Positions 1 through 64,000 of a stretch of DNA of 64,000 bases are shown here, in pieces (positions within the stretch are counted from its first letter, which is position 1; the number at the start of each line of letters is the position of its first letter). The stretch is from Verrucomicrobiota bacterium (lineage in GTDB: Bacteria > Verrucomicrobiota > Verrucomicrobiia > Opitutales > Opitutaceae), in NCBI GenBank assembly GCA_041691855.1, contig JBEPTW010000001.1:14215-78214 (forward strand), in the 5' to 3' direction. The position numbers and the translations under genes were made by a program. The notes beneath the pieces are model-generated. The model ran no database searches and was not told the DNA's origin. It saw only the letters and a program-made list of their open reading frames with translations.

Positions 1-370
1 AGTAATCGGGGTGACGCCCGAAGGAGTTTTGGTTGTCAAGCAGGTGCTGGGAGCGCGTCTGCCGGAAGGCACGGATACGAGTGAACTTCTGCCGCCCACA
101 CTGATTCCGTGGCCGTCGCGTTTTTTGCGCTGTGATCGCGATCATGCACGGCTGGCATTCGTGCGGGATCGCGCGTGGCTCGTGGCGGACACCCATGATC
201 GCAATGTCGTGCGTCTTGGCGACGGCTCGGTGCGGATCATTGATGTGGTTGCGGCCACCGTGAATGAAACCCTGACCGGTCATCATCCCTTGCTGGTCGA
301 CTGGCTGGCGCGGGCGCGACTCGATCCGGAAGCGCCATTGCTGGCGAATGTCAGTGACGCGGAATTATGA
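1..370 (+). CDS. 3' part of a kinase-like protein (resembles the polyvalent-protein Ser/Thr/Tyr kinase family), truncated by the window start
   Basis: Frame is open from position 2. LVVKQ, then a DTHDRNV catalytic-loop-like motif (cf. DLHxxN), then DGSVRIIDV (metal-binding D). Confidence 0.55.
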   Translation, partial: VIGVTPEGVLVVKQVLGARLPEGTDTSELLPPTLIPWPSRFLRCDRDHARLAFVRDRAWLVADTHDRNVVRLGDGSVRIIDVVAATVNETLTGHHPLLVDWLARARLDPEAPLLANVSDAEL

Positions 371-401
371 AAACAAAAAGGCCGCAACTTTTGTTGCGGC
401 C
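371..401 (-). terminator. Intrinsic terminator for bcp (possibly bidirectional)
   Basis: Perfect hairpin ggccgcaac-tttt-gttgcggcc (380-401) preceded by an A-run (U-run on the minus strand), between convergent genes. Confidence 0.75.
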
Positions 402-431
402 GAGAATGGTGATTGAATCAGGCGGCAATAA

Positions 432-956
432 TCATGCGCCGAGCTTGCTCAGTTCTGCCAGTACGTCCTGAGCTTGTTTTTCGGTGGAGGCTTTGTAGTC
501 GGCCCACACAATTTTTCCATTTTTATCGACGAGGTAAGCTTGACGGGTGGCGAGGCTCGTCATCGGAATAGTCGGCACTTCGAAGGCTTTCATTACCGCA
601 TTGTCGGTGTCGGCGATCAAGGTGAAGGGCAGGTGGTATTTTTCCTTAAAAGCTTTTTGAGCGGCGACGCCGTCGTGGCTCACGCCGATAACCGTGACGC
701 CCTTCTTGGTGAGTGCAGCATACGCGTCGCGCAAGCTGCAACCCTGCTTCGTGCAGCCCGGTGTGTCGGCTTTCGGATAAAAATAAACGAGCGTGTAACC
801 GTTTTTATAGACGTCAGCGAAATCGAGTTTCGCGCCGGTTTCAGTGGTGCCGGAAATGGCGGGAGCGGCATCGCCCGCTTTGAGCGATTCGGCGTTCGAT
901 TGCGTGAAAAATGTCATGGCAGCGATGAGAAGGATAGAGAGCTGGGTAACTTTCAT
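432..956 (-). CDS. bcp: Peroxiredoxin, BCP/PrxQ type, with N-terminal signal peptide
   Basis: YFYPKADTPGCTKQGC peroxidatic motif (PxxxTxxC) plus resolving Cys; hydrophobic N-terminus ending SNA. Confidence 0.9.
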   Translation of the reverse strand: MKVTQLSILLIAAMTFFTQSNAESLKAGDAAPAISGTTETGAKLDFADVYKNGYTLVYFYPKADTPGCTKQGCSLRDAYAALTKKGVTVIGVSHDGVAAQKAFKEKYHLPFTLIADTDNAVMKAFEVPTIPMTSLATRQAYLVDKNGKIVWADYKASTEKQAQDVLAELSKLGA

Positions 957-1173
957 GGGAGGGTATCCTACTCAGGGTTCATGGGTTAGCAAGTGACCTT
1001 GGAAATAAAAACGCGGAGGTCGGACAATTTACCGGTATAACGGTTCCGGGAAAGTCACCAGTTTTAGCAATTTATTTCGTATGCGGAACATTCATGGGAA
1101 ACGCGGGTTTATTGAATCTTATCGTTCCGAATATCGATTCGGAGCGATAACCAAACAAAGAACTAAGAACACC

Positions 1174-1806
1174 ATGAAACAGACAATAATCATTAAATCA
1201 CTCCTCATCGCCGGGGCTACTTTGCTCGGCTTCGCGGCCACCACCCGCGCGCAAGATCCCGTGCCAGCTACTGGCAAGATGGGCTTGCTCGGCCAGACCT
1301 ACGCAGGTTTGGATTATAGCTACATCAATTTGAAGGATGCTCCGGTCAACGCCCAGTCGTTCGGCTTCGAGTACAATCAGGCACTCAGTGCCGGCTTTGA
1401 CGGTTTACTGACCTACGATTGGACGCAGTCCGGCGCCGTGGCAGGTGACCGTGCGCGTCAGCAGACGATTGGCGGAGCTCTCCGTGCATTCAGTACTTCC
1501 TACGCATGGGGCAAACCCTACGTTGAAGCCGGTGGCGGCTGGACGTGGGTTAAATACGCCGGAATCCACGACAACTCAGTTGTCTGGGAAGTCGCGGTTG
1601 GCACAGAATTCCAAGTGGCGCCCAAGGTTACCGTTACGCCCTACGTGCGGTACGAAGACGCTCCGAGTCTCGACGACGGCGATACGTGGAACGTCGGCGT
1701 GAAGGCCAACTATTGGGTCAACCCCCAGTGGGCGGTAACGGCCGGCATCAACTACGATGACAGCCACGACACGGCTTTCACGGTTGGGACCAACTTCCGC
1801 TTCTAA
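1174..1806 (+). CDS. Small outer-membrane beta-barrel protein (OmpA-like/porin family)
   Basis: Signal peptide, alternating aromatic beta-strands, C-terminal TNFRF (BAM signal). ATG at 1174 preferred over 1081. Confidence 0.8.
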   Translation: MKQTIIIKSLLIAGATLLGFAATTRAQDPVPATGKMGLLGQTYAGLDYSYINLKDAPVNAQSFGFEYNQALSAGFDGLLTYDWTQSGAVAGDRARQQTIGGALRAFSTSYAWGKPYVEAGGGWTWVKYAGIHDNSVVWEVAVGTEFQVAPKVTVTPYVRYEDAPSLDDGDTWNVGVKANYWVNPQWAVTAGINYDDSHDTAFTVGTNFRF

Positions 1807-1843
1807 TCATAAAACCAATTCTGCGTTAAGCAGAGTGGGTGCG

Positions 1844-1875
1844 ACCGCGGTGCAGCAATGCGCCGCGGTTTTTTT
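1844..1875 (+). terminator. Intrinsic terminator
   Basis: accgcggtgca-gcaa-tgcgccgcggt hairpin followed by a T-run. Confidence 0.75.
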
Positions 1876-1963
1876 GCGCGTAGCGCGCGAAACGCATTCT
1901 TGAATGTAAACTAATAGAATACTTAGAGCCGCGTCGACGCAGGACGCATGCGCGCTCGGCGAC

Positions 1964-2377
1964 TCAGATATAATACATCTCCGTCGGATTCTTGGTGGCC
2001 AGACGGTCAAGCGTGTAGCTTTTCGTTTTTTCCACCAAGCCCTCACTGATTTCATCCCAGATTTGTTTCAGCCGATGGCCGCTGCGGCCTTGGAAATTAC
2101 CGCTGAGGTGGAGGCAGCCTCCTTCCACGGCCATGAGAATATCGTACAATGAAATTTCCCCGGGCGGTCGCGCCATTGTGTAGCCGCCCTGGTTGCCGCG
2201 GCGGCTCTCGATCAAACCGTGTTCGCGTAGTTGGCCGAGGATTTGCGCGAGAAAATTTGCGGGCACCGCCTCGGTCTTCGCCAGATGGTCGATTTGCGCC
2301 AGCGTCCCCGATCCGTAAAGCCGGGCCAGCTCCGCCATCACTCGGCAGGCATAGTCGACTTTGAGGGAAATTTTCAC
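1964..2377 (-). CDS. Rrf2-family transcriptional regulator (CymR-like), last gene of the cys operon
   Basis: KVDYACRVMAEL, LAQILGQL and SRRGNQGGY wHTH motifs; lacks the IscR three-Cys cluster ligands. Confidence 0.9.
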   Translation of the reverse strand: MKISLKVDYACRVMAELARLYGSGTLAQIDHLAKTEAVPANFLAQILGQLREHGLIESRRGNQGGYTMARPPGEISLYDILMAVEGGCLHLSGNFQGRSGHRLKQIWDEISEGLVEKTKSYTLDRLATKNPTEMYYI

Positions 2378-2409
2378 GGGGAAAATATTTCGCGTCGGTC
2401 GAACGCTTC

Positions 2410-3777
2410 CTAAATGGCGTAGTCGCCGCTTTCGGGTTTTACGTATTCCGTCGGGATCAGAAACATTCCCGCAGCCACCGTGGCATTGGTGCCTTGCTCA
2501 ATCAGAATAAATGAGCCGGTGAGCCGATTGGTGGTGTAAGCGTCGTGATAAACCGGATGAGCGAGCTGAAGACGGATTTCTCCCAGATCGTTCATCGCGA
2601 GCGACGCTGGCGCGGACTCGGGATCGAGGGTTTCGATGTTGAGGCGATGTACAATGTCGGTGACGACGACTTGCACCGTATGGCTCGTGTGTTTTAGGAA
2701 ATATTTTTTCCCGCGCTGCAGCGGACGCGGATGCATCCAGCAAACCTTCCCGAACAGATCCGTGCCGGTTCCGACGGGTTGCTCAAGATCCACGATCATC
2801 GAACCGCGGCTGATATCGATGTCGTGCTCGAGCACGAGCGTGACGGATTGCGGGCTGAACGCCTCCTGCAACGGACCATCCAACGTATGGATTTCCTTCA
2901 CCGTCGTGACGAGACCGGCTGGGAGTGCCATCACTTTTTGGCCAACCTTGATAATGCCGCCGGCGATCTGCCCGGAAAAACCGCGGAAATCATGAAGGCG
3001 TTTGTCTTTCGGATCATTCGGGCGGTTGACCCACTGGACCGGAAGGCGGAAGCCATCCAGGTTCCAATCGCTGCCGATGTGAATCGTCTCAAGATAACTG
3101 AGCAGCGGCGGGCCGGGATACCATGGCGTATTAGCCGAGGCCGTGACGACGTTGTCGCCATTGAGCGCACTGATCGGAATAAACTTAACATCCTTGAGGT
3201 CGAGGCGCGGCAGAAATTCCTCGAACTGCGTCCGGATTTCATTGAAGCGGGCTTCGCTCCAACCGACGAGATCCATCTTGTTCACGGCGACGATCAAATG
3301 CGGAATGCGCAACAGCGACGCGATCGCGGTGTGGCGGCGGCTCTGCTCGATGACGCCCAGACGCGCATCGACGAGCACAATGGAAACGTTGGCGTTGCTC
3401 GCGCCCGTGACCATGTTGCGCGTGTATTGAATATGGCCCGGGGTGTCGGCGATGATGAACTTCCGCTTCGGCGTCGCGAAGTAGCGATAGGCGACGTCGA
3501 TCGTGATCCCTTGTTCGCGTTCTGCGCGCAATCCGTCGGTGAGATTGGCGAGATTGATCTGCCCGCCGCCGGTGATATCGGCCGAGCGTTCGAGGGCCTC
3601 GATCTGATCTTCCATCAACGATTTTGAATCGTAGAGGAGACGTCCGATCAGCGTGGACTTGCCGTCGTCAACGCTGCCGCACGTGTTGAAGCGCAGGATG
3701 TCGATCGGCAGGGGCGCAGCGGGCCGAGCGGACGAGGCAGAAAGTTCGGACAGAGAAGGTGAGGGTGAAGCGACCAC
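2410..3777 (-). CDS. cysN: Sulfate adenylyltransferase subunit 1 (GTPase), no fused APS kinase
   Basis: CGSVDDGKSTLIGRLL, EREQGITIDVAY, DTPGH, NKMD. Start estimated at GTG 3777; the ORF is open to 3894. Confidence 0.95.
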   Translation of the reverse strand: MVASPSPSLSELSASSARPAAPLPIDILRFNTCGSVDDGKSTLIGRLLYDSKSLMEDQIEALERSADITGGGQINLANLTDGLRAEREQGITIDVAYRYFATPKRKFIIADTPGHIQYTRNMVTGASNANVSIVLVDARLGVIEQSRRHTAIASLLRIPHLIVAVNKMDLVGWSEARFNEIRTQFEEFLPRLDLKDVKFIPISALNGDNVVTASANTPWYPGPPLLSYLETIHIGSDWNLDGFRLPVQWVNRPNDPKDKRLHDFRGFSGQIAGGIIKVGQKVMALPAGLVTTVKEIHTLDGPLQEAFSPQSVTLVLEHDIDISRGSMIVDLEQPVGTGTDLFGKVCWMHPRPLQRGKKYFLKHTSHTVQVVVTDIVHRLNIETLDPESAPASLAMNDLGEIRLQLAHPVYHDAYTTNRLTGSFILIEQGTNATVAAGMFLIPTEYVKPESGDYAI

Positions 3778-3823
3778 GGTGTTAATTGGAAATTGAGCAA
3801 TGCGCAGGGCTGAAATGGGCGGT

Positions 3824-4726
3824 TTAGAAATAACCGGCTTTCTTGCGGTCTTCCATGGCGGCCTCGGACGACTTGTCGTCGGCGCGCGAGCCACGTTCGG
3901 TCACGCGGGCGGCGGCGATTTCCGCGATGATGTCGTCCACGGTGGTCGCGGGTGATTCGACGCAACCCGTGCTGATGATATCGCCGATGGTGCGAACGCG
4001 CACGACGAGATCGCGGACTTCTTCGCGCGGTTTTGGCGGCACGAGGGCATTCACCGGCAGCCATTGGCCACCGCGACGGACGCACTGGCGTTTGTGACTG
4101 AAGTAGATGCTCGGAACTTCCAGTTTCTCTTGGCGGATATATTCCCACACGTCCATTTCCGTCCAATTGCTCAACGGAAACACGCGCATGTTTTCACCGG
4201 GGTTGAGGCGGCCGTTGTAGAGATTCCAGATTTCCGGGCGTTGATTTTTTGGGTCCCATTGGCCGAAGCTGTCGCGGAAACTAAAGAAGCGTTCCTTGGC
4301 GCGGGCTTTTTCCTCGTCGCGGCGGGCGCCGCCGATGCAGCAATCGAAACGAAATTCCTCGATCGCAGCGAGCAGCGTGGGAATTTGCAGACGATTCCGG
4401 CTGATTTCGCCCGGAGACGGCGTAGCGATGCCTTTGGCGATCGCATCCTCCACTGTCCTGATGATGAGCTTGCCGCCGAGTTCCTTGGCGCGGCGATCGC
4501 GGAATTCGTTCAGCTCCGGAAAATGATGGCCGGTATCCACATTGAGCAAAGGGGTGGGAAATTCCGATGGACGGAACGCTTTTTCCGCCAAGCGCAGCAA
4601 GCAGATCGAATCTTTGCCGCCGGAAAACAGCAAAGCGGGGCGTTCGAATTCGCCCGCCACTTCGCGCATGATGTGAATCGCTTCGGTTTCGAGATGTTGA
4701 AGATGATCGAGATGGTAAGAGGTCAC
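3824..4726 (-). CDS. cysD: Sulfate adenylyltransferase subunit 2
   Basis: LETEAIHIMREV, FSGGKDS, GGARRDEEKARAKER, MEDRKKAGYF. Confidence 0.97.
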   Translation of the reverse strand: MTSYHLDHLQHLETEAIHIMREVAGEFERPALLFSGGKDSICLLRLAEKAFRPSEFPTPLLNVDTGHHFPELNEFRDRRAKELGGKLIIRTVEDAIAKGIATPSPGEISRNRLQIPTLLAAIEEFRFDCCIGGARRDEEKARAKERFFSFRDSFGQWDPKNQRPEIWNLYNGRLNPGENMRVFPLSNWTEMDVWEYIRQEKLEVPSIYFSHKRQCVRRGGQWLPVNALVPPKPREEVRDLVVRVRTIGDIISTGCVESPATTVDDIIAEIAAARVTERGSRADDKSSEAAMEDRKKAGYF

Positions 4727-4759
4727 AAAATTGAATTATCTGTTATATACCCAAGCGGT

Positions 4760-5422
4760 TCAGGAGGCCGCGACTGCCGCAGCTTTGCCCCACGCGGCGT
4801 GCAGCCCGCATTCGCGTTTTTCGTCGGCTTTGGCGGGGTCGAAATAATCCCATTCGTTTGGCAGTTTGTGCTCGGCCAGATACGCATCGAGCTGCGCGTC
4901 GGTGTGATAAAAAAACGGACTGACTTTCAACGCGCCGAAATTGGCGTCGTGCGAGATTATATCCAAGCCGGCGCGATTCGGATTTTGCACCTTGCGCAAC
5001 GCAGTAATCCAGACGGTCGGCGCGAGCTCGCGCATGCCGCGTTGAAATGGCTCCAGCTTCATGACGGCGCTGAACTTTTTCAAACCGGTCTCGTCCTCCG
5101 TCGTGGGGATCGGACCATGGATCGCGTCGCGATGTGCGGCCGTCATGCGCGGCAGATATGGTTTGAGATTCAAACTGAATCGCGCGCGCAACTCTTCGGC
5201 GTGCTTGTAGGTCGCCGGCCGGTTGTATCCGTGATCAACCCACAACACTGGAATATCGGCCTGCGCCTGGACGGAGAGATGCAGAATGGCGGCTTCATAC
5301 GGGCGGAAATTCGTCGAGACCAAGGCGCGGCCTTTCGCCTGCGCGATCGCCCAGCGGACGATTTCCAGCGGTGATTTGGTGCGCAACTCGGTGTTGAGTG
5401 CGGAAAGTTCGGCGTCGGTCAT
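4760..5422 (-). CDS. cysH: PAPS/APS reductase family protein
   Basis: STNFRPYEA, VDHGY, WITALR and C-terminal ECGLH; no CC/CxxC Fe-S ligands. Confidence 0.9.
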   Translation of the reverse strand: MTDAELSALNTELRTKSPLEIVRWAIAQAKGRALVSTNFRPYEAAILHLSVQAQADIPVLWVDHGYNRPATYKHAEELRARFSLNLKPYLPRMTAAHRDAIHGPIPTTEDETGLKKFSAVMKLEPFQRGMRELAPTVWITALRKVQNPNRAGLDIISHDANFGALKVSPFFYHTDAQLDAYLAEHKLPNEWDYFDPAKADEKRECGLHAAWGKAAAVAAS

Positions 5423-5433
5423 GTTCGTTGAAT

Positions 5434-7158
5434 TCAGTTGGTGGCGGTAGGAGCCGGAGCACTGGCGACAGCTGCTGCAACCGCCGCCGCTTGTTCGGGG
5501 AGAATGACGCGCGAGCAGAAGTCGCCAAAACGTTCGGTCCCGTTGCGCTCGTTTTTCCAGCGCAGGAAAAGTGGCCGGAGTTCCGCTTCGATCTCGGGAT
5601 CTTTAACGGTGTCCTTGAAAACACGATTGAGGCGTGTCCCGGAAGCGTTGCCGCCGAGCCAGAGTTGATAGCGGCCGGGCGCTTTGCCCACAAAAGCGAT
5701 TTCCGCCATGTAAGGCCGGGCGCAACCATTCGGACAGCCGGTCGAGCGGATGATGATTTCTTCACCGCCCAAACCCAGTTCGCCGCCAAGTTTTTCGATG
5801 CGATCGATCAAGCCGGGTAACATGCGTTCGGATTCTGCCAGCCCCAGACCGCAAGTTGGCATGGATGGGCAAGCCATCGAAGCGGCGTGCAGCACACTGG
5901 CTTGCTGCTCGACCTTCACGCCGTGCGAAGCGAGCAACGCCGTGATGCCGGCGCGGTCGGAATCGGGCACGTTGGCGAGAATGACGTTCTGGTTGGCCGA
6001 CAAACGAAATTCGATGTGCGGGAATTTTTCCGCGACTTGGCGTAAAGCCGTTTTTTGGGCGTGACCTGCGACGTCTTTGATCCGGCCCGTTTCGACAAAA
6101 AGAGTGAGAAACTGGGAACCGTCCACCGCACGATGCCAGCCGTAAAGGTCGCCCGTGGTCGTAAATTTATAAGGGCGAGCCGCGCCCAACGTGAGCCCGG
6201 CGCGTTGATTGATTTCGTTGCGGACGAAATCCACGCCACGATCTTCGAGGACGTATTTGAACCGGGCGTGCTTGCGGTTGGCGCGGTCGCCAAAATCGCG
6301 GAAGGTCGTGAGCACCGCTTTTGCGATGTCGATGACGTTCTCGGGGGCAATGAATCCGATTACGTCCGCGAGCCGGGGGAACGTCTGGACGTTGCCGTGA
6401 CTGCGGCCCATGCCGCCGCCGACTGCGACATTGTAGCCAATGAGCTTATCGTTCTCAACGACGGCGATGAACCCGAGGTCATTGGTGAAAATGTCCATGT
6501 CGTTCACCGGCGGGACGACGAAGGAGATCTTGAATTTGCGCGGCAGATAGGTCTGGCCGTACAGCGGGTCGGTGAAATTTTTGTTCTCGGCGTCCTCGAG
6601 GTCCAACTGGACGTTGTCGATCCAGATGGCGTGATAGGCCTTGGTGATCGGCGCGAGGGCATAGGCCGTGCGCAGGGAGTCGGCGTAAACCTGCTCGCGG
6701 GCCTTGGTGATGGACGGAGTGGGTGAGGCCGTGACGTTGCGATTGACGTCGCCGCAGGCCGCGAGAGTCGACAACAGCGATTCGTTGATCTTCTTGATCA
6801 GGGCGCCTAAGCCGGACTTTACGACCCCGTGAAATTGAATGCACTGCCGCGTTGTGACGCGCAGCGTATTGTTACCGTAATTCGTCGCGAGGTCGTCGAA
6901 CACGGTCCATTGTTTTGCCGTCATGACCCCGCCGGGAATGCGGCTGCGGATCATCATAATATATTTCTTGGCGGTTTTACGCAGATCGCGGTCATCCTGC
7001 TGGTAGATGCCGTGGAATTTCGTGAATTGGGTGTCGTCCTCGGAAAAACGATCCAAGGTGGGATCGGCCAAAGTAGCCGCAATCTGGCCCGCAAGGGTGG
7101 GAATGCTTTGCTTGAGCTGTTCGTTCTTATTTACTGGGGCTGGTTGGATTTCGGCCAT
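5434..7158 (-). CDS. cysI: Sulfite reductase hemoprotein (siroheme/4Fe-4S)
   Basis: KFHGIYQQDDRD, TTRQCIQFHG, ACGDVNRN, MACPSMPTCGL and TGCPNGC ligands. Confidence 0.95.
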   Translation of the reverse strand: MAEIQPAPVNKNEQLKQSIPTLAGQIAATLADPTLDRFSEDDTQFTKFHGIYQQDDRDLRKTAKKYIMMIRSRIPGGVMTAKQWTVFDDLATNYGNNTLRVTTRQCIQFHGVVKSGLGALIKKINESLLSTLAACGDVNRNVTASPTPSITKAREQVYADSLRTAYALAPITKAYHAIWIDNVQLDLEDAENKNFTDPLYGQTYLPRKFKISFVVPPVNDMDIFTNDLGFIAVVENDKLIGYNVAVGGGMGRSHGNVQTFPRLADVIGFIAPENVIDIAKAVLTTFRDFGDRANRKHARFKYVLEDRGVDFVRNEINQRAGLTLGAARPYKFTTTGDLYGWHRAVDGSQFLTLFVETGRIKDVAGHAQKTALRQVAEKFPHIEFRLSANQNVILANVPDSDRAGITALLASHGVKVEQQASVLHAASMACPSMPTCGLGLAESERMLPGLIDRIEKLGGELGLGGEEIIIRSTGCPNGCARPYMAEIAFVGKAPGRYQLWLGGNASGTRLNRVFKDTVKDPEIEAELRPLFLRWKNERNGTERFGDFCSRVILPEQAAAVAAAVASAPAPTATN

Positions 7159-7229
7159 AACTCGGGAAAAACTTGCACCGATTAGCTGGCCGGTAAAGTA
7201 TAAAAGATGTCATATCCACTAAAGAAGTC

Positions 7230-8018
7230 ATGATTGAATCAAAGACCTCACAATCAAAAGGTTTTGTCTGGATGGTCGGCGCCGGTCCCGGCGCTTCGGA
7301 CCTGATTACTGTCCGTGGGCTCAACCTGCTCCGCCGAGCGGAAGCAGTCGTGTACGATGAGCTGGCGAATCACGATTTATTGGACAATTGCCTACCCGAA
7401 TGTGAGTTGCATTCGGTGGGGAAACGAGCCGGCAGTCACAGCGCCTCGCAGGGTGATATTAACGCCCTTTTGGTCTCGCTCGCGAAGGCGGGTCGCAAAG
7501 TCGTCCGACTCAAAGGTGGCGACCCCATGATTTTCGGTCGAATCGGCGAAGAGATTGAAGCGCTGCGGGCGGCCGGACTGCCCTTTGAGATTGTACCTGG
7601 CGTGACGGCGGCGACGGCTTCGGGCGCGGTGGCGGAATTGCCTTTGACGCATCGCGATTACTCGTCGGCCGTGATTTTCATTACGGGTCACCAATGCGCG
7701 GCGAACACCTCGGCGCTCGACTGGAGTGCGTTGGCGAAATTGCGCGCAACTTTGTGCTTTTACATGGGCGTGCGACGACTCCCGGAAATCGTCCACAATC
7801 TGCTCGGCCACGGCATGCGCGCCGACATGCCTCTGGCGCTCGTGAGCGAAGCGACGTTGCCGACCCAACAAGTGCATATTGGCACGTTGCGTGACGCCGA
7901 AAGATTTTCTGCCGACCTCGCTGGTCAACCGGCATTGGTGGTCATCGGGGACGTGGTGCGGCTCTCGAGTTTTGCCGCGCGCGTACCGGAACTGCACGCG
8001 CAGATGCCGAAAGAATAA
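7230..8018 (+). CDS. cobA: Uroporphyrinogen-III C-methyltransferase (SirA/CysG-A/CobA)
   Basis: VGAGPGASDLIT, VRLKGGDPMIFGRIGEE, VPGVTA, ITGH. Confidence 0.93.
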   Translation: MIESKTSQSKGFVWMVGAGPGASDLITVRGLNLLRRAEAVVYDELANHDLLDNCLPECELHSVGKRAGSHSASQGDINALLVSLAKAGRKVVRLKGGDPMIFGRIGEEIEALRAAGLPFEIVPGVTAATASGAVAELPLTHRDYSSAVIFITGHQCAANTSALDWSALAKLRATLCFYMGVRRLPEIVHNLLGHGMRADMPLALVSEATLPTQQVHIGTLRDAERFSADLAGQPALVVIGDVVRLSSFAARVPELHAQMPKE

Positions 8019-8052
8019 ATCGCAGCAAGCGCATCGCGCCGAGTCACGGGCA

Positions 8053-8090
8053 CAAAAAAAGAGCCGGTCGAAATGATCGGCTCTTTGTCT
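8053..8090. terminator. Bidirectional intrinsic terminator
   Basis: aaagagccggtc-gaaat-gatcggctcttt hairpin with flanking A- and T-runs, between convergent genes. Confidence 0.75.
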
Positions 8091-8106
8091 CTAGATGGGT
8101 TGAAAC

Positions 8107-9354
8107 TCAGCCCTCGTATCCGGGCAGCGTCTTGTCGACGCCTTCCTTGCTGAGGCGAACATAAGATGGCAGGCCATTGTCGTACGGCACCGTCACTTCG
8201 CCTTGAATCAACGGGGTCGCATAGCGGAAGAACTGGAAGTTCAAGCTGACGCCGTCTTCGTTGACCCACTCCTTGGGTAGTTTCTTGAGATTGCCAACGA
8301 TATCGCTGAGAGCCGACAGGCCGGTCTCGCAGGTGTAGTTATCGCCATCACCACGCACGAGGGTGACGAGTTTATCGGATTCGCCGTTCACCGCGGCTTT
8401 GACGGCGGCTTGACCGACGAGGAACGCTTCATCGGCATCCGTCTTCGAAGCGAGATGCGCCGCTGACCGCTGCGTCACGCCCAAGCGGGCAACGCGGGCC
8501 TTGGCTCCAACCTGGCCTTCAACCAGATCCTTTAAATATTCGCCAATGCCGCCCAACTGGGATTCGGCCGTGCCATTGTTTTCAACGGAAACGTAATTGC
8601 CGTCCTTGTCCACGAGGCCTTCACCCGCGACGACGACGCAATGTTTCTCGCGTTTCAACACCCGGCGGACGTCCTCGACGAATTTTTCGTTGGTGAACGG
8701 AACCTCGGGCAGATAAACCAAGTGCGGCGGATCGTTTGGATGATCGCGGCGCTTGGCGAGCGAAGCACCAGCGGCGAGCCAGCCACTGTTGCGACCCATC
8801 ACTTCCATGATCGTCACCAAATCGCCCTGACCCATCGAGTCGGCATCGAGCGAGAGTTCCTTCACGGTTGCGGCGATGTACTTGATCGCGCTGCCATAAC
8901 CGGGGCAATGATCGGTGGCCGGCAGATCGTTTTCGACCGTCTTCGGAATTCCGATTACCCGCAGATCGTAGTCCTGAGCCTGCGCCGCTTCGCTGATCTT
9001 CGCGGCGGTTTCCTGGGAATCGGCGTCGCCGATGTGAAAATAAAAGCGGATATTGTGGGCCTTAAACACGGCGAGCACGCGATCGAAATCCTGGGGTTTC
9101 TTCAACTTGGTCCGGCAGGTGCCGAGCGCCGCTCCCGGCGTGGAACGGAGACCACGGATGGCCTGTTGCGATTCAGCCGCGAGGTCGACGAAATCCTCAT
9201 TCAGGAGGCCGAGCACGCCATTGAGCGAGCCGTAGATTTCCTCGATGGAAGAATGATTAAGGGCTTCGGCGACAACGCCGGCGACGCTCGCGTTGATGAC
9301 GGCCGTGGGTCCGCCAGATTGGCCGATCAGACAGTTTCCGACTAGTTCTGCCAT
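8107..9354 (-). CDS. Phosphofructokinase-family protein (PPi-type lineage) with degenerate catalytic motifs
   Basis: GQSGGPTAVIN, GTCR, EVMGR, GEG and TQR retained; GGxDS is replaced by GDADS and KTIDND by KTVEND. Confidence 0.88.
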   Translation of the reverse strand: MAELVGNCLIGQSGGPTAVINASVAGVVAEALNHSSIEEIYGSLNGVLGLLNEDFVDLAAESQQAIRGLRSTPGAALGTCRTKLKKPQDFDRVLAVFKAHNIRFYFHIGDADSQETAAKISEAAQAQDYDLRVIGIPKTVENDLPATDHCPGYGSAIKYIAATVKELSLDADSMGQGDLVTIMEVMGRNSGWLAAGASLAKRRDHPNDPPHLVYLPEVPFTNEKFVEDVRRVLKREKHCVVVAGEGLVDKDGNYVSVENNGTAESQLGGIGEYLKDLVEGQVGAKARVARLGVTQRSAAHLASKTDADEAFLVGQAAVKAAVNGESDKLVTLVRGDGDNYTCETGLSALSDIVGNLKKLPKEWVNEDGVSLNFQFFRYATPLIQGEVTVPYDNGLPSYVRLSKEGVDKTLPGYEG

Positions 9355-9560
9355 GGTGTGATGTGGTTAAAGCTGTTAAAGAAACGAAAGGAAGGGTCAA
9401 AAAAGGCCACCGTCCAACCGCTGGCAAACCAAATCTCCCTAAATTTCCCCGGATAGGCCGTCGCTCGGTACCGAGCGATCAGTCGAGTTGTCGGGAGTCT
9501 GCCTCTTTTCGCACTCCGCTTTGAGCAAAATGCCTTCATTTTCCGATCCGTCGGAAAACG

Positions 9561-11000
9561 TCAAAGCAGCTTGCCCGGCCGATACTCCGCCGCGCCTTTC
9601 TGCTTCTTACCGAGGGGCTGAACCGCCGTCACAAACGCGTCCACTTGGTGGGGCGCCGCGCCGACAAATCGTTCATTCTGAGCAAGAATCTCCTGTAATT
9701 TCTTTTTCCCGAGGCCCACGCGTTTGTCGCCCGCCAGACGGCCGAGCAGGTCGGCGTTCCCGCCCGAACGCAGCGCCTTCGCGGCGGCCAAGGCGTGCTC
9801 TTTGATGGCTTCGTGCGCCGTTTCGCGACCCGCGCCGGTTTTTACGGCCTCCATCAAGATCGTCGTCGTCGCGAGGAAGGGGAGGTTGCGCTCATTTTCT
9901 GCCGCAATGGCCGCAGGGAAAACGTCCATCTGCCGCAATACGGTCAGGAACGTTTCCAACAACCCGTCGATCGCGAAAAACGCATCGGGCAACGCCACGC
10001 GTCGCACCACCGAACACGACACATCGCCTTCGTTCCATTGATGCCCGGCCAGCGCCGCCGTCATCGTCACATAACCGGAAAGAATCGTGGAAAACCCACA
10101 GATGCGTTCGCAGTTCCGCGCATTGACCTTGTGCGGCATCGCCGACGAACCGACCTGACCTTCTTGAAAACCCTCCGTTAGCAACCCCGCGCCTGCCATC
10201 AGTCGCAACGTCACGGCGCAACTCGCCCCCGCCGCGCCCACTTGATGCAGTGCACTCACCACGTCGAAATCCAAGCTGCGCGGATAAACTTGCCCAACCG
10301 CCTCGAGCGACGCCTTAAACCCAAGATGTTTCACAATCCGCGATTCCAACTGATCCACCTTATTGGTGTCGCCACCGAGCAGCGTCAATTGGTCGAGCTG
10401 CGTGCCCACCGCGCCCTTCAGTCCCCGCACTGGATAACGCGCGATCAACTCCGCGAGTCGCTCGTGCGCGATGAGCAATTCCTGCCCAAACATCGCGAGC
10501 CGCTTGCCGAGCGTGGTCGGTTGCGCGGGCACGTTGTGCGTGCGACCGGTGATCATCACGTCGCGATGCGTCGCGGCCTGACGCCCGAGCGCCAACAGCG
10601 CAGCGACGACCTTGAACTTCACCAACTGCAATGACCGGGCGACCTGCAGTTGTTCGACGTTTTCGGTCAAATCGCGGCTGGTTAGTCCGAGGTGAATGAA
10701 TTGCCGCTTGGCCAGATCGGAAAATTCCTCCAGTCGCGCCTTCACGTCGTGCAACGTGACGCGCTCGCGTTCCTTGATGCGCTCGACGTTCACGTCAGCG
10801 CGCACCCGTTCGTAATCCTTGATCGCCTCGGACGGAATCGCGACGCCCAGATCCTTTTGCGCCTTCATCACGGCGATCCAAAAATCGCGCTCCAGCAAAA
10901 TGCGTCCGTGGGCGGACCACAGGTCTTTCATCGTCGACGACGCATAGCGCTCGGCCAGTACATTAGGAATGGATTCGGCTGAAGAAGTAGGGGAAGTCAC
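9561..11000 (-). CDS. purB: Adenylosuccinate lyase
   Basis: IPNVLAERYAS, HLGLTSRD, GRTHNVPAQPTT, fumarate-lyase signature GSSAMPHKVN. Start estimated at GTG 11000. Confidence 0.95.
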   Translation of the reverse strand: MTSPTSSAESIPNVLAERYASSTMKDLWSAHGRILLERDFWIAVMKAQKDLGVAIPSEAIKDYERVRADVNVERIKERERVTLHDVKARLEEFSDLAKRQFIHLGLTSRDLTENVEQLQVARSLQLVKFKVVAALLALGRQAATHRDVMITGRTHNVPAQPTTLGKRLAMFGQELLIAHERLAELIARYPVRGLKGAVGTQLDQLTLLGGDTNKVDQLESRIVKHLGFKASLEAVGQVYPRSLDFDVVSALHQVGAAGASCAVTLRLMAGAGLLTEGFQEGQVGSSAMPHKVNARNCERICGFSTILSGYVTMTAALAGHQWNEGDVSCSVVRRVALPDAFFAIDGLLETFLTVLRQMDVFPAAIAAENERNLPFLATTTILMEAVKTGAGRETAHEAIKEHALAAAKALRSGGNADLLGRLAGDKRVGLGKKKLQEILAQNERFVGAAPHQVDAFVTAVQPLGKKQKGAAEYRPGKLL

Positions 11001-11158
11001 AAAGACAAAACCGTTAGTCCGACCCCACCGCGTTGCCAATGGAAAACCGTGCGATTGTACCGGATCACCTTTTTTTGCAGCTGCGAATCGCCCGCGTTTT
11101 CAAAAACCCGGCTTTTGAGACAGACTCTAATTAAGCCGAATACATGTGGTCGCATCCA

Positions 11159-11229
11159 ACCACAGAAGACTCAGCATACACAGGGTGAACATTTTTCCGA
11201 TTTCTGGGTATGCGGTGTGTTCTGTGATG
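11159..11229. repeat. Inverted pair of 9-bp-period triplet repeats
   Basis: aacacagaa-gactcagca-tacacaggg facing the reverse complement atcacagaa-cacaccgca-tacccagaa. Confidence 0.6.
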
Positions 11230-11260
11230 CGCTCTACTGAATTTTCACGGCTAAGATTCC

Positions 11261-12370
11261 TCACGTCAGACACCGCACCGCCATATCGCGCAGCACCACT
11301 TCCTGTTCATTCGGACGGCGGATGATTTCCTCGAAGGCGCGGACGAATTCCTGCTGGTTGTCGATCAACCGGCGCAATGTCGGTAGTTTCGCCGAACCGA
11401 CCAGTTTGCCAACATACCACTGGTTTTGCGTGAAAATATTATACGCGCTCTTTTCGGTGTCGCCGCCGAAATGCTCCGAATAAGCCGCTTGCGCCTTCGC
11501 CCACGCCGCTTTGTCGAAACCGTACGGACCGGGCGCGCGCAAATCGCCGGCATCGATCAGCACCCGCACCTGCAACAGGATTCGGTTGCGATTCTGGAGT
11601 GCACTGATGATCGGTCGGGCGTCGCCACCGGCAAAAAAATGGCGCTGCAACTCGACCAGCGTGCCGCGCAAATCACCGGCGAAAAAACGTTCGGCGGATG
11701 CGAAAAAATCGCCCTCGGCAAAGTTGGGCGTCAATTCCTCGACGTGCGCTTCCTCGATCACTCCGCCGTCGCCCGCGTAGGTGGCGAGTTTGCGCGTCTC
11801 CTCAGTCAACAAACGCGTATTCGCCCCCACTTTTTGTAACAAGAGTTCCAGGGCGTTGTTGCCAAACGTCGCGTTAAATCCCTTCGCCTCGGCCATCGCC
11901 ACCATCGCCAATCCCTCGCCCGCCGATTCACCGTCGCCGCCGGCCAAGGTGAAATCCGAATTCGCTTCGCACCATTTCGCAAACGCGCGCCGTCGATCCA
12001 CCGGTGCCGCCGTGATCACGATGGTCACTTCGTCCGCTTTTGCTTTTTCCAAAAGATCCTGCAACGCCGCAACCTGCTTGAGCGTCCCCTCGGCCCGCCC
12101 GGTGACGGTATCGGCGAGAAAGTTCATGTCCTTGAGCCACACCACGCGCTTGCCGCCAAACATCGGTACCGTCTGCACCGCATCACGAAAACGATTCACC
12201 GCCGTTTCGACTTCATCGACATTCGCGGCAAAACCGCTGACGACTTCCCGCGAAAAATCATCCGCATTTGCCTCCGCCACGAGCGCGTCGAACCGCTCCT
12301 TGCCCTCCCGATTGACGATGAAGTCATCGGGCCCGCAGATGAAGACGAAGTTTTTGGTCACTGTCGGCAT
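11261..12370 (-). CDS. holA: DNA polymerase III delta subunit
   Basis: FICGPDDF, QTVPMFGGKRVVWLK, LLTEETRKLATY; typical length. ATG at 12370. Confidence 0.85.
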   Translation of the reverse strand: MPTVTKNFVFICGPDDFIVNREGKERFDALVAEANADDFSREVVSGFAANVDEVETAVNRFRDAVQTVPMFGGKRVVWLKDMNFLADTVTGRAEGTLKQVAALQDLLEKAKADEVTIVITAAPVDRRRAFAKWCEANSDFTLAGGDGESAGEGLAMVAMAEAKGFNATFGNNALELLLQKVGANTRLLTEETRKLATYAGDGGVIEEAHVEELTPNFAEGDFFASAERFFAGDLRGTLVELQRHFFAGGDARPIISALQNRNRILLQVRVLIDAGDLRAPGPYGFDKAAWAKAQAAYSEHFGGDTEKSAYNIFTQNQWYVGKLVGSAKLPTLRRLIDNQQEFVRAFEEIIRRPNEQEVVLRDMAVRCLT

Positions 12371-12384
12371 GAGCCGGAATTTGC

Positions 12385-12412
12385 CCACGAAACATACGAA
12401 AGCGCACGAAAA
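12385..12412 (+). repeat. 9-bp-period triplet repeat
   Basis: ccacgaaac-atacgaaag-cgcacgaaa, with acgaa recurring at about 9-10 bp spacing. Confidence 0.5.
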
Positions 12413-12511
12413 TTATTGGCCAAATCAAGCCTCCGCGCGTTTTTCTTTTCGCTGAGCGCACAACACGCCCGGCGTCGCGTTCCGCCAAGCCGTATTCATG
12501 CAATCGGTTTA

Positions 12512-12657
12512 GGCTGTGTCTGGTAAATAAACTATCACCAATCAACTCTGCTCGGGCGCGTAGGGCCGTCGCTTGCGACGTGCCGTTTTTCGCGCGCGAG
12601 GCCGGCGCAAGCACCGGCCCTACAGCAGGCGACGCAAGTTATTTCCCAGACGCGCCC
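12512..12657. mobile_element. 146-bp MITE, copy 1, with an internal GTAG-REP doublet
   Basis: Imperfect 19-bp terminal inverted repeats (ggctgtgtctggtaaataa / ttatttcccagacgcgccc), TA on both flanks, near-identical to 39114-39259. Confidence 0.85.
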
Positions 12658-12685
12658 TAACCACTTCTGGCTTAGTAATTGTTTT

Positions 12686-12752
12686 GTAGCGACAGGCGTC
12701 CCGCCTGTCGGATTGGCTTCCGTCGATCCCACAGGCCGGAGGCCTGTGTTCC
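12686..12752. repeat. GTAG-type REP pair
   Basis: gtagc-gacaggcgtcccgcctgtc ... cacaggccggaggcctgtg; homologous to 17248-17304 and 59243-59311. Confidence 0.75.
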
Positions 12753-12920
12753 TTATTTGCGTCGTCCGATTAACTCGGGCGAGGTAAGGCAGCGATTCGT
12801 TGTCCCATTCAGTCCACCGTTTGGTGAGAGAAAACCAGGTTCGTTTTGCCCGGAACGGCGGCTTCTCGTGTCATTTCGTGTGTTTTATGGACCACTCCGA
12901 TTGCATTGTTCCGGCAACGA

Positions 12921-14225
12921 CTAATTTGCCAACTGGATCGACGCCTTGCGCGATTCCTTCACCACTTCGCGGCGCAACCAATCTATCGCGGCCGTCACCG
13001 CCCGCTCTTTCACCGCGCAACGCGGGCCGGGATAAGTTAGTTTTTTCGACCAGTCGCCACCCGGCGCGTGCATTCCGACAAAAATCGTCCCCACAGGATT
13101 TTCGCCGACTCCGCCCGTCGGTCCCGCGAATCCCGTGATCGCCACGCCAAAATCAGCCCCGAGTTGCTCCGCGACACCCGTCGCCATCGCCACTGCGCAT
13201 TCCGCGCTGACCGCCCCGTGCTGCGAAAGCAAACACTCGGGACAATCGAGCAACAACATCTTCGAATCGTTGCTGTATGAAACGATGCCGCCTTGGAAAA
13301 ATTTCGAAGCACCGCAAACGTCCGTAAATGAATTCGCGAGCAATCCGCCCGTACACGATTCCGCCACCGCTAGCGTCCGGCCCTGCGCGCGAAGCTCGTC
13401 CGCGACGACCTTCACCATGCTGTCGTGGCCAAAACACACGAAATCCTCGTCGAGCAACCCGGCGCACTCATTCGCCAAGCTGCGCAAAACATTCATCGAA
13501 TAGCGCCCATCCGGTGAACTGATCCGGCAATCCACCTGCCCAAGATGCGCGCAAAACGCGATGCCCAGCTCAGGATATCGGTCGAACAACGGCTGAAATT
13601 TCATCTCCAACGCCGACTCGCCCACACCAGCCGTGCGAATCTGAATATAGGCTTCGCTTTCGGAAAGCAGTCCGAGCGCTGCCAGCCGTGGAATCACCTG
13701 CTCCTTGAAAATCGGCCGGAGCTCATTGGGCGGTCCGGGCAGCATGATCAGCACTTTCCCGTCTTGTTGCACCCAAAGTCCCGGCGCCGTGCCGTTCGCG
13801 TTGGCCAGGACTTCGCTGCGCTCAAATTTGTAAGCCTGTTTCAGGTTGTTCGTAGTCGGCTTGCGGTTGGAGCGCGCAAATCGATCGGTGATGGTCTGCT
13901 CGATCGCCGGATCAAAAACCAATTTCTGCCCCAACGCTTTCGCGAGCACCTCACGCGTACGGTCGTCACAGGTCGGCCCAAGTCCGCCCGTGGTAATAAT
14001 CACATCCGCCTTCGCCCAGCTTTCGCGAAATTGTTCGGCGATGGCGAATGCCTCATCCGTGATGGTCACATTCCTCGCCAGCATCACCCCGCGTCGGCCG
14101 AGCTCGGCCCCGATCCACGTCAGATGGCCGTTCGCCGTCAGTCCCAAGAGCAGCTCGTCGCCCAAGGTGAGCAACTCATAACGCGGCGCGACGCGGCGCG
14201 AATTTGACGGTTCAATAGTAGCCAT
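12921..14225 (-). CDS. cinA: Competence/damage-inducible protein CinA (MoCF-like domain plus PncC domain)
   Basis: LGDELLLG, TTGGLGPTCDDRT, MLPGPPNEL, AESCTGG, HGAVSAECA, ITGFAGP. Confidence 0.93.
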   Translation of the reverse strand: MATIEPSNSRRVAPRYELLTLGDELLLGLTANGHLTWIGAELGRRGVMLARNVTITDEAFAIAEQFRESWAKADVIITTGGLGPTCDDRTREVLAKALGQKLVFDPAIEQTITDRFARSNRKPTTNNLKQAYKFERSEVLANANGTAPGLWVQQDGKVLIMLPGPPNELRPIFKEQVIPRLAALGLLSESEAYIQIRTAGVGESALEMKFQPLFDRYPELGIAFCAHLGQVDCRISSPDGRYSMNVLRSLANECAGLLDEDFVCFGHDSMVKVVADELRAQGRTLAVAESCTGGLLANSFTDVCGASKFFQGGIVSYSNDSKMLLLDCPECLLSQHGAVSAECAVAMATGVAEQLGADFGVAITGFAGPTGGVGENPVGTIFVGMHAPGGDWSKKLTYPGPRCAVKERAVTAAIDWLRREVVKESRKASIQLAN

Positions 14226-14386
14226 GCGGTGGGTGTGTGACCGGGGAACTTACCCCGTTTTTTTGAAAATGCCAGCCGGCTGGTGACAATGACGCGCTTT
14301 CTGTCGTTGCGACTAAACCACAAGTGATCAATTCAGCGGTAGGTTCGCTGGCAGTCTCTCCCGCCGACGATTCTCCTGCCCTGATA

Positions 14387-15889
14387 ATGCCTGATCCACG
14401 CCATACCGACGCACTCAAGGAAAAGGTCCGCGCCCTGCCGGACGGCCCCGGCGTGTATTTAATGAAGGATCGTCTCGGCCGCATTATTTATGTCGGCAAG
14501 GCCAAGAGTCTTAAAAAACGCGTTTCCTCCTACTTCCAAGCTGGCCGATCCCGCGCGCTGCACCATCAACCTAAAATCCGGACCTTGATCGAGATGATCG
14601 TCGATCTCGAAATTCTCGAGGTCAAGTCCGAGCCCGAGGCGCTTTTACTGGAAGGAAAACTCATCAAACAGTGGCGGCCAAAGTACAACACCGACTTCAC
14701 CGACGACAAACGCTTCCTGCTGGTCCGGCTGGATCTCGAGGTCGAACTTCCCCGCTTTGTCCTCACGCGTTTCAAAAAAGATACGCGCTCGCGCTACTTC
14801 GGGCCGTTTGCCCATTCCGGATTGTTGCGCAAAACACTCGCGACGATGCGCGCGAAATTCGGCGTGTTGCTCGGCGATTCCTCGCCGAAGAAAATTTCCG
14901 CCGACACTTGGCAACTTTACGACGACGTGCGCTCCGAACTTTATGGTTGGCCCAACACGGTCACGACGGCGGAATACCGCGAGCGCGTCGTGCAAGCCGC
15001 CGATTTCCTCGACGGCAAAAGCCGCGAATGGCTCGCTTCACTCCGGACTGAAATGATGGTGCGCGCCGGCAAACAGGAATTCGAAAAAGCCGCCGAACTT
15101 CGCGACATCGTCCTCGCCCTCGAACGAACACTTTCGCCCACGCGAAAATTCAGCCGCGAAGTCGTACAATTGCAGCCGGATCAAACGGCGTTGGTCGCGC
15201 TCCAAACCGCGCTCAACCTGCCGACGCTGCCGGTGAATCTCGAGTGTTTCGATATTTCGCACATCTCCGGGACGTTCGTCGTCGCGTCGATGGTGCACTT
15301 TACCAACGGCCGGCCCGACAAAAATAATTACCGCCGTTTTTCCATTAAAAGTTTTATTGGCAACGACGATTTTCGCGCGATGGAGGAAGTCGTGGGCCGC
15401 CGCTACCGTCGGCTGCGGGACGAGAAAAAAACATTCCCGGATCTGGTCGTGATCGATGGCGGCCGCGGACAGATCGCCGCCGCGTTAAAAGCATTTGTCG
15501 CTATTGATTGCGCGCCGCCGCCAATGATCGGCCTCGCGAAGAAAATGGAGACGATCATTTTTCCCGACGAGCGTCCGCCGCTCAATCTCCCGCTTAATCA
15601 TCCGGCGTTAAATCTGCTCCAACGCCTCCGCGACGAAGCGCATCGTTTTGCCAACACGTACAACGCCGACCTTCGCTCCCGCAAAATCAAGGAAAGCGTG
15701 CTCGACGATTTTCCCGGTCTCGGCCCCGTGCGCCGTGCCGCGTTGCTCGGCCACTTCGGTTCACTCGAAAAACTCCGCGCCGCCACGGTCAAAGAAATCG
15801 GTGCCGCGCCCGGCTTCGGCCCAAAATTCGCCGCCCAGGTCCACGCCTTTCTCGCCACCAAATCACCGCCAGCAGCAAGCGCCGATTAG
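14387..15889 (+). CDS. uvrC: Excinuclease ABC subunit C
   Basis: GIY-YIG (PGVY..IIYVGKAKSL), UVR motif, DISHISG, DGGRGQ, RDEAHRFA, C-terminal HhH. ATG at 14387. Confidence 0.96.
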   Translation: MPDPRHTDALKEKVRALPDGPGVYLMKDRLGRIIYVGKAKSLKKRVSSYFQAGRSRALHHQPKIRTLIEMIVDLEILEVKSEPEALLLEGKLIKQWRPKYNTDFTDDKRFLLVRLDLEVELPRFVLTRFKKDTRSRYFGPFAHSGLLRKTLATMRAKFGVLLGDSSPKKISADTWQLYDDVRSELYGWPNTVTTAEYRERVVQAADFLDGKSREWLASLRTEMMVRAGKQEFEKAAELRDIVLALERTLSPTRKFSREVVQLQPDQTALVALQTALNLPTLPVNLECFDISHISGTFVVASMVHFTNGRPDKNNYRRFSIKSFIGNDDFRAMEEVVGRRYRRLRDEKKTFPDLVVIDGGRGQIAAALKAFVAIDCAPPPMIGLAKKMETIIFPDERPPLNLPLNHPALNLLQRLRDEAHRFANTYNADLRSRKIKESVLDDFPGLGPVRRAALLGHFGSLEKLRAATVKEIGAAPGFGPKFAAQVHAFLATKSPPAASAD

Positions 15890-15985
15890 GCTGTGTCAGG
15901 TAAATAAACCATCGCCAATCAGCTCTGCTCGGGCGCGTAGGGCCGTCGCTTGCGACGTGCCGTTTTTTGCGCGCGAGGCCGGTGC
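15889..15985. mobile_element. Truncated MITE, copy 2 (left terminal repeat plus first REP)
   Basis: Matches the first ~95 bp of 12512-12657 and begins inside the uvrC TAG stop codon. Confidence 0.8.
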
Positions 15986-16001
15986 CCATTCTGATCTGAT
16001 C

Positions 16002-16054
16002 GTAGGTTGCGTGCTCGTCGCGCAACGGTTGTGGGCGGGGTGCCCTCACCCCGC
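16002..16054 (+). repeat. Two further REP-like hairpins with GTAG/GTGG feet
   Basis: gtag-gttgcg..cgcaac and gtgg-gcggggtg-ccct-caccccgc. Confidence 0.55.
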
Positions 16055-16126
16055 ATCAGTGTCAGAATGGTTTTACCCCAAGGCAGCAAAAGTCACAAAG
16101 GCCGAAGAAACGAACCGACGAAATTA

Positions 16127-16283
16127 AACGCGGAGAACGCGAAGGACGCAGAGACCACGGATTTCACGGATGCGTTAACCCTTCTGCGAATCGCAGACTG
16201 CACCGTTTCCATGCCGCAAGCGCCGGTCAGCTCAGATCTAAATTCCGCGCTCTGACTTCTGTGTATTCGGTGTATTCTGTGGT
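16127..16283. repeat. 9-bp-period arrays in inverted orientation
   Basis: Five in-register units at 16127-16171 (aacgcggag aacgcgaag gacgcagag accacggat ttcacggat); three minus-strand units at 16257-16283 (accacagaa tacaccgaa tacacagaa). Confidence 0.7.
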
Positions 16284-16332
16284 GCCCCTGCTGCATTGTT
16301 CCGGCTATGCTGACCGCGCCTCCGCCCCATCC

Positions 16333-17175
16333 TCACTTCTTCATTCGAAGAACATATTCGATCAACCGATCCGGCATCAGCCATTTCGCGAACAGAAAAA
16401 TCTTGGCGTGAAACGGTCCACTGTAACGCGGCGCAGGATTATCCGACGCGAGCGCCTTTTCGACGAGCCGCGCGATATCGTCCGGCACGCCAGCGACACT
16501 ACGCAGTTTTTGGATGCCGGCGCGAGTTGCCGCCCAAAACGGTTCGTAAGGTCCGACGGTTCCAGTGAATTCCCCGGACGCCTTGTCGGCGGCGGAGATG
16601 AATTCAGTCGCGATAAAACCCGGACGGATAAGCGACACGCGCACGCCAAACGGCTGCATTTCCCCTCGGAGTCCGTCGGTGATCGCCTCGAGTGCGTGCT
16701 TCGTCGAATCGTACACCGAGGAAAGCGGCCGCGCGATCCGGCCGGCCACGGAACCGATGTTCACCACGCAACCGCTGCCTCGCTCGCGCATCGCCGGAAT
16801 CACGAGCTGCGTCAGCGCGATCAGCGAAAAGACATTTGTTTCAAAGTTGCGGCGGATCGCCTCGACCGGCACGAGTTCGAGCGGACCGCGCGTGCCGAAT
16901 CCGGCATTGTTGACGAGTGCATCGATCCGGCCAAATTTCTTCAATGTCTCGGCGACGAGCGCGCGGCGGTCGCTATCGCTGGTGACGTCTCCCACCAGCG
17001 CCAGCACGCTCGCGCCACTGGAGTCGAGTTCGTGCGCGAGTGCGTTCAACTGCTCGGGACGACGCGCCATGATAACAACTTTCGCTCCGGCGTGCACCAA
17101 CCGGCGCGCAATCGCTTCACCGATGCCCGACGAGGCACCAGTGACGATCACGACTTGTCTGGAAAGCGCGGGCAT
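16333..17175 (-). CDS. Short-chain dehydrogenase/reductase
   Basis: TGASSGIG, NNAGFG, catalytic S..YDSTK (YxxxK), PGFIAT. Confidence 0.93.
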   Translation of the reverse strand: MPALSRQVVIVTGASSGIGEAIARRLVHAGAKVVIMARRPEQLNALAHELDSSGASVLALVGDVTSDSDRRALVAETLKKFGRIDALVNNAGFGTRGPLELVPVEAIRRNFETNVFSLIALTQLVIPAMRERGSGCVVNIGSVAGRIARPLSSVYDSTKHALEAITDGLRGEMQPFGVRVSLIRPGFIATEFISAADKASGEFTGTVGPYEPFWAATRAGIQKLRSVAGVPDDIARLVEKALASDNPAPRYSGPFHAKIFLFAKWLMPDRLIEYVLRMKK

Positions 17176-17247
17176 AAGGCGAAGGAAAGTTCAGTCATTC
17201 AGTCGCGGTCGGTCCGATACCCCGCCTTGTCGCCGAACGGCCGAAAA

Positions 17248-17304
17248 GTAGCACAGGCCTCTGGCCTGTGAGGCGGCGGAACACAGGCGGGACGCCCGTG
17301 CCAC
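17248..17304. repeat. GTAG-type REP pair
   Basis: gtagcacaggcctctggcctgtg ... cacaggcgggacgcccgtgccac. Confidence 0.75.
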
Positions 17305-17380
17305 GGAGGACTGAAGAGCGTGACCAATGGGTGCCATGGTTGGCTTGAGTTCAATACCTCGGGGTTTGCGCCGGAATCTC

Positions 17381-17680
17381 TTATTGCGAATCGTAAATCT
17401 GCACGCGCGCCCACAGGTGTTTGCAGTTCGCGACGAACGCCAGATGGATCGGATCGACTTGATAAGCGGCCTCGGCCGCCACGTCGCCACACTCGACGAT
17501 CAACGCCACGTCGTAACTGTGATCGATCACCGGACGCTTCGTCGTGCCAGCCGGAACGCCGATGGAAACTTTGTCGGCGCACGTGATGCCTTTGAGCGTT
17601 TCGACGCCGCGGCGAAATTCGGCGCGTTGGTCGCCGGTGAGTTCAGGTTTCAACCAGAAGTAGACGCAATGATAGAGCAT
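17381..17680 (-). CDS. Dabb family (stress-responsive A/B barrel) protein
   Basis: MLYHCVYFWLK, SYDVALIV, YQVDPIHLAFV, IYD; 99 aa from ATG 17680. Confidence 0.85.
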   Translation of the reverse strand: MLYHCVYFWLKPELTGDQRAEFRRGVETLKGITCADKVSIGVPAGTTKRPVIDHSYDVALIVECGDVAAEAAYQVDPIHLAFVANCKHLWARVQIYDSQ

Positions 17681-17909
17681 GGTGCTCCGGACAAAACACG
17701 CCCGCAGCCGAGAGGCAAACGCCGATTGATTCGCCGCGCAAATGCCTGTTGCCGATCCCGGCACGCAGCGATTAAGTGCCGGCGTTTTCCATGAACCTGC
17801 CACGCCTTTTCGCTCGGAAACAACGGTTTCATCAAAACTGTAGCCGGGGGCGCTGACCCCGGTTCCTATTCCCCAACTTCCCGTCCGCGTTCGTCTGCCC
17901 CACCAAAAA

Positions 17910-18731
17910 ATGCCCCAGCCTCCGCTCACGCTGCTCGTTGACAACGGCTCGCTCCAGCCCGCCGCGACGCTCGTCTTGCGCGACTTGGCGGCAAAACTGG
18001 GCGCACGCATAAAGCAACCGGTCGAAGCCGTCTCGCTCCTGCATTCATCGGGCATCGATCCGAAACTTATCGAAGGTTGTCCGGCGGAAATTCTCTTTCC
18101 CGCCTTGGAGCGACGACTGGCCGACGACCAAAATGAATTCATTCTCGTCCCCCTTTTCTTCGGCCCGAGTCACGCCCTGACCGTGTACGTACCGGAAAAT
18201 ATTGATCGCCTGCGCAAAAAGTTTCCCAGCCTGAAAGTCACGATGGCTCCGCCGCTGCACGCCGCCGACGACACGCGGCTCGCGCAAATCCTCGCCGATC
18301 ACGTGAAGATCGAGCTGGAAAAAGCGTCAGGTGTTCCGGCCCGAGTCGCCCTCGTCGATCATGGCAGCCCGGCGAAAAGCGTCACCGATGTCCGTGACGA
18401 ACTCGCCCGACAACTCGCTGCGTTTTTGGGCCCGCGAGCCATCACCGTCGCCGCATGCAGCATGGAGCGACGCCCCGATCCCGCCTACGATTTCTGCGAT
18501 CCGTTGTTGGCAACATTACTGGAAAAATCCCCGTGGTCCGACGGTGGCGTAATCGTCGCGATGCAATTTCTACTCTCCGGCCGCCACGCCGGCCCCGCTG
18601 GCGACGTCGCAAAAATCTGCCTCGCCGCCGAAAACGCTCATCCGGGTCTGCGCACGACAATGACTAAGCTCGTGGCCGAACACCCGTTACTTATCGATAT
18701 CCTGACCGACCGCTGGCGTGGCGCGCGGTGA
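17910..18731 (+). CDS. CbiX/SirB-type sirohydrochlorin chelatase, two-domain
   Basis: DNGS and DHGS repeats, PLFFGPSHAL, FLLSGRHAG. Confidence 0.75.
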   Translation: MPQPPLTLLVDNGSLQPAATLVLRDLAAKLGARIKQPVEAVSLLHSSGIDPKLIEGCPAEILFPALERRLADDQNEFILVPLFFGPSHALTVYVPENIDRLRKKFPSLKVTMAPPLHAADDTRLAQILADHVKIELEKASGVPARVALVDHGSPAKSVTDVRDELARQLAAFLGPRAITVAACSMERRPDPAYDFCDPLLATLLEKSPWSDGGVIVAMQFLLSGRHAGPAGDVAKICLAAENAHPGLRTTMTKLVAEHPLLIDILTDRWRGAR

Positions 18732-18836
18732 CGAACAATTCACTAATAGTAGCACCTAGCGGCCCGACCCTATCAGATTGTCGTCCTTCAACGATTTGGG
18801 GCGCGTGATCACGAGGGCGGCGGTTGAATTGCGATT

Positions 18837-20678
18837 CTAATTCGGCTGCTCCTTTGAAAGCTGAAGAATCACCTTTGTCGCGCCAGTCGCAATCGCCTCG
18901 CTTTGATCTGGTGATACGAGTTCGCCATCCCACGAAACATTCTCGCCGAGAGCAATAGTATGTTCCTCCGCTGGCAACTCGGCCAGATAATGAGCCCTCA
19001 AGCCACTGCCTTGCCCGGCGTCTCGGTACAACACGATGAACTCATTTTTGTGTGCATTGATGGTCGTACCGTCCGGCACTGTTACTACTGAAACGGGCGT
19101 GCCGAACGTTTGCGTCTTTACACAACCCAGAATTTCGCGCCGAACAAACTCTTCATACGAAGCCATGAGTGATTGTTCCTGCAAGTTTCTCATTTCATTC
19201 ATTTTCTCGAACAAGACGTCAGATCGATCGGCAGGAACACTCCCCTTGGAATTGAAAACCACTGCGGCCGAAGAACATTTATCTACCAGCCCTTGCGCCC
19301 GGTTTATAGACTGATGCGCGTCGTACTCAGCCCTAGCAATAGACTCCAGCTCTTCACGCGTTTCAGTCTCGGAAACCGTGCTATTTTGAAGCGTTTCGCG
19401 TAGCCTTTGGCGCGTAGCATTGTAAGCGACACGACCCGAAAGATACTCGATAATCAGTTTGTCCATTTTCCTCAACTCACTCCAGCTGTAGACGTCCCTA
19501 TCTGGTAGGTTCACGAAAGCGAAGTCGCCCACGAAGTACACACTTCTAACATTACTGAAATCCTCATGACCGTTTGAAGTCTCGGAATATTGCGCTTTCG
19601 GAACGTGAAGCAAAACCTCCTTTGCATCCATGGATTTTGGGCCTTTCCCATCGCCCGAAAAAACTTCGTTTCTCCTGAAGGAACCTAAAAGTTGAAGCAG
19701 CCTTTTGCCATAATATTGTTCGTCCGAATCCCCACCAACAGCATCAAGCTGACTTTCTATCGAAGTAATGTGTTCGGCGAGCTCTGACAAAACTTTCTCT
19801 TTTGCTCTTTTTGCTTCGAGGAATTCCGCCTCCGGTTTCTGGAATTTCGACTCAGCATCCGCTAAGCTCGCTTGAGCCTCAGTGGTTCGTCGCAGCAATT
19901 CTGCGGATATCACAGCGTGCATTCTATCGGCTTGGCGACTGCGTTCCGCCGCGCTGGCTTTTAACTCGGAATACTTCCGTAAAAACTCCTTCGCCTTTTG
20001 TTTTAAAAGTATCGAATTTTCAGCGCTGTATCTGACGACCTGTGTATAAATCACCATTGGTGCAACGGTAGCGACCTCGGGAGGTAGCGACAGCTGCGGT
20101 CGGGTTGCTAGAATAGTTTGCGCAGCAGTTTCCTTTGGCACCACTTGGACGGTTTCGACTCTCATGGAAGAAATCATCAAGAACGCAAACGGCGCACACA
20201 CTATGCCGCCAATTACAATTCTCCAACCCCAGTTCAATCTTGAGGAGGAAACCGGCGGTTTGCGCGGAGATTGAGGCGGCTTTTGTGGCGATGGTTTTGA
20301 TCTAGGTGGCTGTTCGTGTGGTGGTCGTTGTTGCTGTCGAGGCGGTGGCTGTTGCTGCTGACTTTGACGGCCCGATTTCGCGTTCGAAGATTCACCGTCG
20401 GCAGGTTTTTGTCTAGGCTGCGGCCTATGTGGTGGATTTGAATTTGTAGACGAGACGTTTGGCCGTGGCGGATCGGCCGTAACACTACGTAGTCGTTCGT
20501 AAGCGAGATTGATTTTCTTCAGTTTTTCTTGCGCCTTATCCTGCATCCTCCGGTCATTGGTGAACCGGTCTGGATGCCATGCTTTCACCTGGTCGCGCCA
20601 CGCGCGTTTTACTTCCTCCGAGGATGCTCCGGGTTCTAAATCTAGAATCTGATAGCACTCGCGCAGCTCATTTATCAC
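18837..20678 (-). CDS. J-domain protein with Pro/Gln linker, one TM helix and a large uncharacterised extracytoplasmic region
   Basis: CYQILDLEPGASSEEVKRAWRDQVKAWHPDRF J-domain; WRIVIGGIVCAPFAFLMISS TM; AT-richer sequence. Confidence 0.8.
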   Translation of the reverse strand: MINELRECYQILDLEPGASSEEVKRAWRDQVKAWHPDRFTNDRRMQDKAQEKLKKINLAYERLRSVTADPPRPNVSSTNSNPPHRPQPRQKPADGESSNAKSGRQSQQQQPPPRQQQRPPHEQPPRSKPSPQKPPQSPRKPPVSSSRLNWGWRIVIGGIVCAPFAFLMISSMRVETVQVVPKETAAQTILATRPQLSLPPEVATVAPMVIYTQVVRYSAENSILLKQKAKEFLRKYSELKASAAERSRQADRMHAVISAELLRRTTEAQASLADAESKFQKPEAEFLEAKRAKEKVLSELAEHITSIESQLDAVGGDSDEQYYGKRLLQLLGSFRRNEVFSGDGKGPKSMDAKEVLLHVPKAQYSETSNGHEDFSNVRSVYFVGDFAFVNLPDRDVYSWSELRKMDKLIIEYLSGRVAYNATRQRLRETLQNSTVSETETREELESIARAEYDAHQSINRAQGLVDKCSSAAVVFNSKGSVPADRSDVLFEKMNEMRNLQEQSLMASYEEFVRREILGCVKTQTFGTPVSVVTVPDGTTINAHKNEFIVLYRDAGQGSGLRAHYLAELPAEEHTIALGENVSWDGELVSPDQSEAIATGATKVILQLSKEQPN

Positions 20679-20830
20679 CGAGTTTTAATGCTCAGATTTA
20701 AAGTTCTCCACAATGCGAAAGTTATAACGAATTTCGGCAAGGGGTACTGCAAACGAGATCGGGCTTAGATGTTTGACCTCTCACCACTGACAATATCAAT
20801 TGGTTAAGCTGACCCATTTTCACTCCGTGA

Positions 20831-21202
20831 CGAATTTAAAGGGTGAACCTTTGTGGTTTGTAGCTCGGTTGAATTCGACTGGAAAGTAAAGCGGCGGGAT
20901 AAATTTTCCGTTATTTTTGGTAGACATCTGCCGGCCTATTTCTCGCTGTGCTAATCTGAAGTAAGTATGTCGACGACCACACCCCATAAAGTTGATCCCG
21001 ATTTCTGCGCCCTGTCCAACCCGAGGGGTCCACTTCATCCAATCTCATGAATAAAATTCAGTACCGTCCCACAGGGGTATCAAAAAAGGGGTCAGGCCGC
21101 TAGGCGCTACTGCTCGCAAGTCTTAAATGCATTCTGAAGATCGAATTTAAGGGAGCAAACTTCGTGGTTTGTGGCTCGGCTGAATTAGGCTGGAATTTAA
21201 AG
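20831..21202 (+). repeat. Imperfect 61-bp direct repeat (20831-20891 and 21142-21202)
   Basis: Manual alignment gives about 51 identities over 62 columns. Confidence 0.7.
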
Positions 21203-21239
21203 AGCAGAAGCCCGACATGCTCCTGAAGAAAGGCCCTTT

Positions 21240-21534
21240 TCAGCTCAGGCGGTTGCGCCAATAACCGGGACGACGCTTGAAGTGAGAAACCGCAAGGACG
21301 AGCACATGATCGTTTCGGTCCACATAGAGCAACGCCTAAAGAAAAGTAACGCCAAAGTGCCTGCGCACGGGTGAAGCAAAAACGCGGAAACGCTGCGGTG
21401 CCTCACACACGTCGCGCAACAACCTCGTTATCTCTTCGTAGAAACGATCCGCCAAGCCCGGGCTTTCCTCGCGATAATAGGCCAGCGCCTCGGCCATATC
21501 CGTCTCCGCCGGTCGGTGGACGATGCAGCTTCAC
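21240..21534 (-). pseudogene. ParE/RelE-family toxin pseudogene
   Basis: GTG-AAG-CTG, then an extra C, then IVHRPAETDMAEALAYYREESPGLADRF...RRHFGVTFL*ALLY...LAVSHFKRRPGYWRNRLS; in-frame TAG at 21336-21338. Confidence 0.85.
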
Positions 21535-21764
21535 CAGCCGATGAGTTTGCGCATCCGCGCCATGACTTCATCGCCAGGAATCGATTGCACCTGGCCGCTG
21601 TCAATTTCCGCGAGCCGCCGCAGCGCCTCCTGTCCCCAAGCGGCCTCCACCGACGGATCAATACCGCCATGCAATTCCAAGCCGATGCGGTCAAAAAGTT
21701 CGGCCACCAAGTCGCGTGGCAACTGACGGGCTTCCGCGACGATTTGTTCAACGGTCATGCTCAT
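21531..21764 (-). CDS. Addiction-module antitoxin (TIGR02574-like)
   Basis: EARQLPRD..AEL, VEAAWGQEALRRLAEIDSGQVQSIPGDEV; GTGA overlap with the toxin start. Confidence 0.85.
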   Translation of the reverse strand: MSMTVEQIVAEARQLPRDLVAELFDRIGLELHGGIDPSVEAAWGQEALRRLAEIDSGQVQSIPGDEVMARMRKLIGW

Positions 21765-22223
21765 GTTTTCACAGTATCGTTTTATCTTCCAGCGGCAAGT
21801 CTGGGAATGCCGTTACCTGACTTTTCAGGGGGCAGCGAGCATGCTTCCCCGCGACATATTGATCACCAACAACGGCGGTGAAGGTAATGGGGTTCGTTGG
21901 TCTATGTGGGCGCAAAAGCTTGGGGCTCTCCCACGCCCATGATTGAGACGGATTCACGGCTGAATCCACGAGGCAACCATAGCGGTTGGTGGTTTGGCTA
22001 AAGTCGACGGGAACTTAGAGGAGCGGGAGAAATTTTGCGCCATTTACGGTGAGCTTTCGCCGGTCTATTTCTCGCTTTTTTCTCTGAAGGAAGTGTATCG
22101 ATGACTACGCCCCACAACGGCTGATCCCCTTTGTCCGCCCCGACCCCGGCAGATGGTCGTCTTCCGTTTTTTGGATTCCGATTTGCATTGAATCCATGCG
22201 TTCACACAGTCCGGGACTTTACC

Positions 22224-23285
22224 ATGGCTCGTCGTCGTCAAAGCTCCTCTTGGAAACAGTATTCTGCACCGGTCCAGCCGGTGAATCGCTGCCGCATTCT
22301 GCTGGTGATCGACAATCAACCTCTTCAGGTCGCGGCGTGGGCTAGCCTGCGAAACGCAAGAAAACGCCTCGAAAAAACCACGCGCGATCTGCACCGCCAC
22401 GAGGAAATAGACGAGCCGGCCTTTCGCGCTTGGATTTCGACGACCTTTCCCACGGCCGTGTCCACGATCCGCGAACTTGCCCAAGAGGTCGCGGCGAAAC
22501 ACCGCATTATCGATGACGTCGAACATGAATCGTATGTGACGGGACGTTCCGCAGGCCAGATCTGGCGCGAGTGGCAGCAAAACGGCGGACGTCCGCCCGA
22601 ACCGCTGCCCGGCATGAACGAGTCGAGTGGTGGACCGTCCCCGGATGAACCGCTCGGCGGCGCGGAGGCTGCCTTTGACGAGGACATGAAAGGGTTGTTT
22701 GGCGACGAGGGCACCGACGCGGGCGATCCATTTGCCGATGCTTTTCGGGAAGCGGCCGAGACTCTTTTCGGCTTCGGCGGCCCGCGCCCGAAATCTGAAC
22801 GGGCTCAAGAGGAGGCGCGTACGATCTATCGTCGGCTGGTGCAGCATTTGCACCCAGATCGGGGCGGAGAGTGGACTCCGGCGAGGGCGCGAGTCTGGGA
22901 GCAGACGCAAGCGGCGTGGGCGGCGCGCGATGCCGACTGGCTGGCGCGACTCGAAGCGGAATGGGAGGTCGGAGCGGATTTGCTTGGGCCAACCAGTTCA
23001 ATCGGTCGCCTTCGTGCGGCGTTGGTTGCGATCGACGCCGCACGACGCGATGCGGAGAAGCGGCTGCGCCTCTATCGCAAGGACCCCGCGTGGCGCTTTT
23101 CGCTGCGTCCGGTGTCGGCCGCCTTGTCGGATCAGCTGGAGCAGCAGTTTCGCGATGATGAGTTCATGCTGCGCCGGGAACTCAGCGCGTTGGAGGAGAC
23201 GCTGGCGCGCTGGGCCAAAGTGCGCCCCCGCCGCCGGCGCACGAATTCCCGAGCGCGCCCATCGGATTTTGGGTCGCCGTGGTAA
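22224..23285 (+). CDS. Coiled-coil protein with an internal J-domain
   Basis: ARTIYRRLVQHLHPDRGG (HPD). ATG at 22224. Confidence 0.75.
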   Translation: MARRRQSSSWKQYSAPVQPVNRCRILLVIDNQPLQVAAWASLRNARKRLEKTTRDLHRHEEIDEPAFRAWISTTFPTAVSTIRELAQEVAAKHRIIDDVEHESYVTGRSAGQIWREWQQNGGRPPEPLPGMNESSGGPSPDEPLGGAEAAFDEDMKGLFGDEGTDAGDPFADAFREAAETLFGFGGPRPKSERAQEEARTIYRRLVQHLHPDRGGEWTPARARVWEQTQAAWAARDADWLARLEAEWEVGADLLGPTSSIGRLRAALVAIDAARRDAEKRLRLYRKDPAWRFSLRPVSAALSDQLEQQFRDDEFMLRRELSALEETLARWAKVRPRRRRTNSRARPSDFGSPW

Positions 23286-23391
23286 CGCGCGTTTGCGGCC
23301 CAGTAAAATCCCGCGGATGACCGGAGCATTACGGCTACGGGCAACTAGCGAATTATGCGCGGCGTTTTTCACACCGCAACATGAAGGGCGG

Positions 23392-23976
23392 TTACAGCCC
23401 CAGTCCCGACAGTAGGACCTCGGTCTGTTGTTCCATTTGTCGGCGGTCGTGCAGGACCCGTACTACTCGGAAGAAGCCTTGCATGTAGGTAACGATGACC
23501 CTCGCGACCGGTTCCGTTTGAAATTGGGAGGAAAGTTCTCCGGCCGACTTGGCCGCCTCAAGTCGAAGCGTCAGGGCCTTTTGGAGGCCTTGCATCTCTG
23601 CCAAAACGTATTTTTTCAGATCGTGGGAACTGAGCACATCATTTGAAAGGCTGGCGGCCATCAGACAAACGTTTGGAACCTTTGGGTTATCCAAGTCCTC
23701 CAACACTATTTCGATGAACCTGCGAACCGCTTTTTTTACCGACGACTCAGACAAAAGAGCCTTCCAGCGTTTGGCCGTCACCGTATCCTGATAGTATTTC
23801 AGGCAAAGTAGATAGAGATGCTGTTTGCTTTTGACGCTATTGTAGAACGAGCCCTCTCCAATTTTCATGACTTTGAGCAGGTCGCGCACCGAAGTACTGG
23901 AGTAACCTTTGGCCCAGAACAAACGTGTGGCCGCGTCGATCGCGTGATCGTAATCGAATTGTTTTTTTCCGCTCAT
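23392..23976 (-). CDS. TetR/AcrR family regulator
   Basis: KQFDYDHAIDAATRLFWAKGYSSTSVRDL..GSFYNS..K. ATG at 23976. Confidence 0.92.
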   Translation of the reverse strand: MSGKKQFDYDHAIDAATRLFWAKGYSSTSVRDLLKVMKIGEGSFYNSVKSKQHLYLLCLKYYQDTVTAKRWKALLSESSVKKAVRRFIEIVLEDLDNPKVPNVCLMAASLSNDVLSSHDLKKYVLAEMQGLQKALTLRLEAAKSAGELSSQFQTEPVARVIVTYMQGFFRVVRVLHDRRQMEQQTEVLLSGLGL

Positions 23977-24051
23977 GGAGATGATTTCATTCTGAAACTG
24001 TAGCGATCGATAAAAGATCCTTGCATTCGAGTCAAGGAGGGGCATGAACCA

Positions 24052-24073
24052 TCTTGTAACGTATGATACAAGA
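24052..24073. promoter_or_regulatory. Probable TetR operator
   Basis: Palindrome TCTTGTAAC-GTAT-GATACAAGA between the divergent tetR and NmrA-like genes. Confidence 0.65.
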
Positions 24074-24104
24074 AATGATAAATACGTGTCACGGAGATTA
24101 AAAC

Positions 24105-25154
24105 ATGCACAAACCGAAGATTTTGTTAACGGGAGCAACGGGCAAGACAGGGTCGGCCACGGCGCTCCTCCTGCTGAAAAGTGGCTACCCGGTTCGCGCT
24201 TTTGCCCACCGAGCCGACGGTCGAAGCGATGCCTTAAGGGCGGCCGGTGCCGAAATATTCGTTGGCTCCATGGAAGATCCTATCCACGTCAGGGACGCAC
24301 TCGTGGGCGTGCAGAGAGCGTATTTTTGTGCACCGCTTGAACCGGGGATCTTGAGAAAAGCGACGACCTTTGCAGTCGCGGCCCAGGAGGCTAAGCTCGA
24401 GGTTGTTGTCGTCTTGAGCCAGTGGCTGGTCGACGCGACCCACCTCTCTGTCCATGCTCGCGAAAAATACCTGATGGGTCGGGTCTTTGAATGGGCGCCC
24501 GAGCTTGATTCCGTAACGATCAATCCCGGCTGGTTCGCAGATAACTATATGACTGCGCTGGATTCGATCTCCCAGTTTGGGGTAATGGCGCTTCCGTTGG
24601 GAAGTGGACTCAACGCTCCTCCTTCCAATGAGGATATCGCCAGGGTCGTTGCTGGCGCGTTGGTTCACCCCGAACTTCACATCGGGAAATCGTATCGACC
24701 TACCGGCCCCAAGCTTCTCTCACCCGAAGAAATCGCGTCCATTTTTGGAAAGATTCTTGGCAGAAAGGTTCAGTACAGCGATGCGCCGCTGAATCTATTT
24801 TTGAAATTCGCCCGAGCGATTGGTTTGTCTGATTTTCTCATTGTTCAGCTTCATTCATTTCTTCTGGACTATCAGCGAGGCTCTTTTGGGATTGGCGCTC
24901 CCACGAATGCGGTGCTTGAGGTCGGCGGGGCGGAACCGGAAAGCTTTGATGCCATCGCCCGCCGCTACGTGACTCATTCCCCGTTTTTCAAGAGGACTCC
25001 ATCCTTGATGGCAGCAGCGGCGTGGCGGATGGCCAAAGCGATCGCGACTCCGGCTCCGGATTTAGAGAAACTGGCCGATCGGATGGGCCTCCCCAAAATA
25101 GCACACGGAAATTTGGCCGCGGACTCACCGACTTGGCGGGCGTCTCACGGATGA
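24105..25154 (+). CDS. NmrA-like NAD(P)-binding protein
   Basis: ILLTGATGKTG, PGWFADN, EDIARVVA, PTGPKLLS. Confidence 0.88.
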   Translation: MHKPKILLTGATGKTGSATALLLLKSGYPVRAFAHRADGRSDALRAAGAEIFVGSMEDPIHVRDALVGVQRAYFCAPLEPGILRKATTFAVAAQEAKLEVVVVLSQWLVDATHLSVHAREKYLMGRVFEWAPELDSVTINPGWFADNYMTALDSISQFGVMALPLGSGLNAPPSNEDIARVVAGALVHPELHIGKSYRPTGPKLLSPEEIASIFGKILGRKVQYSDAPLNLFLKFARAIGLSDFLIVQLHSFLLDYQRGSFGIGAPTNAVLEVGGAEPESFDAIARRYVTHSPFFKRTPSLMAAAAWRMAKAIATPAPDLEKLADRMGLPKIAHGNLAADSPTWRASHG

Positions 25155-25369
25155 CGACGTCCAAACTTACGCGCCAATTTGCGTGTTTCAAAAAATACGG
25201 ATTTAGCAATAGTTTCCCCGACGAGCTTTCAGTTGAGCAGCGCGCCGCAGACGCACTTTGAGTCGCATCCTTTTTAGCCGTTCTTCACGGCGAGCTGAAA
25301 AGGGCAAGTCGGTCCGGCGTCGCACGCGCGCGTGGGCGGTCGCGTTCAAAATTGACGAAAGGTCCGGGT

Positions 25370-25395
25370 GGTCCGACCATTTAGTCGGGCCCTAC
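25370..25395 (-). repeat. Single GTAG-type REP
   Basis: Reverse complement reads gtag-ggcccgac-taaatg-gtcggacc. Confidence 0.5.
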
Positions 25396-25462
25396 CCACC
25401 ATGAACGCTCCACGACATCTTTCGGTGAAATGCCCGGATCGCCCGTTGCGTGAGCCATCCTG

Positions 25463-28213
25463 ATGAATCTTCGGACAAAATTGATCGGAGGATTTTTTGC
25501 CGCCGCCTTGATCGCGCTGCTGGTCTCATTGGTCGGTTATTGGCAGACGCAGAAGCTGGCGTCTGCTTTGTATGAGGTCGGGGTGGTGCGATTGCCGAGC
25601 GTGCAGGCGTTGGATATGGTTTTCGAAGCCAAGACCTCGTTGGATGCTTCCAAACGCGAACTGATCCACGAAGCCACCAGGATCGAAGCGGGTGGGAAGG
25701 AGGACGCCGATTGGAACCGGACGTTGGCGGAGGAATTGAAACGTCAGCAACATTCCTGGCAACGCGCCGAGAAAGGCCTGTTCGCCTACAAGGCGTTGCC
25801 CAAGACTCCGGCGGAAACTGAACAATGGACGGCTTTTGTTCCGGAGTGGGAAGCCTGGCGGGAAAGTTATCGGAAAGTAATGGACCTATTTCAACAGACG
25901 CGGAATTCCTGGAACCCGTCCCTATTGGAAGAGGCCCGCCGGGAAAACGAAGATCACCTCTATGATCCGGCGCGACGCTCGCGCGAGCTGCTGACGGAAT
26001 TGCTGCGCATAAATGAACGGGCGGCGGAAAGCACCCGGCAGCAGTCGGTGGCGAGTCGCCGTGATATTCGCGTGCTGGGTTATGTCATGCTGTTTGCCGC
26101 CGCCGCCAGCGTCGCCGGGGCGTTGGGCTGCGGCGTGCTCGTGAGCCGTTTGATCCGCCGGCCAATGGGGCGGATGGCTGACGCGTTTTCGCGGATTTCC
26201 CAAGGGGATTTGAAAACTCCGGTACCGGTCGATTCGCCGGATGAAATCGGGCAGATGGCCGAAGCGATGAATCGGACCCTGGAAACTCTGCGAAACAACG
26301 AGGCCCGGTTTCGCGCCATTTTTGAAAATTCGTTCGATGGAATCGGCGTTTCCAAGGGAGACCGTTTGGTGTTCGCCAATCCCGCCCTGCTGGCGCTTTT
26401 TGGCTATAACGACGAGGCGGAAATGATCGGCCGACCGGTCTTTGACTTCATTGCTCCCGACGGGCGCGCAGTACTTGATGAGCGAAGCCGGCGCGGGGCC
26501 CTGGGCGAAAAACTGCCGGCGACGTTTGAGCTGACTGGATTGCGCGGGAACGGCGACAAATTCATCGTCGAAATCCACACGGCCAGTTTCTTGCTCAACG
26601 GCGAAGCCCACGTGGTCGCCATTCATCGCGACATCACCGAGCGCCGGCGCGCCGCCATCGAGTTGGCCGAATCCGCGAAGCGGCTGGAACTGGCGTTGCA
26701 CACTTCGAAACTTGGCATCTGGCGGCGACACCTGACGACTCAGGAGGGACAGTGGGACGAGCGCATGTTCGCTATTTTCGGCCTGCCGCCGAATTCGCCC
26801 GTGCCGACGCGCGAAGAAATGATGGCGTTGGTTATGCCTGAGGATAGCGAGGTTGTCTGGCAGTCCTGGAATCAACCTCCGACCACGGGCCGGACCTATC
26901 AACAAAGGTTTCGCATCAAAAGGCCCGACGGAACCATCCGTTATTTGGAAGTTCACGGGATGCTTCACGAGGAAGCTGGTCCCGGGTCGGAATGGGCCAT
27001 GGGCGTGACGGGTGATGTCACTGAAATTGTCGATGCCGCTGCAGAATCTGCCCGCCTCCGTGAGCGCTTGTCGGAAGCGCGCAAGATGGAGGCACTCGGC
27101 ACTCTTTCCGCGGGCATTGCGCACGATTTCAACAATCTGCTCACCAGCACCACGGCATTTATCGAACTTTCCTCAACGACGTTGCCGGCCGGCCACGAGG
27201 CCATCGCTTTCCTGAAGGGCGCGCGTCAAGGTGTCCATAGTGCGCGGGATCTCGTTCGACGGATCCTGACGTTCTCGCGGCGCACGCAGGAATTCCACCG
27301 GGCACCCCTCGGCGTCGGTGAAGTGGTGCGGGACACCGCCCCGTTGATCGCGGCGGCGCTGCCAACCCACGTCGGACTGGATCTCGCCATCGACTCGGGC
27401 CTGCCGGCGGTGAATGCCGACGGCGGCCAAATTCAGCAAGTACTGATGAACCTCTGTACCAACGGCGCTCACGCCATCGGCACCGGGAAGGGAAATTTGC
27501 AAATCGGGGTCAGTCTGCGGGATTTTACCGGAGTTCCGGACGAAAGGAGGCCGGACGGTTGCGCGGCCGCGCAACATGTTTGTCTCTCCGTGAGCGACAC
27601 CGGCAGTGGGATGGATGCCGTCACCTTGCGCCGGATCTTTGAACGCTTTTTCACTACGAAGAAAGCCGGCGAGGGCACCGGACTTGGCCTGGCGATCGTG
27701 AAGGATATCATGACCGCCCACGACGGCGGGATCGAGGTGACGAGCGAACCGGGTCGGGGAACCATCTTCCGGCTCTATTTTCCCGCCACGGCGGAAGAAA
27801 AAGTCGCGTCGACCCCGCCCGAAAGCGGACTCACCGTCCGGGGATATGGCCAGAGGATCCTGGTGGTCGATGATGAGCCCACCATCACCGCGGTCGTGCA
27901 AATTATCCTGACCAAAGCCGGCTATAATCCGGAGGTTTTCTGTTCGTCGCAGGAAGCCATGATCCGTTTCCAGCAGGCGCCGGGGGAATTTCATCTCCTG
28001 ATGATTGACCAGCAAATGCCCGGCCTCACGGGCGGTGATTTTATTGCCGGCGCGCGGCGTTTGGCTCCGGGGCTTCCCGTTGTCAAAATGAGCGGGCGCT
28101 TTGAATCTTTGCAAACGGATGACGAACCGAATCAACCAAAAACCCGACAGATAAAAAAACCATTTGAATTAAGCGAGCTGTTGGACCACGTGGCGGAAGC
28201 CTTGCGTTCGTGA
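25463..28213 (+). CDS. Hybrid sensor histidine kinase (four-helix-bundle sensor, HAMP, 2 PAS, HisKA, HATPase, receiver)
   Basis: Two TMs, DEIGQMA (HAMP), AGIAHDFNNLL (H-box), MNLCTNGAHA, FFTTK..GTGLGL, VVDDE..IDQQMP. Confidence 0.93.
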   Translation: MNLRTKLIGGFFAAALIALLVSLVGYWQTQKLASALYEVGVVRLPSVQALDMVFEAKTSLDASKRELIHEATRIEAGGKEDADWNRTLAEELKRQQHSWQRAEKGLFAYKALPKTPAETEQWTAFVPEWEAWRESYRKVMDLFQQTRNSWNPSLLEEARRENEDHLYDPARRSRELLTELLRINERAAESTRQQSVASRRDIRVLGYVMLFAAAASVAGALGCGVLVSRLIRRPMGRMADAFSRISQGDLKTPVPVDSPDEIGQMAEAMNRTLETLRNNEARFRAIFENSFDGIGVSKGDRLVFANPALLALFGYNDEAEMIGRPVFDFIAPDGRAVLDERSRRGALGEKLPATFELTGLRGNGDKFIVEIHTASFLLNGEAHVVAIHRDITERRRAAIELAESAKRLELALHTSKLGIWRRHLTTQEGQWDERMFAIFGLPPNSPVPTREEMMALVMPEDSEVVWQSWNQPPTTGRTYQQRFRIKRPDGTIRYLEVHGMLHEEAGPGSEWAMGVTGDVTEIVDAAAESARLRERLSEARKMEALGTLSAGIAHDFNNLLTSTTAFIELSSTTLPAGHEAIAFLKGARQGVHSARDLVRRILTFSRRTQEFHRAPLGVGEVVRDTAPLIAAALPTHVGLDLAIDSGLPAVNADGGQIQQVLMNLCTNGAHAIGTGKGNLQIGVSLRDFTGVPDERRPDGCAAAQHVCLSVSDTGSGMDAVTLRRIFERFFTTKKAGEGTGLGLAIVKDIMTAHDGGIEVTSEPGRGTIFRLYFPATAEEKVASTPPESGLTVRGYGQRILVVDDEPTITAVVQIILTKAGYNPEVFCSSQEAMIRFQQAPGEFHLLMIDQQMPGLTGGDFIAGARRLAPGLPVVKMSGRFESLQTDDEPNQPKTRQIKKPFELSELLDHVAEALRS

Positions 28214-28229
28214 GAGGAAGACCTCCTTT

Positions 28230-30008
28230 TTACTGCGGTTCGCGGATGGTGATTGTCTGATTGATGGCCGTGGGCCGGAGTTCCTGGCGTTGGCCGGAAG
28301 GCCATTGGATGACGATTTTCTGGATGCGGGTATCTTCCCCCAAACCAAACGTCAGACTCGAATCCGATTGCGCCATGAAGCCCATCGCCGGGGCAACTGT
28401 TCGGGTGAAAATGCGGCGCGGCGTATGAATTTCGACGCGCGCTCCGCCGGCGTCGGGCTGGCTGCGCGTGGCGATCAAATGCAGGCGCAACCATGGTAGT
28501 CCGCTGCGCTGATCGTTGCGCAGAACCACCGCCGGTCCGTTGTTCTGCACGATGATCACGTCGTCGTCGCCATCGCCGTCGATGTCGGCCAGCGCGATGC
28601 CGCGCGCGACCAGCGGCTGGGCCCACGTGCTGCCTTCGGCGACGGGTGCAGGCAGCCAGCGATGATTTCGCTCCACCAATAATTGCGGCCGGGCTGAGAA
28701 ATTACGGCCCTGCCCGAATTTATTCACATCGGGTTCGGCGCGAGCGTTGCCGGAAAACAGCGCGAGGTGTCCATTGAATTCGTAGTCGAATAACGCCACG
28801 CCAAATTTCCCCGCGAGATGCAGTTGGGCCTCGGTGACATCGGGCAGGGTCGGCGGCGCGCCGGCGGTGAACTGGAGCGCGGCGAGGCGTTCGTTGCGGT
28901 CGAGGGAATTGGCGAACGGCAGCAGGCTGGTCGACGCGAGCCCGGCGCTGGCGCCTTCGTTGCGGTTGTTGTTGCCGCCGGTCCACTTTTTGAAAGTGCC
29001 GTCGCCTTGATTGAGGAACAGAGCGTTTTCGGCGGCGTGATAGGAGAACAGCAAATCCAGTTTTCCGTCGCCGTTGGCGTCGACGGGCACGACGGCCAGC
29101 GCTTTTTCCACCGGGCGTCCGGTCTGGGCGTCCACGTTGCGCAGGCCCGCCGATCCGGTGACGAGAGCGAATTTTCCGTGGCCTAGGTTGCGATAGACAG
29201 AAGGAAAGGCGCTGACGAATCCGGTGGGCGCGCCATAGGAGCGACCGACGTCCGCGATGGTGAAGGCCATCGCCAGCGGAACTTCCTGCGGCCACCGCGC
29301 GTAGTGAACGACCACGAGATCGAGCAAGCCATCGCCATCGTAATCGATCCAGGTCGCGCCCGTGCTCCACGTCTGGTCGTCGCCGGCGACGCCCGCTTCG
29401 AGCGTGACGTCCTCGAACGTGCCATCGCCTTTATTGTGCAGCAGATGATTGGGGCCGACGCACGTGATAAAGATGTCCGGGTAACCGTCATTGTCGTAGT
29501 CGCCCACGGCGGCGCTCATGCCCTGGATGATCAAGTCCACGCCGGCCGCCTGGGAAACGTTCGTGAAGTGTCCGGTGCCGTCGTTGTGATAAAGCGCACA
29601 AGCCGACGCGCTGGTCCACGCACCGCGATCTTCCCACGGCCACGCCGTGCCATTAATGAAAAAAAGATCGGGATGTCCGTCGCGATCGTAATCGATCACG
29701 ACCACCGCACCGCCGAGGGTGGTGGGGGATTCCAGGGTCGCGGCATGATGCACGAAACGAATACCTGATTCTTCGGTGATGTTGGTAAACCGCGCGACTG
29801 GCACCGGCTGCGCTGCCGCACTCGTGGCGGGAAAAAATCGCGCGAACGTCACGCTGAGGATGATGGCCGCGATCACCAAGGTCAGCACGACGGGCAGCAG
29901 CGGGGAAATAGCCGTGCGCTCCGGCGGTCCGGCTGGACGGCGGACGGGTGGGGCATTGGGAGGTGGAAGGGGAGAACTCACCGGTGAAGCCCGAAAGGGC
30001 GTGGACAC
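28230..30008 (-). CDS. Membrane-anchored FG-GAP/VCBS propeller protein with C-terminal ASPIC/UnbV domain (CRTAC1-like)
   Basis: N-terminal TM, DYDRDG/DYDNDG/DYDGDG/DANGDG/DIDGDG repeats, GARVEI..FMAQSDSSLTFGLG..WPSG. Start uncertain (GTG 30008). Confidence 0.85.
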   Translation of the reverse strand: MSTPFRASPVSSPLPPPNAPPVRRPAGPPERTAISPLLPVVLTLVIAAIILSVTFARFFPATSAAAQPVPVARFTNITEESGIRFVHHAATLESPTTLGGAVVVIDYDRDGHPDLFFINGTAWPWEDRGAWTSASACALYHNDGTGHFTNVSQAAGVDLIIQGMSAAVGDYDNDGYPDIFITCVGPNHLLHNKGDGTFEDVTLEAGVAGDDQTWSTGATWIDYDGDGLLDLVVVHYARWPQEVPLAMAFTIADVGRSYGAPTGFVSAFPSVYRNLGHGKFALVTGSAGLRNVDAQTGRPVEKALAVVPVDANGDGKLDLLFSYHAAENALFLNQGDGTFKKWTGGNNNRNEGASAGLASTSLLPFANSLDRNERLAALQFTAGAPPTLPDVTEAQLHLAGKFGVALFDYEFNGHLALFSGNARAEPDVNKFGQGRNFSARPQLLVERNHRWLPAPVAEGSTWAQPLVARGIALADIDGDGDDDVIIVQNNGPAVVLRNDQRSGLPWLRLHLIATRSQPDAGGARVEIHTPRRIFTRTVAPAMGFMAQSDSSLTFGLGEDTRIQKIVIQWPSGQRQELRPTAINQTITIREPQ

Positions 30009-30052
30009 GTATTGCTTGTCTATCCTTGATCCACCGCAAACCATTTTGCGCG

Positions 30053-31138
30053 ATGTCAGAACCCCGCCCGTTTTCCCGTTCACTGCTGCGCTTGCTGGGG
30101 GCGTGGGCTTTTTGGACGTTGGTCGGACTGGCGTTTGCGAGTCAGTTTTATTTGTCGAGTACATTGCTCGGACGATCTGTGACTTGGGGGCAGGCCATCA
30201 GCTATTCGCTCGCGGATTGGTATGTGTGGGCGTTGCTTTCCGTCCCGATCCTCGCGTTTGCGCGGCGGTTTCCGCCTGAGGACGGCGCGCGGTGGCGGGC
30301 CGCAGGGATTCATCTCGTCGCGGCGCTCGTGGTTTCTCTTTTCTATGTCGGACTCCGCGCGCTCGTCGGGCAGGTGCACAGCCTGCTCATTCACGAACCG
30401 GTCACGTTTCTGGAAATTTTCCGGCCGTTGCTGGTTAAGACGTTTCCCTTCAACCTGCTGATCTACGGCGTGATTATTTCCGTCAGCCACGCGATCGATT
30501 ATTACCGCAAGTATCACGAGCGCACCGTGCGCAATCTGGAGCTTGAAAAGCACCTCGCGGAGGCGCGGCTGCAAGCATTGTTGCGGCAGTTGAAGCCACA
30601 TTTTTTGTTCAACACGCTGAACGGCATCGCGTCCCTGATGCACAGCGACGTGCACGCCGCGGACAAAATGCTCGTGCGCCTCGGCGAACTGTTGCGAATC
30701 ACGATGAGTCATCCCGGCCAGCAACTCACGCGATTGAGCGAGGAAATTTCCTTCATTGAAAAATACCTCGAAATCGAACGCATCCGTTTTCGTGATCGGT
30801 TGACGGTGGAATTTGAAATTGAACCCGCGACGCTCAACATCGAGGTGCCGAGCCTGATTCTCCAACCGCTGGTGGAAAACGCGATCCGGCACGGCATCGA
30901 GCCGCATGTGCGCACCGGTCGGGTGGTGCTCAGCGCACGCCGCACGGAGGGATTCGTGGAGCTGGTCGTGCGCGATAACGGCGCGGGCCAGCCGCCCGGC
31001 GGCTTCACGCGGGAGGGCATCGGCGTCGGCAACACGCGGGCGCGATTGCGGGAACTTTATGGCGAGCGCCACCGCTTCGAGCTGGCCAACCATCCCGACG
31101 GTGGCCTAGTCGTGCGCGTGACAATTCCTGTCGCCTGA
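30053..31138 (+). CDS. LytS/YehU-type membrane sensor kinase
   Basis: About 4 TMs, QLKPHFLFNTLN H-box, LQPLVENAIRHG, RDNGAG, GIGVGN. ATG at 30053. Confidence 0.92.
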   Translation: MSEPRPFSRSLLRLLGAWAFWTLVGLAFASQFYLSSTLLGRSVTWGQAISYSLADWYVWALLSVPILAFARRFPPEDGARWRAAGIHLVAALVVSLFYVGLRALVGQVHSLLIHEPVTFLEIFRPLLVKTFPFNLLIYGVIISVSHAIDYYRKYHERTVRNLELEKHLAEARLQALLRQLKPHFLFNTLNGIASLMHSDVHAADKMLVRLGELLRITMSHPGQQLTRLSEEISFIEKYLEIERIRFRDRLTVEFEIEPATLNIEVPSLILQPLVENAIRHGIEPHVRTGRVVLSARRTEGFVELVVRDNGAGQPPGGFTREGIGVGNTRARLRELYGERHRFELANHPDGGLVVRVTIPVA

Positions 31139-31142
31139 TCCC

Positions 31143-31922
31143 GTGAACAAAATTCGCACTCTCATCGTCGACGACGAACCGCTGGCCCGCGAGCGCCTGC
31201 GCGGGATGTTGAAGGACGACCCGGCAGTCGAGATTGTCGGCGAATGTGGCAACGGCACGGACGCGATCGCGATCATCAAGAGCGTCGCGCTCGACTTGAT
31301 TTTTCTCGATATGCAAATGCCCGGTTGTGATGGCTTGCAAGTGCTCGCCAGCGTGCCGGCGGAGAACCGGCCGGCAGTGATCTTCGCCACGGCGCACGAG
31401 CGCTTTGCCTTGGATGCATTTGAGGTGCAAGCGGTGGATTATCTTTTAAAACCCTTCGATCGCGAACGGCTGCAAGTCGCGGTCCGGCGGGCCCAGGACC
31501 AATTGCGCCTTCAGCGAACGACCGATTCGGAACGAAAATCAGACGACGCGTTTGCGTCCGTGGAGAATGCAGCTGCACCGAAGAAAAACGAGCGCCTCAC
31601 GGTGAAGGCCGACGGGCGGCTGGTGTTTTTGAAAGCCGAGGAAATTGTGTGGGTGGAAGCGGCGGACAATTACGCGGTGCTGCATCTCGTTTCGGGCCGG
31701 TTGATGCTGCGCGAAACGATGGCGGCGTTGGAAACGAGATTGGGGTCCGTGAGTTTTGCGCGGGTCAACCGGTCGGCCATCGTGCACCTCGATCAGATTA
31801 AGGAACTGCAACCTGCTTTGCATGGCGACTACACGGTGCTGCTGCGCGATGGGACGAAACTTCCGCTCAGTCGGAATCTGCGTGGGAAGCTCGATAAATT
31901 TGCCGGCGAAAATTTGGGATAA
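31143..31922 (+). CDS. LytTR-family response regulator
   Basis: IVDDEPLAR, FLDMQMP, DYLLKP; LytTR domain EAADNY..FARVNRSAIV..SR. Confidence 0.95.
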   Translation: MNKIRTLIVDDEPLARERLRGMLKDDPAVEIVGECGNGTDAIAIIKSVALDLIFLDMQMPGCDGLQVLASVPAENRPAVIFATAHERFALDAFEVQAVDYLLKPFDRERLQVAVRRAQDQLRLQRTTDSERKSDDAFASVENAAAPKKNERLTVKADGRLVFLKAEEIVWVEAADNYAVLHLVSGRLMLRETMAALETRLGSVSFARVNRSAIVHLDQIKELQPALHGDYTVLLRDGTKLPLSRNLRGKLDKFAGENLG

Positions 31923-31938
31923 GCGGGCTCCCGGCCGC

Positions 31939-31977
31939 GCATCGGCGGTTCGCCCCTCAGCATCGGCAATTCGCCCC
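31939..31977 (+). promoter_or_regulatory. Probable LytTR binding site (18-bp direct repeat, 21-bp period)
   Basis: gcatcggcggttcgcccc (31939) and gcatcggcaattcgcccc (31960), upstream of the haloperoxidase gene. Confidence 0.65.
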
Positions 31978-32071
31978 ATCGGGCTTTTCCCTCAGGCATG
32001 AATCTGCCTGATTCCCGCCTTAACCCCACGTGGCTCTTCCTGCCGCGGTTTGCTTCCCGTCATTCATTGTT

Positions 32072-33340
32072 ATGAAACCAACTCGTCTATTCCTCACGAC
32101 CGTCGCGATGTTTGCCTTTATCGGGCCAATCGCTCGAGCAGCGGATAACCCGGTTCTTTTTTGGAATAAGGAGGCGCTCGATGCCACCCGGCTTGCACGC
32201 AATCCGCCGCCCGTTTCCTCTTTCTTTTTCGCGACGTATCACGCCGCGATTTTCGATGCGGTCAATGGCATTGACCACACTCATCAGGGCTGGCTTGTGA
32301 CCGACCTTGCTCCCGCTGGGGCCAGCGTGGACGCCGCGATTGCCGCCGCGGCGCACACTGTGATGATCGCGCTCTGGAGCGCCACGACCAATCCGCACAA
32401 TATGCAGGTGACGTACGAAACGACGCTCGCCGCGATTCCCGATAGTCAGGCGAAAACCGACGGCGTTGCGTGGGGCGATCACGTGGCCAAGCTCGTGCTC
32501 GAGAAAATTTCGACGGCGGGTTACAACAAACCCGTTCCCGGAAAATATTCGAGCGACGAGCCGGGTAAATGGCGTGAAACCCCCGCCGCTTTCCGTCCGC
32601 CTCTGTTGCCTTTCTGGGGCCGCGTGCGGCCCTTTATCATGACGTCGCAGGATCAATTCCGCGCGCCACCGCCGGAGTCTTTGGGCTCTGAAGCCTACGC
32701 GAAGGAACTCGCTTTCGTGGCCAAGACGGGCGGTCGCGACAATGCCGATCGCACGGATTACCAGACGATGACCACGCCCTTTTGGAATGACGATCTCGGG
32801 ACGAGCACGCCGCCCGGACATTGGAACATGATCGCGGAAGATCTGGCCAAACGGAAAAATCTTTCGGTTCCGGAAACAGCCCGGTTGTTCGCACTGCTCA
32901 ATTTCGCCGAAGCCGATGCCGCTATTTCCTGCTGGGAAACCAAATATTATTACAACACGTGGCGACCGGAGACGGCTTTGCGCGAAGTGAACCAAGCGCT
33001 GAATCCGCATGCCGAGGCGATCCCGGATTTTATCCCAAATATGCCGTCCCCCTCATTTCCGGCGTATACTTCGGGACACAGTACTTTTTCCGGGGCGGGT
33101 GCGCGGCTGATGGCGATCTTCTTTGGTACGGACGACATCGAATTTTCCCTCACCTCCGATTCTCTGCCCGGTGCAGTGCATAATTTCAAAAAACTTTCGG
33201 ATGCACAAATTGAGGCCGGGATGAGCCGCGTGTGGGGCGGCATTCATACGATGTCCGACAACATTGAGGCGCAAAAAGTCGGCATGAAAATCGCGGACTG
33301 GACGATGGCTCACGCGCTGCTGCCGCTGAAGAAAGAGTAA
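32072..33340 (+). CDS. Exported vanadium-dependent haloperoxidase / PAP2-superfamily enzyme
   Basis: Signal peptide; all three PAP2/VHPO motifs intact: KYYYNTWRP, PAYTSGH, SRVWGGIH..D. ATG at 32072. Confidence 0.85.
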   Translation: MKPTRLFLTTVAMFAFIGPIARAADNPVLFWNKEALDATRLARNPPPVSSFFFATYHAAIFDAVNGIDHTHQGWLVTDLAPAGASVDAAIAAAAHTVMIALWSATTNPHNMQVTYETTLAAIPDSQAKTDGVAWGDHVAKLVLEKISTAGYNKPVPGKYSSDEPGKWRETPAAFRPPLLPFWGRVRPFIMTSQDQFRAPPPESLGSEAYAKELAFVAKTGGRDNADRTDYQTMTTPFWNDDLGTSTPPGHWNMIAEDLAKRKNLSVPETARLFALLNFAEADAAISCWETKYYYNTWRPETALREVNQALNPHAEAIPDFIPNMPSPSFPAYTSGHSTFSGAGARLMAIFFGTDDIEFSLTSDSLPGAVHNFKKLSDAQIEAGMSRVWGGIHTMSDNIEAQKVGMKIADWTMAHALLPLKKE

Positions 33341-33361
33341 TCCCCGACCGCTTTCGCCCCG

Positions 33362-34183
33362 ATGTCTCATTCACGACGCCCGCACGTTTCCGGCGAATCG
33401 GTCGACGCCGTTTTGCCGTGGATTCTACGCGTCGGCGTGGCGGCGTGTTTCCTCGGGCACGGGATGCTCGGCGTGATGCAGACGGCGGCATGGACGTCTT
33501 ATCTTGCCGTCGTGGATATCGGGCGCGACACGGCTCTTCATCTGATGCCGATCGTCGGGGCATTCGATGTGGCGCTGGCGCTGCTGGTGCTGATTCGACC
33601 GATCCGTGCGGTGGTTTTTTATATGGCGCTTTGGTGTGTCTGGACGGCGTTGCTGCGACCGCTCGCCGGCGAGCCGTTCTGGGAAGTGATCGAGCGGGCC
33701 GGTAATTTTGGTGCGCCTCTTGCCTTGTTTATCTTAATGCGAAGCGACGGCGCGAAGTCGTGGCTGGGCGGTTCGTTTCGTGACTTTCTCGATGAAGCAC
33801 AGAGTCGGATGCTCGGCTGGGTTTTACGGTTGAGCACAATGCTGCTCTTGCTCGGACACGGCGCGCTGGGATTGATCATACATAAATCCGCCTTCAGCAC
33901 GCAGTACTCGGTGCTCGGTCTGCCCGGCGCGACCATTGAACCTTATATTGGCGGTTTCGAATGCATGCTGGCGTTGGTGGTCCTCTTCAAACCCGACCGG
34001 CGGTTGCTGTTTGGTATCGTGGCGTGGAAGCTCGCGACGGAAGCGCTCGCGCCGATGGCCGGATCGCCGATCTGGGTTTTCATCGAACACGGCGGCAGCT
34101 ACGCGGCACCGCTCGCTCTGGCATTTTTGTGCGCGAAAAAATGCACCCCGGGGATGAGCGTCGCCGCGATTCCCGCGACCTGA
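33362..34183 (+). CDS. DoxX-like polytopic membrane protein with an internal duplication
   Basis: Two homologous halves: WILRVGVAACFLGHG..ERAGNFGAPLAL and WVLRLSTMLLLLGHG..EHGGSYAAPLAL. Confidence 0.65.
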   Translation: MSHSRRPHVSGESVDAVLPWILRVGVAACFLGHGMLGVMQTAAWTSYLAVVDIGRDTALHLMPIVGAFDVALALLVLIRPIRAVVFYMALWCVWTALLRPLAGEPFWEVIERAGNFGAPLALFILMRSDGAKSWLGGSFRDFLDEAQSRMLGWVLRLSTMLLLLGHGALGLIIHKSAFSTQYSVLGLPGATIEPYIGGFECMLALVVLFKPDRRLLFGIVAWKLATEALAPMAGSPIWVFIEHGGSYAAPLALAFLCAKKCTPGMSVAAIPAT

Positions 34184-34205
34184 ATTTCATTTGACCCTGC
34201 TCCCT

Positions 34206-37200
34206 ATGTTTAAATTCCTGCTTCCTGTTGCCTTGCTTGCCACCGGCTCCGCCCTGGCGGCGGATCTTCCGGCTTATACGACCACGCCGCTGCGCGCCCA
34301 AACGCCAGCCGCTCCGGGCGGAAAAAGATTTGAAATTCTTTCTCCCGCGGAAACGGGTGTGACGGTGCCCAATGCCTTCAGTGATCCGCGCATGTGGGGC
34401 AGCCGTTTTCGCGAACTCACGCTTGGCGCGGTTGAAACCGGCATCGCCGTCGGTGATTTTGATCGTGATGGGTTGATGGATATCTTTGCCGTTTCCAAGA
34501 ATGGTCCCTGCGCACTCTACCGGCAGGTTTCGCCTTATAAGTTCATCGATATTGCGCGCACCGCCGGAGTAACCTGCGACTCCGAACCATCGAGCATCAC
34601 CGGTGCGACGGTCGTGGACATCAACCAGGATGGCTGGCCGGATATTTATGTCTGCCGATACGACCAACCGAATTTGCTTTTCATCAACAACGGCGACGGA
34701 ACCTTTACCGAACACGCCAAGGATTACGGGCTCGATATCAAAGACGCGTCGGTGCACGCGGTGTTTGCCGATTATGATCGGGATGGGGCGGTCGATTGCT
34801 ACCTCGTCACCAACATCCTCGATTTTTCGAAGAGTCCGATGGGACGGAAAAATTACCTGCTGCACAACGACGGCCACGGTCACTTCACCGACGTCTCGGA
34901 AAAAGCTGGCATCTGGGGCTTGGCGCAGGGACACACTGCGATCTGGGTCGACGTCAACCACGACGGTTGGCCGGATATCTACGTGGCCAATGATTTTGAA
35001 ACGCCCGACCGCCTGTACTTGAACAAAGGCGACGGCACGTTCACCGACGTCGTCGACGAGCGGTTGCCGCACGTCACGTATTTTTCAATGGGCGCCGATT
35101 TCGGCGACATCAACAACGATGGATTGATGGATTTTATGATCACCGACATGCGCGACCGGAATCACCGGCAATTCATGACCGGCATGGAGGAAATCGGGCG
35201 CGGTCTGTGGGAAATGGAACGCGTCACCGAACTGATTCCGCAATACATGTGGAATGCCGTGTACGTGAATACCGGCACCGATCATTTTGCGGAAGTGGCG
35301 CATCTCACCGGGATGTCCGCGACCGGCTGGACCTTTTCTGCGCGCCTCGGCGATCTCGACAATGACGGGCGCCTCGACGCGTTTTTCACCACGGGCATGA
35401 TTCGCAATTTCACCGACGCCGACACGGTGGACAAACAAAACATTGCGCCGACGCTCACCGCTCGCGCCAACGTTTGGAAAAACGCTCCGCCGCGTCGCGA
35501 GACCACGATGGCGTTTCACAACCTCGGCGATTTAAAGTTCACCGACGTTTCGAAGGAATGGGGTCTCGACCACGAGGGCGTCAGTTTTGGCAATGTGTTG
35601 GTCGACCTGACTGGCAGCGGAAATTTGGATATTGTTTTCGCGAACTATGACGCGCCGCCGACGATTATTCGCAATCACACCGCAACCGGTCACCGGGTTG
35701 AGATTAAGCTCGCCGGCCGCGCGCCCAATCGCGACGGCATCGGAGCCGAGTTGCGCATCGAGACGGCCAGCGGCATTCAGGTTCGCCAGCTCTTCACGGA
35801 GCGCGGCATCGTTTCGAGCGAACCGCCGCTGGTCCACTTCGGCCTCGGTAACGACAACCGAATCAAGAAACTTTCGATCCAGTGGCCGCGGGGCCAAGTC
35901 CAGGTTTTGGAAAACCTTCCGGTGGACGAACTCCTCACGATCAACGAACCGGTGCTGGCGGAAAATGCCAAACCCGCGCCAGCGATCTTTAACACGCCGC
36001 CGCTTTTCGATGCGATGTATACGGAATCCGCCGCGAAGCACGGCCTGAAACACAGCAACGCGATTCGTCCTTTCGATGAATTTAACCGTGAGCGTTTGTT
36101 GCCGCGCCGCTTGAATGGACTCGGTCCGGTGCTGGCTACCGCCGACGTGAATGGCGACGGGATTGCCGATCTTTTCGTGACCGGAACTGCCGGTCAGTCG
36201 GGCGAACTTTTCCTCGGACAACCCGATGGCACTTTCAAACCCGCAGCTGACCAGCCTTGGTCCACCGCCACAGAGTGTGATTTCGTCGGGGCGACGTTCC
36301 TTGACGTAAACGGCGACGGTCATCTCGATTTGCTCCTCGCTGCGGGTGGCGTCCAGCAGAATGAAGGCAGTCCGTTGTTGAGCGACCGACTCTATCTCAA
36401 CGATGGCCATGGCAAGTTTACTCTCGCCCCGGACGGCACCATGCCTTCGAGCGGAGTGAGCACGGCGGTTCTGGCCAGTGCGGATTTTGCCGGTGACGGC
36501 CGGGCCGGGGTTTTTGTGGGCGGTCGCGTCGTTCCCGGAAAATATTCCGAGACGCCGCGTAGTTTCCTTTATCGCAATGTGGGTGGAAAGCTCGTCGACG
36601 TGACCGATGAATTTGCCCCTGGCCTGAGTTCCGTTGGAATGGTCACCGCCGCCGTCTGGGTCGACGTCGATGGTGACAAGCGCCCCGATCTCGTGGTCGC
36701 GACCGAATGGGGTCCGATCAGTTACTGGCACAACACTGGAAAAAAACTGGAAAACATGACCGAAAAAGCCGGTCTCACCGGCCGCACAGGTTGGTGGAGC
36801 GCCCTCACCGTGGCGGACGTGAATGGCGACGGTCGCCCCGATCTCGTGGTGGGAAATGTCGGGCTCAACACCAAGTATCACGCCACCGTTACGGAGCCGA
36901 CGGTTTTGTTCGCGGGCGATTTCGATGGCCGCGGAAAAGAGGAGTTGATCGAGGCACAGTATGAGGACGGAAAACTCTACCCGGTGCGTGGCCGGAGCAA
37001 ACTGGCGTATTCCTTCCCGTGGCTCCCGAAGAAATTTCCGTCCTACAAGTCATTCAGTCAGGTGACCGTCGAGGATATTTTCGGCGCCGACCATCTGGCG
37101 AAAGTCCGCGAGCTCACCGCGACCGAGCTTGAGAGCGGCATTTATATCAATCGCGGCGACGGCACGTTCGAATTCCAACCGTTGCCCCGCATCGCCCAAA

Positions 37201-37505
37201 TCGCGCCGATCAACACGATTGTCGCTCGCGATTTCGATGGCGACGGCAAGCTCGACCTCTTCTGCGCTGGAAATAACTTCGGTCCCGAGCCCTCGACCGG
37301 TCGCTTTGATGGCGGGTTGGGTGTGCTGCTTAAGGGTGACGGTAAGGGCGGATTTACCGCGCTTTCGGCGGCGCAGTCAGGGATTTCGATTCCGGGTGAA
37401 GCCCGCGCGGCGGTCGCGATTCTACTCGGAAGCTCGAAGCGGCCGGCCATCGTCGTGGCTCAACGGGAAGGTCCCGTCCTGCTTTTCACGCCCGTCAGTC
37501 GATAA
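34206..37505 (+). CDS. Large secreted double FG-GAP/VCBS propeller protein with a central ASPIC/UnbV domain
   Basis: Signal peptide, about 7 DxD/NxDG repeats, then GIGAEL..PLVHFGLG..IQWP, then about 7 more repeats. Confidence 0.88.
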   Translation: MFKFLLPVALLATGSALAADLPAYTTTPLRAQTPAAPGGKRFEILSPAETGVTVPNAFSDPRMWGSRFRELTLGAVETGIAVGDFDRDGLMDIFAVSKNGPCALYRQVSPYKFIDIARTAGVTCDSEPSSITGATVVDINQDGWPDIYVCRYDQPNLLFINNGDGTFTEHAKDYGLDIKDASVHAVFADYDRDGAVDCYLVTNILDFSKSPMGRKNYLLHNDGHGHFTDVSEKAGIWGLAQGHTAIWVDVNHDGWPDIYVANDFETPDRLYLNKGDGTFTDVVDERLPHVTYFSMGADFGDINNDGLMDFMITDMRDRNHRQFMTGMEEIGRGLWEMERVTELIPQYMWNAVYVNTGTDHFAEVAHLTGMSATGWTFSARLGDLDNDGRLDAFFTTGMIRNFTDADTVDKQNIAPTLTARANVWKNAPPRRETTMAFHNLGDLKFTDVSKEWGLDHEGVSFGNVLVDLTGSGNLDIVFANYDAPPTIIRNHTATGHRVEIKLAGRAPNRDGIGAELRIETASGIQVRQLFTERGIVSSEPPLVHFGLGNDNRIKKLSIQWPRGQVQVLENLPVDELLTINEPVLAENAKPAPAIFNTPPLFDAMYTESAAKHGLKHSNAIRPFDEFNRERLLPRRLNGLGPVLATADVNGDGIADLFVTGTAGQSGELFLGQPDGTFKPAADQPWSTATECDFVGATFLDVNGDGHLDLLLAAGGVQQNEGSPLLSDRLYLNDGHGKFTLAPDGTMPSSGVSTAVLASADFAGDGRAGVFVGGRVVPGKYSETPRSFLYRNVGGKLVDVTDEFAPGLSSVGMVTAAVWVDVDGDKRPDLVVATEWGPISYWHNTGKKLENMTEKAGLTGRTGWWSALTVADVNGDGRPDLVVGNVGLNTKYHATVTEPTVLFAGDFDGRGKEELIEAQYEDGKLYPVRGRSKLAYSFPWLPKKFPSYKSFSQVTVEDIFGADHLAKVRELTATELESGIYINRGDGTFEFQPLPRIAQIAPINTIVARDFDGDGKLDLFCAGNNFGPEPSTGRFDGGLGVLLKGDGKGGFTALSAAQSGISIPGEARAAVAILLGSSKRPAIVVAQREGPVLLFTPVSR

Positions 37506-37693
37506 TTGGAGACCATAATTCAGAGGAGCGTTGCGCGCGGTCAACTTTGAAACGTGCCTCACTTTCCATGTACTCCCACTCTGCAGCCGTGAGCCAAGTT
37601 CGTCACGACCATTAATTATTTTTGGAATACAAATGGCCGCGTGCACCTTTCGTGGCATGCTGCCGGCAGATTTTTCCAGCGACCCATTTATCC

Positions 37694-39088
37694 ATGCAAA
37701 CCAATCGAATCAGTGTTTCGGTATTCGTCTTAACTGCCGCCTCGGCGGTTTTTTCCCTAACTTCTCCATGCGGTGCGGCCGCTGCTGCGACTATCAGCTC
37801 CGCGGAATGGACCAAACCAGACTGGCTGGGAGAATTGTCGTTTTCGGCGAAAGAAAGCTACGACGATAATCTCCTCGGCGTCTCCGGCAAGGGGTTGAAA
37901 CCAGAGTCAGCGTGGGTCAGTTCGCTTTCCTTCAAGCTGGGCATGAATTTTGTGCCGTTGCTCGAAAAGGACAGCGTCGTCAAAACGTTTACCTTGGCTT
38001 ACATCCCGGAAAAATCCTGGTACGATGGAAATTCGTCCGAGAATTATTCTTCGCACCGGATCAATTCCGTGATCGCTGGCAAATCGGGCAATGTCTCCTT
38101 CAGTTTCGACAACGCGTTCCTTTACGTTGACGGCAACAAGGAAGCCCCGACTTACGCGCTGAACCAGTTTGCTGGCGCGGCCGCGAACCAGAATGACAAG
38201 TTCCGCAATAATTATGCGCACGCTTCCGCCCGCGAACGCCGCGCCCAAGTGCAGGATCGTTACACCGCTTCTTTGCAGTATGCCTCGGGAAATGTTTTCG
38301 TTCGGGCGGCCTCCGCGATGGCGCTTTTCGATCTCGATACCAATCTCCACAATTCCGCGCAGGCTCCTTACAAGGGATATCAGAACTACATTGACCGTTA
38401 TGACCTCAATGGGGGCTTGGATTTTGGTTATAAAATAACCCCGGATATTGCGCTGACGCTGGGCTACCGCGACGGATATCAATATCAGCAAAAATTTGAT
38501 GTGGCGATCAGCGGAGACCAGCATGCGTCTTCCAACCATTACCAACGCGTTCTATTCGGCGTTGAAGGCAAACCAGTCCAGTGGCTCACGGTGAAATTGG
38601 CTGTCGGCCCGGATGCCCGCAAATATGAGGCGAGTGCAGCCATCGCCGATCTGCGTACCACCCGTTTTTATGCCGAGGGTTCTTTCTCCGCCACGCTGCC
38701 ACATAGTCAGTCACTGTCGCTCACCTACAAACAATGGTTGTTTGTTGGCAGCACCGGTCTGGCTCCTTACGATGATATTGCCTTTGGTCTCGCCTATCAT
38801 TGGAGCGCGACCAAGCAGCTCGGCTTCGATCTTGGGTTCAAATATGTTGAGGCTAACTATACGATTGGAAATGACGTGGCCGGTTCAGCGCCTGCTTTCC
38901 GCGACGATCTCGATTACGTGTACTCGGTCGGCGCCACTTACGCCTTCACTTCGCACCTGCTCCTCAGCGCCTCCTTCGTTTACGACCAAGCCAAGAATGG
39001 TTTGGACGGTCTGGCGGCAAGCTACGGCCCGTCCTATCGTGAATTTCAGCACGGGCTGAGCACAGTCGGCATCCAATATAAATTCTGA
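37694..39088 (+). CDS. Outer-membrane beta-barrel protein
   Basis: Signal peptide, many amphipathic strands, C-terminal VGIQYKF. ATG at 37694. Confidence 0.8.
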   Translation: MQTNRISVSVFVLTAASAVFSLTSPCGAAAAATISSAEWTKPDWLGELSFSAKESYDDNLLGVSGKGLKPESAWVSSLSFKLGMNFVPLLEKDSVVKTFTLAYIPEKSWYDGNSSENYSSHRINSVIAGKSGNVSFSFDNAFLYVDGNKEAPTYALNQFAGAAANQNDKFRNNYAHASARERRAQVQDRYTASLQYASGNVFVRAASAMALFDLDTNLHNSAQAPYKGYQNYIDRYDLNGGLDFGYKITPDIALTLGYRDGYQYQQKFDVAISGDQHASSNHYQRVLFGVEGKPVQWLTVKLAVGPDARKYEASAAIADLRTTRFYAEGSFSATLPHSQSLSLTYKQWLFVGSTGLAPYDDIAFGLAYHWSATKQLGFDLGFKYVEANYTIGNDVAGSAPAFRDDLDYVYSVGATYAFTSHLLLSASFVYDQAKNGLDGLAASYGPSYREFQHGLSTVGIQYKF

Positions 39089-39113
39089 GTGATGACGCTG
39101 GTTCGCAGCCCTG

Positions 39114-39259
39114 GGCTGTGTCTGGTAAATAAACTAGCGCCAATCAACTCTGCTCGGGCGCGTAGAGCCGTCGCTTGCGACGTGCCGTTTTTCGCGCGCG
39201 AGGCCGGCGCAAGCTCCGGCCCTACAGCAAGCGACGCAAGTTATTTCCCAGACACGCCC
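39114..39259. mobile_element. 146-bp MITE, copy 3
   Basis: Same terminal repeats and same length as 12512-12657, flanked by TG on both sides. Confidence 0.85.
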
Positions 39260-39309
39260 TGGGCGTTAACTTCGGTATTTCTGGGTTAATTAATCCAGGT
39301 AACACTCCC

Positions 39310-39338
39310 ACGGTGGTCGTATTCGCCACCGTTTTTTT
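39310..39338 (+). terminator. Intrinsic terminator of the barrel gene
   Basis: acggtgg-tcgtattcg-ccaccgt hairpin followed by a T-run. Confidence 0.7.
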
Positions 39339-39454
39339 CGTTCCGCTTTGGGGCAGCGCATTCCTGCTTCGCCTCGGATGATCCTAGGCCCGAAAGTTTT
39401 GTTGCGGGTTGCAAATCCACCAGTCGGGGGAAGCGATTCATCCGCGCAACGGTG

Positions 39455-40555
39455 TTACTCCTGGCCGGCAGACAGCATCATTTCGGCCGCGGTGGGAGGA
39501 ATGTGTTGCTCGATGCGTTCGCGCACGGTGCGAAGGCTTTCGTTCACGAGTTCGCCCATCGTGTTGCATTGCTGGAAACGAGCGACTTGAAAATGGGCGG
39601 CGAGGCCTTCGCGCAGGGAATGGACGTTTTCCTCGGGCGCGATGGCGTCGTTTTTCATCGCGGTGAGCAGTGAGTTCAGGCGGACCGCGGCGAGCTCAGC
39701 GCGTTGCAACAACAGCGTCTGTTCTTCGCGCTGGTACTGGTAGGCGGTTTTCGGATGCAGATGCCGGTTGCAGAAATCGACCAAGCGCACGTTCTCCTTG
39801 AAAAATTGGGGGAGATAGAAGTTCTTCCGACCGGAATGAGATTGCTGGTCGAAATCCATCGCGCGAATCCGCACCTGCCAGCCTTCGAAGTCGGGCGTCA
39901 GGACCACGACGAAATTATAGCTCCGCATGTCGCCGAGCAGGCGTAAGAAACAGCGTTCATTGAACTTCACCAATTCCTTCGCAATGCGGATCGGCCGGAG
40001 TTCCTTTCGGTTCAGCCAGTCATTGATGAAAACGTCGCCTGGCACGCCCGCGATATGTTCCTCGACGAGCGTGTTTTCGTGCGTAAGAAAATTGAGCCGG
40101 TTGGGTGAAAGCAGATGTTCCAGCTCCAACCCGTAAACCCGCGAGGCATCGGCTTTCTTGATGTAGAAATAGTCGGGGTTGTCATTGTAAGCATTGACGA
40201 TCCGGATGCGAAACGGCGTGGAGTTTCCGAAACTGCAGAAATCGATGCGATCAATGTAAAGATGCTCCATGATCGAGAAGTCCCCATCGACCTTCAGCAG
40301 GGCGTAGATTCGTTTCAGGCCTTCGTTGAGCGCACTGATGTCGCCGGATTGGTAGATGACGGAGTCCCACAACGTCGCGCGACCATCGGCGTCGGCGAGG
40401 GGAAACGCCTCGTGAAAATGTCGGAGACGTTCGTAGGTGACAGGCAAGGTGCGCTCGCGTCGGAATTTCCGGAGATAGTCCCGCAAGGGCGCACCGATCG
40501 GATAACTCGGTTTTTTCTGAGTGCGTTTGGCTTGCGGTGGCGCGGGTTCCTCCAT
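39455..40555 (-). CDS. Uncharacterised protein with atypical (PI3K/PI4K/HipA-like) kinase motifs
   Basis: FYIKKAD (ATP-binding Lys), LVEEHI hinge, LLGDMRSYNF (DxxxxN loop), IRAMDFDQ (DFG-like). Confidence 0.6.
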   Translation of the reverse strand: MEEPAPPQAKRTQKKPSYPIGAPLRDYLRKFRRERTLPVTYERLRHFHEAFPLADADGRATLWDSVIYQSGDISALNEGLKRIYALLKVDGDFSIMEHLYIDRIDFCSFGNSTPFRIRIVNAYNDNPDYFYIKKADASRVYGLELEHLLSPNRLNFLTHENTLVEEHIAGVPGDVFINDWLNRKELRPIRIAKELVKFNERCFLRLLGDMRSYNFVVVLTPDFEGWQVRIRAMDFDQQSHSGRKNFYLPQFFKENVRLVDFCNRHLHPKTAYQYQREEQTLLLQRAELAAVRLNSLLTAMKNDAIAPEENVHSLREGLAAHFQVARFQQCNTMGELVNESLRTVRERIEQHIPPTAAEMMLSAGQE

Positions 40556-40645
40556 GGCCAGAAACGTAATCTGCCGGATAAGCGACGCAATGCGCGACTG
40601 ACCGGTCGGCGTTTTGCGGTCATTGCGCTGAGCGCCGACAGCTTG

Positions 40646-41533
40646 TTATGAAGCCAACAATCTCGTGCCCACGGTGATGAGCCGCGCCCGCAACGGTTGG
40701 CTTCGCGTCGCGAAATCGCGTTGATGCGTTTCATACTCGGCGCGTCCCTCGGGTGTTTCGATGCGAACAGGGGGATAACCGAGCTTTTGAAAATCGTAGG
40801 GACTCGCGCGCATGTCGATCTCGCGGATATCGCGGGCGAGCGCGAAACAATCAGCGGTCAGTTCGCTCGGCGTGAACGGGGAAAATTTGAATGCCCACTT
40901 GTAGAGGTCCATGTTGGCATGCAGGCAACCGCGTTGCTCGAATTGCGGTGCGGTGGAACGAGTTGGTTGAAGCTTGTTGAGCGGACGCGCCGGCTCGGTG
41001 AAAAAACGAAATGCGTCAAAATGGGAACAGCGGATCGGCTGCGCTTCGACGATCCGCGCCAGTTCATCGGGCGGAAAGCGCAACGGCCACGCATTGTGGC
41101 GCACCTCGTCCGGCGTTTGACGGTAAACCATGGCCCATTCATGCAGTCCGAAGCAGGCGAACTGTGGTGCGCGCTCGGAGGTCAATCGCAATAGATTCAC
41201 CATCCACGCGAGGCTCTCACGTCGGTGGGATTCCAAGGAGGCGACGTTCAACGCCACGCCGCCTTCGACTTCATGATAGTCGGACCAGCGAAGAAATTCA
41301 CGGGCAGCTTCGCCACTGAGAATGACATCCGGTCCTGGATGCCAGCGCTCCAGCCAGCTGGGGCGAAACCGATAGTATTCAAACAGAAAATCATGCACGG
41401 GATGCTTCTCGCCGCGCTCCCGTCGCGCTCGATGAGGCTTGGTCCACTCCGTCACGCGTTCCTCGTGGGCACGCTTCCGGCCAAGCCAATCGGCCTCGGC
41501 GAGAATTTGCGTGGTGGCATTGGTCGTGAGCAC
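40646..41533 (-). CDS. Conserved hypothetical protein with Cys/His motifs
   Basis: HPVHDFLFEYY, CFGLHEWAMVY, CSHFDAFRFFT, EQRGCLHANMDLYKW, DMRASPYD. Start estimated at GTG 41533. Confidence 0.65.
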   Translation of the reverse strand: MLTTNATTQILAEADWLGRKRAHEERVTEWTKPHRARRERGEKHPVHDFLFEYYRFRPSWLERWHPGPDVILSGEAAREFLRWSDYHEVEGGVALNVASLESHRRESLAWMVNLLRLTSERAPQFACFGLHEWAMVYRQTPDEVRHNAWPLRFPPDELARIVEAQPIRCSHFDAFRFFTEPARPLNKLQPTRSTAPQFEQRGCLHANMDLYKWAFKFSPFTPSELTADCFALARDIREIDMRASPYDFQKLGYPPVRIETPEGRAEYETHQRDFATRSQPLRARLITVGTRLLAS

Positions 41534-41620
41534 AGGGTCACGATGCGCGTCGTCGTTATTCAGGCAAGGATCGGTTGGAAGTCCAACCTCGGACCGTTCC
41601 ACATTGGGCAAAGCGTCGGT

Positions 41621-42532
41621 TCAGGTCATCCTTGCGAGAAGTCGTTTCACGCCCTCGATAGGCGGCGTGTCCATGAAATGCAATTCGACTGGCCAGTTCA
41701 TTTTGGCGACTGCGTCGTGTAATGCGCCTGCGACGGAAGCACTATTTAAAATTCGGCCACTCACTCCGCAGGGAAATTTTCCGGTGGATTTTGGGAAGAG
41801 TCGGCCAATGAGCTGGTCGGCCTGTTGCGCCAAGCCATCGACGGAGTCGGTCACAACCTGTCGGGCGGCTCCGCAGTTGTCGTCGGCGAGCGCAAGGACG
41901 CGCGGCGCGAAACGGGCGATTTTGGCGTTGGCCTCGGGGTCGTTGTAGAAAAACCGGGAGTTCGAGGAATAGTCCGCGAGACCGGTGTGTTCGCGCAGCG
42001 CGACGAGCAATGGTGAAGGCGGACTGGAACCGGCGGTGAAGTTTTGTAGTTCCAGCAGTGCGACGCCGAGCGCGCGCCGGCCGATATCAAAACCACTGCC
42101 GGGGTCGCCAAATTTCCAGCCGAGCCCGCCGACGTAATGAACCGCGCCGTCCCGTCCTCGGGCGGCGATGAACGAACCGGTGCCTGCGTGGAGTACGAGG
42201 CCTGGAGCACCGTTGGTGGCGAGTTCCAGCACGGGAAGCGAATCATCGAGCGTCGTGACGGTCCCGAAATCCTTGAGCGCTGCCGCGGTTTCCCGCCAGA
42301 ACGCACCGCTGCCTGCCATGCACAACAGCGCATGCGAAACCGGGCCGGGATGTTTCGCCGTCAATTCGTGCAGCGCCGTCGTCAGAATTGCGCGGGCCTG
42401 TTCGCCTCCGACTTGGCTGGGGTTGCAACCGTTGGCGATGTGTCGCGCGAGTTCAGCGCCGCCGGAATCGAGTAGGATTAGTTCGGTCTTTGTGCCGCCG
42501 CCATCCACGCCGATTTTGTAGGACTTCGTCAC
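41621..42532 (-). CDS. BadF/BadG/BcrA/BcrD ATPase family, N-acetylglucosamine-kinase-like
   Basis: IGVDGGGTKT, LHAGTGS, GGLGWKFGDPGSGFDIG. Start estimated at GTG 42532. Confidence 0.87.
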   Translation of the reverse strand: MTKSYKIGVDGGGTKTELILLDSGGAELARHIANGCNPSQVGGEQARAILTTALHELTAKHPGPVSHALLCMAGSGAFWRETAAALKDFGTVTTLDDSLPVLELATNGAPGLVLHAGTGSFIAARGRDGAVHYVGGLGWKFGDPGSGFDIGRRALGVALLELQNFTAGSSPPSPLLVALREHTGLADYSSNSRFFYNDPEANAKIARFAPRVLALADDNCGAARQVVTDSVDGLAQQADQLIGRLFPKSTGKFPCGVSGRILNSASVAGALHDAVAKMNWPVELHFMDTPPIEGVKRLLARMT

Positions 42533-42591
42533 GCTGACGACGAAAGTCGTGAATGCGGTCCAGCCCAAGTTTCTTTTTTGAAAGCGGGCAT

Positions 42592-42618
42592 AAAAAAGCG
42601 CGACCCGCAGGTCGCGCT
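42592..42618 (-). terminator. Intrinsic terminator of the TonB-domain gene
   Basis: agcgcgacc-cgca-ggtcgcgct hairpin with an A-run on the 5' side. Confidence 0.7.
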
Positions 42619-42642
42619 GAAAAATACGAGGGTGGCTTTCGT

Positions 42643-43836
42643 TTAGTTGGAAGCCATCTTCTGGCCGAAAACGAAGGGCACCGTGACGCGGGATGCGGTC
42701 GCGACGCCATTGCGAATGGCGGGATTGAAGGTCCACTGCTTGGCAACATCGAGAATAGCAGAGTTAAACGCGTCGTGGGAACCTTCGGCGATGGAGACAT
42801 CGTCCACGGTCCCGTTGGCATTGAGGACGAAAACGGCGCGGGCAAAACCGCTGGCGCCCATTAGCTCATCCGGCACAACGGGTGCGACAGAGGTGCGGAT
42901 GGTGGGCATTTTGTCGACCTGAGCGACGGAAACGGTGCCTTTCCCGAATTTCAACGGTTCGATCGCGTTTACTGGGACGGCGACACCGTTTTTGAGGACC
43001 GGCTGGAACTTCCATTGAAGAACGGTGGCGCGGGCGATCTCGCCGAATTCGGGATGGGTGGTCGATTGGACCGTTGCGGCGATGACATAGCCGTGGGTAT
43101 CGACCGTGATCGCGATGCTCGCTTCGCCATGGGAGTCGGCGAGGGTGTCCGGCAGCGATGGGCTGGCTTGGCGAATCGGAACGAGTTTATCGTTGTCGAC
43201 CAACTGGGCTTTCGCAATCACGCCGAAAGCCGTTTCAGGTGATCCAATGAAGTGAAACGGAAGATACACTTTGCTCGAAATAGCGTGGCCGCGGATCGTG
43301 GCCGGTTTGAAGGTCCATTTCTTGGCCGCAGCGAGGCAGAGGTCATTTAATTCCACATGGGTGGACTTGAGCACTTCCGCGTCAATGGTCTCTCCGTTTG
43401 AATCGACGGCAAGGGCAACGGTAACGTCCCCGCAGATGTGGGCTAGCTCGTCGGGAACTTCTGGTTCCTCTTTGTTGCGAGGTTCAGGACGGGTTGCTGC
43501 AATTGAGGTCGTGTCGATCGTATCGCCGCCAAAACGGAAAGGCTGGACGAACGTCTCGGTCGGAGACGTCGGTGCGGTATAGCGCCATTGGCGGATTGCC
43601 CTCAGGCAGGGGCCCTCAAGCTTGTAGTTGGAGGAACTTTTCACCGTAGCGCTGGAGACGTAGCCGTTCTCGTTGAGCGTCAGCTGGAGTTCGACCTGCC
43701 CTGAAGTTAATGCCAGATCCTGCGAAACCACAGGTGCGACGGTGTCGATGGGCGAGGGGATTTGGCCGGCAAACATCGATACCGACGCAAGCTGACCGAG
43801 AAGAGCCAACAGTAGGAGTGGGTAGGATTTTTTCAT
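42643..43836 (-). CDS. Protein with four tandem TonB C-terminal domains
   Basis: Four repeats of G-x-V..V/N..G..V..S..A..QW.F/Y.P..P.F after an N-terminal signal/anchor. Confidence 0.8.
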   Translation of the reverse strand: MKKSYPLLLLALLGQLASVSMFAGQIPSPIDTVAPVVSQDLALTSGQVELQLTLNENGYVSSATVKSSSNYKLEGPCLRAIRQWRYTAPTSPTETFVQPFRFGGDTIDTTSIAATRPEPRNKEEPEVPDELAHICGDVTVALAVDSNGETIDAEVLKSTHVELNDLCLAAAKKWTFKPATIRGHAISSKVYLPFHFIGSPETAFGVIAKAQLVDNDKLVPIRQASPSLPDTLADSHGEASIAITVDTHGYVIAATVQSTTHPEFGEIARATVLQWKFQPVLKNGVAVPVNAIEPLKFGKGTVSVAQVDKMPTIRTSVAPVVPDELMGASGFARAVFVLNANGTVDDVSIAEGSHDAFNSAILDVAKQWTFNPAIRNGVATASRVTVPFVFGQKMASN

Positions 43837-44168
43837 AACTCAGGGATTGGATTTTTGATGAATAAACGTCCATGAGATGGGCGTTGGAGCTAATTTCTGT
43901 AGGGGTTTTCACTTACAATGGCCCATGATTCAATTGCATAACGATTGCGGTAATATTGTTTACCATTTTTTGCAGTTCTTTTAACAACCCTAACAAATCG
44001 ATCCATTTTCCTGCTGCTCGGTAAAGGGATGCAATAATATAATAACTCATTTATAATTAGTTATTAATGTAATTAAATTACGCGGTTGATCGCGCGCGAC
44101 GGGTCAGACCAGAATGGGCAAAAATGGCCCATTCATAGCTTATTCTGACCCGAACGACCTCGGGACAA

Positions 44169-47042
44169 TTAAGGCACCGACGGACGCGATAGGGCTGGTG
44201 ACGCTTTCAATACGATCGTATCCGCAGTCAACCCGCTTCCACTCGCCGTGAGCTTAAGTTCGCCGGCATGTTTCGATGATTGAACGATGATCTGTGCGAG
44301 TCCGTTGAATACGCTGCGGCTCCAGTGCGTTGGCGCAGGAGGATTGATCTTTCGCCACGCAACACCGTGGCTGAGGCCGCCGGTGGGAGTCCGCGTGCGG
44401 GCGAGAATCGCGATCGAGTTTTCTCCCGAGTGGATGAGGGATTTCACTTCAAAAATTGAAGCGGATTGTCCGTCGCTCACGTCCGCGACTTTCACGCCAT
44501 TCAAATAGATGGTCGCTTTCCCGATGATTTTGCCGAACCACAATTCAAGGGCGGGCGCGTTGAGATCGGCTTCCGTCACGGCCAGTTTTGCGCGGAGGAA
44601 GGCTTCGCTGTTGGGCGCGAGCGTGTCTTGGTCGCCACTAAGATCCACATTGCTCCAGGTTGAATCGTCGAAGTTGGCCGCCAACTCAGGTTGGGTTTCA
44701 GTATGCTCCACCGGCACGTTTTTTGTCTTCCAGCCGTCAATCGGCTGAGTGATGACCACAGGATGCGCCACGTACTTGTCCGGTTCGTGGCAACTCGGGT
44801 CGCCGTTGCCGACCCCCATGATCCGACCGGGACCGTCGAGCGTGAAAGAGAGCGCGTTATTGGCGACCGGCACCACGCGGCCTTGGGCGTCGCTGACGGA
44901 AACGGTGATGACGGAAATATCTTCGCCATCGGCGTTGATCGTAGCGCGATCCGGCGTGAGGTGTACGGCCGCCGCCGCACCGGTGGTTTCGATCTGCGTT
45001 TCAATCACCAGCGTCCCGTCCTTGAATCCCTTGGCGAAGAGCGTGCCCGGAGTGTACGGGACTTTCCATTTCAATTCGGAATCGTGCTTCATCGTAAGGC
45101 GGCCGAGACTCTTTTGATTGAGGAAAAGCTCCACCTCGTCGCAATTGCTGAGCGCGCGGACATCAATCACACGGCCTTCCTTGCCGGCCCAATTCCAATG
45201 CGGTAACAAATGCAGGACTGGCTGCTTCGTCCACCACGCGCGATAATACCAGAAATTGTCCTTCGCGAATCCGCAGGTGTCGAACACGCCAAAATGCGAA
45301 TTCACACACGGCCAGCCGTAGGGCGTGGGTTCGCCGCGGTAGTCGAAACCGGTCCAGATAAATCCACCGGACAACCACGGACGCGCATCGAAGAAGGTCC
45401 ACCATTCTTCAGCGGTATTCGACCAGCGCTGGGGATTGTCGTCATAAGCGGTCACGTATCCACGGACCGGATCGGCCTCGTAAATCCCGCGGGTGGAAAC
45501 CGTGCTGCCCTGTTCGCTGCCGACATTCGGCTGGTTCGGATGGGCCGCGTGATAGGCATCCATATTATTCACTCCGATGTGGTAGCTCCAGCCGCGGACA
45601 TCGACCGCCGAGTTGATGCCTTCGAACACGTTGCCAAGATCGGAGTTGACCGTCACTTGGCGGGTCGGATCGAGTAGTTTGACCTTTACCTTCATGGTGG
45701 CCGTCGCGCGACCCCCGGCGGGAGTGGCTTGGGTGTTAAATTCCTCGTTGGCGAGTGACCAGAGGACAACGCTGGGGTGATTGCGGTCGCGCCGCACCAA
45801 GTCCTCGAGCCATTGCAAATGTTGCGCGTCGCTGCCGAGCAGACGGTTTTCGTCTATCACCAACATGCCGAGACGGTCACAGGCTTCGAGCACTTCGGGC
45901 GTCGGCGGATTATGCGACGAGCGATAGGCGTTGGAGCCCATTTCCTTCAACTTCCCAATGCGAAAATATTGCAGTCGATCTGGCAGTGCAGAACCCACGC
46001 CCGCGTGATCCTGGTGGTTGCATGTGCCCTTGATCACGTAAGGTTGGCCGTTCAGCAGGAAGCCGCGATTCGCGTCGAACGCGATCGTGCGAATGCCGAA
46101 TTCGGTCGTCTGTTGGTCGACAATTTTTCCTCCGGCACTGACGGTCGTGGTGAGATGATAAAGCCGCGGATTTTCCGGCGACCAGAGTTCGGGCGAGGCA
46201 ACGGCGGCGGTCTGCCGGACATCACTCGCGACGCCCGCGCTGGCGTTAACTGATTGCTTCGCCGAGGCGACGGTTTTGCCATCGGGTGAGGAAATTTCCC
46301 ACGAAACTTCGGCGTCGGCTGCGGTCGTGAGTTTGTTGTCGACCTGCGCCTGCAAATGAATCGTCGCGTCGCCGGCCGGTACGTTTTGGGGAAACTCGCT
46401 GTATACAAAAACGCTCTCTGGCGCGAGTGCGACCGCGTCGGTCTTGACCAGCCAAACGTGGCGATAAATGCCCGCGCCTTCGTAGAACCAACCTTCCGGG
46501 TGAGTCGCGTCCACCAGGACGGCGATGACGTTTTTCTCCCCGCATCTTGCGACGTCGGTGATGTCGTAGCGGGCCCCGCCATAGCCGGAGTCGTTGTGAC
46601 CGACAATCCAGCCGTTAACGAAAACCGACGAATCGCGGAAAGCGCCATCGACCTCGATCCAAAGCCGTCGACCCTGGTCGGATGCGGGCAGTTCAAACGT
46701 GCGCCGGTACCAAGCCACGCTGTTATCCGGAAACGCTTCACCCACCGCGCGGAATCCATGTGAGGCGTCCGCGCGTGGGTCGAAAGGCAACTCGATGGCC
46801 CAGTCGTGGGGCAAATTAACCGGACGCCAGCTCGCATCGCTGAACGCCATGTTGGCCGGACCGCGCCCCGAGCCGGATTTGTCGAGTCTTTGGCCGATGT
46901 CCCATTCATTCCCGAGGTGGAATTTCCAGCCGAAATCAAACAGCAGGCGATCGCGCGGCGAGGGAGCGGCGGAAGTTTCCGCCGCCGGCGCGTGCAGCGA
47001 AAACAGACCGAGTGCAAAAAGAGCGACGAGGAGGCGAGCCAA
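44169..47042 (-). CDS. Secreted glycoside hydrolase family 2 (beta-galactosidase-like)
   Basis: GWFYEGAGIYRHVW, HQDHAGVG, RSSHNP, WSLANEE (acid/base), GSE (nucleophile), IWTGFDYRGEP. Confidence 0.92.
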   Translation of the reverse strand: MARLLVALFALGLFSLHAPAAETSAAPSPRDRLLFDFGWKFHLGNEWDIGQRLDKSGSGRGPANMAFSDASWRPVNLPHDWAIELPFDPRADASHGFRAVGEAFPDNSVAWYRRTFELPASDQGRRLWIEVDGAFRDSSVFVNGWIVGHNDSGYGGARYDITDVARCGEKNVIAVLVDATHPEGWFYEGAGIYRHVWLVKTDAVALAPESVFVYSEFPQNVPAGDATIHLQAQVDNKLTTAADAEVSWEISSPDGKTVASAKQSVNASAGVASDVRQTAAVASPELWSPENPRLYHLTTTVSAGGKIVDQQTTEFGIRTIAFDANRGFLLNGQPYVIKGTCNHQDHAGVGSALPDRLQYFRIGKLKEMGSNAYRSSHNPPTPEVLEACDRLGMLVIDENRLLGSDAQHLQWLEDLVRRDRNHPSVVLWSLANEEFNTQATPAGGRATATMKVKVKLLDPTRQVTVNSDLGNVFEGINSAVDVRGWSYHIGVNNMDAYHAAHPNQPNVGSEQGSTVSTRGIYEADPVRGYVTAYDDNPQRWSNTAEEWWTFFDARPWLSGGFIWTGFDYRGEPTPYGWPCVNSHFGVFDTCGFAKDNFWYYRAWWTKQPVLHLLPHWNWAGKEGRVIDVRALSNCDEVELFLNQKSLGRLTMKHDSELKWKVPYTPGTLFAKGFKDGTLVIETQIETTGAAAAVHLTPDRATINADGEDISVITVSVSDAQGRVVPVANNALSFTLDGPGRIMGVGNGDPSCHEPDKYVAHPVVITQPIDGWKTKNVPVEHTETQPELAANFDDSTWSNVDLSGDQDTLAPNSEAFLRAKLAVTEADLNAPALELWFGKIIGKATIYLNGVKVADVSDGQSASIFEVKSLIHSGENSIAILARTRTPTGGLSHGVAWRKINPPAPTHWSRSVFNGLAQIIVQSSKHAGELKLTASGSGLTADTIVLKASPALSRPSVP

Positions 47043-47101
47043 GGAATTTTTCCTAGCTGAACGGAAGGGAAAATGCGGGTAACCGAAAACAGGTTTTGAA
47101 C

Positions 47102-47830
47102 TTATGCCAGCTGACGGCTGAGGCGGCCTTTGTATTTTTTGCCGAGCTCACGATTGTACTCGATGGCATTTGGCATGTTCTGACTGCGGAGGATGGGCAG
47201 CAGATGACCGCCGGTTTTCAACCAGTCGATCACTTCCAGCATCAACAAATTCAACAACGTGGCTCCGATCAACGTCGACGTCGGGCCAGCCATCACGCCA
47301 TCGACGACCGGCGTGATCGCGTCGCCCGGCATCCCGCAGTTGTCGAGGACGTAGTCGGCGACTTCGTGCAATTTTCTGCCACTCGGATGAACCGTCGCGG
47401 CGGTTTTAGACATGTCCACACAAGTCAGGCCGACGACGGTCAGGCCTTTTTTTTTGGCGTGCAACGCGATCTCGATTGGCGAGGAATTTTTGCCGGAGTT
47501 GGAAATGACGATGATCGTTTCGCTGGCCAGCAAGCCATGCGCGCGGTCGTAGCGCTCGGCGATCTTAGTGCCGTAACCCACGAGGTTTTCGATGAACCCG
47601 CCCGTGGGATCGAAGAGTCCGCTGACGCAGACCAACCCGCCGGCGCGCCCGATGATTTCACGTCCGATGACTTCGCTATGACCGCTGCCGAAGGTATGAA
47701 TCACGCCGCCCGTCGCGACGGACGCCCCGATGATCGGGGCCAGGGTTTTCAGCGTCGCGGCGTTTTGCGCGCAGGCTTTTTGCAACAGCCCCGTGGCAGT
47801 CGCGAGGTAGGTAGTGGCGAGGGAAGACAT
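47102..47830 (-). CDS. SIS-domain (sugar isomerase/binding) protein
   Basis: IHTFGSGHS, ISNSGKN, GPTSTL. ATG at 47830. Confidence 0.85.
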   Translation of the reverse strand: MSSLATTYLATATGLLQKACAQNAATLKTLAPIIGASVATGGVIHTFGSGHSEVIGREIIGRAGGLVCVSGLFDPTGGFIENLVGYGTKIAERYDRAHGLLASETIIVISNSGKNSSPIEIALHAKKKGLTVVGLTCVDMSKTAATVHPSGRKLHEVADYVLDNCGMPGDAITPVVDGVMAGPTSTLIGATLLNLLMLEVIDWLKTGGHLLPILRSQNMPNAIEYNRELGKKYKGRLSRQLA

Positions 47831-47875
47831 GCCGGAGTGTGGCCCGGATCGCACTCGGCCTGCACGCCAAAAAGA

Positions 47876-48772
47876 TTATTCCGGCGCGGACCAACGTCCG
47901 AAGATTCCGCACGGCAGGATTTTTTTATCGCGCTGGATGGGCAGACCGACTTCCCCGCCGGTGAGATGGCCGCCCGCGCCGGACATCAGGCTCGCGAGCA
48001 GATTGACCACGACGGTGGGCGACAGGCGCGCCGTGTAGGCATTGATCAGGAAAAACACCGGACGGTCGCTGAGCAGCTGTTTGCATTCACTGAGCAATTC
48101 CCAGAGATGATCCTCCAGCTTCCACATTTCCCCGGTGCTGCCGCGGCCGTAGGTCGGCGGGTCCATGATGATGGCGTCGTATTTTCGCCCGCGCTTGATC
48201 TCACGGCGCACAAATTTCAGGCAATCGTCAGTGATGTAGCGAACCGGCGCATCGGCGAGTCCGGACAGCGCGGCGTTTTCCTTGCACCATTTCACCATGC
48301 CTTCGGCCGCATCGACGTGGCACACACTCGCGCCGGCGGCCGCGGCGGCGACCGACGCCGCGCCAGTGTAGCCGAAAAGATTCAGTACGCTCACTTCGCG
48401 CCCGGCGGCTTTGGCCGTTTTGATTTTTTTGGTGAACCAGTCCCAGTTCACCGCTTGTTCCGGGAACAGCCCGGTGTGTTTGAAACTGGTCGGATGGATT
48501 TTAAATTTCAGCGATCCGTAGTTAATCGTCCAGTTGTCCGGCAGCTGCTGGCGAAACTCCCATTTTCCGCCGCCGGTTTCGCTGCGGTGATAGAAACCAT
48601 CCCAGTTTTCCCAGCGACCGTTGCCGCCGGTGCGCGGCCAGATGATTTGCGGATCGGGGCGCACGAGTGTGTACGGTCCCCATTTCTCGTGTTTCATGCC
48701 CAGCCCGGAATCCAGCAACTGGTAATCCTTCCAGCCGTCAGCGACGATCAATCCGGGGCGTTCAATGGTCAT
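47876..48772 (-). CDS. Class I SAM-dependent methyltransferase (RlmI/RlmK-like)
   Basis: HTGLFPEQ, VLNLFGYTGAAS, HVDAA, IIMDPPTYG. Confidence 0.88.
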   Translation of the reverse strand: MTIERPGLIVADGWKDYQLLDSGLGMKHEKWGPYTLVRPDPQIIWPRTGGNGRWENWDGFYHRSETGGGKWEFRQQLPDNWTINYGSLKFKIHPTSFKHTGLFPEQAVNWDWFTKKIKTAKAAGREVSVLNLFGYTGAASVAAAAAGASVCHVDAAEGMVKWCKENAALSGLADAPVRYITDDCLKFVRREIKRGRKYDAIIMDPPTYGRGSTGEMWKLEDHLWELLSECKQLLSDRPVFFLINAYTARLSPTVVVNLLASLMSGAGGHLTGGEVGLPIQRDKKILPCGIFGRWSAPE

Positions 48773-48815
48773 AACTTTAGTTTGCGAGCGATTTACTCGG
48801 AGTGAATAGGAAGAT

Positions 48816-50072
48816 TTATTTTTTCAAATGAGCTGAAAGTGTACGGTTAAGGCGGCAGTCTACAATCCAAGCCAAACCAAGCGTAAGAATAAAAATGAAA
48901 ATCAGACGCGTGAAAAATGTGAGAGGTGTGCCTGAGAATTCAGGAAAGAGATGTCTTTGGGCGATTTGGATGGGAGAGGCTAAAGCATAAAGGCCGAAGG
49001 AGACTGCGCCTAAAGGCGCCAATCGATTCAAAGCGGTTTGAGGCGGCTTCCACTTTATTAGGAAAGAAGCGGCAAGTAAAGTCACGCCGGTTACTGCTAT
49101 CATTAGCTCCGTGGCTTCTTCCAAAAATATAGTCCGGACGAAACCAATCCAACCCCAAAGCAAACACCCAATCGCCAGTTTTCTCTCCAACGTGGGCATG
49201 CGGCCGGTAATCGAAAGAAGACACCACGCGGAAACAGGCAGGAAGTCCAAGCGATGAAGCGATACGACTGTCCAATCCAACAAAGAAAAGAGTTTCATAT
49301 CGTATATGAACGTTTTAAGTTCACCCAATTGCCAAATTGCATAAGCAGTGAGCAACGCACTGGGCCAGTGTCCGCGACGGGATTCCATCGGGGGCGGAAC
49401 AGTTAACCATGCGACACACAACCCCGTCAGCCAGTATGAAGCACCACACGCGTAGCGCACGATTATGCTAGGAAAAGGAAGGCCGGCGGCTCGACCGATT
49501 GGAAATAGCGCGACAAGACTTACTACAAGAATGAGTGACGGCGCTCGCCACCAAATGACGATGAACGATAGGTAGTAGAACGCCTCGTAGTTCAGCGTCC
49601 AAAGGGCACCATTGTTTTCCAACAAAGGAAAGTGCCATCCTGTCCATGGATAGGCTTCGGTATTTTGCAGAAAAAAAGCGTTTCCCAATATTGTGTGCAG
49701 CCCGGTATTCGGAAGAAACAACCAAGCTAACAAAATAGCGATATATGTTACCGGCAAAAGGCGCGTTACGCGGCGCGATAGGTAGCGAACGACAGCTTTT
49801 CTCTCCAATGGTTTTCGGGTCGTCAAACCAATCACATACCCTGAAAGAACGAAAAACATCAACACTGCGGGCAGGCCCAAGTTTATGCACCATAGACTCT
49901 CAGATGGAGCATACACCGGATCAACCGCCGGTGCGGAAATAAAGCCATGGGCAATGAAAACCAACAATGCGCAAATGCCACGCAACGCCTCTAGTGCGCA
50001 ATCTCGTGTCGCCGGGTAAACATTTTCCGGCCGCGGACGCACTCGGATAAAAAGCCGATCACGCCAGTTCAT
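48816..50072 (-). CDS. Acyltransferase-3 family membrane O-acyltransferase
   Basis: LEALRGICALLVFIAH, MFFVLSGYVI, YLSRRVTRL, LWTLNYE..Y; AT-richer sequence. Confidence 0.85.
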   Translation of the reverse strand: MNWRDRLFIRVRPRPENVYPATRDCALEALRGICALLVFIAHGFISAPAVDPVYAPSESLWCINLGLPAVLMFFVLSGYVIGLTTRKPLERKAVVRYLSRRVTRLLPVTYIAILLAWLFLPNTGLHTILGNAFFLQNTEAYPWTGWHFPLLENNGALWTLNYEAFYYLSFIVIWWRAPSLILVVSLVALFPIGRAAGLPFPSIIVRYACGASYWLTGLCVAWLTVPPPMESRRGHWPSALLTAYAIWQLGELKTFIYDMKLFSLLDWTVVSLHRLDFLPVSAWCLLSITGRMPTLERKLAIGCLLWGWIGFVRTIFLEEATELMIAVTGVTLLAASFLIKWKPPQTALNRLAPLGAVSFGLYALASPIQIAQRHLFPEFSGTPLTFFTRLIFIFILTLGLAWIVDCRLNRTLSAHLKK

Positions 50073-50264
50073 TTTTTTTAACCAAGAGGGGTTTGGTTTT
50101 GATCGCCTCTACAAAAATCTATAGAGAAAAACGGACTCCTCGTTTTGACAAAGTACAATCCATGATAAGAGAAGATTTTGGCCAATACGCTACTGCACTT
50201 TGAAGCAGTTGTTGTCGCAATCCCGAACTTTGGAATAGATCGCGCTCACGAATCTCCTACTTCC

Positions 50265-50972
50265 ATGCGTGTACTTTGGCTTTTCCTCTTGATTGTGAAC
50301 ATTGGCTTTGCGTCTGAATTGAAAACGTTCTCCAGTGGGGAAACCCGCGTGCATTTGCTCGAATTGTACAGTTCGGAAGGCTGCAGCAGTTGCCCACCGG
50401 CCGAATCGTGGCTCGGGGAACTGCGGGATGCGCCCGGCCTTTGGCGCGAATTCGTCCCGGTCGCGTTTCACGTCGATTATTGGGACCGTCTTGGCTGGCG
50501 GGATAAATTTGCGAGCAAGGAATACACCGCGCGACAATACGCCTACGCTGACTACTGGCACAGCGAAAATGTCTACACGCCCGAGTTCGTACTCGATGGT
50601 GCCGAATGGCGGGCGCGCTCTAGCTCAAATTTGAGCTTTCCCGTCGCGAAGGCCGGATCGCTTTCGGTGGTCTACGCGTCTGATGGTGTTTGTCGGGTAA
50701 CTTTTGCGGGCGCGGGCGACAACGATGTCCATGTCGCGGTGCTGGGTGCAGGCATAACTTCACGGGTCCGCGCGGGCGAGAACAGCGGACGCATGTTGCA
50801 TCACGACTTCGTGGCGTTGGCGCTGAAAACCGCGCGGCTGGAACACGGTTCAGCTGAATTGAAATTGCCGATCCCCGCCGAGGACGGAATCGCGCGTCAT
50901 GCCCTCGCGGTTTGGATTACGCCGAAGAATGAGTTGTCACCCGTGCAAGCGACGGGCGGCTGGCTCGATTGA
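50265..50972 (+). CDS. Secreted DUF1223-type thioredoxin-fold protein
   Basis: LELYSSEGCSSCPPA, FHVDYWDRLGWRD, VYTP, GENSGRMLHH. Confidence 0.85.
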   Translation: MRVLWLFLLIVNIGFASELKTFSSGETRVHLLELYSSEGCSSCPPAESWLGELRDAPGLWREFVPVAFHVDYWDRLGWRDKFASKEYTARQYAYADYWHSENVYTPEFVLDGAEWRARSSSNLSFPVAKAGSLSVVYASDGVCRVTFAGAGDNDVHVAVLGAGITSRVRAGENSGRMLHHDFVALALKTARLEHGSAELKLPIPAEDGIARHALAVWITPKNELSPVQATGGWLD

Positions 50973-50980
50973 TCGATCAA

Positions 50981-51313
50981 TCAGGTGTGGCCCGGATTTT
51001 CCGCGGCCAGCTTTGCTTCGATCCCGTTCATCGTAGAGAGAAACGCTTGCGCCAAATCCACCTCGTAGAGTTTCGCGAGCGTGAGGACGCTCCAAAGGGA
51101 GTCCGCCAATTCATGCGCGAGCTTCGCGTCTAAATCGTCCGCGGAGTGCACGCCGGTTTTTGCCATGACGAGTTTCATCAAGTCACCGACGTCGCCGACG
51201 AACCCCTGCATGACTTCTTCGCGGCTCCACGGCCGGAGACCTTTTGCTTGTGCGATGCGGGCAAAGTTGGCGTGAACCTCCATGGCGCGTTCAGTGAGTT
51301 GGGCGAGCTCCAT
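50981..51313 (-). CDS. MazG-like nucleotide pyrophosphohydrolase
   Basis: GFVGDVGDL..HELADSLW all-alpha NTP-PPase motif. Confidence 0.75.
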   Translation of the reverse strand: MELAQLTERAMEVHANFARIAQAKGLRPWSREEVMQGFVGDVGDLMKLVMAKTGVHSADDLDAKLAHELADSLWSVLTLAKLYEVDLAQAFLSTMNGIEAKLAAENPGHT

Positions 51314-51410
51314 GAAGCGAGCTAACACGGGTGGCCGCTGGCGGTCGAGTCCGGTTCGACGAGGATTTTCAGTTGTGGCGCGGTGGTTGCGGTGATTTTA
51401 TGCGGGCAAG

Positions 51411-52427
51411 ATGAAACGTTTGTTACCCCTGATGATTTCGTTCTTCGCTGGCGTTGGATTAATTGTTGTCTCCACGGTTCGCGCCGCAGAAGCGGGTGAC
51501 GCCGTGAAACTCAGCGCGCTGCCCGATCGCGTGCGGGTGGAAATCGGCGGCGAATTATTTACCGAGTACGTCTATGGCGACGGCGCCTCGCGTCCGTATT
51601 GTTATCCGATAACCGCCGCCGATGGCACGCGGCTCACGCGGGATTTTCCGATGAAGGATACGCCGGGCGAGGACCGCGATCATCCGTGGCATCGCTCGCT
51701 GATGTTTGCGCACAGCATGGTCGGTGGCGTGGATTTTTGGAACGAGGGCAGTGGTGACACCGGGAAATCACCCAAGGAAAAAGGACGCATCGTCCACGAC
51801 AAAATTCTGGAAACCACGAGCGGCGCCGTGGGTGTTATCCGTGCGACCAACCGCTGGACGGCCCCGGACGGAAGGGTGGTGTGTACCGACGAACGCACGA
51901 TTCGGGTTCGCAGCGTGCCCGACGGGCGCTTGCTGGATTACGAGGTGACGTTGCACGCATTGCCCGACGCACCGCTGCTGATCGGCGACAACAAGGACGG
52001 AACGATGGCCACCCGCCTCGCGCAATGGATGACGATGCCGCACAACTATCAGAAAAAAGAAGTTTCCGGAAACGGCCACATCGTTACGGCGAAGGGCGAC
52101 CGCGATTCCGCCGCGTGGGGCAAGCGCGCCGATTGGTGCGATTACTACGCGTCGCACAACGGCAAAATCTACGGCATCGCGATTTTCGATCATCCGCAAA
52201 ACCTGCATCATCCCACGTGGTGGATGGCACGCGATTACGGATTGTTCGGCGCGAATCCCTTCGGCCAGCACGATTTTGAAGGACTCAAAGGCCAGCCCCA
52301 CGCCGGTGACTACACGATTCCCGCCGGCGGTAGTCTGACGCTGCGGTACCGGTTTTACTTTCACGAAGGCGATGAAAAAACCGCCAAAGTCGCGGAGTAC
52401 TACGCCGAATATGCGGCGGGAAAATGA
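51411..52427 (+). CDS. Secreted PmoA-like (DUF6807-type) carbohydrate-associated protein
   Basis: RPYCYPI, DHPWHRSL, HPTWWMARDYGLFGANPFG. Confidence 0.7.
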   Translation: MKRLLPLMISFFAGVGLIVVSTVRAAEAGDAVKLSALPDRVRVEIGGELFTEYVYGDGASRPYCYPITAADGTRLTRDFPMKDTPGEDRDHPWHRSLMFAHSMVGGVDFWNEGSGDTGKSPKEKGRIVHDKILETTSGAVGVIRATNRWTAPDGRVVCTDERTIRVRSVPDGRLLDYEVTLHALPDAPLLIGDNKDGTMATRLAQWMTMPHNYQKKEVSGNGHIVTAKGDRDSAAWGKRADWCDYYASHNGKIYGIAIFDHPQNLHHPTWWMARDYGLFGANPFGQHDFEGLKGQPHAGDYTIPAGGSLTLRYRFYFHEGDEKTAKVAEYYAEYAAGK

Positions 52428-52446
52428 AATTCAAAACACCCCTTCC

Positions 52447-53886
52447 TTGAAATCTTTCGATCGCCGCACCTTTCTCAAAGCCTCCACTTTGGCCATCGCG
52501 GGCGTGGCGTTGTCGGCCCGCTGGTGGGGCGCAGTCGTTGGGGCAAACAGTAACATTCGAGTAGCGGTCGTGGGCCTTCATGGCCGCGGGAAAAATCATC
52601 TCAGCAGTCTCTCGAAACTGAAGGGCGTGCGCATCGTGGCCTTGTGCGACGTGGACTCTTTCGTCCTGGCAAAAACGGCTGCCGCTCATCCCGGCGCGAA
52701 AACTTATTCGGACATCCGCGAACTGCTCGCTTCGCCCGAGATCGACGCCATCACCATCGCGACGCCGAATCACTGGCATTCGCTCATGGGCATCTGGGCC
52801 TGTCAGGCGGGCAAGGATGTGTACGTCGAAAAACCAATTTCGCACAACGTCTGGGAAGGGCGCCAACTCGTCGCCGCCGCGAAAAAATATAACCGAGTGA
52901 TTCAAGCCGGCACGCAGATCCGTTCGGGCGAAGGTCTGCGCGAAGCGGTGGCGTGGATACAATCCGGCGCTCTTGGCAAAATCACCGCCTCGCGCGGCTT
53001 TTGTTACAAGCGCCGCGACAGCATCGGGAAAACATCCGGCCCTCAACCGGTACCACCCACGATCAATTACGATCTCTGGTCCGGACCCGCGCCGCTGGTT
53101 CCACCGCACCGCAACACTCCGAAAAACGGCCCCGTCCACTACGATTGGCATTGGATCTGGCTTTACGGCAACGGTGACGTCGGCAACCAGGGGATTCACC
53201 AAATGGATGTCGCGCGCTGGTTTCTGGGCGAACCCGGACTGCCGCGGCACACGATGAGCATCGGCGGCCGGCTCGGTTACGTGGACGATGGCCAAACTCC
53301 GAACACGCAGGTAGTCATTCACGACTATGCGACGGCCCCGCTTATTTTCGAAGTGCGCGGGCTGCCGTTAACGACCAGAGAAAGCTACCGCGGCGTTTCC
53401 ATTGGCAATGTCATCGATTGCGAAGGCGGTTCGCTGGTCACTGGCAGTTACTTCACGGCTAACGCGTATGATCGCGCTGGAAAATTGATCAAGGAATTCA
53501 AGGGCGAGGACCGGCACATGGCCAATTTCATCGAGGTAGTGCGCAACCGGAAAACGGCCGACCTTTACGGCCCGATTGGCGAAGGCCACATTTCCAGCGC
53601 GCTTTGTCATTTGGGAAATATTTCGCACGAGATTGGCCGCACCGCGACCCCCGGCGAATTGCAGGAGAAAATCAAAGGCAACGCGTCCCTCGCGGAAGCA
53701 TACGGCCGAATGACCGGCCATCTCGCCGCCAACCACGTTGACCTAACCAAGACGCCCGTGACCCTGGGCGCGCCGCTCGCCGTCGCTTCTGATGCTGAGC
53801 GTTTTATCGGCGAAAATTCAGCGCCCGCCAACGCTCTTCTCACCCGCGACTACCGCACGCCTTTCGTCGTTCCGCAGTTGGCGTGA
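52447..53886 (+). CDS. Tat-exported Gfo/Idh/MocA oxidoreductase
   Basis: RRTFLK twin-arginine motif, VVGLHGRG, ATPNHWH, YVEKP, NQGIHQMD. Start uncertain (TTG 52447 or ATG 52411). Confidence 0.88.
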   Translation: MKSFDRRTFLKASTLAIAGVALSARWWGAVVGANSNIRVAVVGLHGRGKNHLSSLSKLKGVRIVALCDVDSFVLAKTAAAHPGAKTYSDIRELLASPEIDAITIATPNHWHSLMGIWACQAGKDVYVEKPISHNVWEGRQLVAAAKKYNRVIQAGTQIRSGEGLREAVAWIQSGALGKITASRGFCYKRRDSIGKTSGPQPVPPTINYDLWSGPAPLVPPHRNTPKNGPVHYDWHWIWLYGNGDVGNQGIHQMDVARWFLGEPGLPRHTMSIGGRLGYVDDGQTPNTQVVIHDYATAPLIFEVRGLPLTTRESYRGVSIGNVIDCEGGSLVTGSYFTANAYDRAGKLIKEFKGEDRHMANFIEVVRNRKTADLYGPIGEGHISSALCHLGNISHEIGRTATPGELQEKIKGNASLAEAYGRMTGHLAANHVDLTKTPVTLGAPLAVASDAERFIGENSAPANALLTRDYRTPFVVPQLA

Positions 53887-53902
53887 TCGGATTCAATTTT
53901 TT

Positions 53903-53964
53903 TGGAGCCACGGCGACCCCGCCGTGGACGTGCGAAAAACCGCAGCGGGGTCGCTGCGGCTCCA
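53903..53964. repeat. Inverted REP-like doublet with a TGGAG foot
   Basis: tggagccacggcgaccccgccgtgg ... ccgcagcggggtcgctgcggctcca; single copies at 59204-59227 and 60100-60126. Confidence 0.75.
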
Positions 53965-53990
53965 GTTCAAATTTAAAGGCTTCGGTTCAT

Positions 53991-54608
53991 TCAAGTCCCG
54001 TACAACCGATCGCCGAAATCGCCGAGGCCGGGCAGGATGTATTTACGGAGATTGAGTTCGCGATCGAGCGCACCCGCGTGAATGGGAATCTCAGGATGGT
54101 TTTTTTGCATTGCGGCCGCGCCTTCGGGCGATGCGACGATGCAGATGAACACGATTTCCTTCGCGCCGGCCGACTTCACGACATCGACCGCCTGCACCGC
54201 CGAGCCACCGGTTGCCAGCATCGGATCCACGACGATGACCCGCTTGTTTTCGAGCGGCGGAAGCTTGCAATAATAGCTGCGCGCGATGGCGGTTTCGTGG
54301 TCGCGCTCCAGTCCGACGTAGCCGACCGACACGACCGGGAATACATCGAGAAACGGCTGCATCATGCCGAGACCCGCGCGCAGGATTGGCACGACGACGA
54401 GCGCCTTGGCGAGCACTTGGCCCATCGTCGATTCCATGGGCGTCTCGATGGTTTTTTCGACGGTACCCAAATCACGTGTGGCTTCGAGCGCGAGCAGCAG
54501 GGAAATTTGATAACTCAGCGTGCGAAAGAGCGCGGGTTTCGTGGTTTGGTCGCGCAAATGTGTGAGCACATGCGCCCCGAGCGGATGAGAAAGGACATGA
54601 AGTGGCAT
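53991..54608 (-). CDS. upp: Uracil phosphoribosyltransferase
   Basis: VPILRAGLGM, VDPMLATGGS, YILPGLGDFGDRLYGT. Confidence 0.96.
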   Translation of the reverse strand: MPLHVLSHPLGAHVLTHLRDQTTKPALFRTLSYQISLLLALEATRDLGTVEKTIETPMESTMGQVLAKALVVVPILRAGLGMMQPFLDVFPVVSVGYVGLERDHETAIARSYYCKLPPLENKRVIVVDPMLATGGSAVQAVDVVKSAGAKEIVFICIVASPEGAAAMQKNHPEIPIHAGALDRELNLRKYILPGLGDFGDRLYGT

Positions 54609-54688
54609 CGTGGGAAAAGTTCAGCAATTCAGTAGCCAATCCGCGCGCCAAGCCCAAACCCAAAAAATACTCGGAGCGCTTCATCCTT

Positions 54689-57142
54689 TTACGGTTTCAG
54701 TGTCAACGTGTGCTTTGTTGGGCCGGGGAGGAAGGGAGTTGGCTGGCCTTTTACCCATGCGTCGTGTCCTGCGCTGTAATAGGGCGAGAGGGGATTGCCG
54801 CTCTGGCCGCCGGGCATTTCGAAGATTCCTTCGTTCTCGTGGCCCGGTGACACCACCATGCGCTCGCTCGCGCCAAACGCCGGGGCTTGCACGCGCGGCA
54901 TATCGTTGTCGCCCGGCAGCGGCTCGCCGGGCAGATCGAGAAACTGCCCGAGAAAGTGCGGCAGAAAACGACTGAAAGGGTGCTGCATTCGCAATGTGTT
55001 GCGGGCGCCCCACGTGAAACGCCGCATGGGTAATCCGGCGTGTTCTACGTCGGCAACCACGTCGTCGGCGGCGACAAGCATCAACTCCTCCCACGATTTG
55101 TAGTCGGGATTAAGCAACCGCGCCGGCTTTTCCTGGATCAACTGCCACAACGCATCGTCGTAATGAAACTGGCTATAGTCGAAATCGGGATAGTGGGCGC
55201 GGGCATCTTCAAAAAATGGCGAGAGCGCCCGCTCCGCGAGTTTCGCGTGGAAGGATCGCACTAATCGGTAAGCCGCTGAATCGACGCCGGCGTGACCGTT
55301 CCATTGGCGCACCGCGTCGCGCATTTCTCCGCGCAGGTGATTCTTTGCAACCGCTTCGTCACTGAGCACGGCGAGCAACACTTTCTGCCAGCGTTCAAGA
55401 AAGCGCGCGCGATCATCGAGCTCGATGGCCAGTAAGTCGGCGGCGCTCGTTTTTTTCCCCGACGCGATCAACTGGTGCAGTCCATCGCGGATCTGCTGTG
55501 CGCGGGCGCCTTGATCATAGCCATTGTCGCCGATGGTGGCCAGCGCGGGATCGCCCACGAGGCGTTGGTTCGCCGTCCAGAGAATACCTTCCTTCGCCAA
55601 CGCGCCGGCGTTGATTTGCCGGCCTTCCGGCAATCCAGCCGTCGCCGCTGGGCCGGCAATTTTGATTACGGGGATTTCCTCGGGTTTCAACCAGCCGTCC
55701 CATTTGCGATCGACGAATGCCCACGAAACGGCCTGGCGTCCGTCGTATCCGACGCGCCGAGGAAACGTGCCGGTGATCGTCGACGCAATCGAACCGCTCG
55801 CATCCGCGACAACGAGATTTTGATTGGGCATGCCGGCGCGATGCGCGATGGCCATCGCGTCGTCCACGGTGCGCGCCGTTTCCAGCTCCATCAAATTCAG
55901 GTTGGTCGATTCGACGTCGTGCGCATTCCAGCGGAGCGCGGAATAATGATTCTCCTGCAAATCACCGATGAGCGGTCCCCATTCGGTCCAGCGCGCGGTG
56001 AAAGGCGCGGGATCTTTGGCTTTGACCTTGATTGGATCAGAGCGGTTTTCGATTTCCGGCCAACCGTGCGGAGTACGATATAAGGCGTGCGCGATTCCGT
56101 CGGTTTCGACGAGGACGACATCGCTGGTGTCCGCGTACGAATTCGTCTCGCCCCACGCGATGTGGCCGTTGCTGCCGGCGATGATCGCGGGAAGTCCGGG
56201 CAAACTCACTCCCGTCACCTGATGCGCCGTCCCGGTCGCGTCCGTCCACTTCAGCACGGCGCGGTACCAAATATTTGGCACGTTCAGGCCGAGGTGCATG
56301 TCGTTCGCGAGGATCGCAGCGCCGCTCGCGGTGTGAGTGCCGCTCACGGCAAAGGCATTTGAACCCGGCAACAACCGTGATTCCGAAACGAGCGGAGCGA
56401 CCGCAGTCGTTGCCGGCTCGGCCGGTTGCAAATGAAGCGGCGGCAGCTTGGCCGGCGGAAACGTGCTGCCGTCCAAAGCGGCGTCCCACGAGTCGCCGAG
56501 TGGCGCGAAAAAATCGAGGCCGGTCTGTCCGAGACTCACGCGGAGCGCGCGAACACTTTGTTCATACCGCGCGGTCGCATCCTGCAAATCGAACCACATC
56601 GCATAAATCACGAGCAGGCTGTCCTCCGCGCGCCACGGCGCGGGATCGGTGCGGAGCACGACGTATTCCCACGGAATTTTTGGCACCGTGCTGAGCGCGG
56701 CGTTCACGCCGTCCGTGAACGCATCGAGCAGTGCGCGCTTGTCCGCCGGCAGCGCGGCCAGAACTTTTACGGCGGTCCGCCGAAATTCATGCAGGCGACG
56801 TGCTCGGTCGATCTCAAGGGTCGCAGGCCCGAAAATTTCCGATAGCTCTCCCGCGCCCATTCGGCGCAACACGTCCATCTGGAAAAAACGATCCTGCGCC
56901 TGTACGAAACCCGTGGCGCGAGCGACATCGAGGCGCGTTTTCCCCTCGATGGTCGGCACCCCGAGTGAATCGCGCCTGATCGTCACGGATGCACTCAAGC
57001 CCGCGAGGGCCCGCGTTCCGTCAAGTTGGGGCAGGCTCGCGCGGATTCGCCACCAACCCCACCCGGCCGCGATCACCGCGAGTGCGACGAGCACGCTCAA
57101 CGCGGAAAGCAGATAACGCGCGCGCAATTGGAGCGGGGACAT
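54689..57142 (-). CDS. Penicillin/acyl-homoserine-lactone acylase family Ntn-hydrolase
   Basis: GFVQAQDRFFQMD, nucleophile GSNAFAV, LANDMHL, NQN, PGGQSGNP. Confidence 0.9.
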   Translation of the reverse strand: MSPLQLRARYLLSALSVLVALAVIAAGWGWWRIRASLPQLDGTRALAGLSASVTIRRDSLGVPTIEGKTRLDVARATGFVQAQDRFFQMDVLRRMGAGELSEIFGPATLEIDRARRLHEFRRTAVKVLAALPADKRALLDAFTDGVNAALSTVPKIPWEYVVLRTDPAPWRAEDSLLVIYAMWFDLQDATARYEQSVRALRVSLGQTGLDFFAPLGDSWDAALDGSTFPPAKLPPLHLQPAEPATTAVAPLVSESRLLPGSNAFAVSGTHTASGAAILANDMHLGLNVPNIWYRAVLKWTDATGTAHQVTGVSLPGLPAIIAGSNGHIAWGETNSYADTSDVVLVETDGIAHALYRTPHGWPEIENRSDPIKVKAKDPAPFTARWTEWGPLIGDLQENHYSALRWNAHDVESTNLNLMELETARTVDDAMAIAHRAGMPNQNLVVADASGSIASTITGTFPRRVGYDGRQAVSWAFVDRKWDGWLKPEEIPVIKIAGPAATAGLPEGRQINAGALAKEGILWTANQRLVGDPALATIGDNGYDQGARAQQIRDGLHQLIASGKKTSAADLLAIELDDRARFLERWQKVLLAVLSDEAVAKNHLRGEMRDAVRQWNGHAGVDSAAYRLVRSFHAKLAERALSPFFEDARAHYPDFDYSQFHYDDALWQLIQEKPARLLNPDYKSWEELMLVAADDVVADVEHAGLPMRRFTWGARNTLRMQHPFSRFLPHFLGQFLDLPGEPLPGDNDMPRVQAPAFGASERMVVSPGHENEGIFEMPGGQSGNPLSPYYSAGHDAWVKGQPTPFLPGPTKHTLTLKP

Positions 57143-57148
57143 CCGGGG

Positions 57149-57595
57149 TTACTTGAGCCAAGCTTGCGTGCTCACGGGGTCGCGGCCTTCGTCGTATTCG
57201 TTGAGATCGAAAAATGTCTCGATCGGTTTGCCAACGAGACCGTATTCCGTGATGCGCTGCTTGAGTATCGGGCTGCGGTCGTCGCGCCAGCCGATCTTCA
57301 TCATGAAGCGGCTCCAGAGTTCGCGCTCGTCCTCGCTGCGAGCGCCGCCGCGTTCGAAGACCCAGCCGAGAATTTCCTCGTCGCTGCCGCCGGCGAGTGT
57401 GCGGGTTTTCAAATCGGCGTGCGATACGCGCAGGAAAGCGCAGCAGCGCGCGTCGAAACCGTTGCTGACATTGCTGTGGTATTCAGCGGGAAGCTGGCCA
57501 GCGGCGAGCAGGCGAATCTTGTCGAGCATGCGGCCAAAATACACGAGGCCGCCGACTTTGGCGTAGCAACTGCGGAGTCCGGGAACGTTAGGCAT
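57149..57595 (-). CDS. DUF5069-type protein
   Basis: GGLVYFGRMLDKIRL, GFDARCCAFL, DEEILGW. ATG at 57595. Confidence 0.75.
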   Translation of the reverse strand: MPNVPGLRSCYAKVGGLVYFGRMLDKIRLLAAGQLPAEYHSNVSNGFDARCCAFLRVSHADLKTRTLAGGSDEEILGWVFERGGARSEDERELWSRFMMKIGWRDDRSPILKQRITEYGLVGKPIETFFDLNEYDEGRDPVSTQAWLK

Positions 57596-57700
57596 AGGGC
57601 GCAAGGTATCCGTTCCGTCAGCCGCGAAGGCAACGCCACAATGCGGCCAATCGCAGAACGGCACCGCGCGCGAACGTAGATCGCCGGAAATCTTTCCGCG

Positions 57701-57976
57701 TTACTGCGGCGCGCGGTAATACACGACCGTCGCCAACAGCCCGAGCATGAAGGTGGGAATGTTAACCCACAGTTGGTTGAACGGAACGTGATAATGGCGC
57801 ACCGCCCAGATGACGGCCACGTGTTTGATCGCGATCAGGATCCAGCAAATCAGAATGATCCGTTCGATGCGCGGTTCGCGCGGCGCGGCGCGCGTCACGT
57901 GAACCTCATTAATAAAGGCGCGGTCGATGCCATCCGGTGAGCGGCGGATTTTGAGCTGGAAGAGATCGGCGAACAT
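57701..57976 (-). CDS. Small two-TM membrane protein
   Basis: Two hydrophobic segments in the C-terminal half; fits the gene spacing. Confidence 0.6.
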   Translation of the reverse strand: MFADLFQLKIRRSPDGIDRAFINEVHVTRAAPREPRIERIILICWILIAIKHVAVIWAVRHYHVPFNQLWVNIPTFMLGLLATVVYYRAPQ

Positions 57977-58134
57977 CGCACCGATAACCTACCCTCGGTT
58001 CACGCAAAAGAAAAGCTCCTTGGCGTGAAGCGGCGGGCCTGCTTGTTTGCCGCGATGGCGGCGGTCGTGCGGAGGCATGCGATCCTCGCGATTAATCCCG
58101 CAGCTCCCACCGATTTCTGGCAAAATTCAATTTC

Positions 58135-58635
58135 ATGAAAGTACGCGCGCATTTATTCCTTGTTGTCCTGTTGGTCGCCGCGCTCTGCGCTGAAGCAGCG
58201 CCGACGCAGGTAACCATGCCGGCGGAATCGAACTCCCCGATCTCGGCCGGCGTTGGTTTGCCGGCGGGACGCGCGCTTTTTTGGACGGGCGGGACAGTGG
58301 CGGCGCCGCTCAACAAGGATGGTGGGACGGTGCACGAGCGTTTCGGCGACACCTACGCGCAGGGTGTCAGCGCGTTAAAAAACATCGGGCACATTCTCGT
58401 CGAACAAGGCCTTTCGTTGAAGGATGTTGTGTACCTTCGGATTTATGTGGCGCCGGATTTGGAAAAGGACGGCAAGCCGGACTTCGCGGGTTGCTTCAAG
58501 GCGTACCGACTTTTCTTCGACAATGAGCGTAATCCGATGAAAGCCGCGCGAGCCACGGTGGGCGTTTCTGCATTGGTGAATTCCGACTGGCTGATTGAAA
58601 TCGAAGCGGTCGCCGTTTATCCTGCGGGTAAATAA
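58135..58635 (+). CDS. RidA/YjgF-family protein with signal peptide
   Basis: LKNIGHIL..GLSLKDVV, ARATVGV..L, LIEIEAVA. Confidence 0.82.
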   Translation: MKVRAHLFLVVLLVAALCAEAAPTQVTMPAESNSPISAGVGLPAGRALFWTGGTVAAPLNKDGGTVHERFGDTYAQGVSALKNIGHILVEQGLSLKDVVYLRIYVAPDLEKDGKPDFAGCFKAYRLFFDNERNPMKAARATVGVSALVNSDWLIEIEAVAVYPAGK

Positions 58636-58657
58636 GCGGCTTCGCTCTTTTCCTCCC

Positions 58658-59194
58658 ATGCAAATCAAGGCGCCCGGTAACGAGATCAACTATTTGCTGC
58701 AACAAACCCGGGTGCATCACATGCAACTGAGCAGCATGGCCGATTTGAAGGCCAACATGCTCCTCACGATGTCGGCGATCATCATCACCCTCGCGGTGCC
58801 CCGCGTGTTGGTGGAGGGAAAATTGCAATGGCCCCTGATGATGCTGATTGTTTTCAGCCTGATCACGATCCTGCTCGCGGCTTATTCAGTGATGCCGAAA
58901 TTGCCCTTGTGGTCGGGCAAAAAATCCGGCGCCGTGCCCGATGCAAAGAATCCCCATTTCAACCTGCTTTTCTTTGGCGATTTCAGCGGCATGAGTTATC
59001 CCGATTTTGTCGCGGAGATGGAATCCGCGATGAACGAACCATCACGCGTTTATGAATTACAGGTGCGGGAAATCTACATCCTCGGCAATTTTCTCGCGCA
59101 CACGAAGTATCGTTATCTGCGTCTCGCGTACGCCACGTTTATCTGCGGACTTCTCGCCAGCGTGATCGTACTGGGCGGCGCGAATCTGCGCTAA
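58658..59194 (+). CDS. Pycsar-effector-like (DUF5706/PycTM) membrane protein
   Basis: HMQLSSMADLKANMLL, TM pair, NLLFFGDF, KYRYLRLAY plus C-terminal TM. ATG at 58658. Confidence 0.75.
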   Translation: MQIKAPGNEINYLLQQTRVHHMQLSSMADLKANMLLTMSAIIITLAVPRVLVEGKLQWPLMMLIVFSLITILLAAYSVMPKLPLWSGKKSGAVPDAKNPHFNLLFFGDFSGMSYPDFVAEMESAMNEPSRVYELQVREIYILGNFLAHTKYRYLRLAYATFICGLLASVIVLGGANLR

Positions 59195-59203
59195 AGATTT
59201 CTA

Positions 59204-59311
59204 TGGAACCACGGCGACCTCACCGTAGGGCGCGCGTCTGACGTAGCACAGGCCTCCGTGCCTGTGGATTCTGGAGACATTGACCACGATAGGCGGGACG
59301 CCCGTCGCTAC
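59204..59311. repeat. TGGAG-type REP followed by a GTAG-type REP pair
   Basis: tggaaccacggcgacctcaccgtag, then gtagcacaggcctccgtgcctgtg ... gataggcgggacgcccgtcgctac. Confidence 0.7.
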
Positions 59312-59480
59312 GACAGGAGCTTCTCCTTCTCCCTATTCCGCAAAGATCAATGAGTTGAACACGTGACGCCCAAAACTGAAATTCCTCGCTTGGTAAAAAT
59401 GAGCACCGGATCGTTACGTGCTGCAATTTGACGGCACCAAGGAGTTGAAGTAAGGTCTGAGGTGGAAATCCTTTCCCTCT

Positions 59481-60089
59481 ATGAAAACCAGCCTCTTTTT
59501 TTCGGCCTTAGTTGTCGCGGTTGGAATGACCGCCGGTGTTTCGGCTTCTGCTAGTGATGTGGTCAAGCCATCGCGCCCTCCCGTCGTTGCCGATGCTTCC
59601 GAACAAAGTTCGGTCGATGAGCCCGCCGTCATCGATCACGTCGTCTATCTCGCCAAGTTGCCGTCACCGGATGAGTTGATGAAAGGCGCGGAATTGAAGG
59701 GCACGCCGATTGTGCGGATGGATCAGACCGCCGACAAAATCGTCGTGGTCTATCAATACGCCGGCGGTCGCACAGTGACTTTCGCCTATACGTTGCTCGC
59801 GTCGACTGCTTCATCTCAGACGCAACCGCAGCCACAAATCGGAGCTGCGGTGGTAACCTCGAGCAGCAATTACCAAGAGGTCTCGCCGACGTACGTTTCT
59901 CCGCCCCCCACTGTGGTGTACACGGATCCCGACGTCTATTATGCGCCAAGTGTCCGCTACTACGATCCCGCTTGGGATTTCTGGACGCCGCTCGCGGTAG
60001 GGATTGGTCTGGGTTGGGGCTTCGGGGGGCACAGCTACTACCATGGTGGCTATCACGGCGGCGGAAGCTGGCACGGTGGCCACCGCTAA
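59481..60089 (+). CDS. Exported hypothetical protein with a Gly/His/Tyr-rich tail
   Basis: Signal peptide, a possible C-terminal TM (PLAVGIGLGWGFGG), and a low-complexity tail. Confidence 0.65.
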   Translation: MKTSLFFSALVVAVGMTAGVSASASDVVKPSRPPVVADASEQSSVDEPAVIDHVVYLAKLPSPDELMKGAELKGTPIVRMDQTADKIVVVYQYAGGRTVTFAYTLLASTASSQTQPQPQIGAAVVTSSSNYQEVSPTYVSPPPTVVYTDPDVYYAPSVRYYDPAWDFWTPLAVGIGLGWGFGGHSYYHGGYHGGGSWHGGHR

Positions 60090-60099
60090 TCTAATTTCC

Positions 60100-60132
60100 T
60101 GGAGCCACGGCGACCCCGCCGTGGCTTTTTTC
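60100..60132 (+). terminator. REP-derived terminator hairpin
   Basis: agccacggcg-accc-cgccgtggct followed by a T-run, just after the stop codon. Confidence 0.65.
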
Positions 60133-60344
60133 GTTTAGCGACGCGAGGAAGCAACCGAGCGAGCAGGCTGATCGCCACGTCCGCCTTTGACGTGTTTGTG
60201 ATGACAAAACATGGGTGATGAATAGCGATGTGGCGCCGCATGGAAATCCCGCGTGAAGCGAGGTTTCCATTGTCGCCTCAAACTCCCTCGATTTTCCCTT
60301 CGCCTCCCTCGGTGTTTGTGATTCATACAGCCGCATCCGTCCGT

Positions 60345-61280
60345 ATGCCGCCGTTCATCAATTTCTCCGCTTACAAGTTCACGCCCTTCGAGGCAGAGGA
60401 GTTGCCTGCATTGAAGGAGCGACTGCTGGCCTTTACGAAAGCGCGCGCGCTTCGCGGTACGATCTTGCTCAGCGGCGAAGGCATTAACTTTTTCATCGCC
60501 GGGGCGCGGGCCGCGATGGACGAACTGCTCGCGGAGTTGCGCACGGTGCGGGGCTTGGCGGAGCTGCGGCCGAAGGAAAGTGAGAGCGACGAACAACCCT
60601 TCAACCGGATGCTCGTTAAAATTAAAAAGGAAATCATCGCGTTTGGCGTCGAGGGCATCGATCCCGCCCGCCGGCCATCGGCGAAGCTCGCGGCCCGGCA
60701 GTTGAAGCAATGGCTCGACGAGGGTCGTCCGGTGACGCTGCTCGACACGCGCAACGACTATGAAGTTCGGATGGGGACGTTTCAGGGCGCGGTGCGAGCT
60801 GGCATTGATCATTTTCGGGATTTCCCCGCGTCGGTCGCAAAGCTTCCGGCCGAACTGAAGGAGCAACCCGTCGTGATGTTTTGCACCGGCGGCATCCGGT
60901 GCGAGAAAGCCGGGCCGTTCATGGAGAAGGTCGGCTTTAAAAACGTTTTTCAACTCGATGGCGGCATCCTGAAATATTTCGAGGAATGCGGTGGGGCGCA
61001 TTACGATGGTGAGTGTTTCGTGTTCGACCGCCGCGTGGGCGTCGACCCCGCGCTGCAGGAAACGAATTCCGTCTTGTGTTTCAATTGTCAGATGCCCCTG
61101 ACCGAAGTCGAGCAACGCCACCCGCACTACGTGGCAGACATATCCTGTCCACACTGCATCAACGGTAAACGAGCGAAGACGTTGAGCACCAGCATTGACG
61201 TGGTATCGGCAGCTCCCAAGGGGGAAAAAGCAGAACTTTTTGACCTCATACTTGTGGAACGTTTGCGCAACCCATCCTGA
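60345..61280 (+). CDS. trhO: Rhodanese-domain tRNA U34 hydroxylase (TrhO/YceA-like)
   Basis: [51 protein letters not shown] at 60345. Confidence 0.85.
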
Positions 61281-61334
61281 GATCGTTACTCGTTGGGAGT
61301 TTCTGTGAAACGGATAGAATTTCCGGTGAATCGA

Positions 61335-62021
61335 TTACCGTAATGAGAGACCCGGCTGATAGGTTCGAGTCCGTGAAACACCATTGTGATGCTCGACAAT
61401 CCCCAAGCCCAGTTCCAAGCCATAACGGATAAGTTTTGGGGTGTTGGGAAGATTCAGTTTATGCATGATCTCACGGCGATGGGTCTTGGCCGTGGAGACT
61501 GAGAGATTCAGTTGAGTGGCGATTTCTTCGTCGGACAAAGCTTGCGCAATCCAGAGCAACACTTCCTGTTCTCGATCGGAGAGGAGTTTGAAAAATGCTT
61601 TATCCGATCTGCGCAAACGACGTGACGCCCGTAAATAATGGGGCGAGAAATAGGTTCCGTTTTGACTCACGGAGGCGATGGCTTGGCGCAGGTTCAGCAA
61701 ACCGTCGGAGAATTTATCGAGGAAGCCATGAATTTCGACCTCGCTGAGTGCATATAGCTGATAATCGGAACAAATGGCGGACACGACAATGATGCGTGTG
61801 GCTGGCAGGGCCGCATTAATTTTTCGGATGAGCGTAATGCCGTCAATATCCGGCAGACTGATATCAAGAAGGACCACATCCGGGTTGGTGAAAATAATTT
61901 CTTCCAGAGCTTGAAGACCGGTGTGTGAAAAAGAAACGACGTCCAATCCCCAATGGCGGTGGCAATAATAATAAAGCATCTGGGCGATGCTCTGCATTGC
62001 ATCCACGATTGCCACGCGCAC
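61335..62021 (-). CDS. NarL/LuxR-family response regulator
   Basis: VLLDISLPDIDG receiver, LSDREQEVL..IATQLNLSVSTAKTHR HTH. Start estimated at GTG 62021. Confidence 0.88.
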   Translation of the reverse strand: MRVAIVDAMQSIAQMLYYYCHRHWGLDVVSFSHTGLQALEEIIFTNPDVVLLDISLPDIDGITLIRKINAALPATRIIVVSAICSDYQLYALSEVEIHGFLDKFSDGLLNLRQAIASVSQNGTYFSPHYLRASRRLRRSDKAFFKLLSDREQEVLLWIAQALSDEEIATQLNLSVSTAKTHRREIMHKLNLPNTPKLIRYGLELGLGIVEHHNGVSRTRTYQPGLSLR

Positions 62022-62249
62022 CGAAGGAATTCGAGTGTGGGCTTCTTCAGCGCCGGCTTGCGCCCGGATGATGGTCAACATAACTCAGATTTGGTTTTTT
62101 CCGAAAGGCCCATTTTCGATGGGATTTTTTCAGTCAGGGTAAACCTGATGGCAACAAAAATACCTCAAAAGAGGTATTCTCGAGGCTTTATGTCGGAACA
62201 TTGTGCTGGCTTTTTCCGGGGCGTAATCTTCCCCGAAACCCCTTTCCGC

Positions 62250-63341
62250 GTGAAACGTTTTATTTTTTTTGTGCCGTGCCTTGGTCTGTTGGTCTCCGCT
62301 ACGCTGGCCGTCCAGATTCCTGAGCCGAAAATTCCTCTTTCCAAGCTACCGCCTGCATCCGGGGTTGATCAGGTCACGGTGGAATGGCAAGCCGTGGTGG
62401 CGGACGCGGCGTCTGCGGGGCTTGCGCTTACCCGGCTTCAACCAGCCAGCGAGAACACAACCCGGCAGAAGTCAGATTCTTTTCTGCTTACCGCCGACAA
62501 AGCCAAAGCCTTCCGGGAAAAATACGCCGGCCGACCGGAGGCGAAGGCAGCGGAATTGCTGGAGGCCAAGAGCCGTTTGAATTCAGCGTTGTTTGACAAC
62601 CAGCCCCAGGATGCGCTGACGGCGACGATTGTGGCGGACATCCGCACTGATTTTGGGATACCTGCCAAGGATAGGCTCGAAACGGTGGCACTTTCCGAGG
62701 TGGTCCGCCTTCAGCCAATGATCCGGGACCGGGCCGAATTTTTGAAGGCGACTGAAACATCGACTCGAAATCTAATTTCCGAGTTTCCTTCTGAAGTGGG
62801 CGGCTATGAGGCGTTATTCCGACTGGCGGAAAGCCAGTCGGATAGTGCGAAAGGTACGGCGCTGGCATCCGAGCTGATAGATATGCAAGCGCCAGCCTCG
62901 GTTAAGGACTCGGCCCGTCTTTTTCTCGATCGTCAGGGACTGGTGGGGCAGCTTTTGCCGAAGCTGGCCGAAGCTGCATTGGGTCCGGGAAATTTGATCA
63001 GTGCGTCCCAAGGGAAACCAATCGTCCTTTATACATGGGCAAGTTGGAATCCGGGCAGTGTGGCTTTCGGCAAGCGGCTGGCGGGAATTGTTCCAAGTGG
63101 TGCAGCTCTGATCGGGGTGAATCTGGATAAGGATGTCGCTACCGCCACTGCACTCGCGCAATCAGAGTCTTTGCCCGGAGTTCAACTCTACGACGCCCGC
63201 GGCATGGACGGTCCCTTGGCCGCAACCCTTAAATTGTCCACCACCCTGCATGTTTTTGTGGCCAATATTCGTGGCGAGATTCGCGAGGTTTCCGCCCAGC
63301 GGGGTGATTTCGCGCTCAAGTTCGCTTCCGCCCTACGCTGA
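62250..63341 (+). CDS. Exported helical protein with a C-terminal TlpA-like thioredoxin fold lacking CxxC
   Basis: Signal peptide; GKPIVLYTWASWNPGS replaces FWAxWCxxC; LIGVNLD. Start estimated at GTG 62250. Confidence 0.65.
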   Translation: MKRFIFFVPCLGLLVSATLAVQIPEPKIPLSKLPPASGVDQVTVEWQAVVADAASAGLALTRLQPASENTTRQKSDSFLLTADKAKAFREKYAGRPEAKAAELLEAKSRLNSALFDNQPQDALTATIVADIRTDFGIPAKDRLETVALSEVVRLQPMIRDRAEFLKATETSTRNLISEFPSEVGGYEALFRLAESQSDSAKGTALASELIDMQAPASVKDSARLFLDRQGLVGQLLPKLAEAALGPGNLISASQGKPIVLYTWASWNPGSVAFGKRLAGIVPSGAALIGVNLDKDVATATALAQSESLPGVQLYDARGMDGPLAATLKLSTTLHVFVANIRGEIREVSAQRGDFALKFASALR

Positions 63342-63453
63342 ATATTAAAGCCCGGACGTTCATATCCTGTGGGAGTTGCCCTGTGGTTTGTTGCAGGGGG
63401 TGCAGACGAACAAGATTTTCCAACCTGATTTTTTTAAAACCATCCTGTTTCCT

Positions 63454-64000
63454 ATGAGAAAATTTCTTTTCTCCTTCGCGTTCTTGATTTTTGCCGGCGG
63501 CGCTTTTGCCGGCGGTTGGGGGGTGGCGCCGCCCACCACTGTCGCCACCGGTACGTCGATCAGCGGTGTCACTACCTGGGGTACTTCTGCTGTACCTTAT
63601 GGATCATACGGGGTGGCTTATCTGGTGTCATGGTACCGGGAGCCGAATGGTACATGGCATGGCTTGGCCACCCTTGGTGTGGGTACTTATGCCCAACGAA
63701 TACCCTCTTCTGGTTTCTATGCTGTGCCTTCCTTCCCGGTTTCAACCGCAGGCACTTATACCATTGCGATATATTCATCCATGTCTTCCTCCGTCTCCGG
63801 AACGCCGTCCGGAAATTTGGAGGTCCAGCAAAACATATCGGTCGTGCCGGCGAACAGCGCCCCAACCGTATCCTGGGTTAACAATCCGTCCACTGCTTAC
63901 GTCAACCAATGGTTCAATATCCAGGCGAGAGGGGATGACCCCGACGGCAATATTTCTTATGTTTATGTGTGGCGCGATGGACAGCCTTTTGCCTTTAACG
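63454..64000 (+). CDS. Secreted Ig-like-domain surface protein, runs off the window end
   Basis: Open frame from ATG 63454 to the window end: MRKFLFSFAFLIFAGGAFA signal, then NSAPTVSW..ARGDDPDGNISYVYVWRDG (bacterial Ig/PKD-like). Absent from the ORF track because there is no stop. Confidence 0.75.
   Translation, partial: MRKFLFSFAFLIFAGGAFAGGWGVAPPTTVATGTSISGVTTWGTSAVPYGSYGVAYLVSWYREPNGTWHGLATLGVGTYAQRIPSSGFYAVPSFPVSTAGTYTIAIYSSMSSSVSGTPSGNLEVQQNISVVPANSAPTVSWVNNPSTAYVNQWFNIQARGDDPDGNISYVYVWRDGQPFAFN

Follow-up and report, generated by a model that had tools for sequence, protein, structure and literature searches.

A purB-linked PPi-phosphofructokinase orthologue with an altered phosphoryl-donor loop and a glutamate at the general-base position in Lacunisphaera and Oleiharenicola

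Asp127 and the Gly-Gly loop count as universal features of the phosphofructokinase (PFK) superfamily, and annotation pipelines call proteins that depart from both '6-phosphofructokinase' without comment. This raises the question of what such a protein does when the rest of the gene is complete. Here, we pursue this question for a pfp-like gene in a stretch of 64,000 nucleotides (the window), which belongs to a Lacunisphaera-like contig (Verrucomicrobiota, Opitutaceae) from a freshwater-sediment metagenome. A first-pass annotation of the window had described the product as a full-length PFK with specifically replaced catalytic residues, either catalytically dead or re-purposed, for example as a metabolite sensor or as the regulatory subunit of an active paralogue. 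If the protein is inactive, the annotation of glycolysis is wrong for a genus that is widespread in fresh water and soil, and a PFK pseudoenzyme would be on record for bacteria. If it is active, general base and donor loop can be rebuilt jointly, and the combinations GGNDS/D, GGSDS/D, GD(A/G)(D/E)S/E and GDSGS/D (loop and residue 127) form a natural covarying set for donor specificity and epistasis. No published description of bacterial PFK pseudoenzymes or of the GDADS/KTVEND motif was found, and the 2025 review of the superfamily mentions neither (PMC12203962).

The open reading frame is intact and its product has the full length of the PFK fold, as the first-pass annotation had stated, and the codons that it quoted for the two motifs are those present (Table 1). 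Pfam PF00365 matches residues 8-319 (profile positions 2-275 of 277) at 1.2e-57 and 195.8 bits (cut-off 30.9), which places the protein in the PFK superfamily, and NCBIfam NF010675/PRK14072 (diphosphate--fructose-6-phosphate 1-phosphotransferase) matches residues 6-410 (profile positions 4-413 of 416) with 512.8 bits against a cut-off of 273, which places it in this subfamily; all other NCBIfam PFK models score under their own cut-offs. The protein aligns end to end with the structures PDB 3k2q (E=3e-97) and 3hno (E=2.5e-92). An AlphaFold model built from a shallow alignment had a mean pLDDT of 55 and was discarded.

Table 1. Positions of the pfp-like gene, its altered motifs and its neighbours in the window
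Feature	Coordinates	Strand	Remarks
pfp-like CDS	8107..9354	-	Intact, 415 aa, ATG start; PRK14072-type PPi-phosphofructokinase orthologue with remodelled active site
GDADS codons, G109-D110-A111-D112-S113 (E. coli 101-105)	9016..9030	-	ggc gac gcc gat tcc; GGNDS in the subfamily
KTVEND codons, K138-T139-V140-E141-N142-D143 (E. coli 124-129)	8926..8943	-	aag acg gtc gaa aac gat; KTIDND in the subfamily
Residues 105-122, strand-loop-helix at the phosphoryl-donor site	8989..9042	-	5 of 17 clade-fixed substitutions; positions 111 and 112, both relaxed, also lie here
Terminator-like hairpin	8043..8074	-	7-bp G+C-rich stem (8050-8056 x 8068-8074), then seven T on the minus strand; read from the sequence, function predicted
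purB (adenylosuccinate lyase)	9561..11039	-	Conserved upstream neighbour; synteny anchor and rate control
holA (DNA polymerase III delta) and cinA	11261..14225	-	Remainder of the conserved cinA-holA-purB-pfp block

An alignment of 138 subfamily representatives (50%-identity clusters) with E. coli PfkA, whose numbering is used below unless stated otherwise, gave the consensus GGNDS and PKTIDND, with Asn at position 103. Gly102 and Asp127 are invariant in the approximately 110 canonical clusters, which come from several phyla. The window protein departs from this pattern at three positions: Gly102 is replaced by Asp (the canonical Gly-Gly at 101-102 reads Gly109-Asp110), the general base Asp127 of the T-I/V-D-N-D motif by Glu (Glu141, codon gaa), and position 103 is occupied by a small residue (Ala). 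The first two replacements had been correctly singled out in the first-pass annotation as hitting conserved positions. Kept are R72, D104, S105, K124, T125, N128, D129, M169-G170-R171, E222, R243, R252 and GQSGG, among them all residues assigned to F6P/FBP binding and the transition state (R72, T125, D129, MGR, E222, R243, R252) and the two residues of the PPi-type signature (D112 and K138 of the window protein); the earlier remark that GQSGG, D104, K124, MGR and E222 are retained agrees with this. Asp104 (GGxD) together with Lys124 (PKTIDxD) is the signature of PPi-dependent PFKs, and Gly at 104 that of the ATP type (GGDG vs. GGDD motif) (PMC12203962).

The third replacement had been taken as the removal of an Mg ligand, Asp103. 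This cannot be upheld, because the subfamily has Asn or Gly but never Asp at this position, so that Ala103 does not replace an Asp ligand. Gly is found at 103 in the solved structures 3K2Q (Marinobacter aquaeolei) and 3HNO (Nitrosospira multiformis), which resemble the window protein in their length of approximately 420 aa, in D104, K124, MGR, E222 and R243-type residues and in having neither Asp nor Asn at 103, but which retain Gly102 and Asp127 (NGGGDS, PKTVDND). A Methylococcus capsulatus enzyme is described as experimentally active and as highly similar to the PPi-PFKs of ammonia oxidisers (PMC5960693), to which 3HNO belongs. By analogy, position 103 may be dispensable, with Gly in 3hno and 3k2q and with the active M. 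capsulatus enzyme tied to the 3HNO type by this described similarity.

The replacements are shared by close relatives. The motifs H(I/V)GD(A/G/S/T)(D/E)SQET and PKT(I/V)END occur in nearly all of the best 120 database relatives (83-100% identity; NCBI, JGI, ENA, Logan); those from NCBI carry the name Lacunisphaera. Residues of this variant clade were counted in 119 full-length cluster representatives with at least 83% identity and compared to 120 matched Opitutaceae sequences, all of which have the canonical GGNDS and KT[IV]DND (120/120). Position 102 is Asp in 118/119 variants and Gly in 120/120 canonical sequences, and position 127 is Glu in 118/119 and Asp in 120/120, respectively. Position 103, Asn in all 120 canonical proteins, is A80/G33/S4/T1/N1 in the variant clade (n=119), and position 104, likewise Asp in 120/120, is D96/E22/G1 (n=119). 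G101, S105, K124, T125, N128 and D129 are each present in 118-119 of the 119 variants and in 120/120 canonical sequences (K124 118/119), while R72, M169-G170-R171, E222, R243 and R252 occur in the window protein and in every variant sequence sampled. The canonical Opitutaceae enzymes are 68-76% identical to the window protein and share with it the purB-linked locus, the length and the F6P-binding and PPi-signature residues; their FFY(I/A)GGNDSQDT and PKT(I/V)DND correspond to YFHIGDADSQET and PKTVEND in the window protein. In the type strain, L. limnophila IG16b (complete genome CP016094, AOS44176.1), the motifs are HIGDGDSQET and PKTIEND, and a cultured organism with a finished genome that carries the variant is thus available. 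A sequence that seemed to be an evolutionary intermediate (P0106, GGNDS with KTIEND) was rejected as a chimeric assembly: up to approximately residue 135 it resembles the canonical form, and from there on the variant form. P0535, from the same cluster, is an ordinary variant.

By position and by vertical descent, the variant gene is an orthologue of the canonical PPi-PFK and not a paralogue. The gene order cinA-holA-purB-pfp, with 206 bp between purB and pfp in the window, holds the variant gene in the window, in Oleiharenicola (L037), in L. limnophila (L099) and in three further loci (L001, L092, L100), and a canonical GGNDS/KTIDND gene occupies this block in over 20 genomes of Opitutaceae and Opitutales (L012-18, L021-27, L029-30, L032, L035, L039-40, L095). 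Isolates with the canonical form include Opitutus terrae, Termitidicoccus mucosus and Opitutaceae bacterium EW11. Neighbour-joining trees of PurB and PFK, built for the same loci, are in agreement. In both, the variants form one clade (94% and 100% bootstrap, respectively), their sister is the near-canonical L021 (GGSDS/KSIDND; 85% and 99%), and they are nested inside the canonical Opitutaceae. A grouping with the degenerate orthologues treated below received 0-1% bootstrap. In a first tree of the 50%-identity representatives the query had fallen inside the degenerate clade, because its canonical close relatives were hidden within its own 50% cluster; this placement was overturned once sequences from the canonical Opitutaceae loci were added. 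The canonical PFK forms that were found are orthologues in other genera, and a further PFK-family gene was found neither in the 64-kb window nor in the 10 kb around each of six variant loci. The proposed regulatory subunit of an active paralogue is therefore doubtful. One metagenome-assembled genome (MAG) labels its copy 'pfp 1', which hints at a second pfp-like gene in that genome. Two candidates for paralogues outside the purB locus, the canonical genes of L010 and L011, cluster with the purB-linked canonical orthologues, and their frameshifts match error-prone assemblies, in which the neighbouring genes are split as well. An apparent co-occurrence of both forms on one contig (P0044 and P0510) came from different contigs, each purB-linked.

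With purB as rate control, the change can be placed on one branch. On the stem branch of the variant clade, PFK accumulated 0.096 substitutions per site compared to 0.021 in PurB (approximately 4.6-fold), whereas within the clade both proteins have a mean distance of 0.132. Relative to PurB, PFK has diverged 1.35-1.83 times as much when variants are compared to most canonical forms, and 1.13-1.39 times as much when they are compared to the sister L021; the median of this ratio is approximately 0.8 among canonical pairs and among variant pairs. Pairwise dN/dS within the variant clade is 0.03-0.10, similar to purB, with one pair at 0.24 (purB 0.26), and dS is approximately 1.0-1.2 in most pairs, indicating synonymous saturation. 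The GDAD/TVEND-type replacements, with D102 and E127 at 118/119 each, are held by purifying selection at these rates. A fast stem branch followed by renewed strong constraint is the signature of a functional shift or re-optimisation instead of decay.

The changes on the stem are not spread evenly. The variant clade and 144 canonical Opitutales sequences show fixed differences at 17 positions, and five of these fall in residues 105-122 (F105Y, Y107H, G110D, D115E and K122E, window numbering), a clustering with a hypergeometric P=4e-4 for an interval that was picked after seeing the data. A sixth active-site difference, D141E, is the general base itself (D127E in E. coli numbering), and the sister L021 has none of the six. 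The first-pass suggestion of a re-purposed PFK finds its plausible part here: the stem burst and the fixed differences around the donor loop and at the general base make a change of function plausible. The recurrence of the derived residues in degenerate orthologues also speaks in favour of that annotation.

Further change at the site is seen in a small sub-lineage (P0026, P0538 and P0539). Its proteins are more than 90% identical to ordinary variants, lie in the same synteny (L100) and have only 7 private substitutions, three of which are A103S, D104G and E127D, resulting in GDSGS/KTIDND. Position 127 is only ever Glu or Asp in the variant clade. A joint change at 103, 104 and 127 is expected of a working active site, and on these substitutions the site of the variant clade evolves as a unit, which is the behaviour of a working one. 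The earlier suggestion that the protein may be catalytically dead is not supported, since only a conservative Asp to Glu change and Gly102 to Asp affect the catalytic apparatus, both new residues are invariant, and the sub-lineage shifts the three positions together.

We consider it somewhat more probable than its negation (roughly 0.55) that the window protein is a still-catalytic sugar-phosphate phosphotransferase with a remodelled phosphoryl-donor loop and a Glu as general base. On the stem of Lacunisphaera and Oleiharenicola, donor loop and general base would have been rebuilt together, the loop from FFYIGGNDSQDT to YFHIGD(A/G)(D/E)SQET and KTIDND to KT(I/V)END. Glu141 would take over the role of Asp127, and Asp110 (position 102) may stand in for Asn103, now shrunk to Ala or Gly, by contributing a carboxylate at the metal/PPi site. 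With the F6P/FBP site unaltered, the sugar substrates are predicted to stay fructose-6-phosphate and FBP, possibly also sedoheptulose-7-phosphate, while kinetics, metal use or donor preference have probably changed. L. limnophila grows on glucose, fructose, mannose, galactose and many disaccharides (PMC5303756), and a glycoside-hydrolase cluster comes after the pfp-like gene at two variant loci (L001 and L100); saccharolytic hosts and such a cluster fit a glycolytic role. No biochemical data on any PFK of Lacunisphaera or other Opitutaceae were found in the literature.

The alternative that retains most weight, although we hold it to be rather unlikely, is a pseudoenzyme or sensor, in which Gly102Asp and Asp127Glu abolish or cripple phosphoryl transfer and the protein is kept for binding fructose phosphate or PPi, as a regulator or as a non-catalytic partner. 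Mutants of E. coli PfkA at Asp127 have a kcat that is down by orders of magnitude, and Gly to Asp within a phosphate-binding loop is usually harmful. The invariance of Gly102 and Asp127 in canonical forms is counted against an active enzyme in the same way, as are the relaxation of 103 and 104 in the variant clade, which are invariant in canonical relatives, the derived states in common with non-catalytic orthologues and the 'pfp 1' label, with its hint of a second copy. However, the variant gene is the positional orthologue and not itself a duplicate, and a partner PFK is found neither in the window nor within 10 kb of the six variant loci. R72, K124, T125, N128, D129 and R171 have been held through synonymous saturation while real pseudo-forms lose them, residue 127 reverts to Asp together with D104G, and the host organisms are saccharolytic (PMC5303756). 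A pseudoenzyme is expected to have lost several catalytic or binding residues and to be relaxed across the site; here, only 102, 103 and 127 differ, and relaxation is limited to 103 and 104.

Non-catalytic subunits of the PFK family are known from eukaryotes, where the alpha subunit of plant PFP and the C-terminal PFK halves have the PFK fold with substituted catalytic residues and retained sugar-phosphate binding. Duplication or fusion gave rise to these subunits, which exist alongside a catalytic copy and carry many replaced residues. The window gene differs in showing no sign of duplication and in having just two or three altered positions at the site. Duplication and fusion of eukaryotic PFK genes and the yeast alpha and beta subunits have been reviewed (PMC12203962).

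A parallel is found in other Opitutales. Approximately 27 of the representative clusters of the subfamily are truly degenerate. At least two of these forms (L003, which is P0125, and L042) lie at the purB-linked locus of distant Opitutales, with a PurB 54-59% identical to that of the window, and L003 likewise has the order cinA-holA-purB-pfp. The degenerate proteins are encoded by intact full-length reading frames and keep 39/86 of the canonically conserved positions while 28/86 are lost; missing are R72, K124, M169, R171, R243, D129, S105 and T125. Their donor loop has the consensus G-D-x-E-A; position 125 is Ser, and position 127 is Asp or Glu. They (L003/P0125, L042, P0123-P0127 and others) share with the window protein the locus, the scaffold and the derived states D102, E104, E107 and E127, but have lost further catalytic residues and arose in different families. 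To judge from their sequences, they look like a family of bacterial PFK-derived pseudoenzymes that is undescribed, and no description of degenerate purB-linked PFK-like proteins was found in the literature. Gly102Asp arose at least three times independently in the Opitutales. In two of these lineages, catalytic and F6P-binding residues disappear step by step or entirely from reading frames that stay intact: in the Pelagicoccus pair L033 (GDSDS/KTIDND/MGR) and L038 (Pelagicoccus sp. SDUM812005; GDSES/KTINND/QGR), and in the line of L042, L003 and the approximately 27 clusters. In the Pelagicoccus pair, going by the motifs, D102 comes before further decay. At least three origins of D102, two of them with loss of the site in intact frames, suggest that a selectable non-catalytic role for the scaffold exists in this order, which counts in favour of a pseudoenzyme.

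From these parallels one may construct a common path, which we regard as unlikely: the purB-linked PPi-PFK of the Opitutales would repeatedly have left its canonical function by Gly102Asp, followed by Asp104Glu, Asp107Glu, Asp127Glu and Ser105Ala. The protein of Lacunisphaera and Oleiharenicola would then be the earliest stable stage, binding fructose phosphate without PPi-phosphotransferase activity (e.g., as a metabolite sensor or a multi-metal FBP/SBP hydrolase), and L038, L042, L003 and the approximately 27 clusters would be full pseudoenzymes with a selectable non-catalytic role.

It is also conceivable, if speculative and quite improbable, that the chemistry itself has changed, with H107, D110, E115 and E141 (window numbering) forming a new or extra metal site and with another donor or acceptor, such as polyphosphate, a nucleotide or water (an FBP/SBP phosphatase). 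The fixed changes crowd the donor loop and all add or lengthen side chains of the metal-ligand type (Y to H, G to D and twice D to E), the F6P/FBP site is untouched, and the sub-lineage gains the Gly104 that is regarded as ATP-type (PMC12203962), coupled to E127D. On the other hand, 96-118 of the 119 sequences still have the PPi signatures D104 and K124, and the case is purely inferential.

An artefact, be it an error of sequencing or assembly, a private mutation or a pseudogene in decay, has practically no probability, and error and private mutation are excluded as the source of the substitutions, given that the motifs recur in 118/119 relatives from four databases (NCBI, JGI, ENA, Logan) and in the finished genome of an isolate, that sequencing run X1 contains 100% of the sampled words of the window with one contig spanning 8110-9500 with zero differences, and that dN/dS is low. 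Three other runs (X8, X11 and X16), although labelled with organism names, behave as complex metagenomes.

The terminator-like hairpin lies between pfp and cobA, two convergent genes, 33 nt past the stop codon of the former. A pattern scan reports a hairpin at the same site (8043..8074) on the plus strand.

Three of the related loci (L003, L042, and L008) hold full-length, intact phosphofructokinase (PFK)-like ORFs in which nearly all catalytic and F6P-binding residues are substituted. This degenerate kind makes up approximately 27 of the best 150 clusters of the PFK subfamily, and the donor loops share the consensus G-D-x-E-A. In L003 and L042 purB lies immediately upstream, as it does with the canonical gene. 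These ORFs look like an undescribed bacterial family of PFK-derived pseudoenzymes. Besides its degenerate PFK, the L003 contig carries genes for proteins with TIR, TPR, and F-box domains, together with numerous short ORFs that lack annotation, a gene content that may indicate a host-associated Opitutales relative.

The Gly102Asp substitution also occurs in a Pelagicoccus isolate and a sister MAG (L038 and L033); the two form an independent lineage, in which the loss of catalysis appears to be partly complete. The isolate protein carries Asn as general base and Gln in place of Met169. Within the variant clade of Lacunisphaera and Oleiharenicola, the sub-lineage formed by P0538, P0026, and P0539 carries GDSGS and KTIDND; three of its seven private substitutions fall on positions 103, 104, and 127, and position 104 is Gly, the donor signature of the ATP type.

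Some copies combine motifs or are broken. P0106, encoded on an ENA contig of 2472 bp, is canonical over its N-terminal ~135 residues (GGNDS) and variant over the rest (KTIEND), while P0535 of the same cluster is a plain variant; P0106 probably arose through chimeric assembly or through natural recombination between two Opitutaceae. The frameshifted canonical pfp genes of L010 and L011 are most likely the product of assembly indel errors, since neighboring genes are likewise split, which disfavors their interpretation as pseudogenes.

Features of the window and of related loci (L, loci of related genomes; P, PFK representatives).
Feature	Locus	Positions	Remarks
Sulfate-assimilation cluster	window	2410-8018
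CysN-like GTPase, two PAPS-reductase-family genes	window	within 2410-8018	same cluster
Sulfite reductase haemoprotein	window	5434-7158	same cluster
Uroporphyrinogen-III methyltransferase	window	7230-8018	same cluster
FG-GAP/ASPIC (UnbV) repeat protein	window	28230-30164	large
LytTR-type two-component pair	window	29948-31922
FG-GAP/ASPIC (UnbV) repeat protein	window	34191-37505	large
Locus with degenerate PFK	L003	3530-17157	ENA ERZ21869517 contig_1, 520,877 bp
Degenerate PFK, P0125	L003	10001-11176	full-length, intact
Degenerate PFK	L042	6001-7248	full-length, intact
Degenerate PFK, P0134	L008	10001-11248	full-length, intact
Variant-clade PFK, P0538	L100	6857-8101	GDSGS, KTIDND
PFK, Pelagicoccus sp. 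SDUM812005	L038	6001-7254	cultured; NZ_JARXIA010000006.1; GDSES, KTINND, QGR
PFK, sister MAG	L033	6001-7254	GDSDS, KTIDND, MGR
Canonical pfp	L010	9870-11117	several frameshifts; JGI contig
Canonical pfp	L011	5957-7200	several frameshifts; JGI contig

Tandem pairs of PFK-family genes occur in several genomes of Bacillota/Christensenellaceae and in a single MAG that bears the label Bacteroidaceae (L077, L078, L079, L082, L085, L086, L088, and L089), where no more than a few hundred bases separate a PRK14072-type pfp from a pfkA-like gene; the pfkA-like partners carry GGDG(S/T) or GGNGT together with P(G/A/K)TIDND.

The sulfate-assimilation cluster of the window adjoins the PFK gene, and in the close relatives L001 and L100 its place is taken by a GH1/GH27/GH130/GH2 glycoside-hydrolase cluster. 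Elsewhere in the window, the two-component pair is flanked by the two repeat proteins.

What the first reader, a model, noticed from the sequence alone, without database searches (positions are those of the whole stretch)
12512..12657. 146-bp MITE that packages a GTAG-REP doublet inside IS-like terminal repeats
Three copies: 12512-12657 and 39114-39259 (both 146 bp, complete), and 15889-15985 (truncated). They have 19-bp imperfect terminal inverted repeats and 2-bp direct flanks (TA, TG), resembling IS5-family ends (inference). Inside sit two facing REP hairpins: gtagggccgtcgcttgcgacgtgcc (12560-12584) and ggccggcgcaagcaccggccctac (12600-12623). REP doublets are normally moved by RAYT/HUH transposases and MITEs by DDE transposases, so a nested hybrid suggests a REP doublet riding on a DDE system. 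One copy begins in the uvrC TAG stop; another lies between a stop codon and its terminator.
Basis: partly seen in the sequence, partly recalled or inferred. Interest (0 to 1): 0.65.

Follow-up and report, generated by a model that had tools for sequence, protein, structure and literature searches.

The report
MITE carrying a captured REP doublet
A 146-bp non-coding jumping element, present about 55 times in this Verrucomicrobiota genome, has the ends and TA duplication of a small IS5-type insertion sequence. Its core is a REP doublet normally served by a different enzyme (RAYT), so one mobile repeat appears to be copied by another element's machinery.

Summary

- **Copies.** The element lies at 12512-12657 and 39114-39259, with a partial copy at 15889-15985. 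The whole assembly has 28 full, 20 partial and 14 contig-end copies.
- **Duplication.** Sixteen of the first 25 full copies have TA on both sides; window copy 2 has TG/TG. At seven orthologous sites two sister species lack the element. Six of these carry a single TA and the window copy 2 site a single TG, so insertion adds 146+2 bp.
- **Parent IS.** A 902-bp IS5-family element in the sister species G011 has the same 20-bp termini and TA flanks. This assembly holds only decayed copies of it.
- **Core.** The GTAG…CTAC core aligns end to end with free-standing REP doublets in eight same-genus genomes. The same REPs flank RAYT genes in three of them. The arms occur only here and in G011.
- **RAYT.** No orthologue of the cognate RAYT is found here. 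Close relatives keep 9-11 such REPs, against 73 here, almost all inside the MITE.

My reading is a DDE-mobilised MITE that captured a REPIN. An IS110-like element has also inserted just after the GTAG of these REPs in four copies. I rate it a new variant of known kinds, of moderate interest.

The parts
12510..12511 (.). Left copy of the TA target-site duplication of MITE copy 1
   Evidence: Read directly. TA/TA flanks occur in 16 of 25 full copies. A single TA stands at orthologous empty sites of other copies.
12512..12657 (+). MITE copy 1 (146 bp, complete), between cinA (12921-14225, minus strand) and holA (11261-12388, minus strand)
   Evidence: It is 98% identical to the genome consensus.
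12512..12530 (+). Left terminal inverted repeat GGCTGTGTCTGGTAAATAA
   Evidence: The first 20 bases of the element are identical to the terminus of the 902-bp IS5-family element G011:C288:272-1173.
12560..12584 (+). REP 1: GTAG head plus GC-rich hairpin (GTAGGGCCGTCGCTTGCGACGTGCC)
   Evidence: By my reading, 25 of 25 identical to the left REP of free-standing doublets in G017 and G001. Near-identical to a REP flanking the RAYT gene of G014:C27.
12585..12599 (+). Spacer of the REP doublet
   Evidence: It aligns partly with the spacers of free-standing doublets in relatives.
12600..12623 (-). REP 2, facing REP 1. Its reverse complement is GTAGGGCCGGTGCTTGCGCCGGCC.
   Evidence: Identical (24 of 24) to the REP upstream of the RAYT gene in G014:C27 and to solitary REPs at G000 C246:4307 and C288:1117.
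12639..12657 (-). Right terminal inverted repeat (TTATTTCCCAGACGCGCCC)
12658..12659 (.). Right copy of the TA duplication of copy 1
39112..39113 (.). Left copy of the TG duplication of MITE copy 2
   Evidence: The empty site in G045 reads ..GCCGTGACA.. with a single TG. In G011 the interval is 12 nt, equal to G000 after removing 146+2 bp.
39114..39259 (+). MITE copy 2 (146 bp, complete), between the stop codon of ORF 37622-39088 and its terminator-like hairpin
   Evidence: The orthologous sites in G011 and G045 lack it.
39260..39261 (.). Right copy of the TG duplication of copy 2
39309..39338 (+). Hairpin plus T-run (terminator-like) downstream of copy 2, conserved at the empty sites of relatives
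   Evidence: Read. The conserved sequence in G011 and G045 is shown.
15887..15889 (+). uvrC stop codon TAG, formed by the target TA plus the first G of the element
   Evidence: The same arrangement occurs at 17 of 74 element ends genome-wide.
15889..15985 (+). Partial MITE copy 3: left arm, REP 1, spacer and the start of REP 2, joined to other repeat modules
   Evidence: The continuation matches interior segments of the G011 370-bp MITE in inverted orientation.

Best explanation
The 146-bp unit is a non-autonomous transposable element (MITE). I infer that it is moved in trans by the DDE transposase of a roughly 900-bp IS5-family insertion sequence of the IS427-like kind.

That IS has two reading frames joined at an A-run, which I read as a likely -1 frameshift site. 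Its 20-bp termini begin GGCTGTGTCTGG. Insertion goes into a TA, usually within YTAR, and duplicates it.

Only the roughly 20-bp termini of the MITE come from the IS. The middle 65 bp is a complete REPIN: two facing GTAG-headed REP hairpins. This REP family is spread across the genus and flanks RAYT (HUH/Y1) genes in other species.

The REPIN is a passenger. In this species it has been copied about 55 times by cut-and-paste or copy-in of the MITE, not by its own RAYT. No orthologue of that RAYT is found in this assembly or in its closest relatives.

Shown here: the repeat family, the inverted termini, the 2-bp duplication with empty sites, an IS with matching ends, the independent existence of arms and REPs, and the REP-RAYT linkage in relatives.

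Inferred: that a transposase of this IS type performed the amplification. None is intact in this assembly. Also inferred is the direction of capture (the REPIN entered the MITE), and that RAYT loss came before, and is bypassed by, the MITE-borne spread.
For: **Copy number and similarity.** There are 67 loci, 28 of them full length. The listed full copies are 96-100% identical to the consensus, mean pairwise identity is 93.7%, and flanks are unrelated.

**Duplication.** TA/TA flanks occur in 16 of 25 full copies, plus one TG/TG. At seven orthologous sites (C132, C95, C130, C208, C136, C235 and window copy 2) the element is absent in G011 (about 93% identical flanks) and/or G045 (87%). Six carry one TA and the window copy 2 site one TG. 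The gap is exactly 148 bp where it could be measured directly.

**Parent IS.** G011:C288:272-1173 is 902 bp, flanked TA/TA, with termini 20 of 20 identical to the MITE. It encodes DUF4096 plus DDE_Tnp_1. An intact 904-bp relative at G014:C488 has perfect 20-bp termini and TA flanks, and matches NF033580 (IS5 family) at 214 bits against a cut-off of 110. Neither IS contains a REP.

**Arms without the doublet.** G011 has 370-405-bp MITEs with the same ends and other cargo. The terminus motif is present in only 2 of 25 relatives, G011 plus a single hit in G017.

**Doublet without the arms.** The core (positions 49-113) matches alone in at least 15 same-genus genomes. Alignment with eight free-standing doublets stops at GTAG and CTAC. 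REP counts are G008 208, G014 46 and G017 33, against 0-1 for the reversed control pattern.

**RAYT link.** RAYT genes in G014:C27, G001:C32 and G008:C230 are flanked by inverted REPs of this family. Their best family match is NF047646, REP-associated tyrosine transposase.

**RAYT missing here.** The best tblastn hits in G000 are 30-38% identical paralogues. There is no hit at E<=1e-25 in G000, G045 or G066, and only a 40% paralogue in G011. Those relatives keep 9-11 REPs, against 73 in G000, of which only about 10 lie outside MITE copies.
Against: - No intact transposase with these termini exists in the G000 assembly. Only decayed copies are present, at C29:10236-11112 (78% nucleotide identity, many frameshifts), C29:9054-9201 and C129.
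- The G011 copy carries stop codons (my reading of the frames).
- The intact G014 IS has termini that differ at 3 of 20 positions.
- The genome is a fragmented MAG with a minimum contig length near 1.5 kb. A multi-copy 0.9-kb IS, or a single RAYT gene, could simply be missing (about 95% complete).
- Two one-armed copies break exactly at the REPIN edges (C328, C252). This hints that some events act at the GTAG boundaries, so a Y1 enzyme may still act on these REPs.
- Transposition itself was not observed.
Confidence: 0.85

Rival explanations
1. The whole 146-bp unit is one extended REPIN mobilised by a RAYT (Y1/HUH) enzyme, and the outer arms are part of the RAYT substrate.
For: The core has all the features of a REPIN, and the unit folds into one long hairpin (-68 kcal/mol, z = -4.5). 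G000 has four small RAYT-like genes. Two one-armed copies break at the REPIN edges.
Against: IS200/IS605-type Y1 transposition makes no target duplication (established knowledge), yet a TA duplication with clean empty sites is shown. The arms equal the termini of a DDE-encoding IS. Arms and REPs occur independently. The RAYT-like genes of G000 are flanked by other REP families, and the cognate RAYT is not found.
Confidence: 0.03
2. Direction reversed: the hairpin pair is native to the MITE, and the free-standing doublets in relatives derive from MITE cores rather than from a RAYT-linked REPIN family.
For: G011's long MITEs share the same REP 2-to-right-arm junction, so the association of REP and arm is older than the G000 burst.
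Against: The REP family is found in at least 12 same-genus genomes and flanks RAYT genes in three of them. The arms are found in only two closely related species. In relatives, homology ends exactly at GTAG and CTAC.
Confidence: 0.04
3. The copies are kept, or were spread, because the host uses them, for example as transcript-end hairpins, attenuators or mRNA stabilisers placed after stop codons. Mobility would be secondary.
For: The fold is strong. 17 of 74 element ends sit exactly on a stop codon of an open frame of at least 100 codons. Copy 2 lies between a stop codon and a terminator. REPs are reported to affect transcript stability (Delihas 2011, PMC3184786).
Against: A preference for TA within YTAR explains landing on TAA and TAG stops without any selection. 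The examined sites are empty in sister species, so none of them is an old conserved feature. There are no expression data.
Confidence: 0.1
4. Assembly or binning artefact: the repeats belong to several organisms or are chimeric contig ends.
For: This is a MAG with 354 contigs and 3.5% estimated contamination, and 14 copies lie at contig ends.
Against: There are 28 full copies inside contigs with unique flanks, three of them on the window's own contig. Flanks are orthologous to sister genomes.
Confidence: 0.01

Closest known systems
REPIN/RAYT systems (Bertels & Rainey 2011, PMC3116915; GTAG REPs, Di Nocera et al. 2013, PMC3733652)
   Same: The 65-bp core is two inverted GTAG-headed GC-rich hairpins with a short spacer. 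The same REPs flank a RAYT gene in inverted orientation in sister species. [quoted passage not shown]
   Different: Here the doublet sits inside inverted termini and is inserted with a TA duplication. Almost all copies in this genome are MITE-borne, and the cognate RAYT is not found.
IS5-family insertion sequences of the IS427-like group and their MITEs
   Same: The element is about 900 bp, its termini begin GG, and it makes a 2-bp TA duplication. It encodes DUF4096 plus a DDE domain split at an A-run, and matches NF033580. The MITE shares the termini and the duplication.
   Different: Only about 20 bp at each end derive from the IS, so the interior is not an internal-deletion remnant but a foreign REPIN. 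The subgroup assignment (IS427) rests on my memory of ISfinder criteria, not on a database comparison.
Correia/NEMIS elements of Neisseria and RUP of Streptococcus pneumoniae (classical bacterial MITEs, listed in PMC3733652)
   Same: These are non-coding elements of about 100-160 bp with inverted termini, tens to hundreds of copies, often next to genes and transcribed as hairpins. From memory, both duplicate TA.
   Different: Those elements carry no RAYT-type REP doublet, and their ends are unrelated.
MITE with a passenger repeat: the minisatellite-bearing MITE of Porphyromonas gingivalis (PMC4596501)
   Same: It is a MITE whose interior is another class of repeated DNA.
   Different: The passenger there is a tandem minisatellite, not a mobile element that has its own dedicated transposase class.
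REP-targeting insertion sequences (IS1397, IS621; Delihas 2011, PMC3184786)
   Same: They show interplay between REPs and IS elements. In this genome an IS110-like element has inserted right after the GTAG of the MITE-borne REPs in four copies.
   Different: In those cases the IS lands in REPs. In the main finding the relation is the reverse: a REP doublet is carried inside an IS-derived element.

Membership tests
[quoted passage not shown] | Terminal inverted repeats | tested here: met
   The consensus termini GGCTGTGTCTGGTAAATAA and GGGCGTGTCTGGGAAATAA (reverse complement of the right end) match at 16 of 19 positions by my reading.
[quoted passage not shown] | Target-site duplication, shown by filled versus empty sites | tested here: met
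   At seven orthologous sites the element is absent in G011 and/or G045. Six carry a single TA and the window copy 2 site a single TG. The gap is 148 bp (146+2) where measured directly.
[quoted passage not shown] | Small, non-coding, multi-copy | tested here: met
   The element is 146 bp, occurs at 67 loci and has no room for a transposase gene. There is no Rfam match.
[quoted passage not shown] | Termini shared with an autonomous IS that encodes a transposase | tested here: met
   G011:C288 is a 902-bp IS with termini 20 of 20 identical, though its gene is broken. An intact relative lies at G014:C488.
[quoted passage not shown] | Mobilisation in trans by that transposase | not testable with these tools
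   This needs a transposition assay or population read data.
IS5 family (parent IS) | DDE transposase of the IS5 type | tested here: met
   PF01609 at 4e-22, PF13340 at 6e-19 and PF13586 at 1.5e-10. NF033580 transpos_IS5_3 at 214 bits against a cut-off of 110. The nearest annotated plasmid hits are 'IS5 family transposase' at about 45% identity.
IS5 family (parent IS) | IS427-like subgroup traits: about 0.8-1 kb, 2-bp TA duplication, two frames joined by a frameshift | tested here: inconclusive
   Size (902 and 904 bp) and TA flanks are met. A -1 shift at the conserved CTTAAAAAAT joins the frames in G014 by my reading. The subgroup criteria are recalled from ISfinder and were not checked against it.
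REP / REPIN | GTAG head followed by a GC-rich imperfect palindrome | tested here: met
   GTAGGGCCGTCGCTTGCGACGTGCC and GTAGGGCCGGTGCTTGCGCCGGCC.
REP / REPIN | Two REPs in inverted orientation forming one hairpin | tested here: met
   The predicted fold pairs REP 1 with REP 2, with the same geometry as free-standing doublets in eight relatives.
REP / REPIN | The same REPs flank a RAYT gene in inverted orientation | tested here: met
   Met in relatives: G014:C27, G001:C32 and G008:C230. The best family match is NF047646, at 81.4 bits (over the cut-off of 80) for the G001 protein and 74.6 bits (under it) for G014. Not met in G000 itself.
REP / REPIN | Dispersed in many copies on its own, without other mobile-element features | tested here: met
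   Met in relatives: 208 in G008, 46 in G014 and 33 in G017, with controls at 0-1. In G000 only about 10 REPs lie outside MITE copies.
RAYT-mobilised unit (applied to the whole 146-bp element) | No terminal inverted repeats of an IS and no target-site duplication | tested here: not met
   The 146-bp unit has IS5-type termini and a 2-bp duplication.

The most novel reading that the evidence does not exclude
A REPIN lineage whose own RAYT was lost in this clade has escaped decay by being captured inside an IS5-type MITE. It is now amplified by a DDE transposase of a different mechanistic class. The MITE-borne REPs in turn serve as landing sites for a REP-targeting IS110-family (RNA-guided) element, giving three nested layers of mobile DNA. 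This would be an exception to the view that REPINs depend on, and are inherited vertically with, their RAYT.
Probability: 0.4. Interest if true: 0.7.

Novelty: new variant of a known kind. Interest (0 to 1): 0.55.

Why it matters
REPINs are described as depending on a single-copy RAYT. They are said to be inherited vertically with it and, in that literature as I recall it, to fade once the RAYT is lost.

Here a REP doublet has about seven times more copies than in the nearest relatives, with no cognate RAYT in sight, because it sits inside a DDE-type MITE. This gives a concrete, testable case of one class of mobile DNA hitch-hiking on the machinery of another.

It also shows how a MITE interior can be built from foreign repeats rather than by internal deletion of the parent IS.

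It has practical consequences too. The element regenerates TAG stops when it lands in stop codons. It places strong hairpins between genes and their terminators, breaks short-read assemblies, and multiplies the target sites of a REP-seeking IS110-like element.

Tried and rejected
- **Paralogous empty sites in G000.** Joined flanks were searched against the genome and none was found.
- **Exact-protein look-ups.** UvrC and the 488-aa neighbour of copy 2 were looked up to find other assemblies of the species. Nothing is on record.
- **Autonomous IS in G000.** Every terminus-motif hit lies in a MITE copy except three solitary look-alikes (C50:9777, C77:4933, C247:628), none followed by a transposase gene. 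BLAST with both full IS sequences finds only decayed copies on C29 and C129.
- **Exact terminus across about 185,000 species genomes.** The scan found only G011, one other Verrucomicrobiota MAG and a Lacunisphaera sp. MAG. In the latter two I saw no IS homology beyond the 20-bp terminus, so they look like other MITE-like elements.
- **Rfam scan of copy 1 and flanks.** No match at E<=1.
- **Loose 9-mer search for GTAGGGCCG.** Too unspecific (608 hits outside the MITE), so it was replaced by a longer structured pattern.
- **Global alignment for empty sites.** MAFFT and low-gap-cost aligners scattered the gap, so I aligned joined flanks instead.
- **Pfam on the 99-aa fragment of the intruding IS.** No hit. 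NCBIfam gives IS110 at E = 2e-7.
- **Copy 3 as a simple truncation.** Rejected. It is joined to other repeat modules.

Full report
**1. What is in the window**

- Two complete 146-bp copies lie at 12512-12657 and 39114-39259. They are 95.9% identical.
- A third copy matches positions 1-97 at 15889-15985.
- The ends form an imperfect 19-bp inverted repeat.
- Copy 1 is flanked TA/TA and copy 2 TG/TG.
- Inside are two facing GTAG-headed hairpins, at 12560-12584 and 12600-12623.
- Copy 3 starts in the TAG stop of uvrC (ORF 14324-15889, UvrC domains).
- Copy 2 lies between the stop of ORF 37622-39088 and a hairpin plus T-run.

**2. Genome-wide picture**

The window is C1:14215-78214 of a 4.34-Mb assembly of 354 contigs with 57% G+C. 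Completeness is about 95% and contamination 3.5%.
- BLAST with the element finds 67 loci: 28 full length, 20 internal partial or diverged, 14 cut by contig ends, and 5 with the core only.
- The listed full copies are 96-100% identical to a 146-bp consensus. Mean pairwise identity is 93.7%.
- Flanks are unrelated. Sixteen of the first 25 full copies carry TA on both sides, one carries TG/TG, and six more have TA on one side.

**3. The duplication is real: empty sites**

No paralogous empty site exists. Two sister species share orthologous flanks: G011 at 93% and G045 at 87% identity next to copy 2. I joined the flanks of 25 copies with the element and one dinucleotide removed, then searched both genomes. 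The regions were fetched and aligned.
- At the sites C132, C95, C130, C208, C136 and C235 the relatives read straight through a single TA. Examples are ggtcTAgttcaatg and gatTAgtgt.
- For C132 and C95 the gap in the direct alignment is exactly 148 bp, that is 146+2.
- At window copy 2, G045 has a single TG. In G011 the interval is 12 nt, equal to G000 minus 148 bp.
- Every site I could examine is empty in the relatives, so these insertions are younger than the split from G011.

**4. The ends belong to an IS5-family insertion sequence**

The terminus motif occurs in only 2 of 25 relatives: G011 plus a single hit in G017.
- In G011, two motifs 890 bp apart bound a 902-bp element (C288:272-1173). 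It is flanked cTA…TAa, and its first and last 20 bases equal the MITE termini.
- It encodes DUF4096 plus DDE_Tnp_1/_1_2. By my reading it carries a TAA stop before the YREK region and a TAG just after the frame junction, so that copy is defective.
- A 74%-identical 904-bp relative in G014 (C488) has perfect 20-bp termini (GGCAGTGTCTGCGAAATAAA), TA flanks and an open 244-codon DDE frame. It matches NF033580, IS5 family transposase, at 214 bits.
- In both elements a short upstream frame ends just after a conserved CTTAAAAAAT. A -1 shift there runs into the DDE frame in G014 (my reading).
- G000 has only decayed copies: C29:10236-11112 (78% identical, multiple frameshifts and stops), C29:9054-9201 and C129.
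- Contigs shorter than about 1.5 kb are absent, so a collapsed multi-copy 0.9-kb IS could have been filtered out. Absence of an active copy is not proven.
- Beyond about 20 bp the MITE arms are unrelated to the IS, and neither IS contains a REP.
- G011 also holds 370-405-bp MITEs with the same ends and other interiors. One of them is a mosaic of small repeats with a single REP next to the right arm.

**5. The core is a REPIN of a RAYT-linked family**

A search of 40 relatives found the whole element only in G000 and parts of it in G011. Positions 49-113 alone matched in at least 15 same-genus genomes.
- Aligned with eight free-standing doublets, homology starts at GTAG and ends at CTAC. By my reading the left REP is 25 of 25 identical to those of G017 and G001.
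- A structured REP pattern allowing one mismatch gives 208 hits in G008, 46 in G014, 33 in G017, 21 in G007 and 19 in G012. The reversed control gives 0-1.
- Among Y1_Tnp loci of eight relatives, three genes are flanked by inverted REPs of exactly this family: G014:C27, G001:C32 and G008:C230.
- In G014 one flanking REP is 24 of 24 identical to the MITE's REP 2.
- These proteins carry the HUH motif, and their best match is NF047646, REP-associated tyrosine transposase. The G001 protein scores 81.4 bits (cut-off 80) and the G014 protein 74.6 bits.

**6. The cognate RAYT is not found here**

G000 has eight Y1_Tnp matches.
- Four are small RAYT-like genes, but each is flanked by a different REP family (C4, C39, C313, C22). 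Two of these look broken.
- The rest are 325-328-aa proteins, plus one fragment, without REP flanks.
- The three cognate RAYTs hit G000 only at 30-38% identity.
- Across 65 genomes of the genus, the clade at least 50% identical to the G001 protein is present in G001, G008, G014, G062 and G068. There is no hit at E<=1e-25 in G000, G045 or G066, and only a 40% paralogue in G011.
- Those close relatives keep 9-11 REPs of this family. G000 has 73, of which only about 10 lie outside MITE copies.
- This fits a REPIN population that is fading without its RAYT, except for the copy that entered the MITE. The order of events is inferred.

**7. Mechanism**

Best reading (confidence 0.85): an IS5-type DDE transposase binds the roughly 20-bp termini and inserts the unit into TA, preferring YTAR. 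The REPIN is carried along.

Because both termini begin with G, an insertion into the TA of a TAA or TAG stop recreates TAG. Seventeen of 74 element ends sit on the stop of an open frame of at least 100 codons, uvrC among them.

The unit folds into one long hairpin (-68 kcal/mol, z = -4.5). It has no Rfam match.

Rival readings are rejected or rated low for the reasons given under rival explanations. They are a RAYT-moved extended REPIN, reversed direction of descent, host function as the main cause of spread, and assembly artefact.

**8. Variants worth noting**
- Three copies have lost one REP by deletion between short repeats (C10, C75, C151).
- Two one-armed copies break exactly at the REPIN edges (C328, C252).
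- In four copies the sequence after the REP's GTAG is replaced by the same foreign end. It runs into an ORF that matches NF033542, IS110 family RNA-guided transposase (E = 2e-7, fragment only).
- Several contig-end fragments stop at or within two bases of that GTAG. I read this as an assembly branch point.
- This looks like a REP-targeting IS using the MITE-borne REPs as landing sites. IS621 in E. coli REPs is a comparable case (Delihas 2011).

**9. Organism**

Relatives with names are Verrucomicrobiota MAGs and a Lacunisphaera sp. MAG. GTAG REPs are reported as highly enriched in the verrucomicrobium Opitutus terrae (PMC3733652).

**10. Novelty**

IS5-family MITEs, REPINs and REP-seeking IS elements are each known. 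A REPIN packaged in a DDE-type MITE and amplified without its RAYT was not found in the papers I searched. Delihas 2011 states that REPs do not display MITE signatures.

I rate it a new variant of known kinds, with interest 0.55. Mobility, the active transposase and the order of RAYT loss remain to be shown.

Noticed in passing
G000 contigs C292:1-131, C278:1-103, C190:1-462, C162:8466-8553 (outside the window): In four MITE copies the element is interrupted immediately after the REP's GTAG by the same foreign end (ATGACATGTGCCGACAGGCGG…). In C190 this runs into an ORF matching NF033542, IS110 family RNA-guided transposase (E = 2e-7, fragment). It looks like a REP-targeting IS110-like element. 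Contig-end fragments C198, C202, C203 and C232 stop at or within two bases of that GTAG.
   Followed up: partly
Window 15887-15889 and 16 other element ends in G000: The target TA plus the element's terminal G forms the TAG stop of an open frame of at least 100 codons at 17 of 74 element ends. Insertion into TAA or TAG stops therefore regenerates a stop codon. At C208 the relative G045 reads TAA where G000 now reads TAG.
   Followed up: partly
G000 C4:40332-40562, C39:21225-21407, C313:2149-2331, C22:25179-25445 (loci L006, L007, L008, L005): Four small RAYT-like genes are each bracketed by its own, different REP family. The families include GTAGTCACAGGCC…/GTAGCAACGGGCG…, GGAGCGCGACCTCCGGGCGCGC, GGTAGGGCGTGGACTCCGCTCCACGCC and GGTAGTCCCGCCTCCAG. 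The C313 and C22 genes look frame-broken.
   Followed up: partly
Window 12686-12752: Right next to MITE copy 1 lies a pair of other REP hairpins (GTAGCGACAGGCGTCCCGCCTGTCG and CACAGGCCGGAGGCCTGTG). They resemble the repeats flanking the RAYT-like gene at G000 C4.
   Followed up: partly
G000 C328:2314-2423 and C252:4976-5071: Two one-armed copies. One has the left arm plus the REPIN and ends at the REPIN's 3' edge. The other begins at the REPIN's 5' edge and has only the right arm. Breaks exactly at the GTAG/CTAC edges hint at events acting on the REPIN itself.
   Followed up: no
G000 C10:35954-36061, C75:15382-15488, C151:5721-5807: These are single-REP derivatives of the MITE, apparently made by deletion between short direct repeats inside the core. 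Their termini are more diverged.
   Followed up: no
G011 loci L027 (C739:3115-3483), L034 (C440:3146-3551), L025 (C423:7381-7556): The sister species has 370-405-bp MITEs with the same termini. The interior of the one examined is a mosaic of small repeats that are also scattered in G000. G011 also has a 146-type copy with a 38-bp insert in the loop of REP 1.
   Followed up: partly
G000 C190:1-55 and the ends of C262, C69, C79, C41, C286, C217, C210, C132, C26, C213: Another high-copy sequence (…AACAAACGTAAGCGTACAACTTGGACGTGACGACAGCGGGCGGGGAATCGGGTAGAGTTGG) sits at many contig ends. It follows a stop in the IS110-like ORF at the start of C190. It is an unidentified multi-copy element.
   Followed up: no
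G000 C23:32630-32956, C99:13161-13487, C112:10010-10336 (L001, L002, L004): Three 325-328-aa proteins have an N-terminal Y1_Tnp domain and a long C-terminal extension, and are not flanked by REPs. A fourth, truncated copy lies at C6:45882.
   Followed up: no
G000 C235:3700-3762 and orthologous sites in G011 and G045: The MITE at C235 landed on the TA that already flanked an older, related right terminus (TTATTTGCCAGACCCAGCC|TA) present in all three species. This is a tandem insertion at an earlier element's duplication.
   Followed up: no
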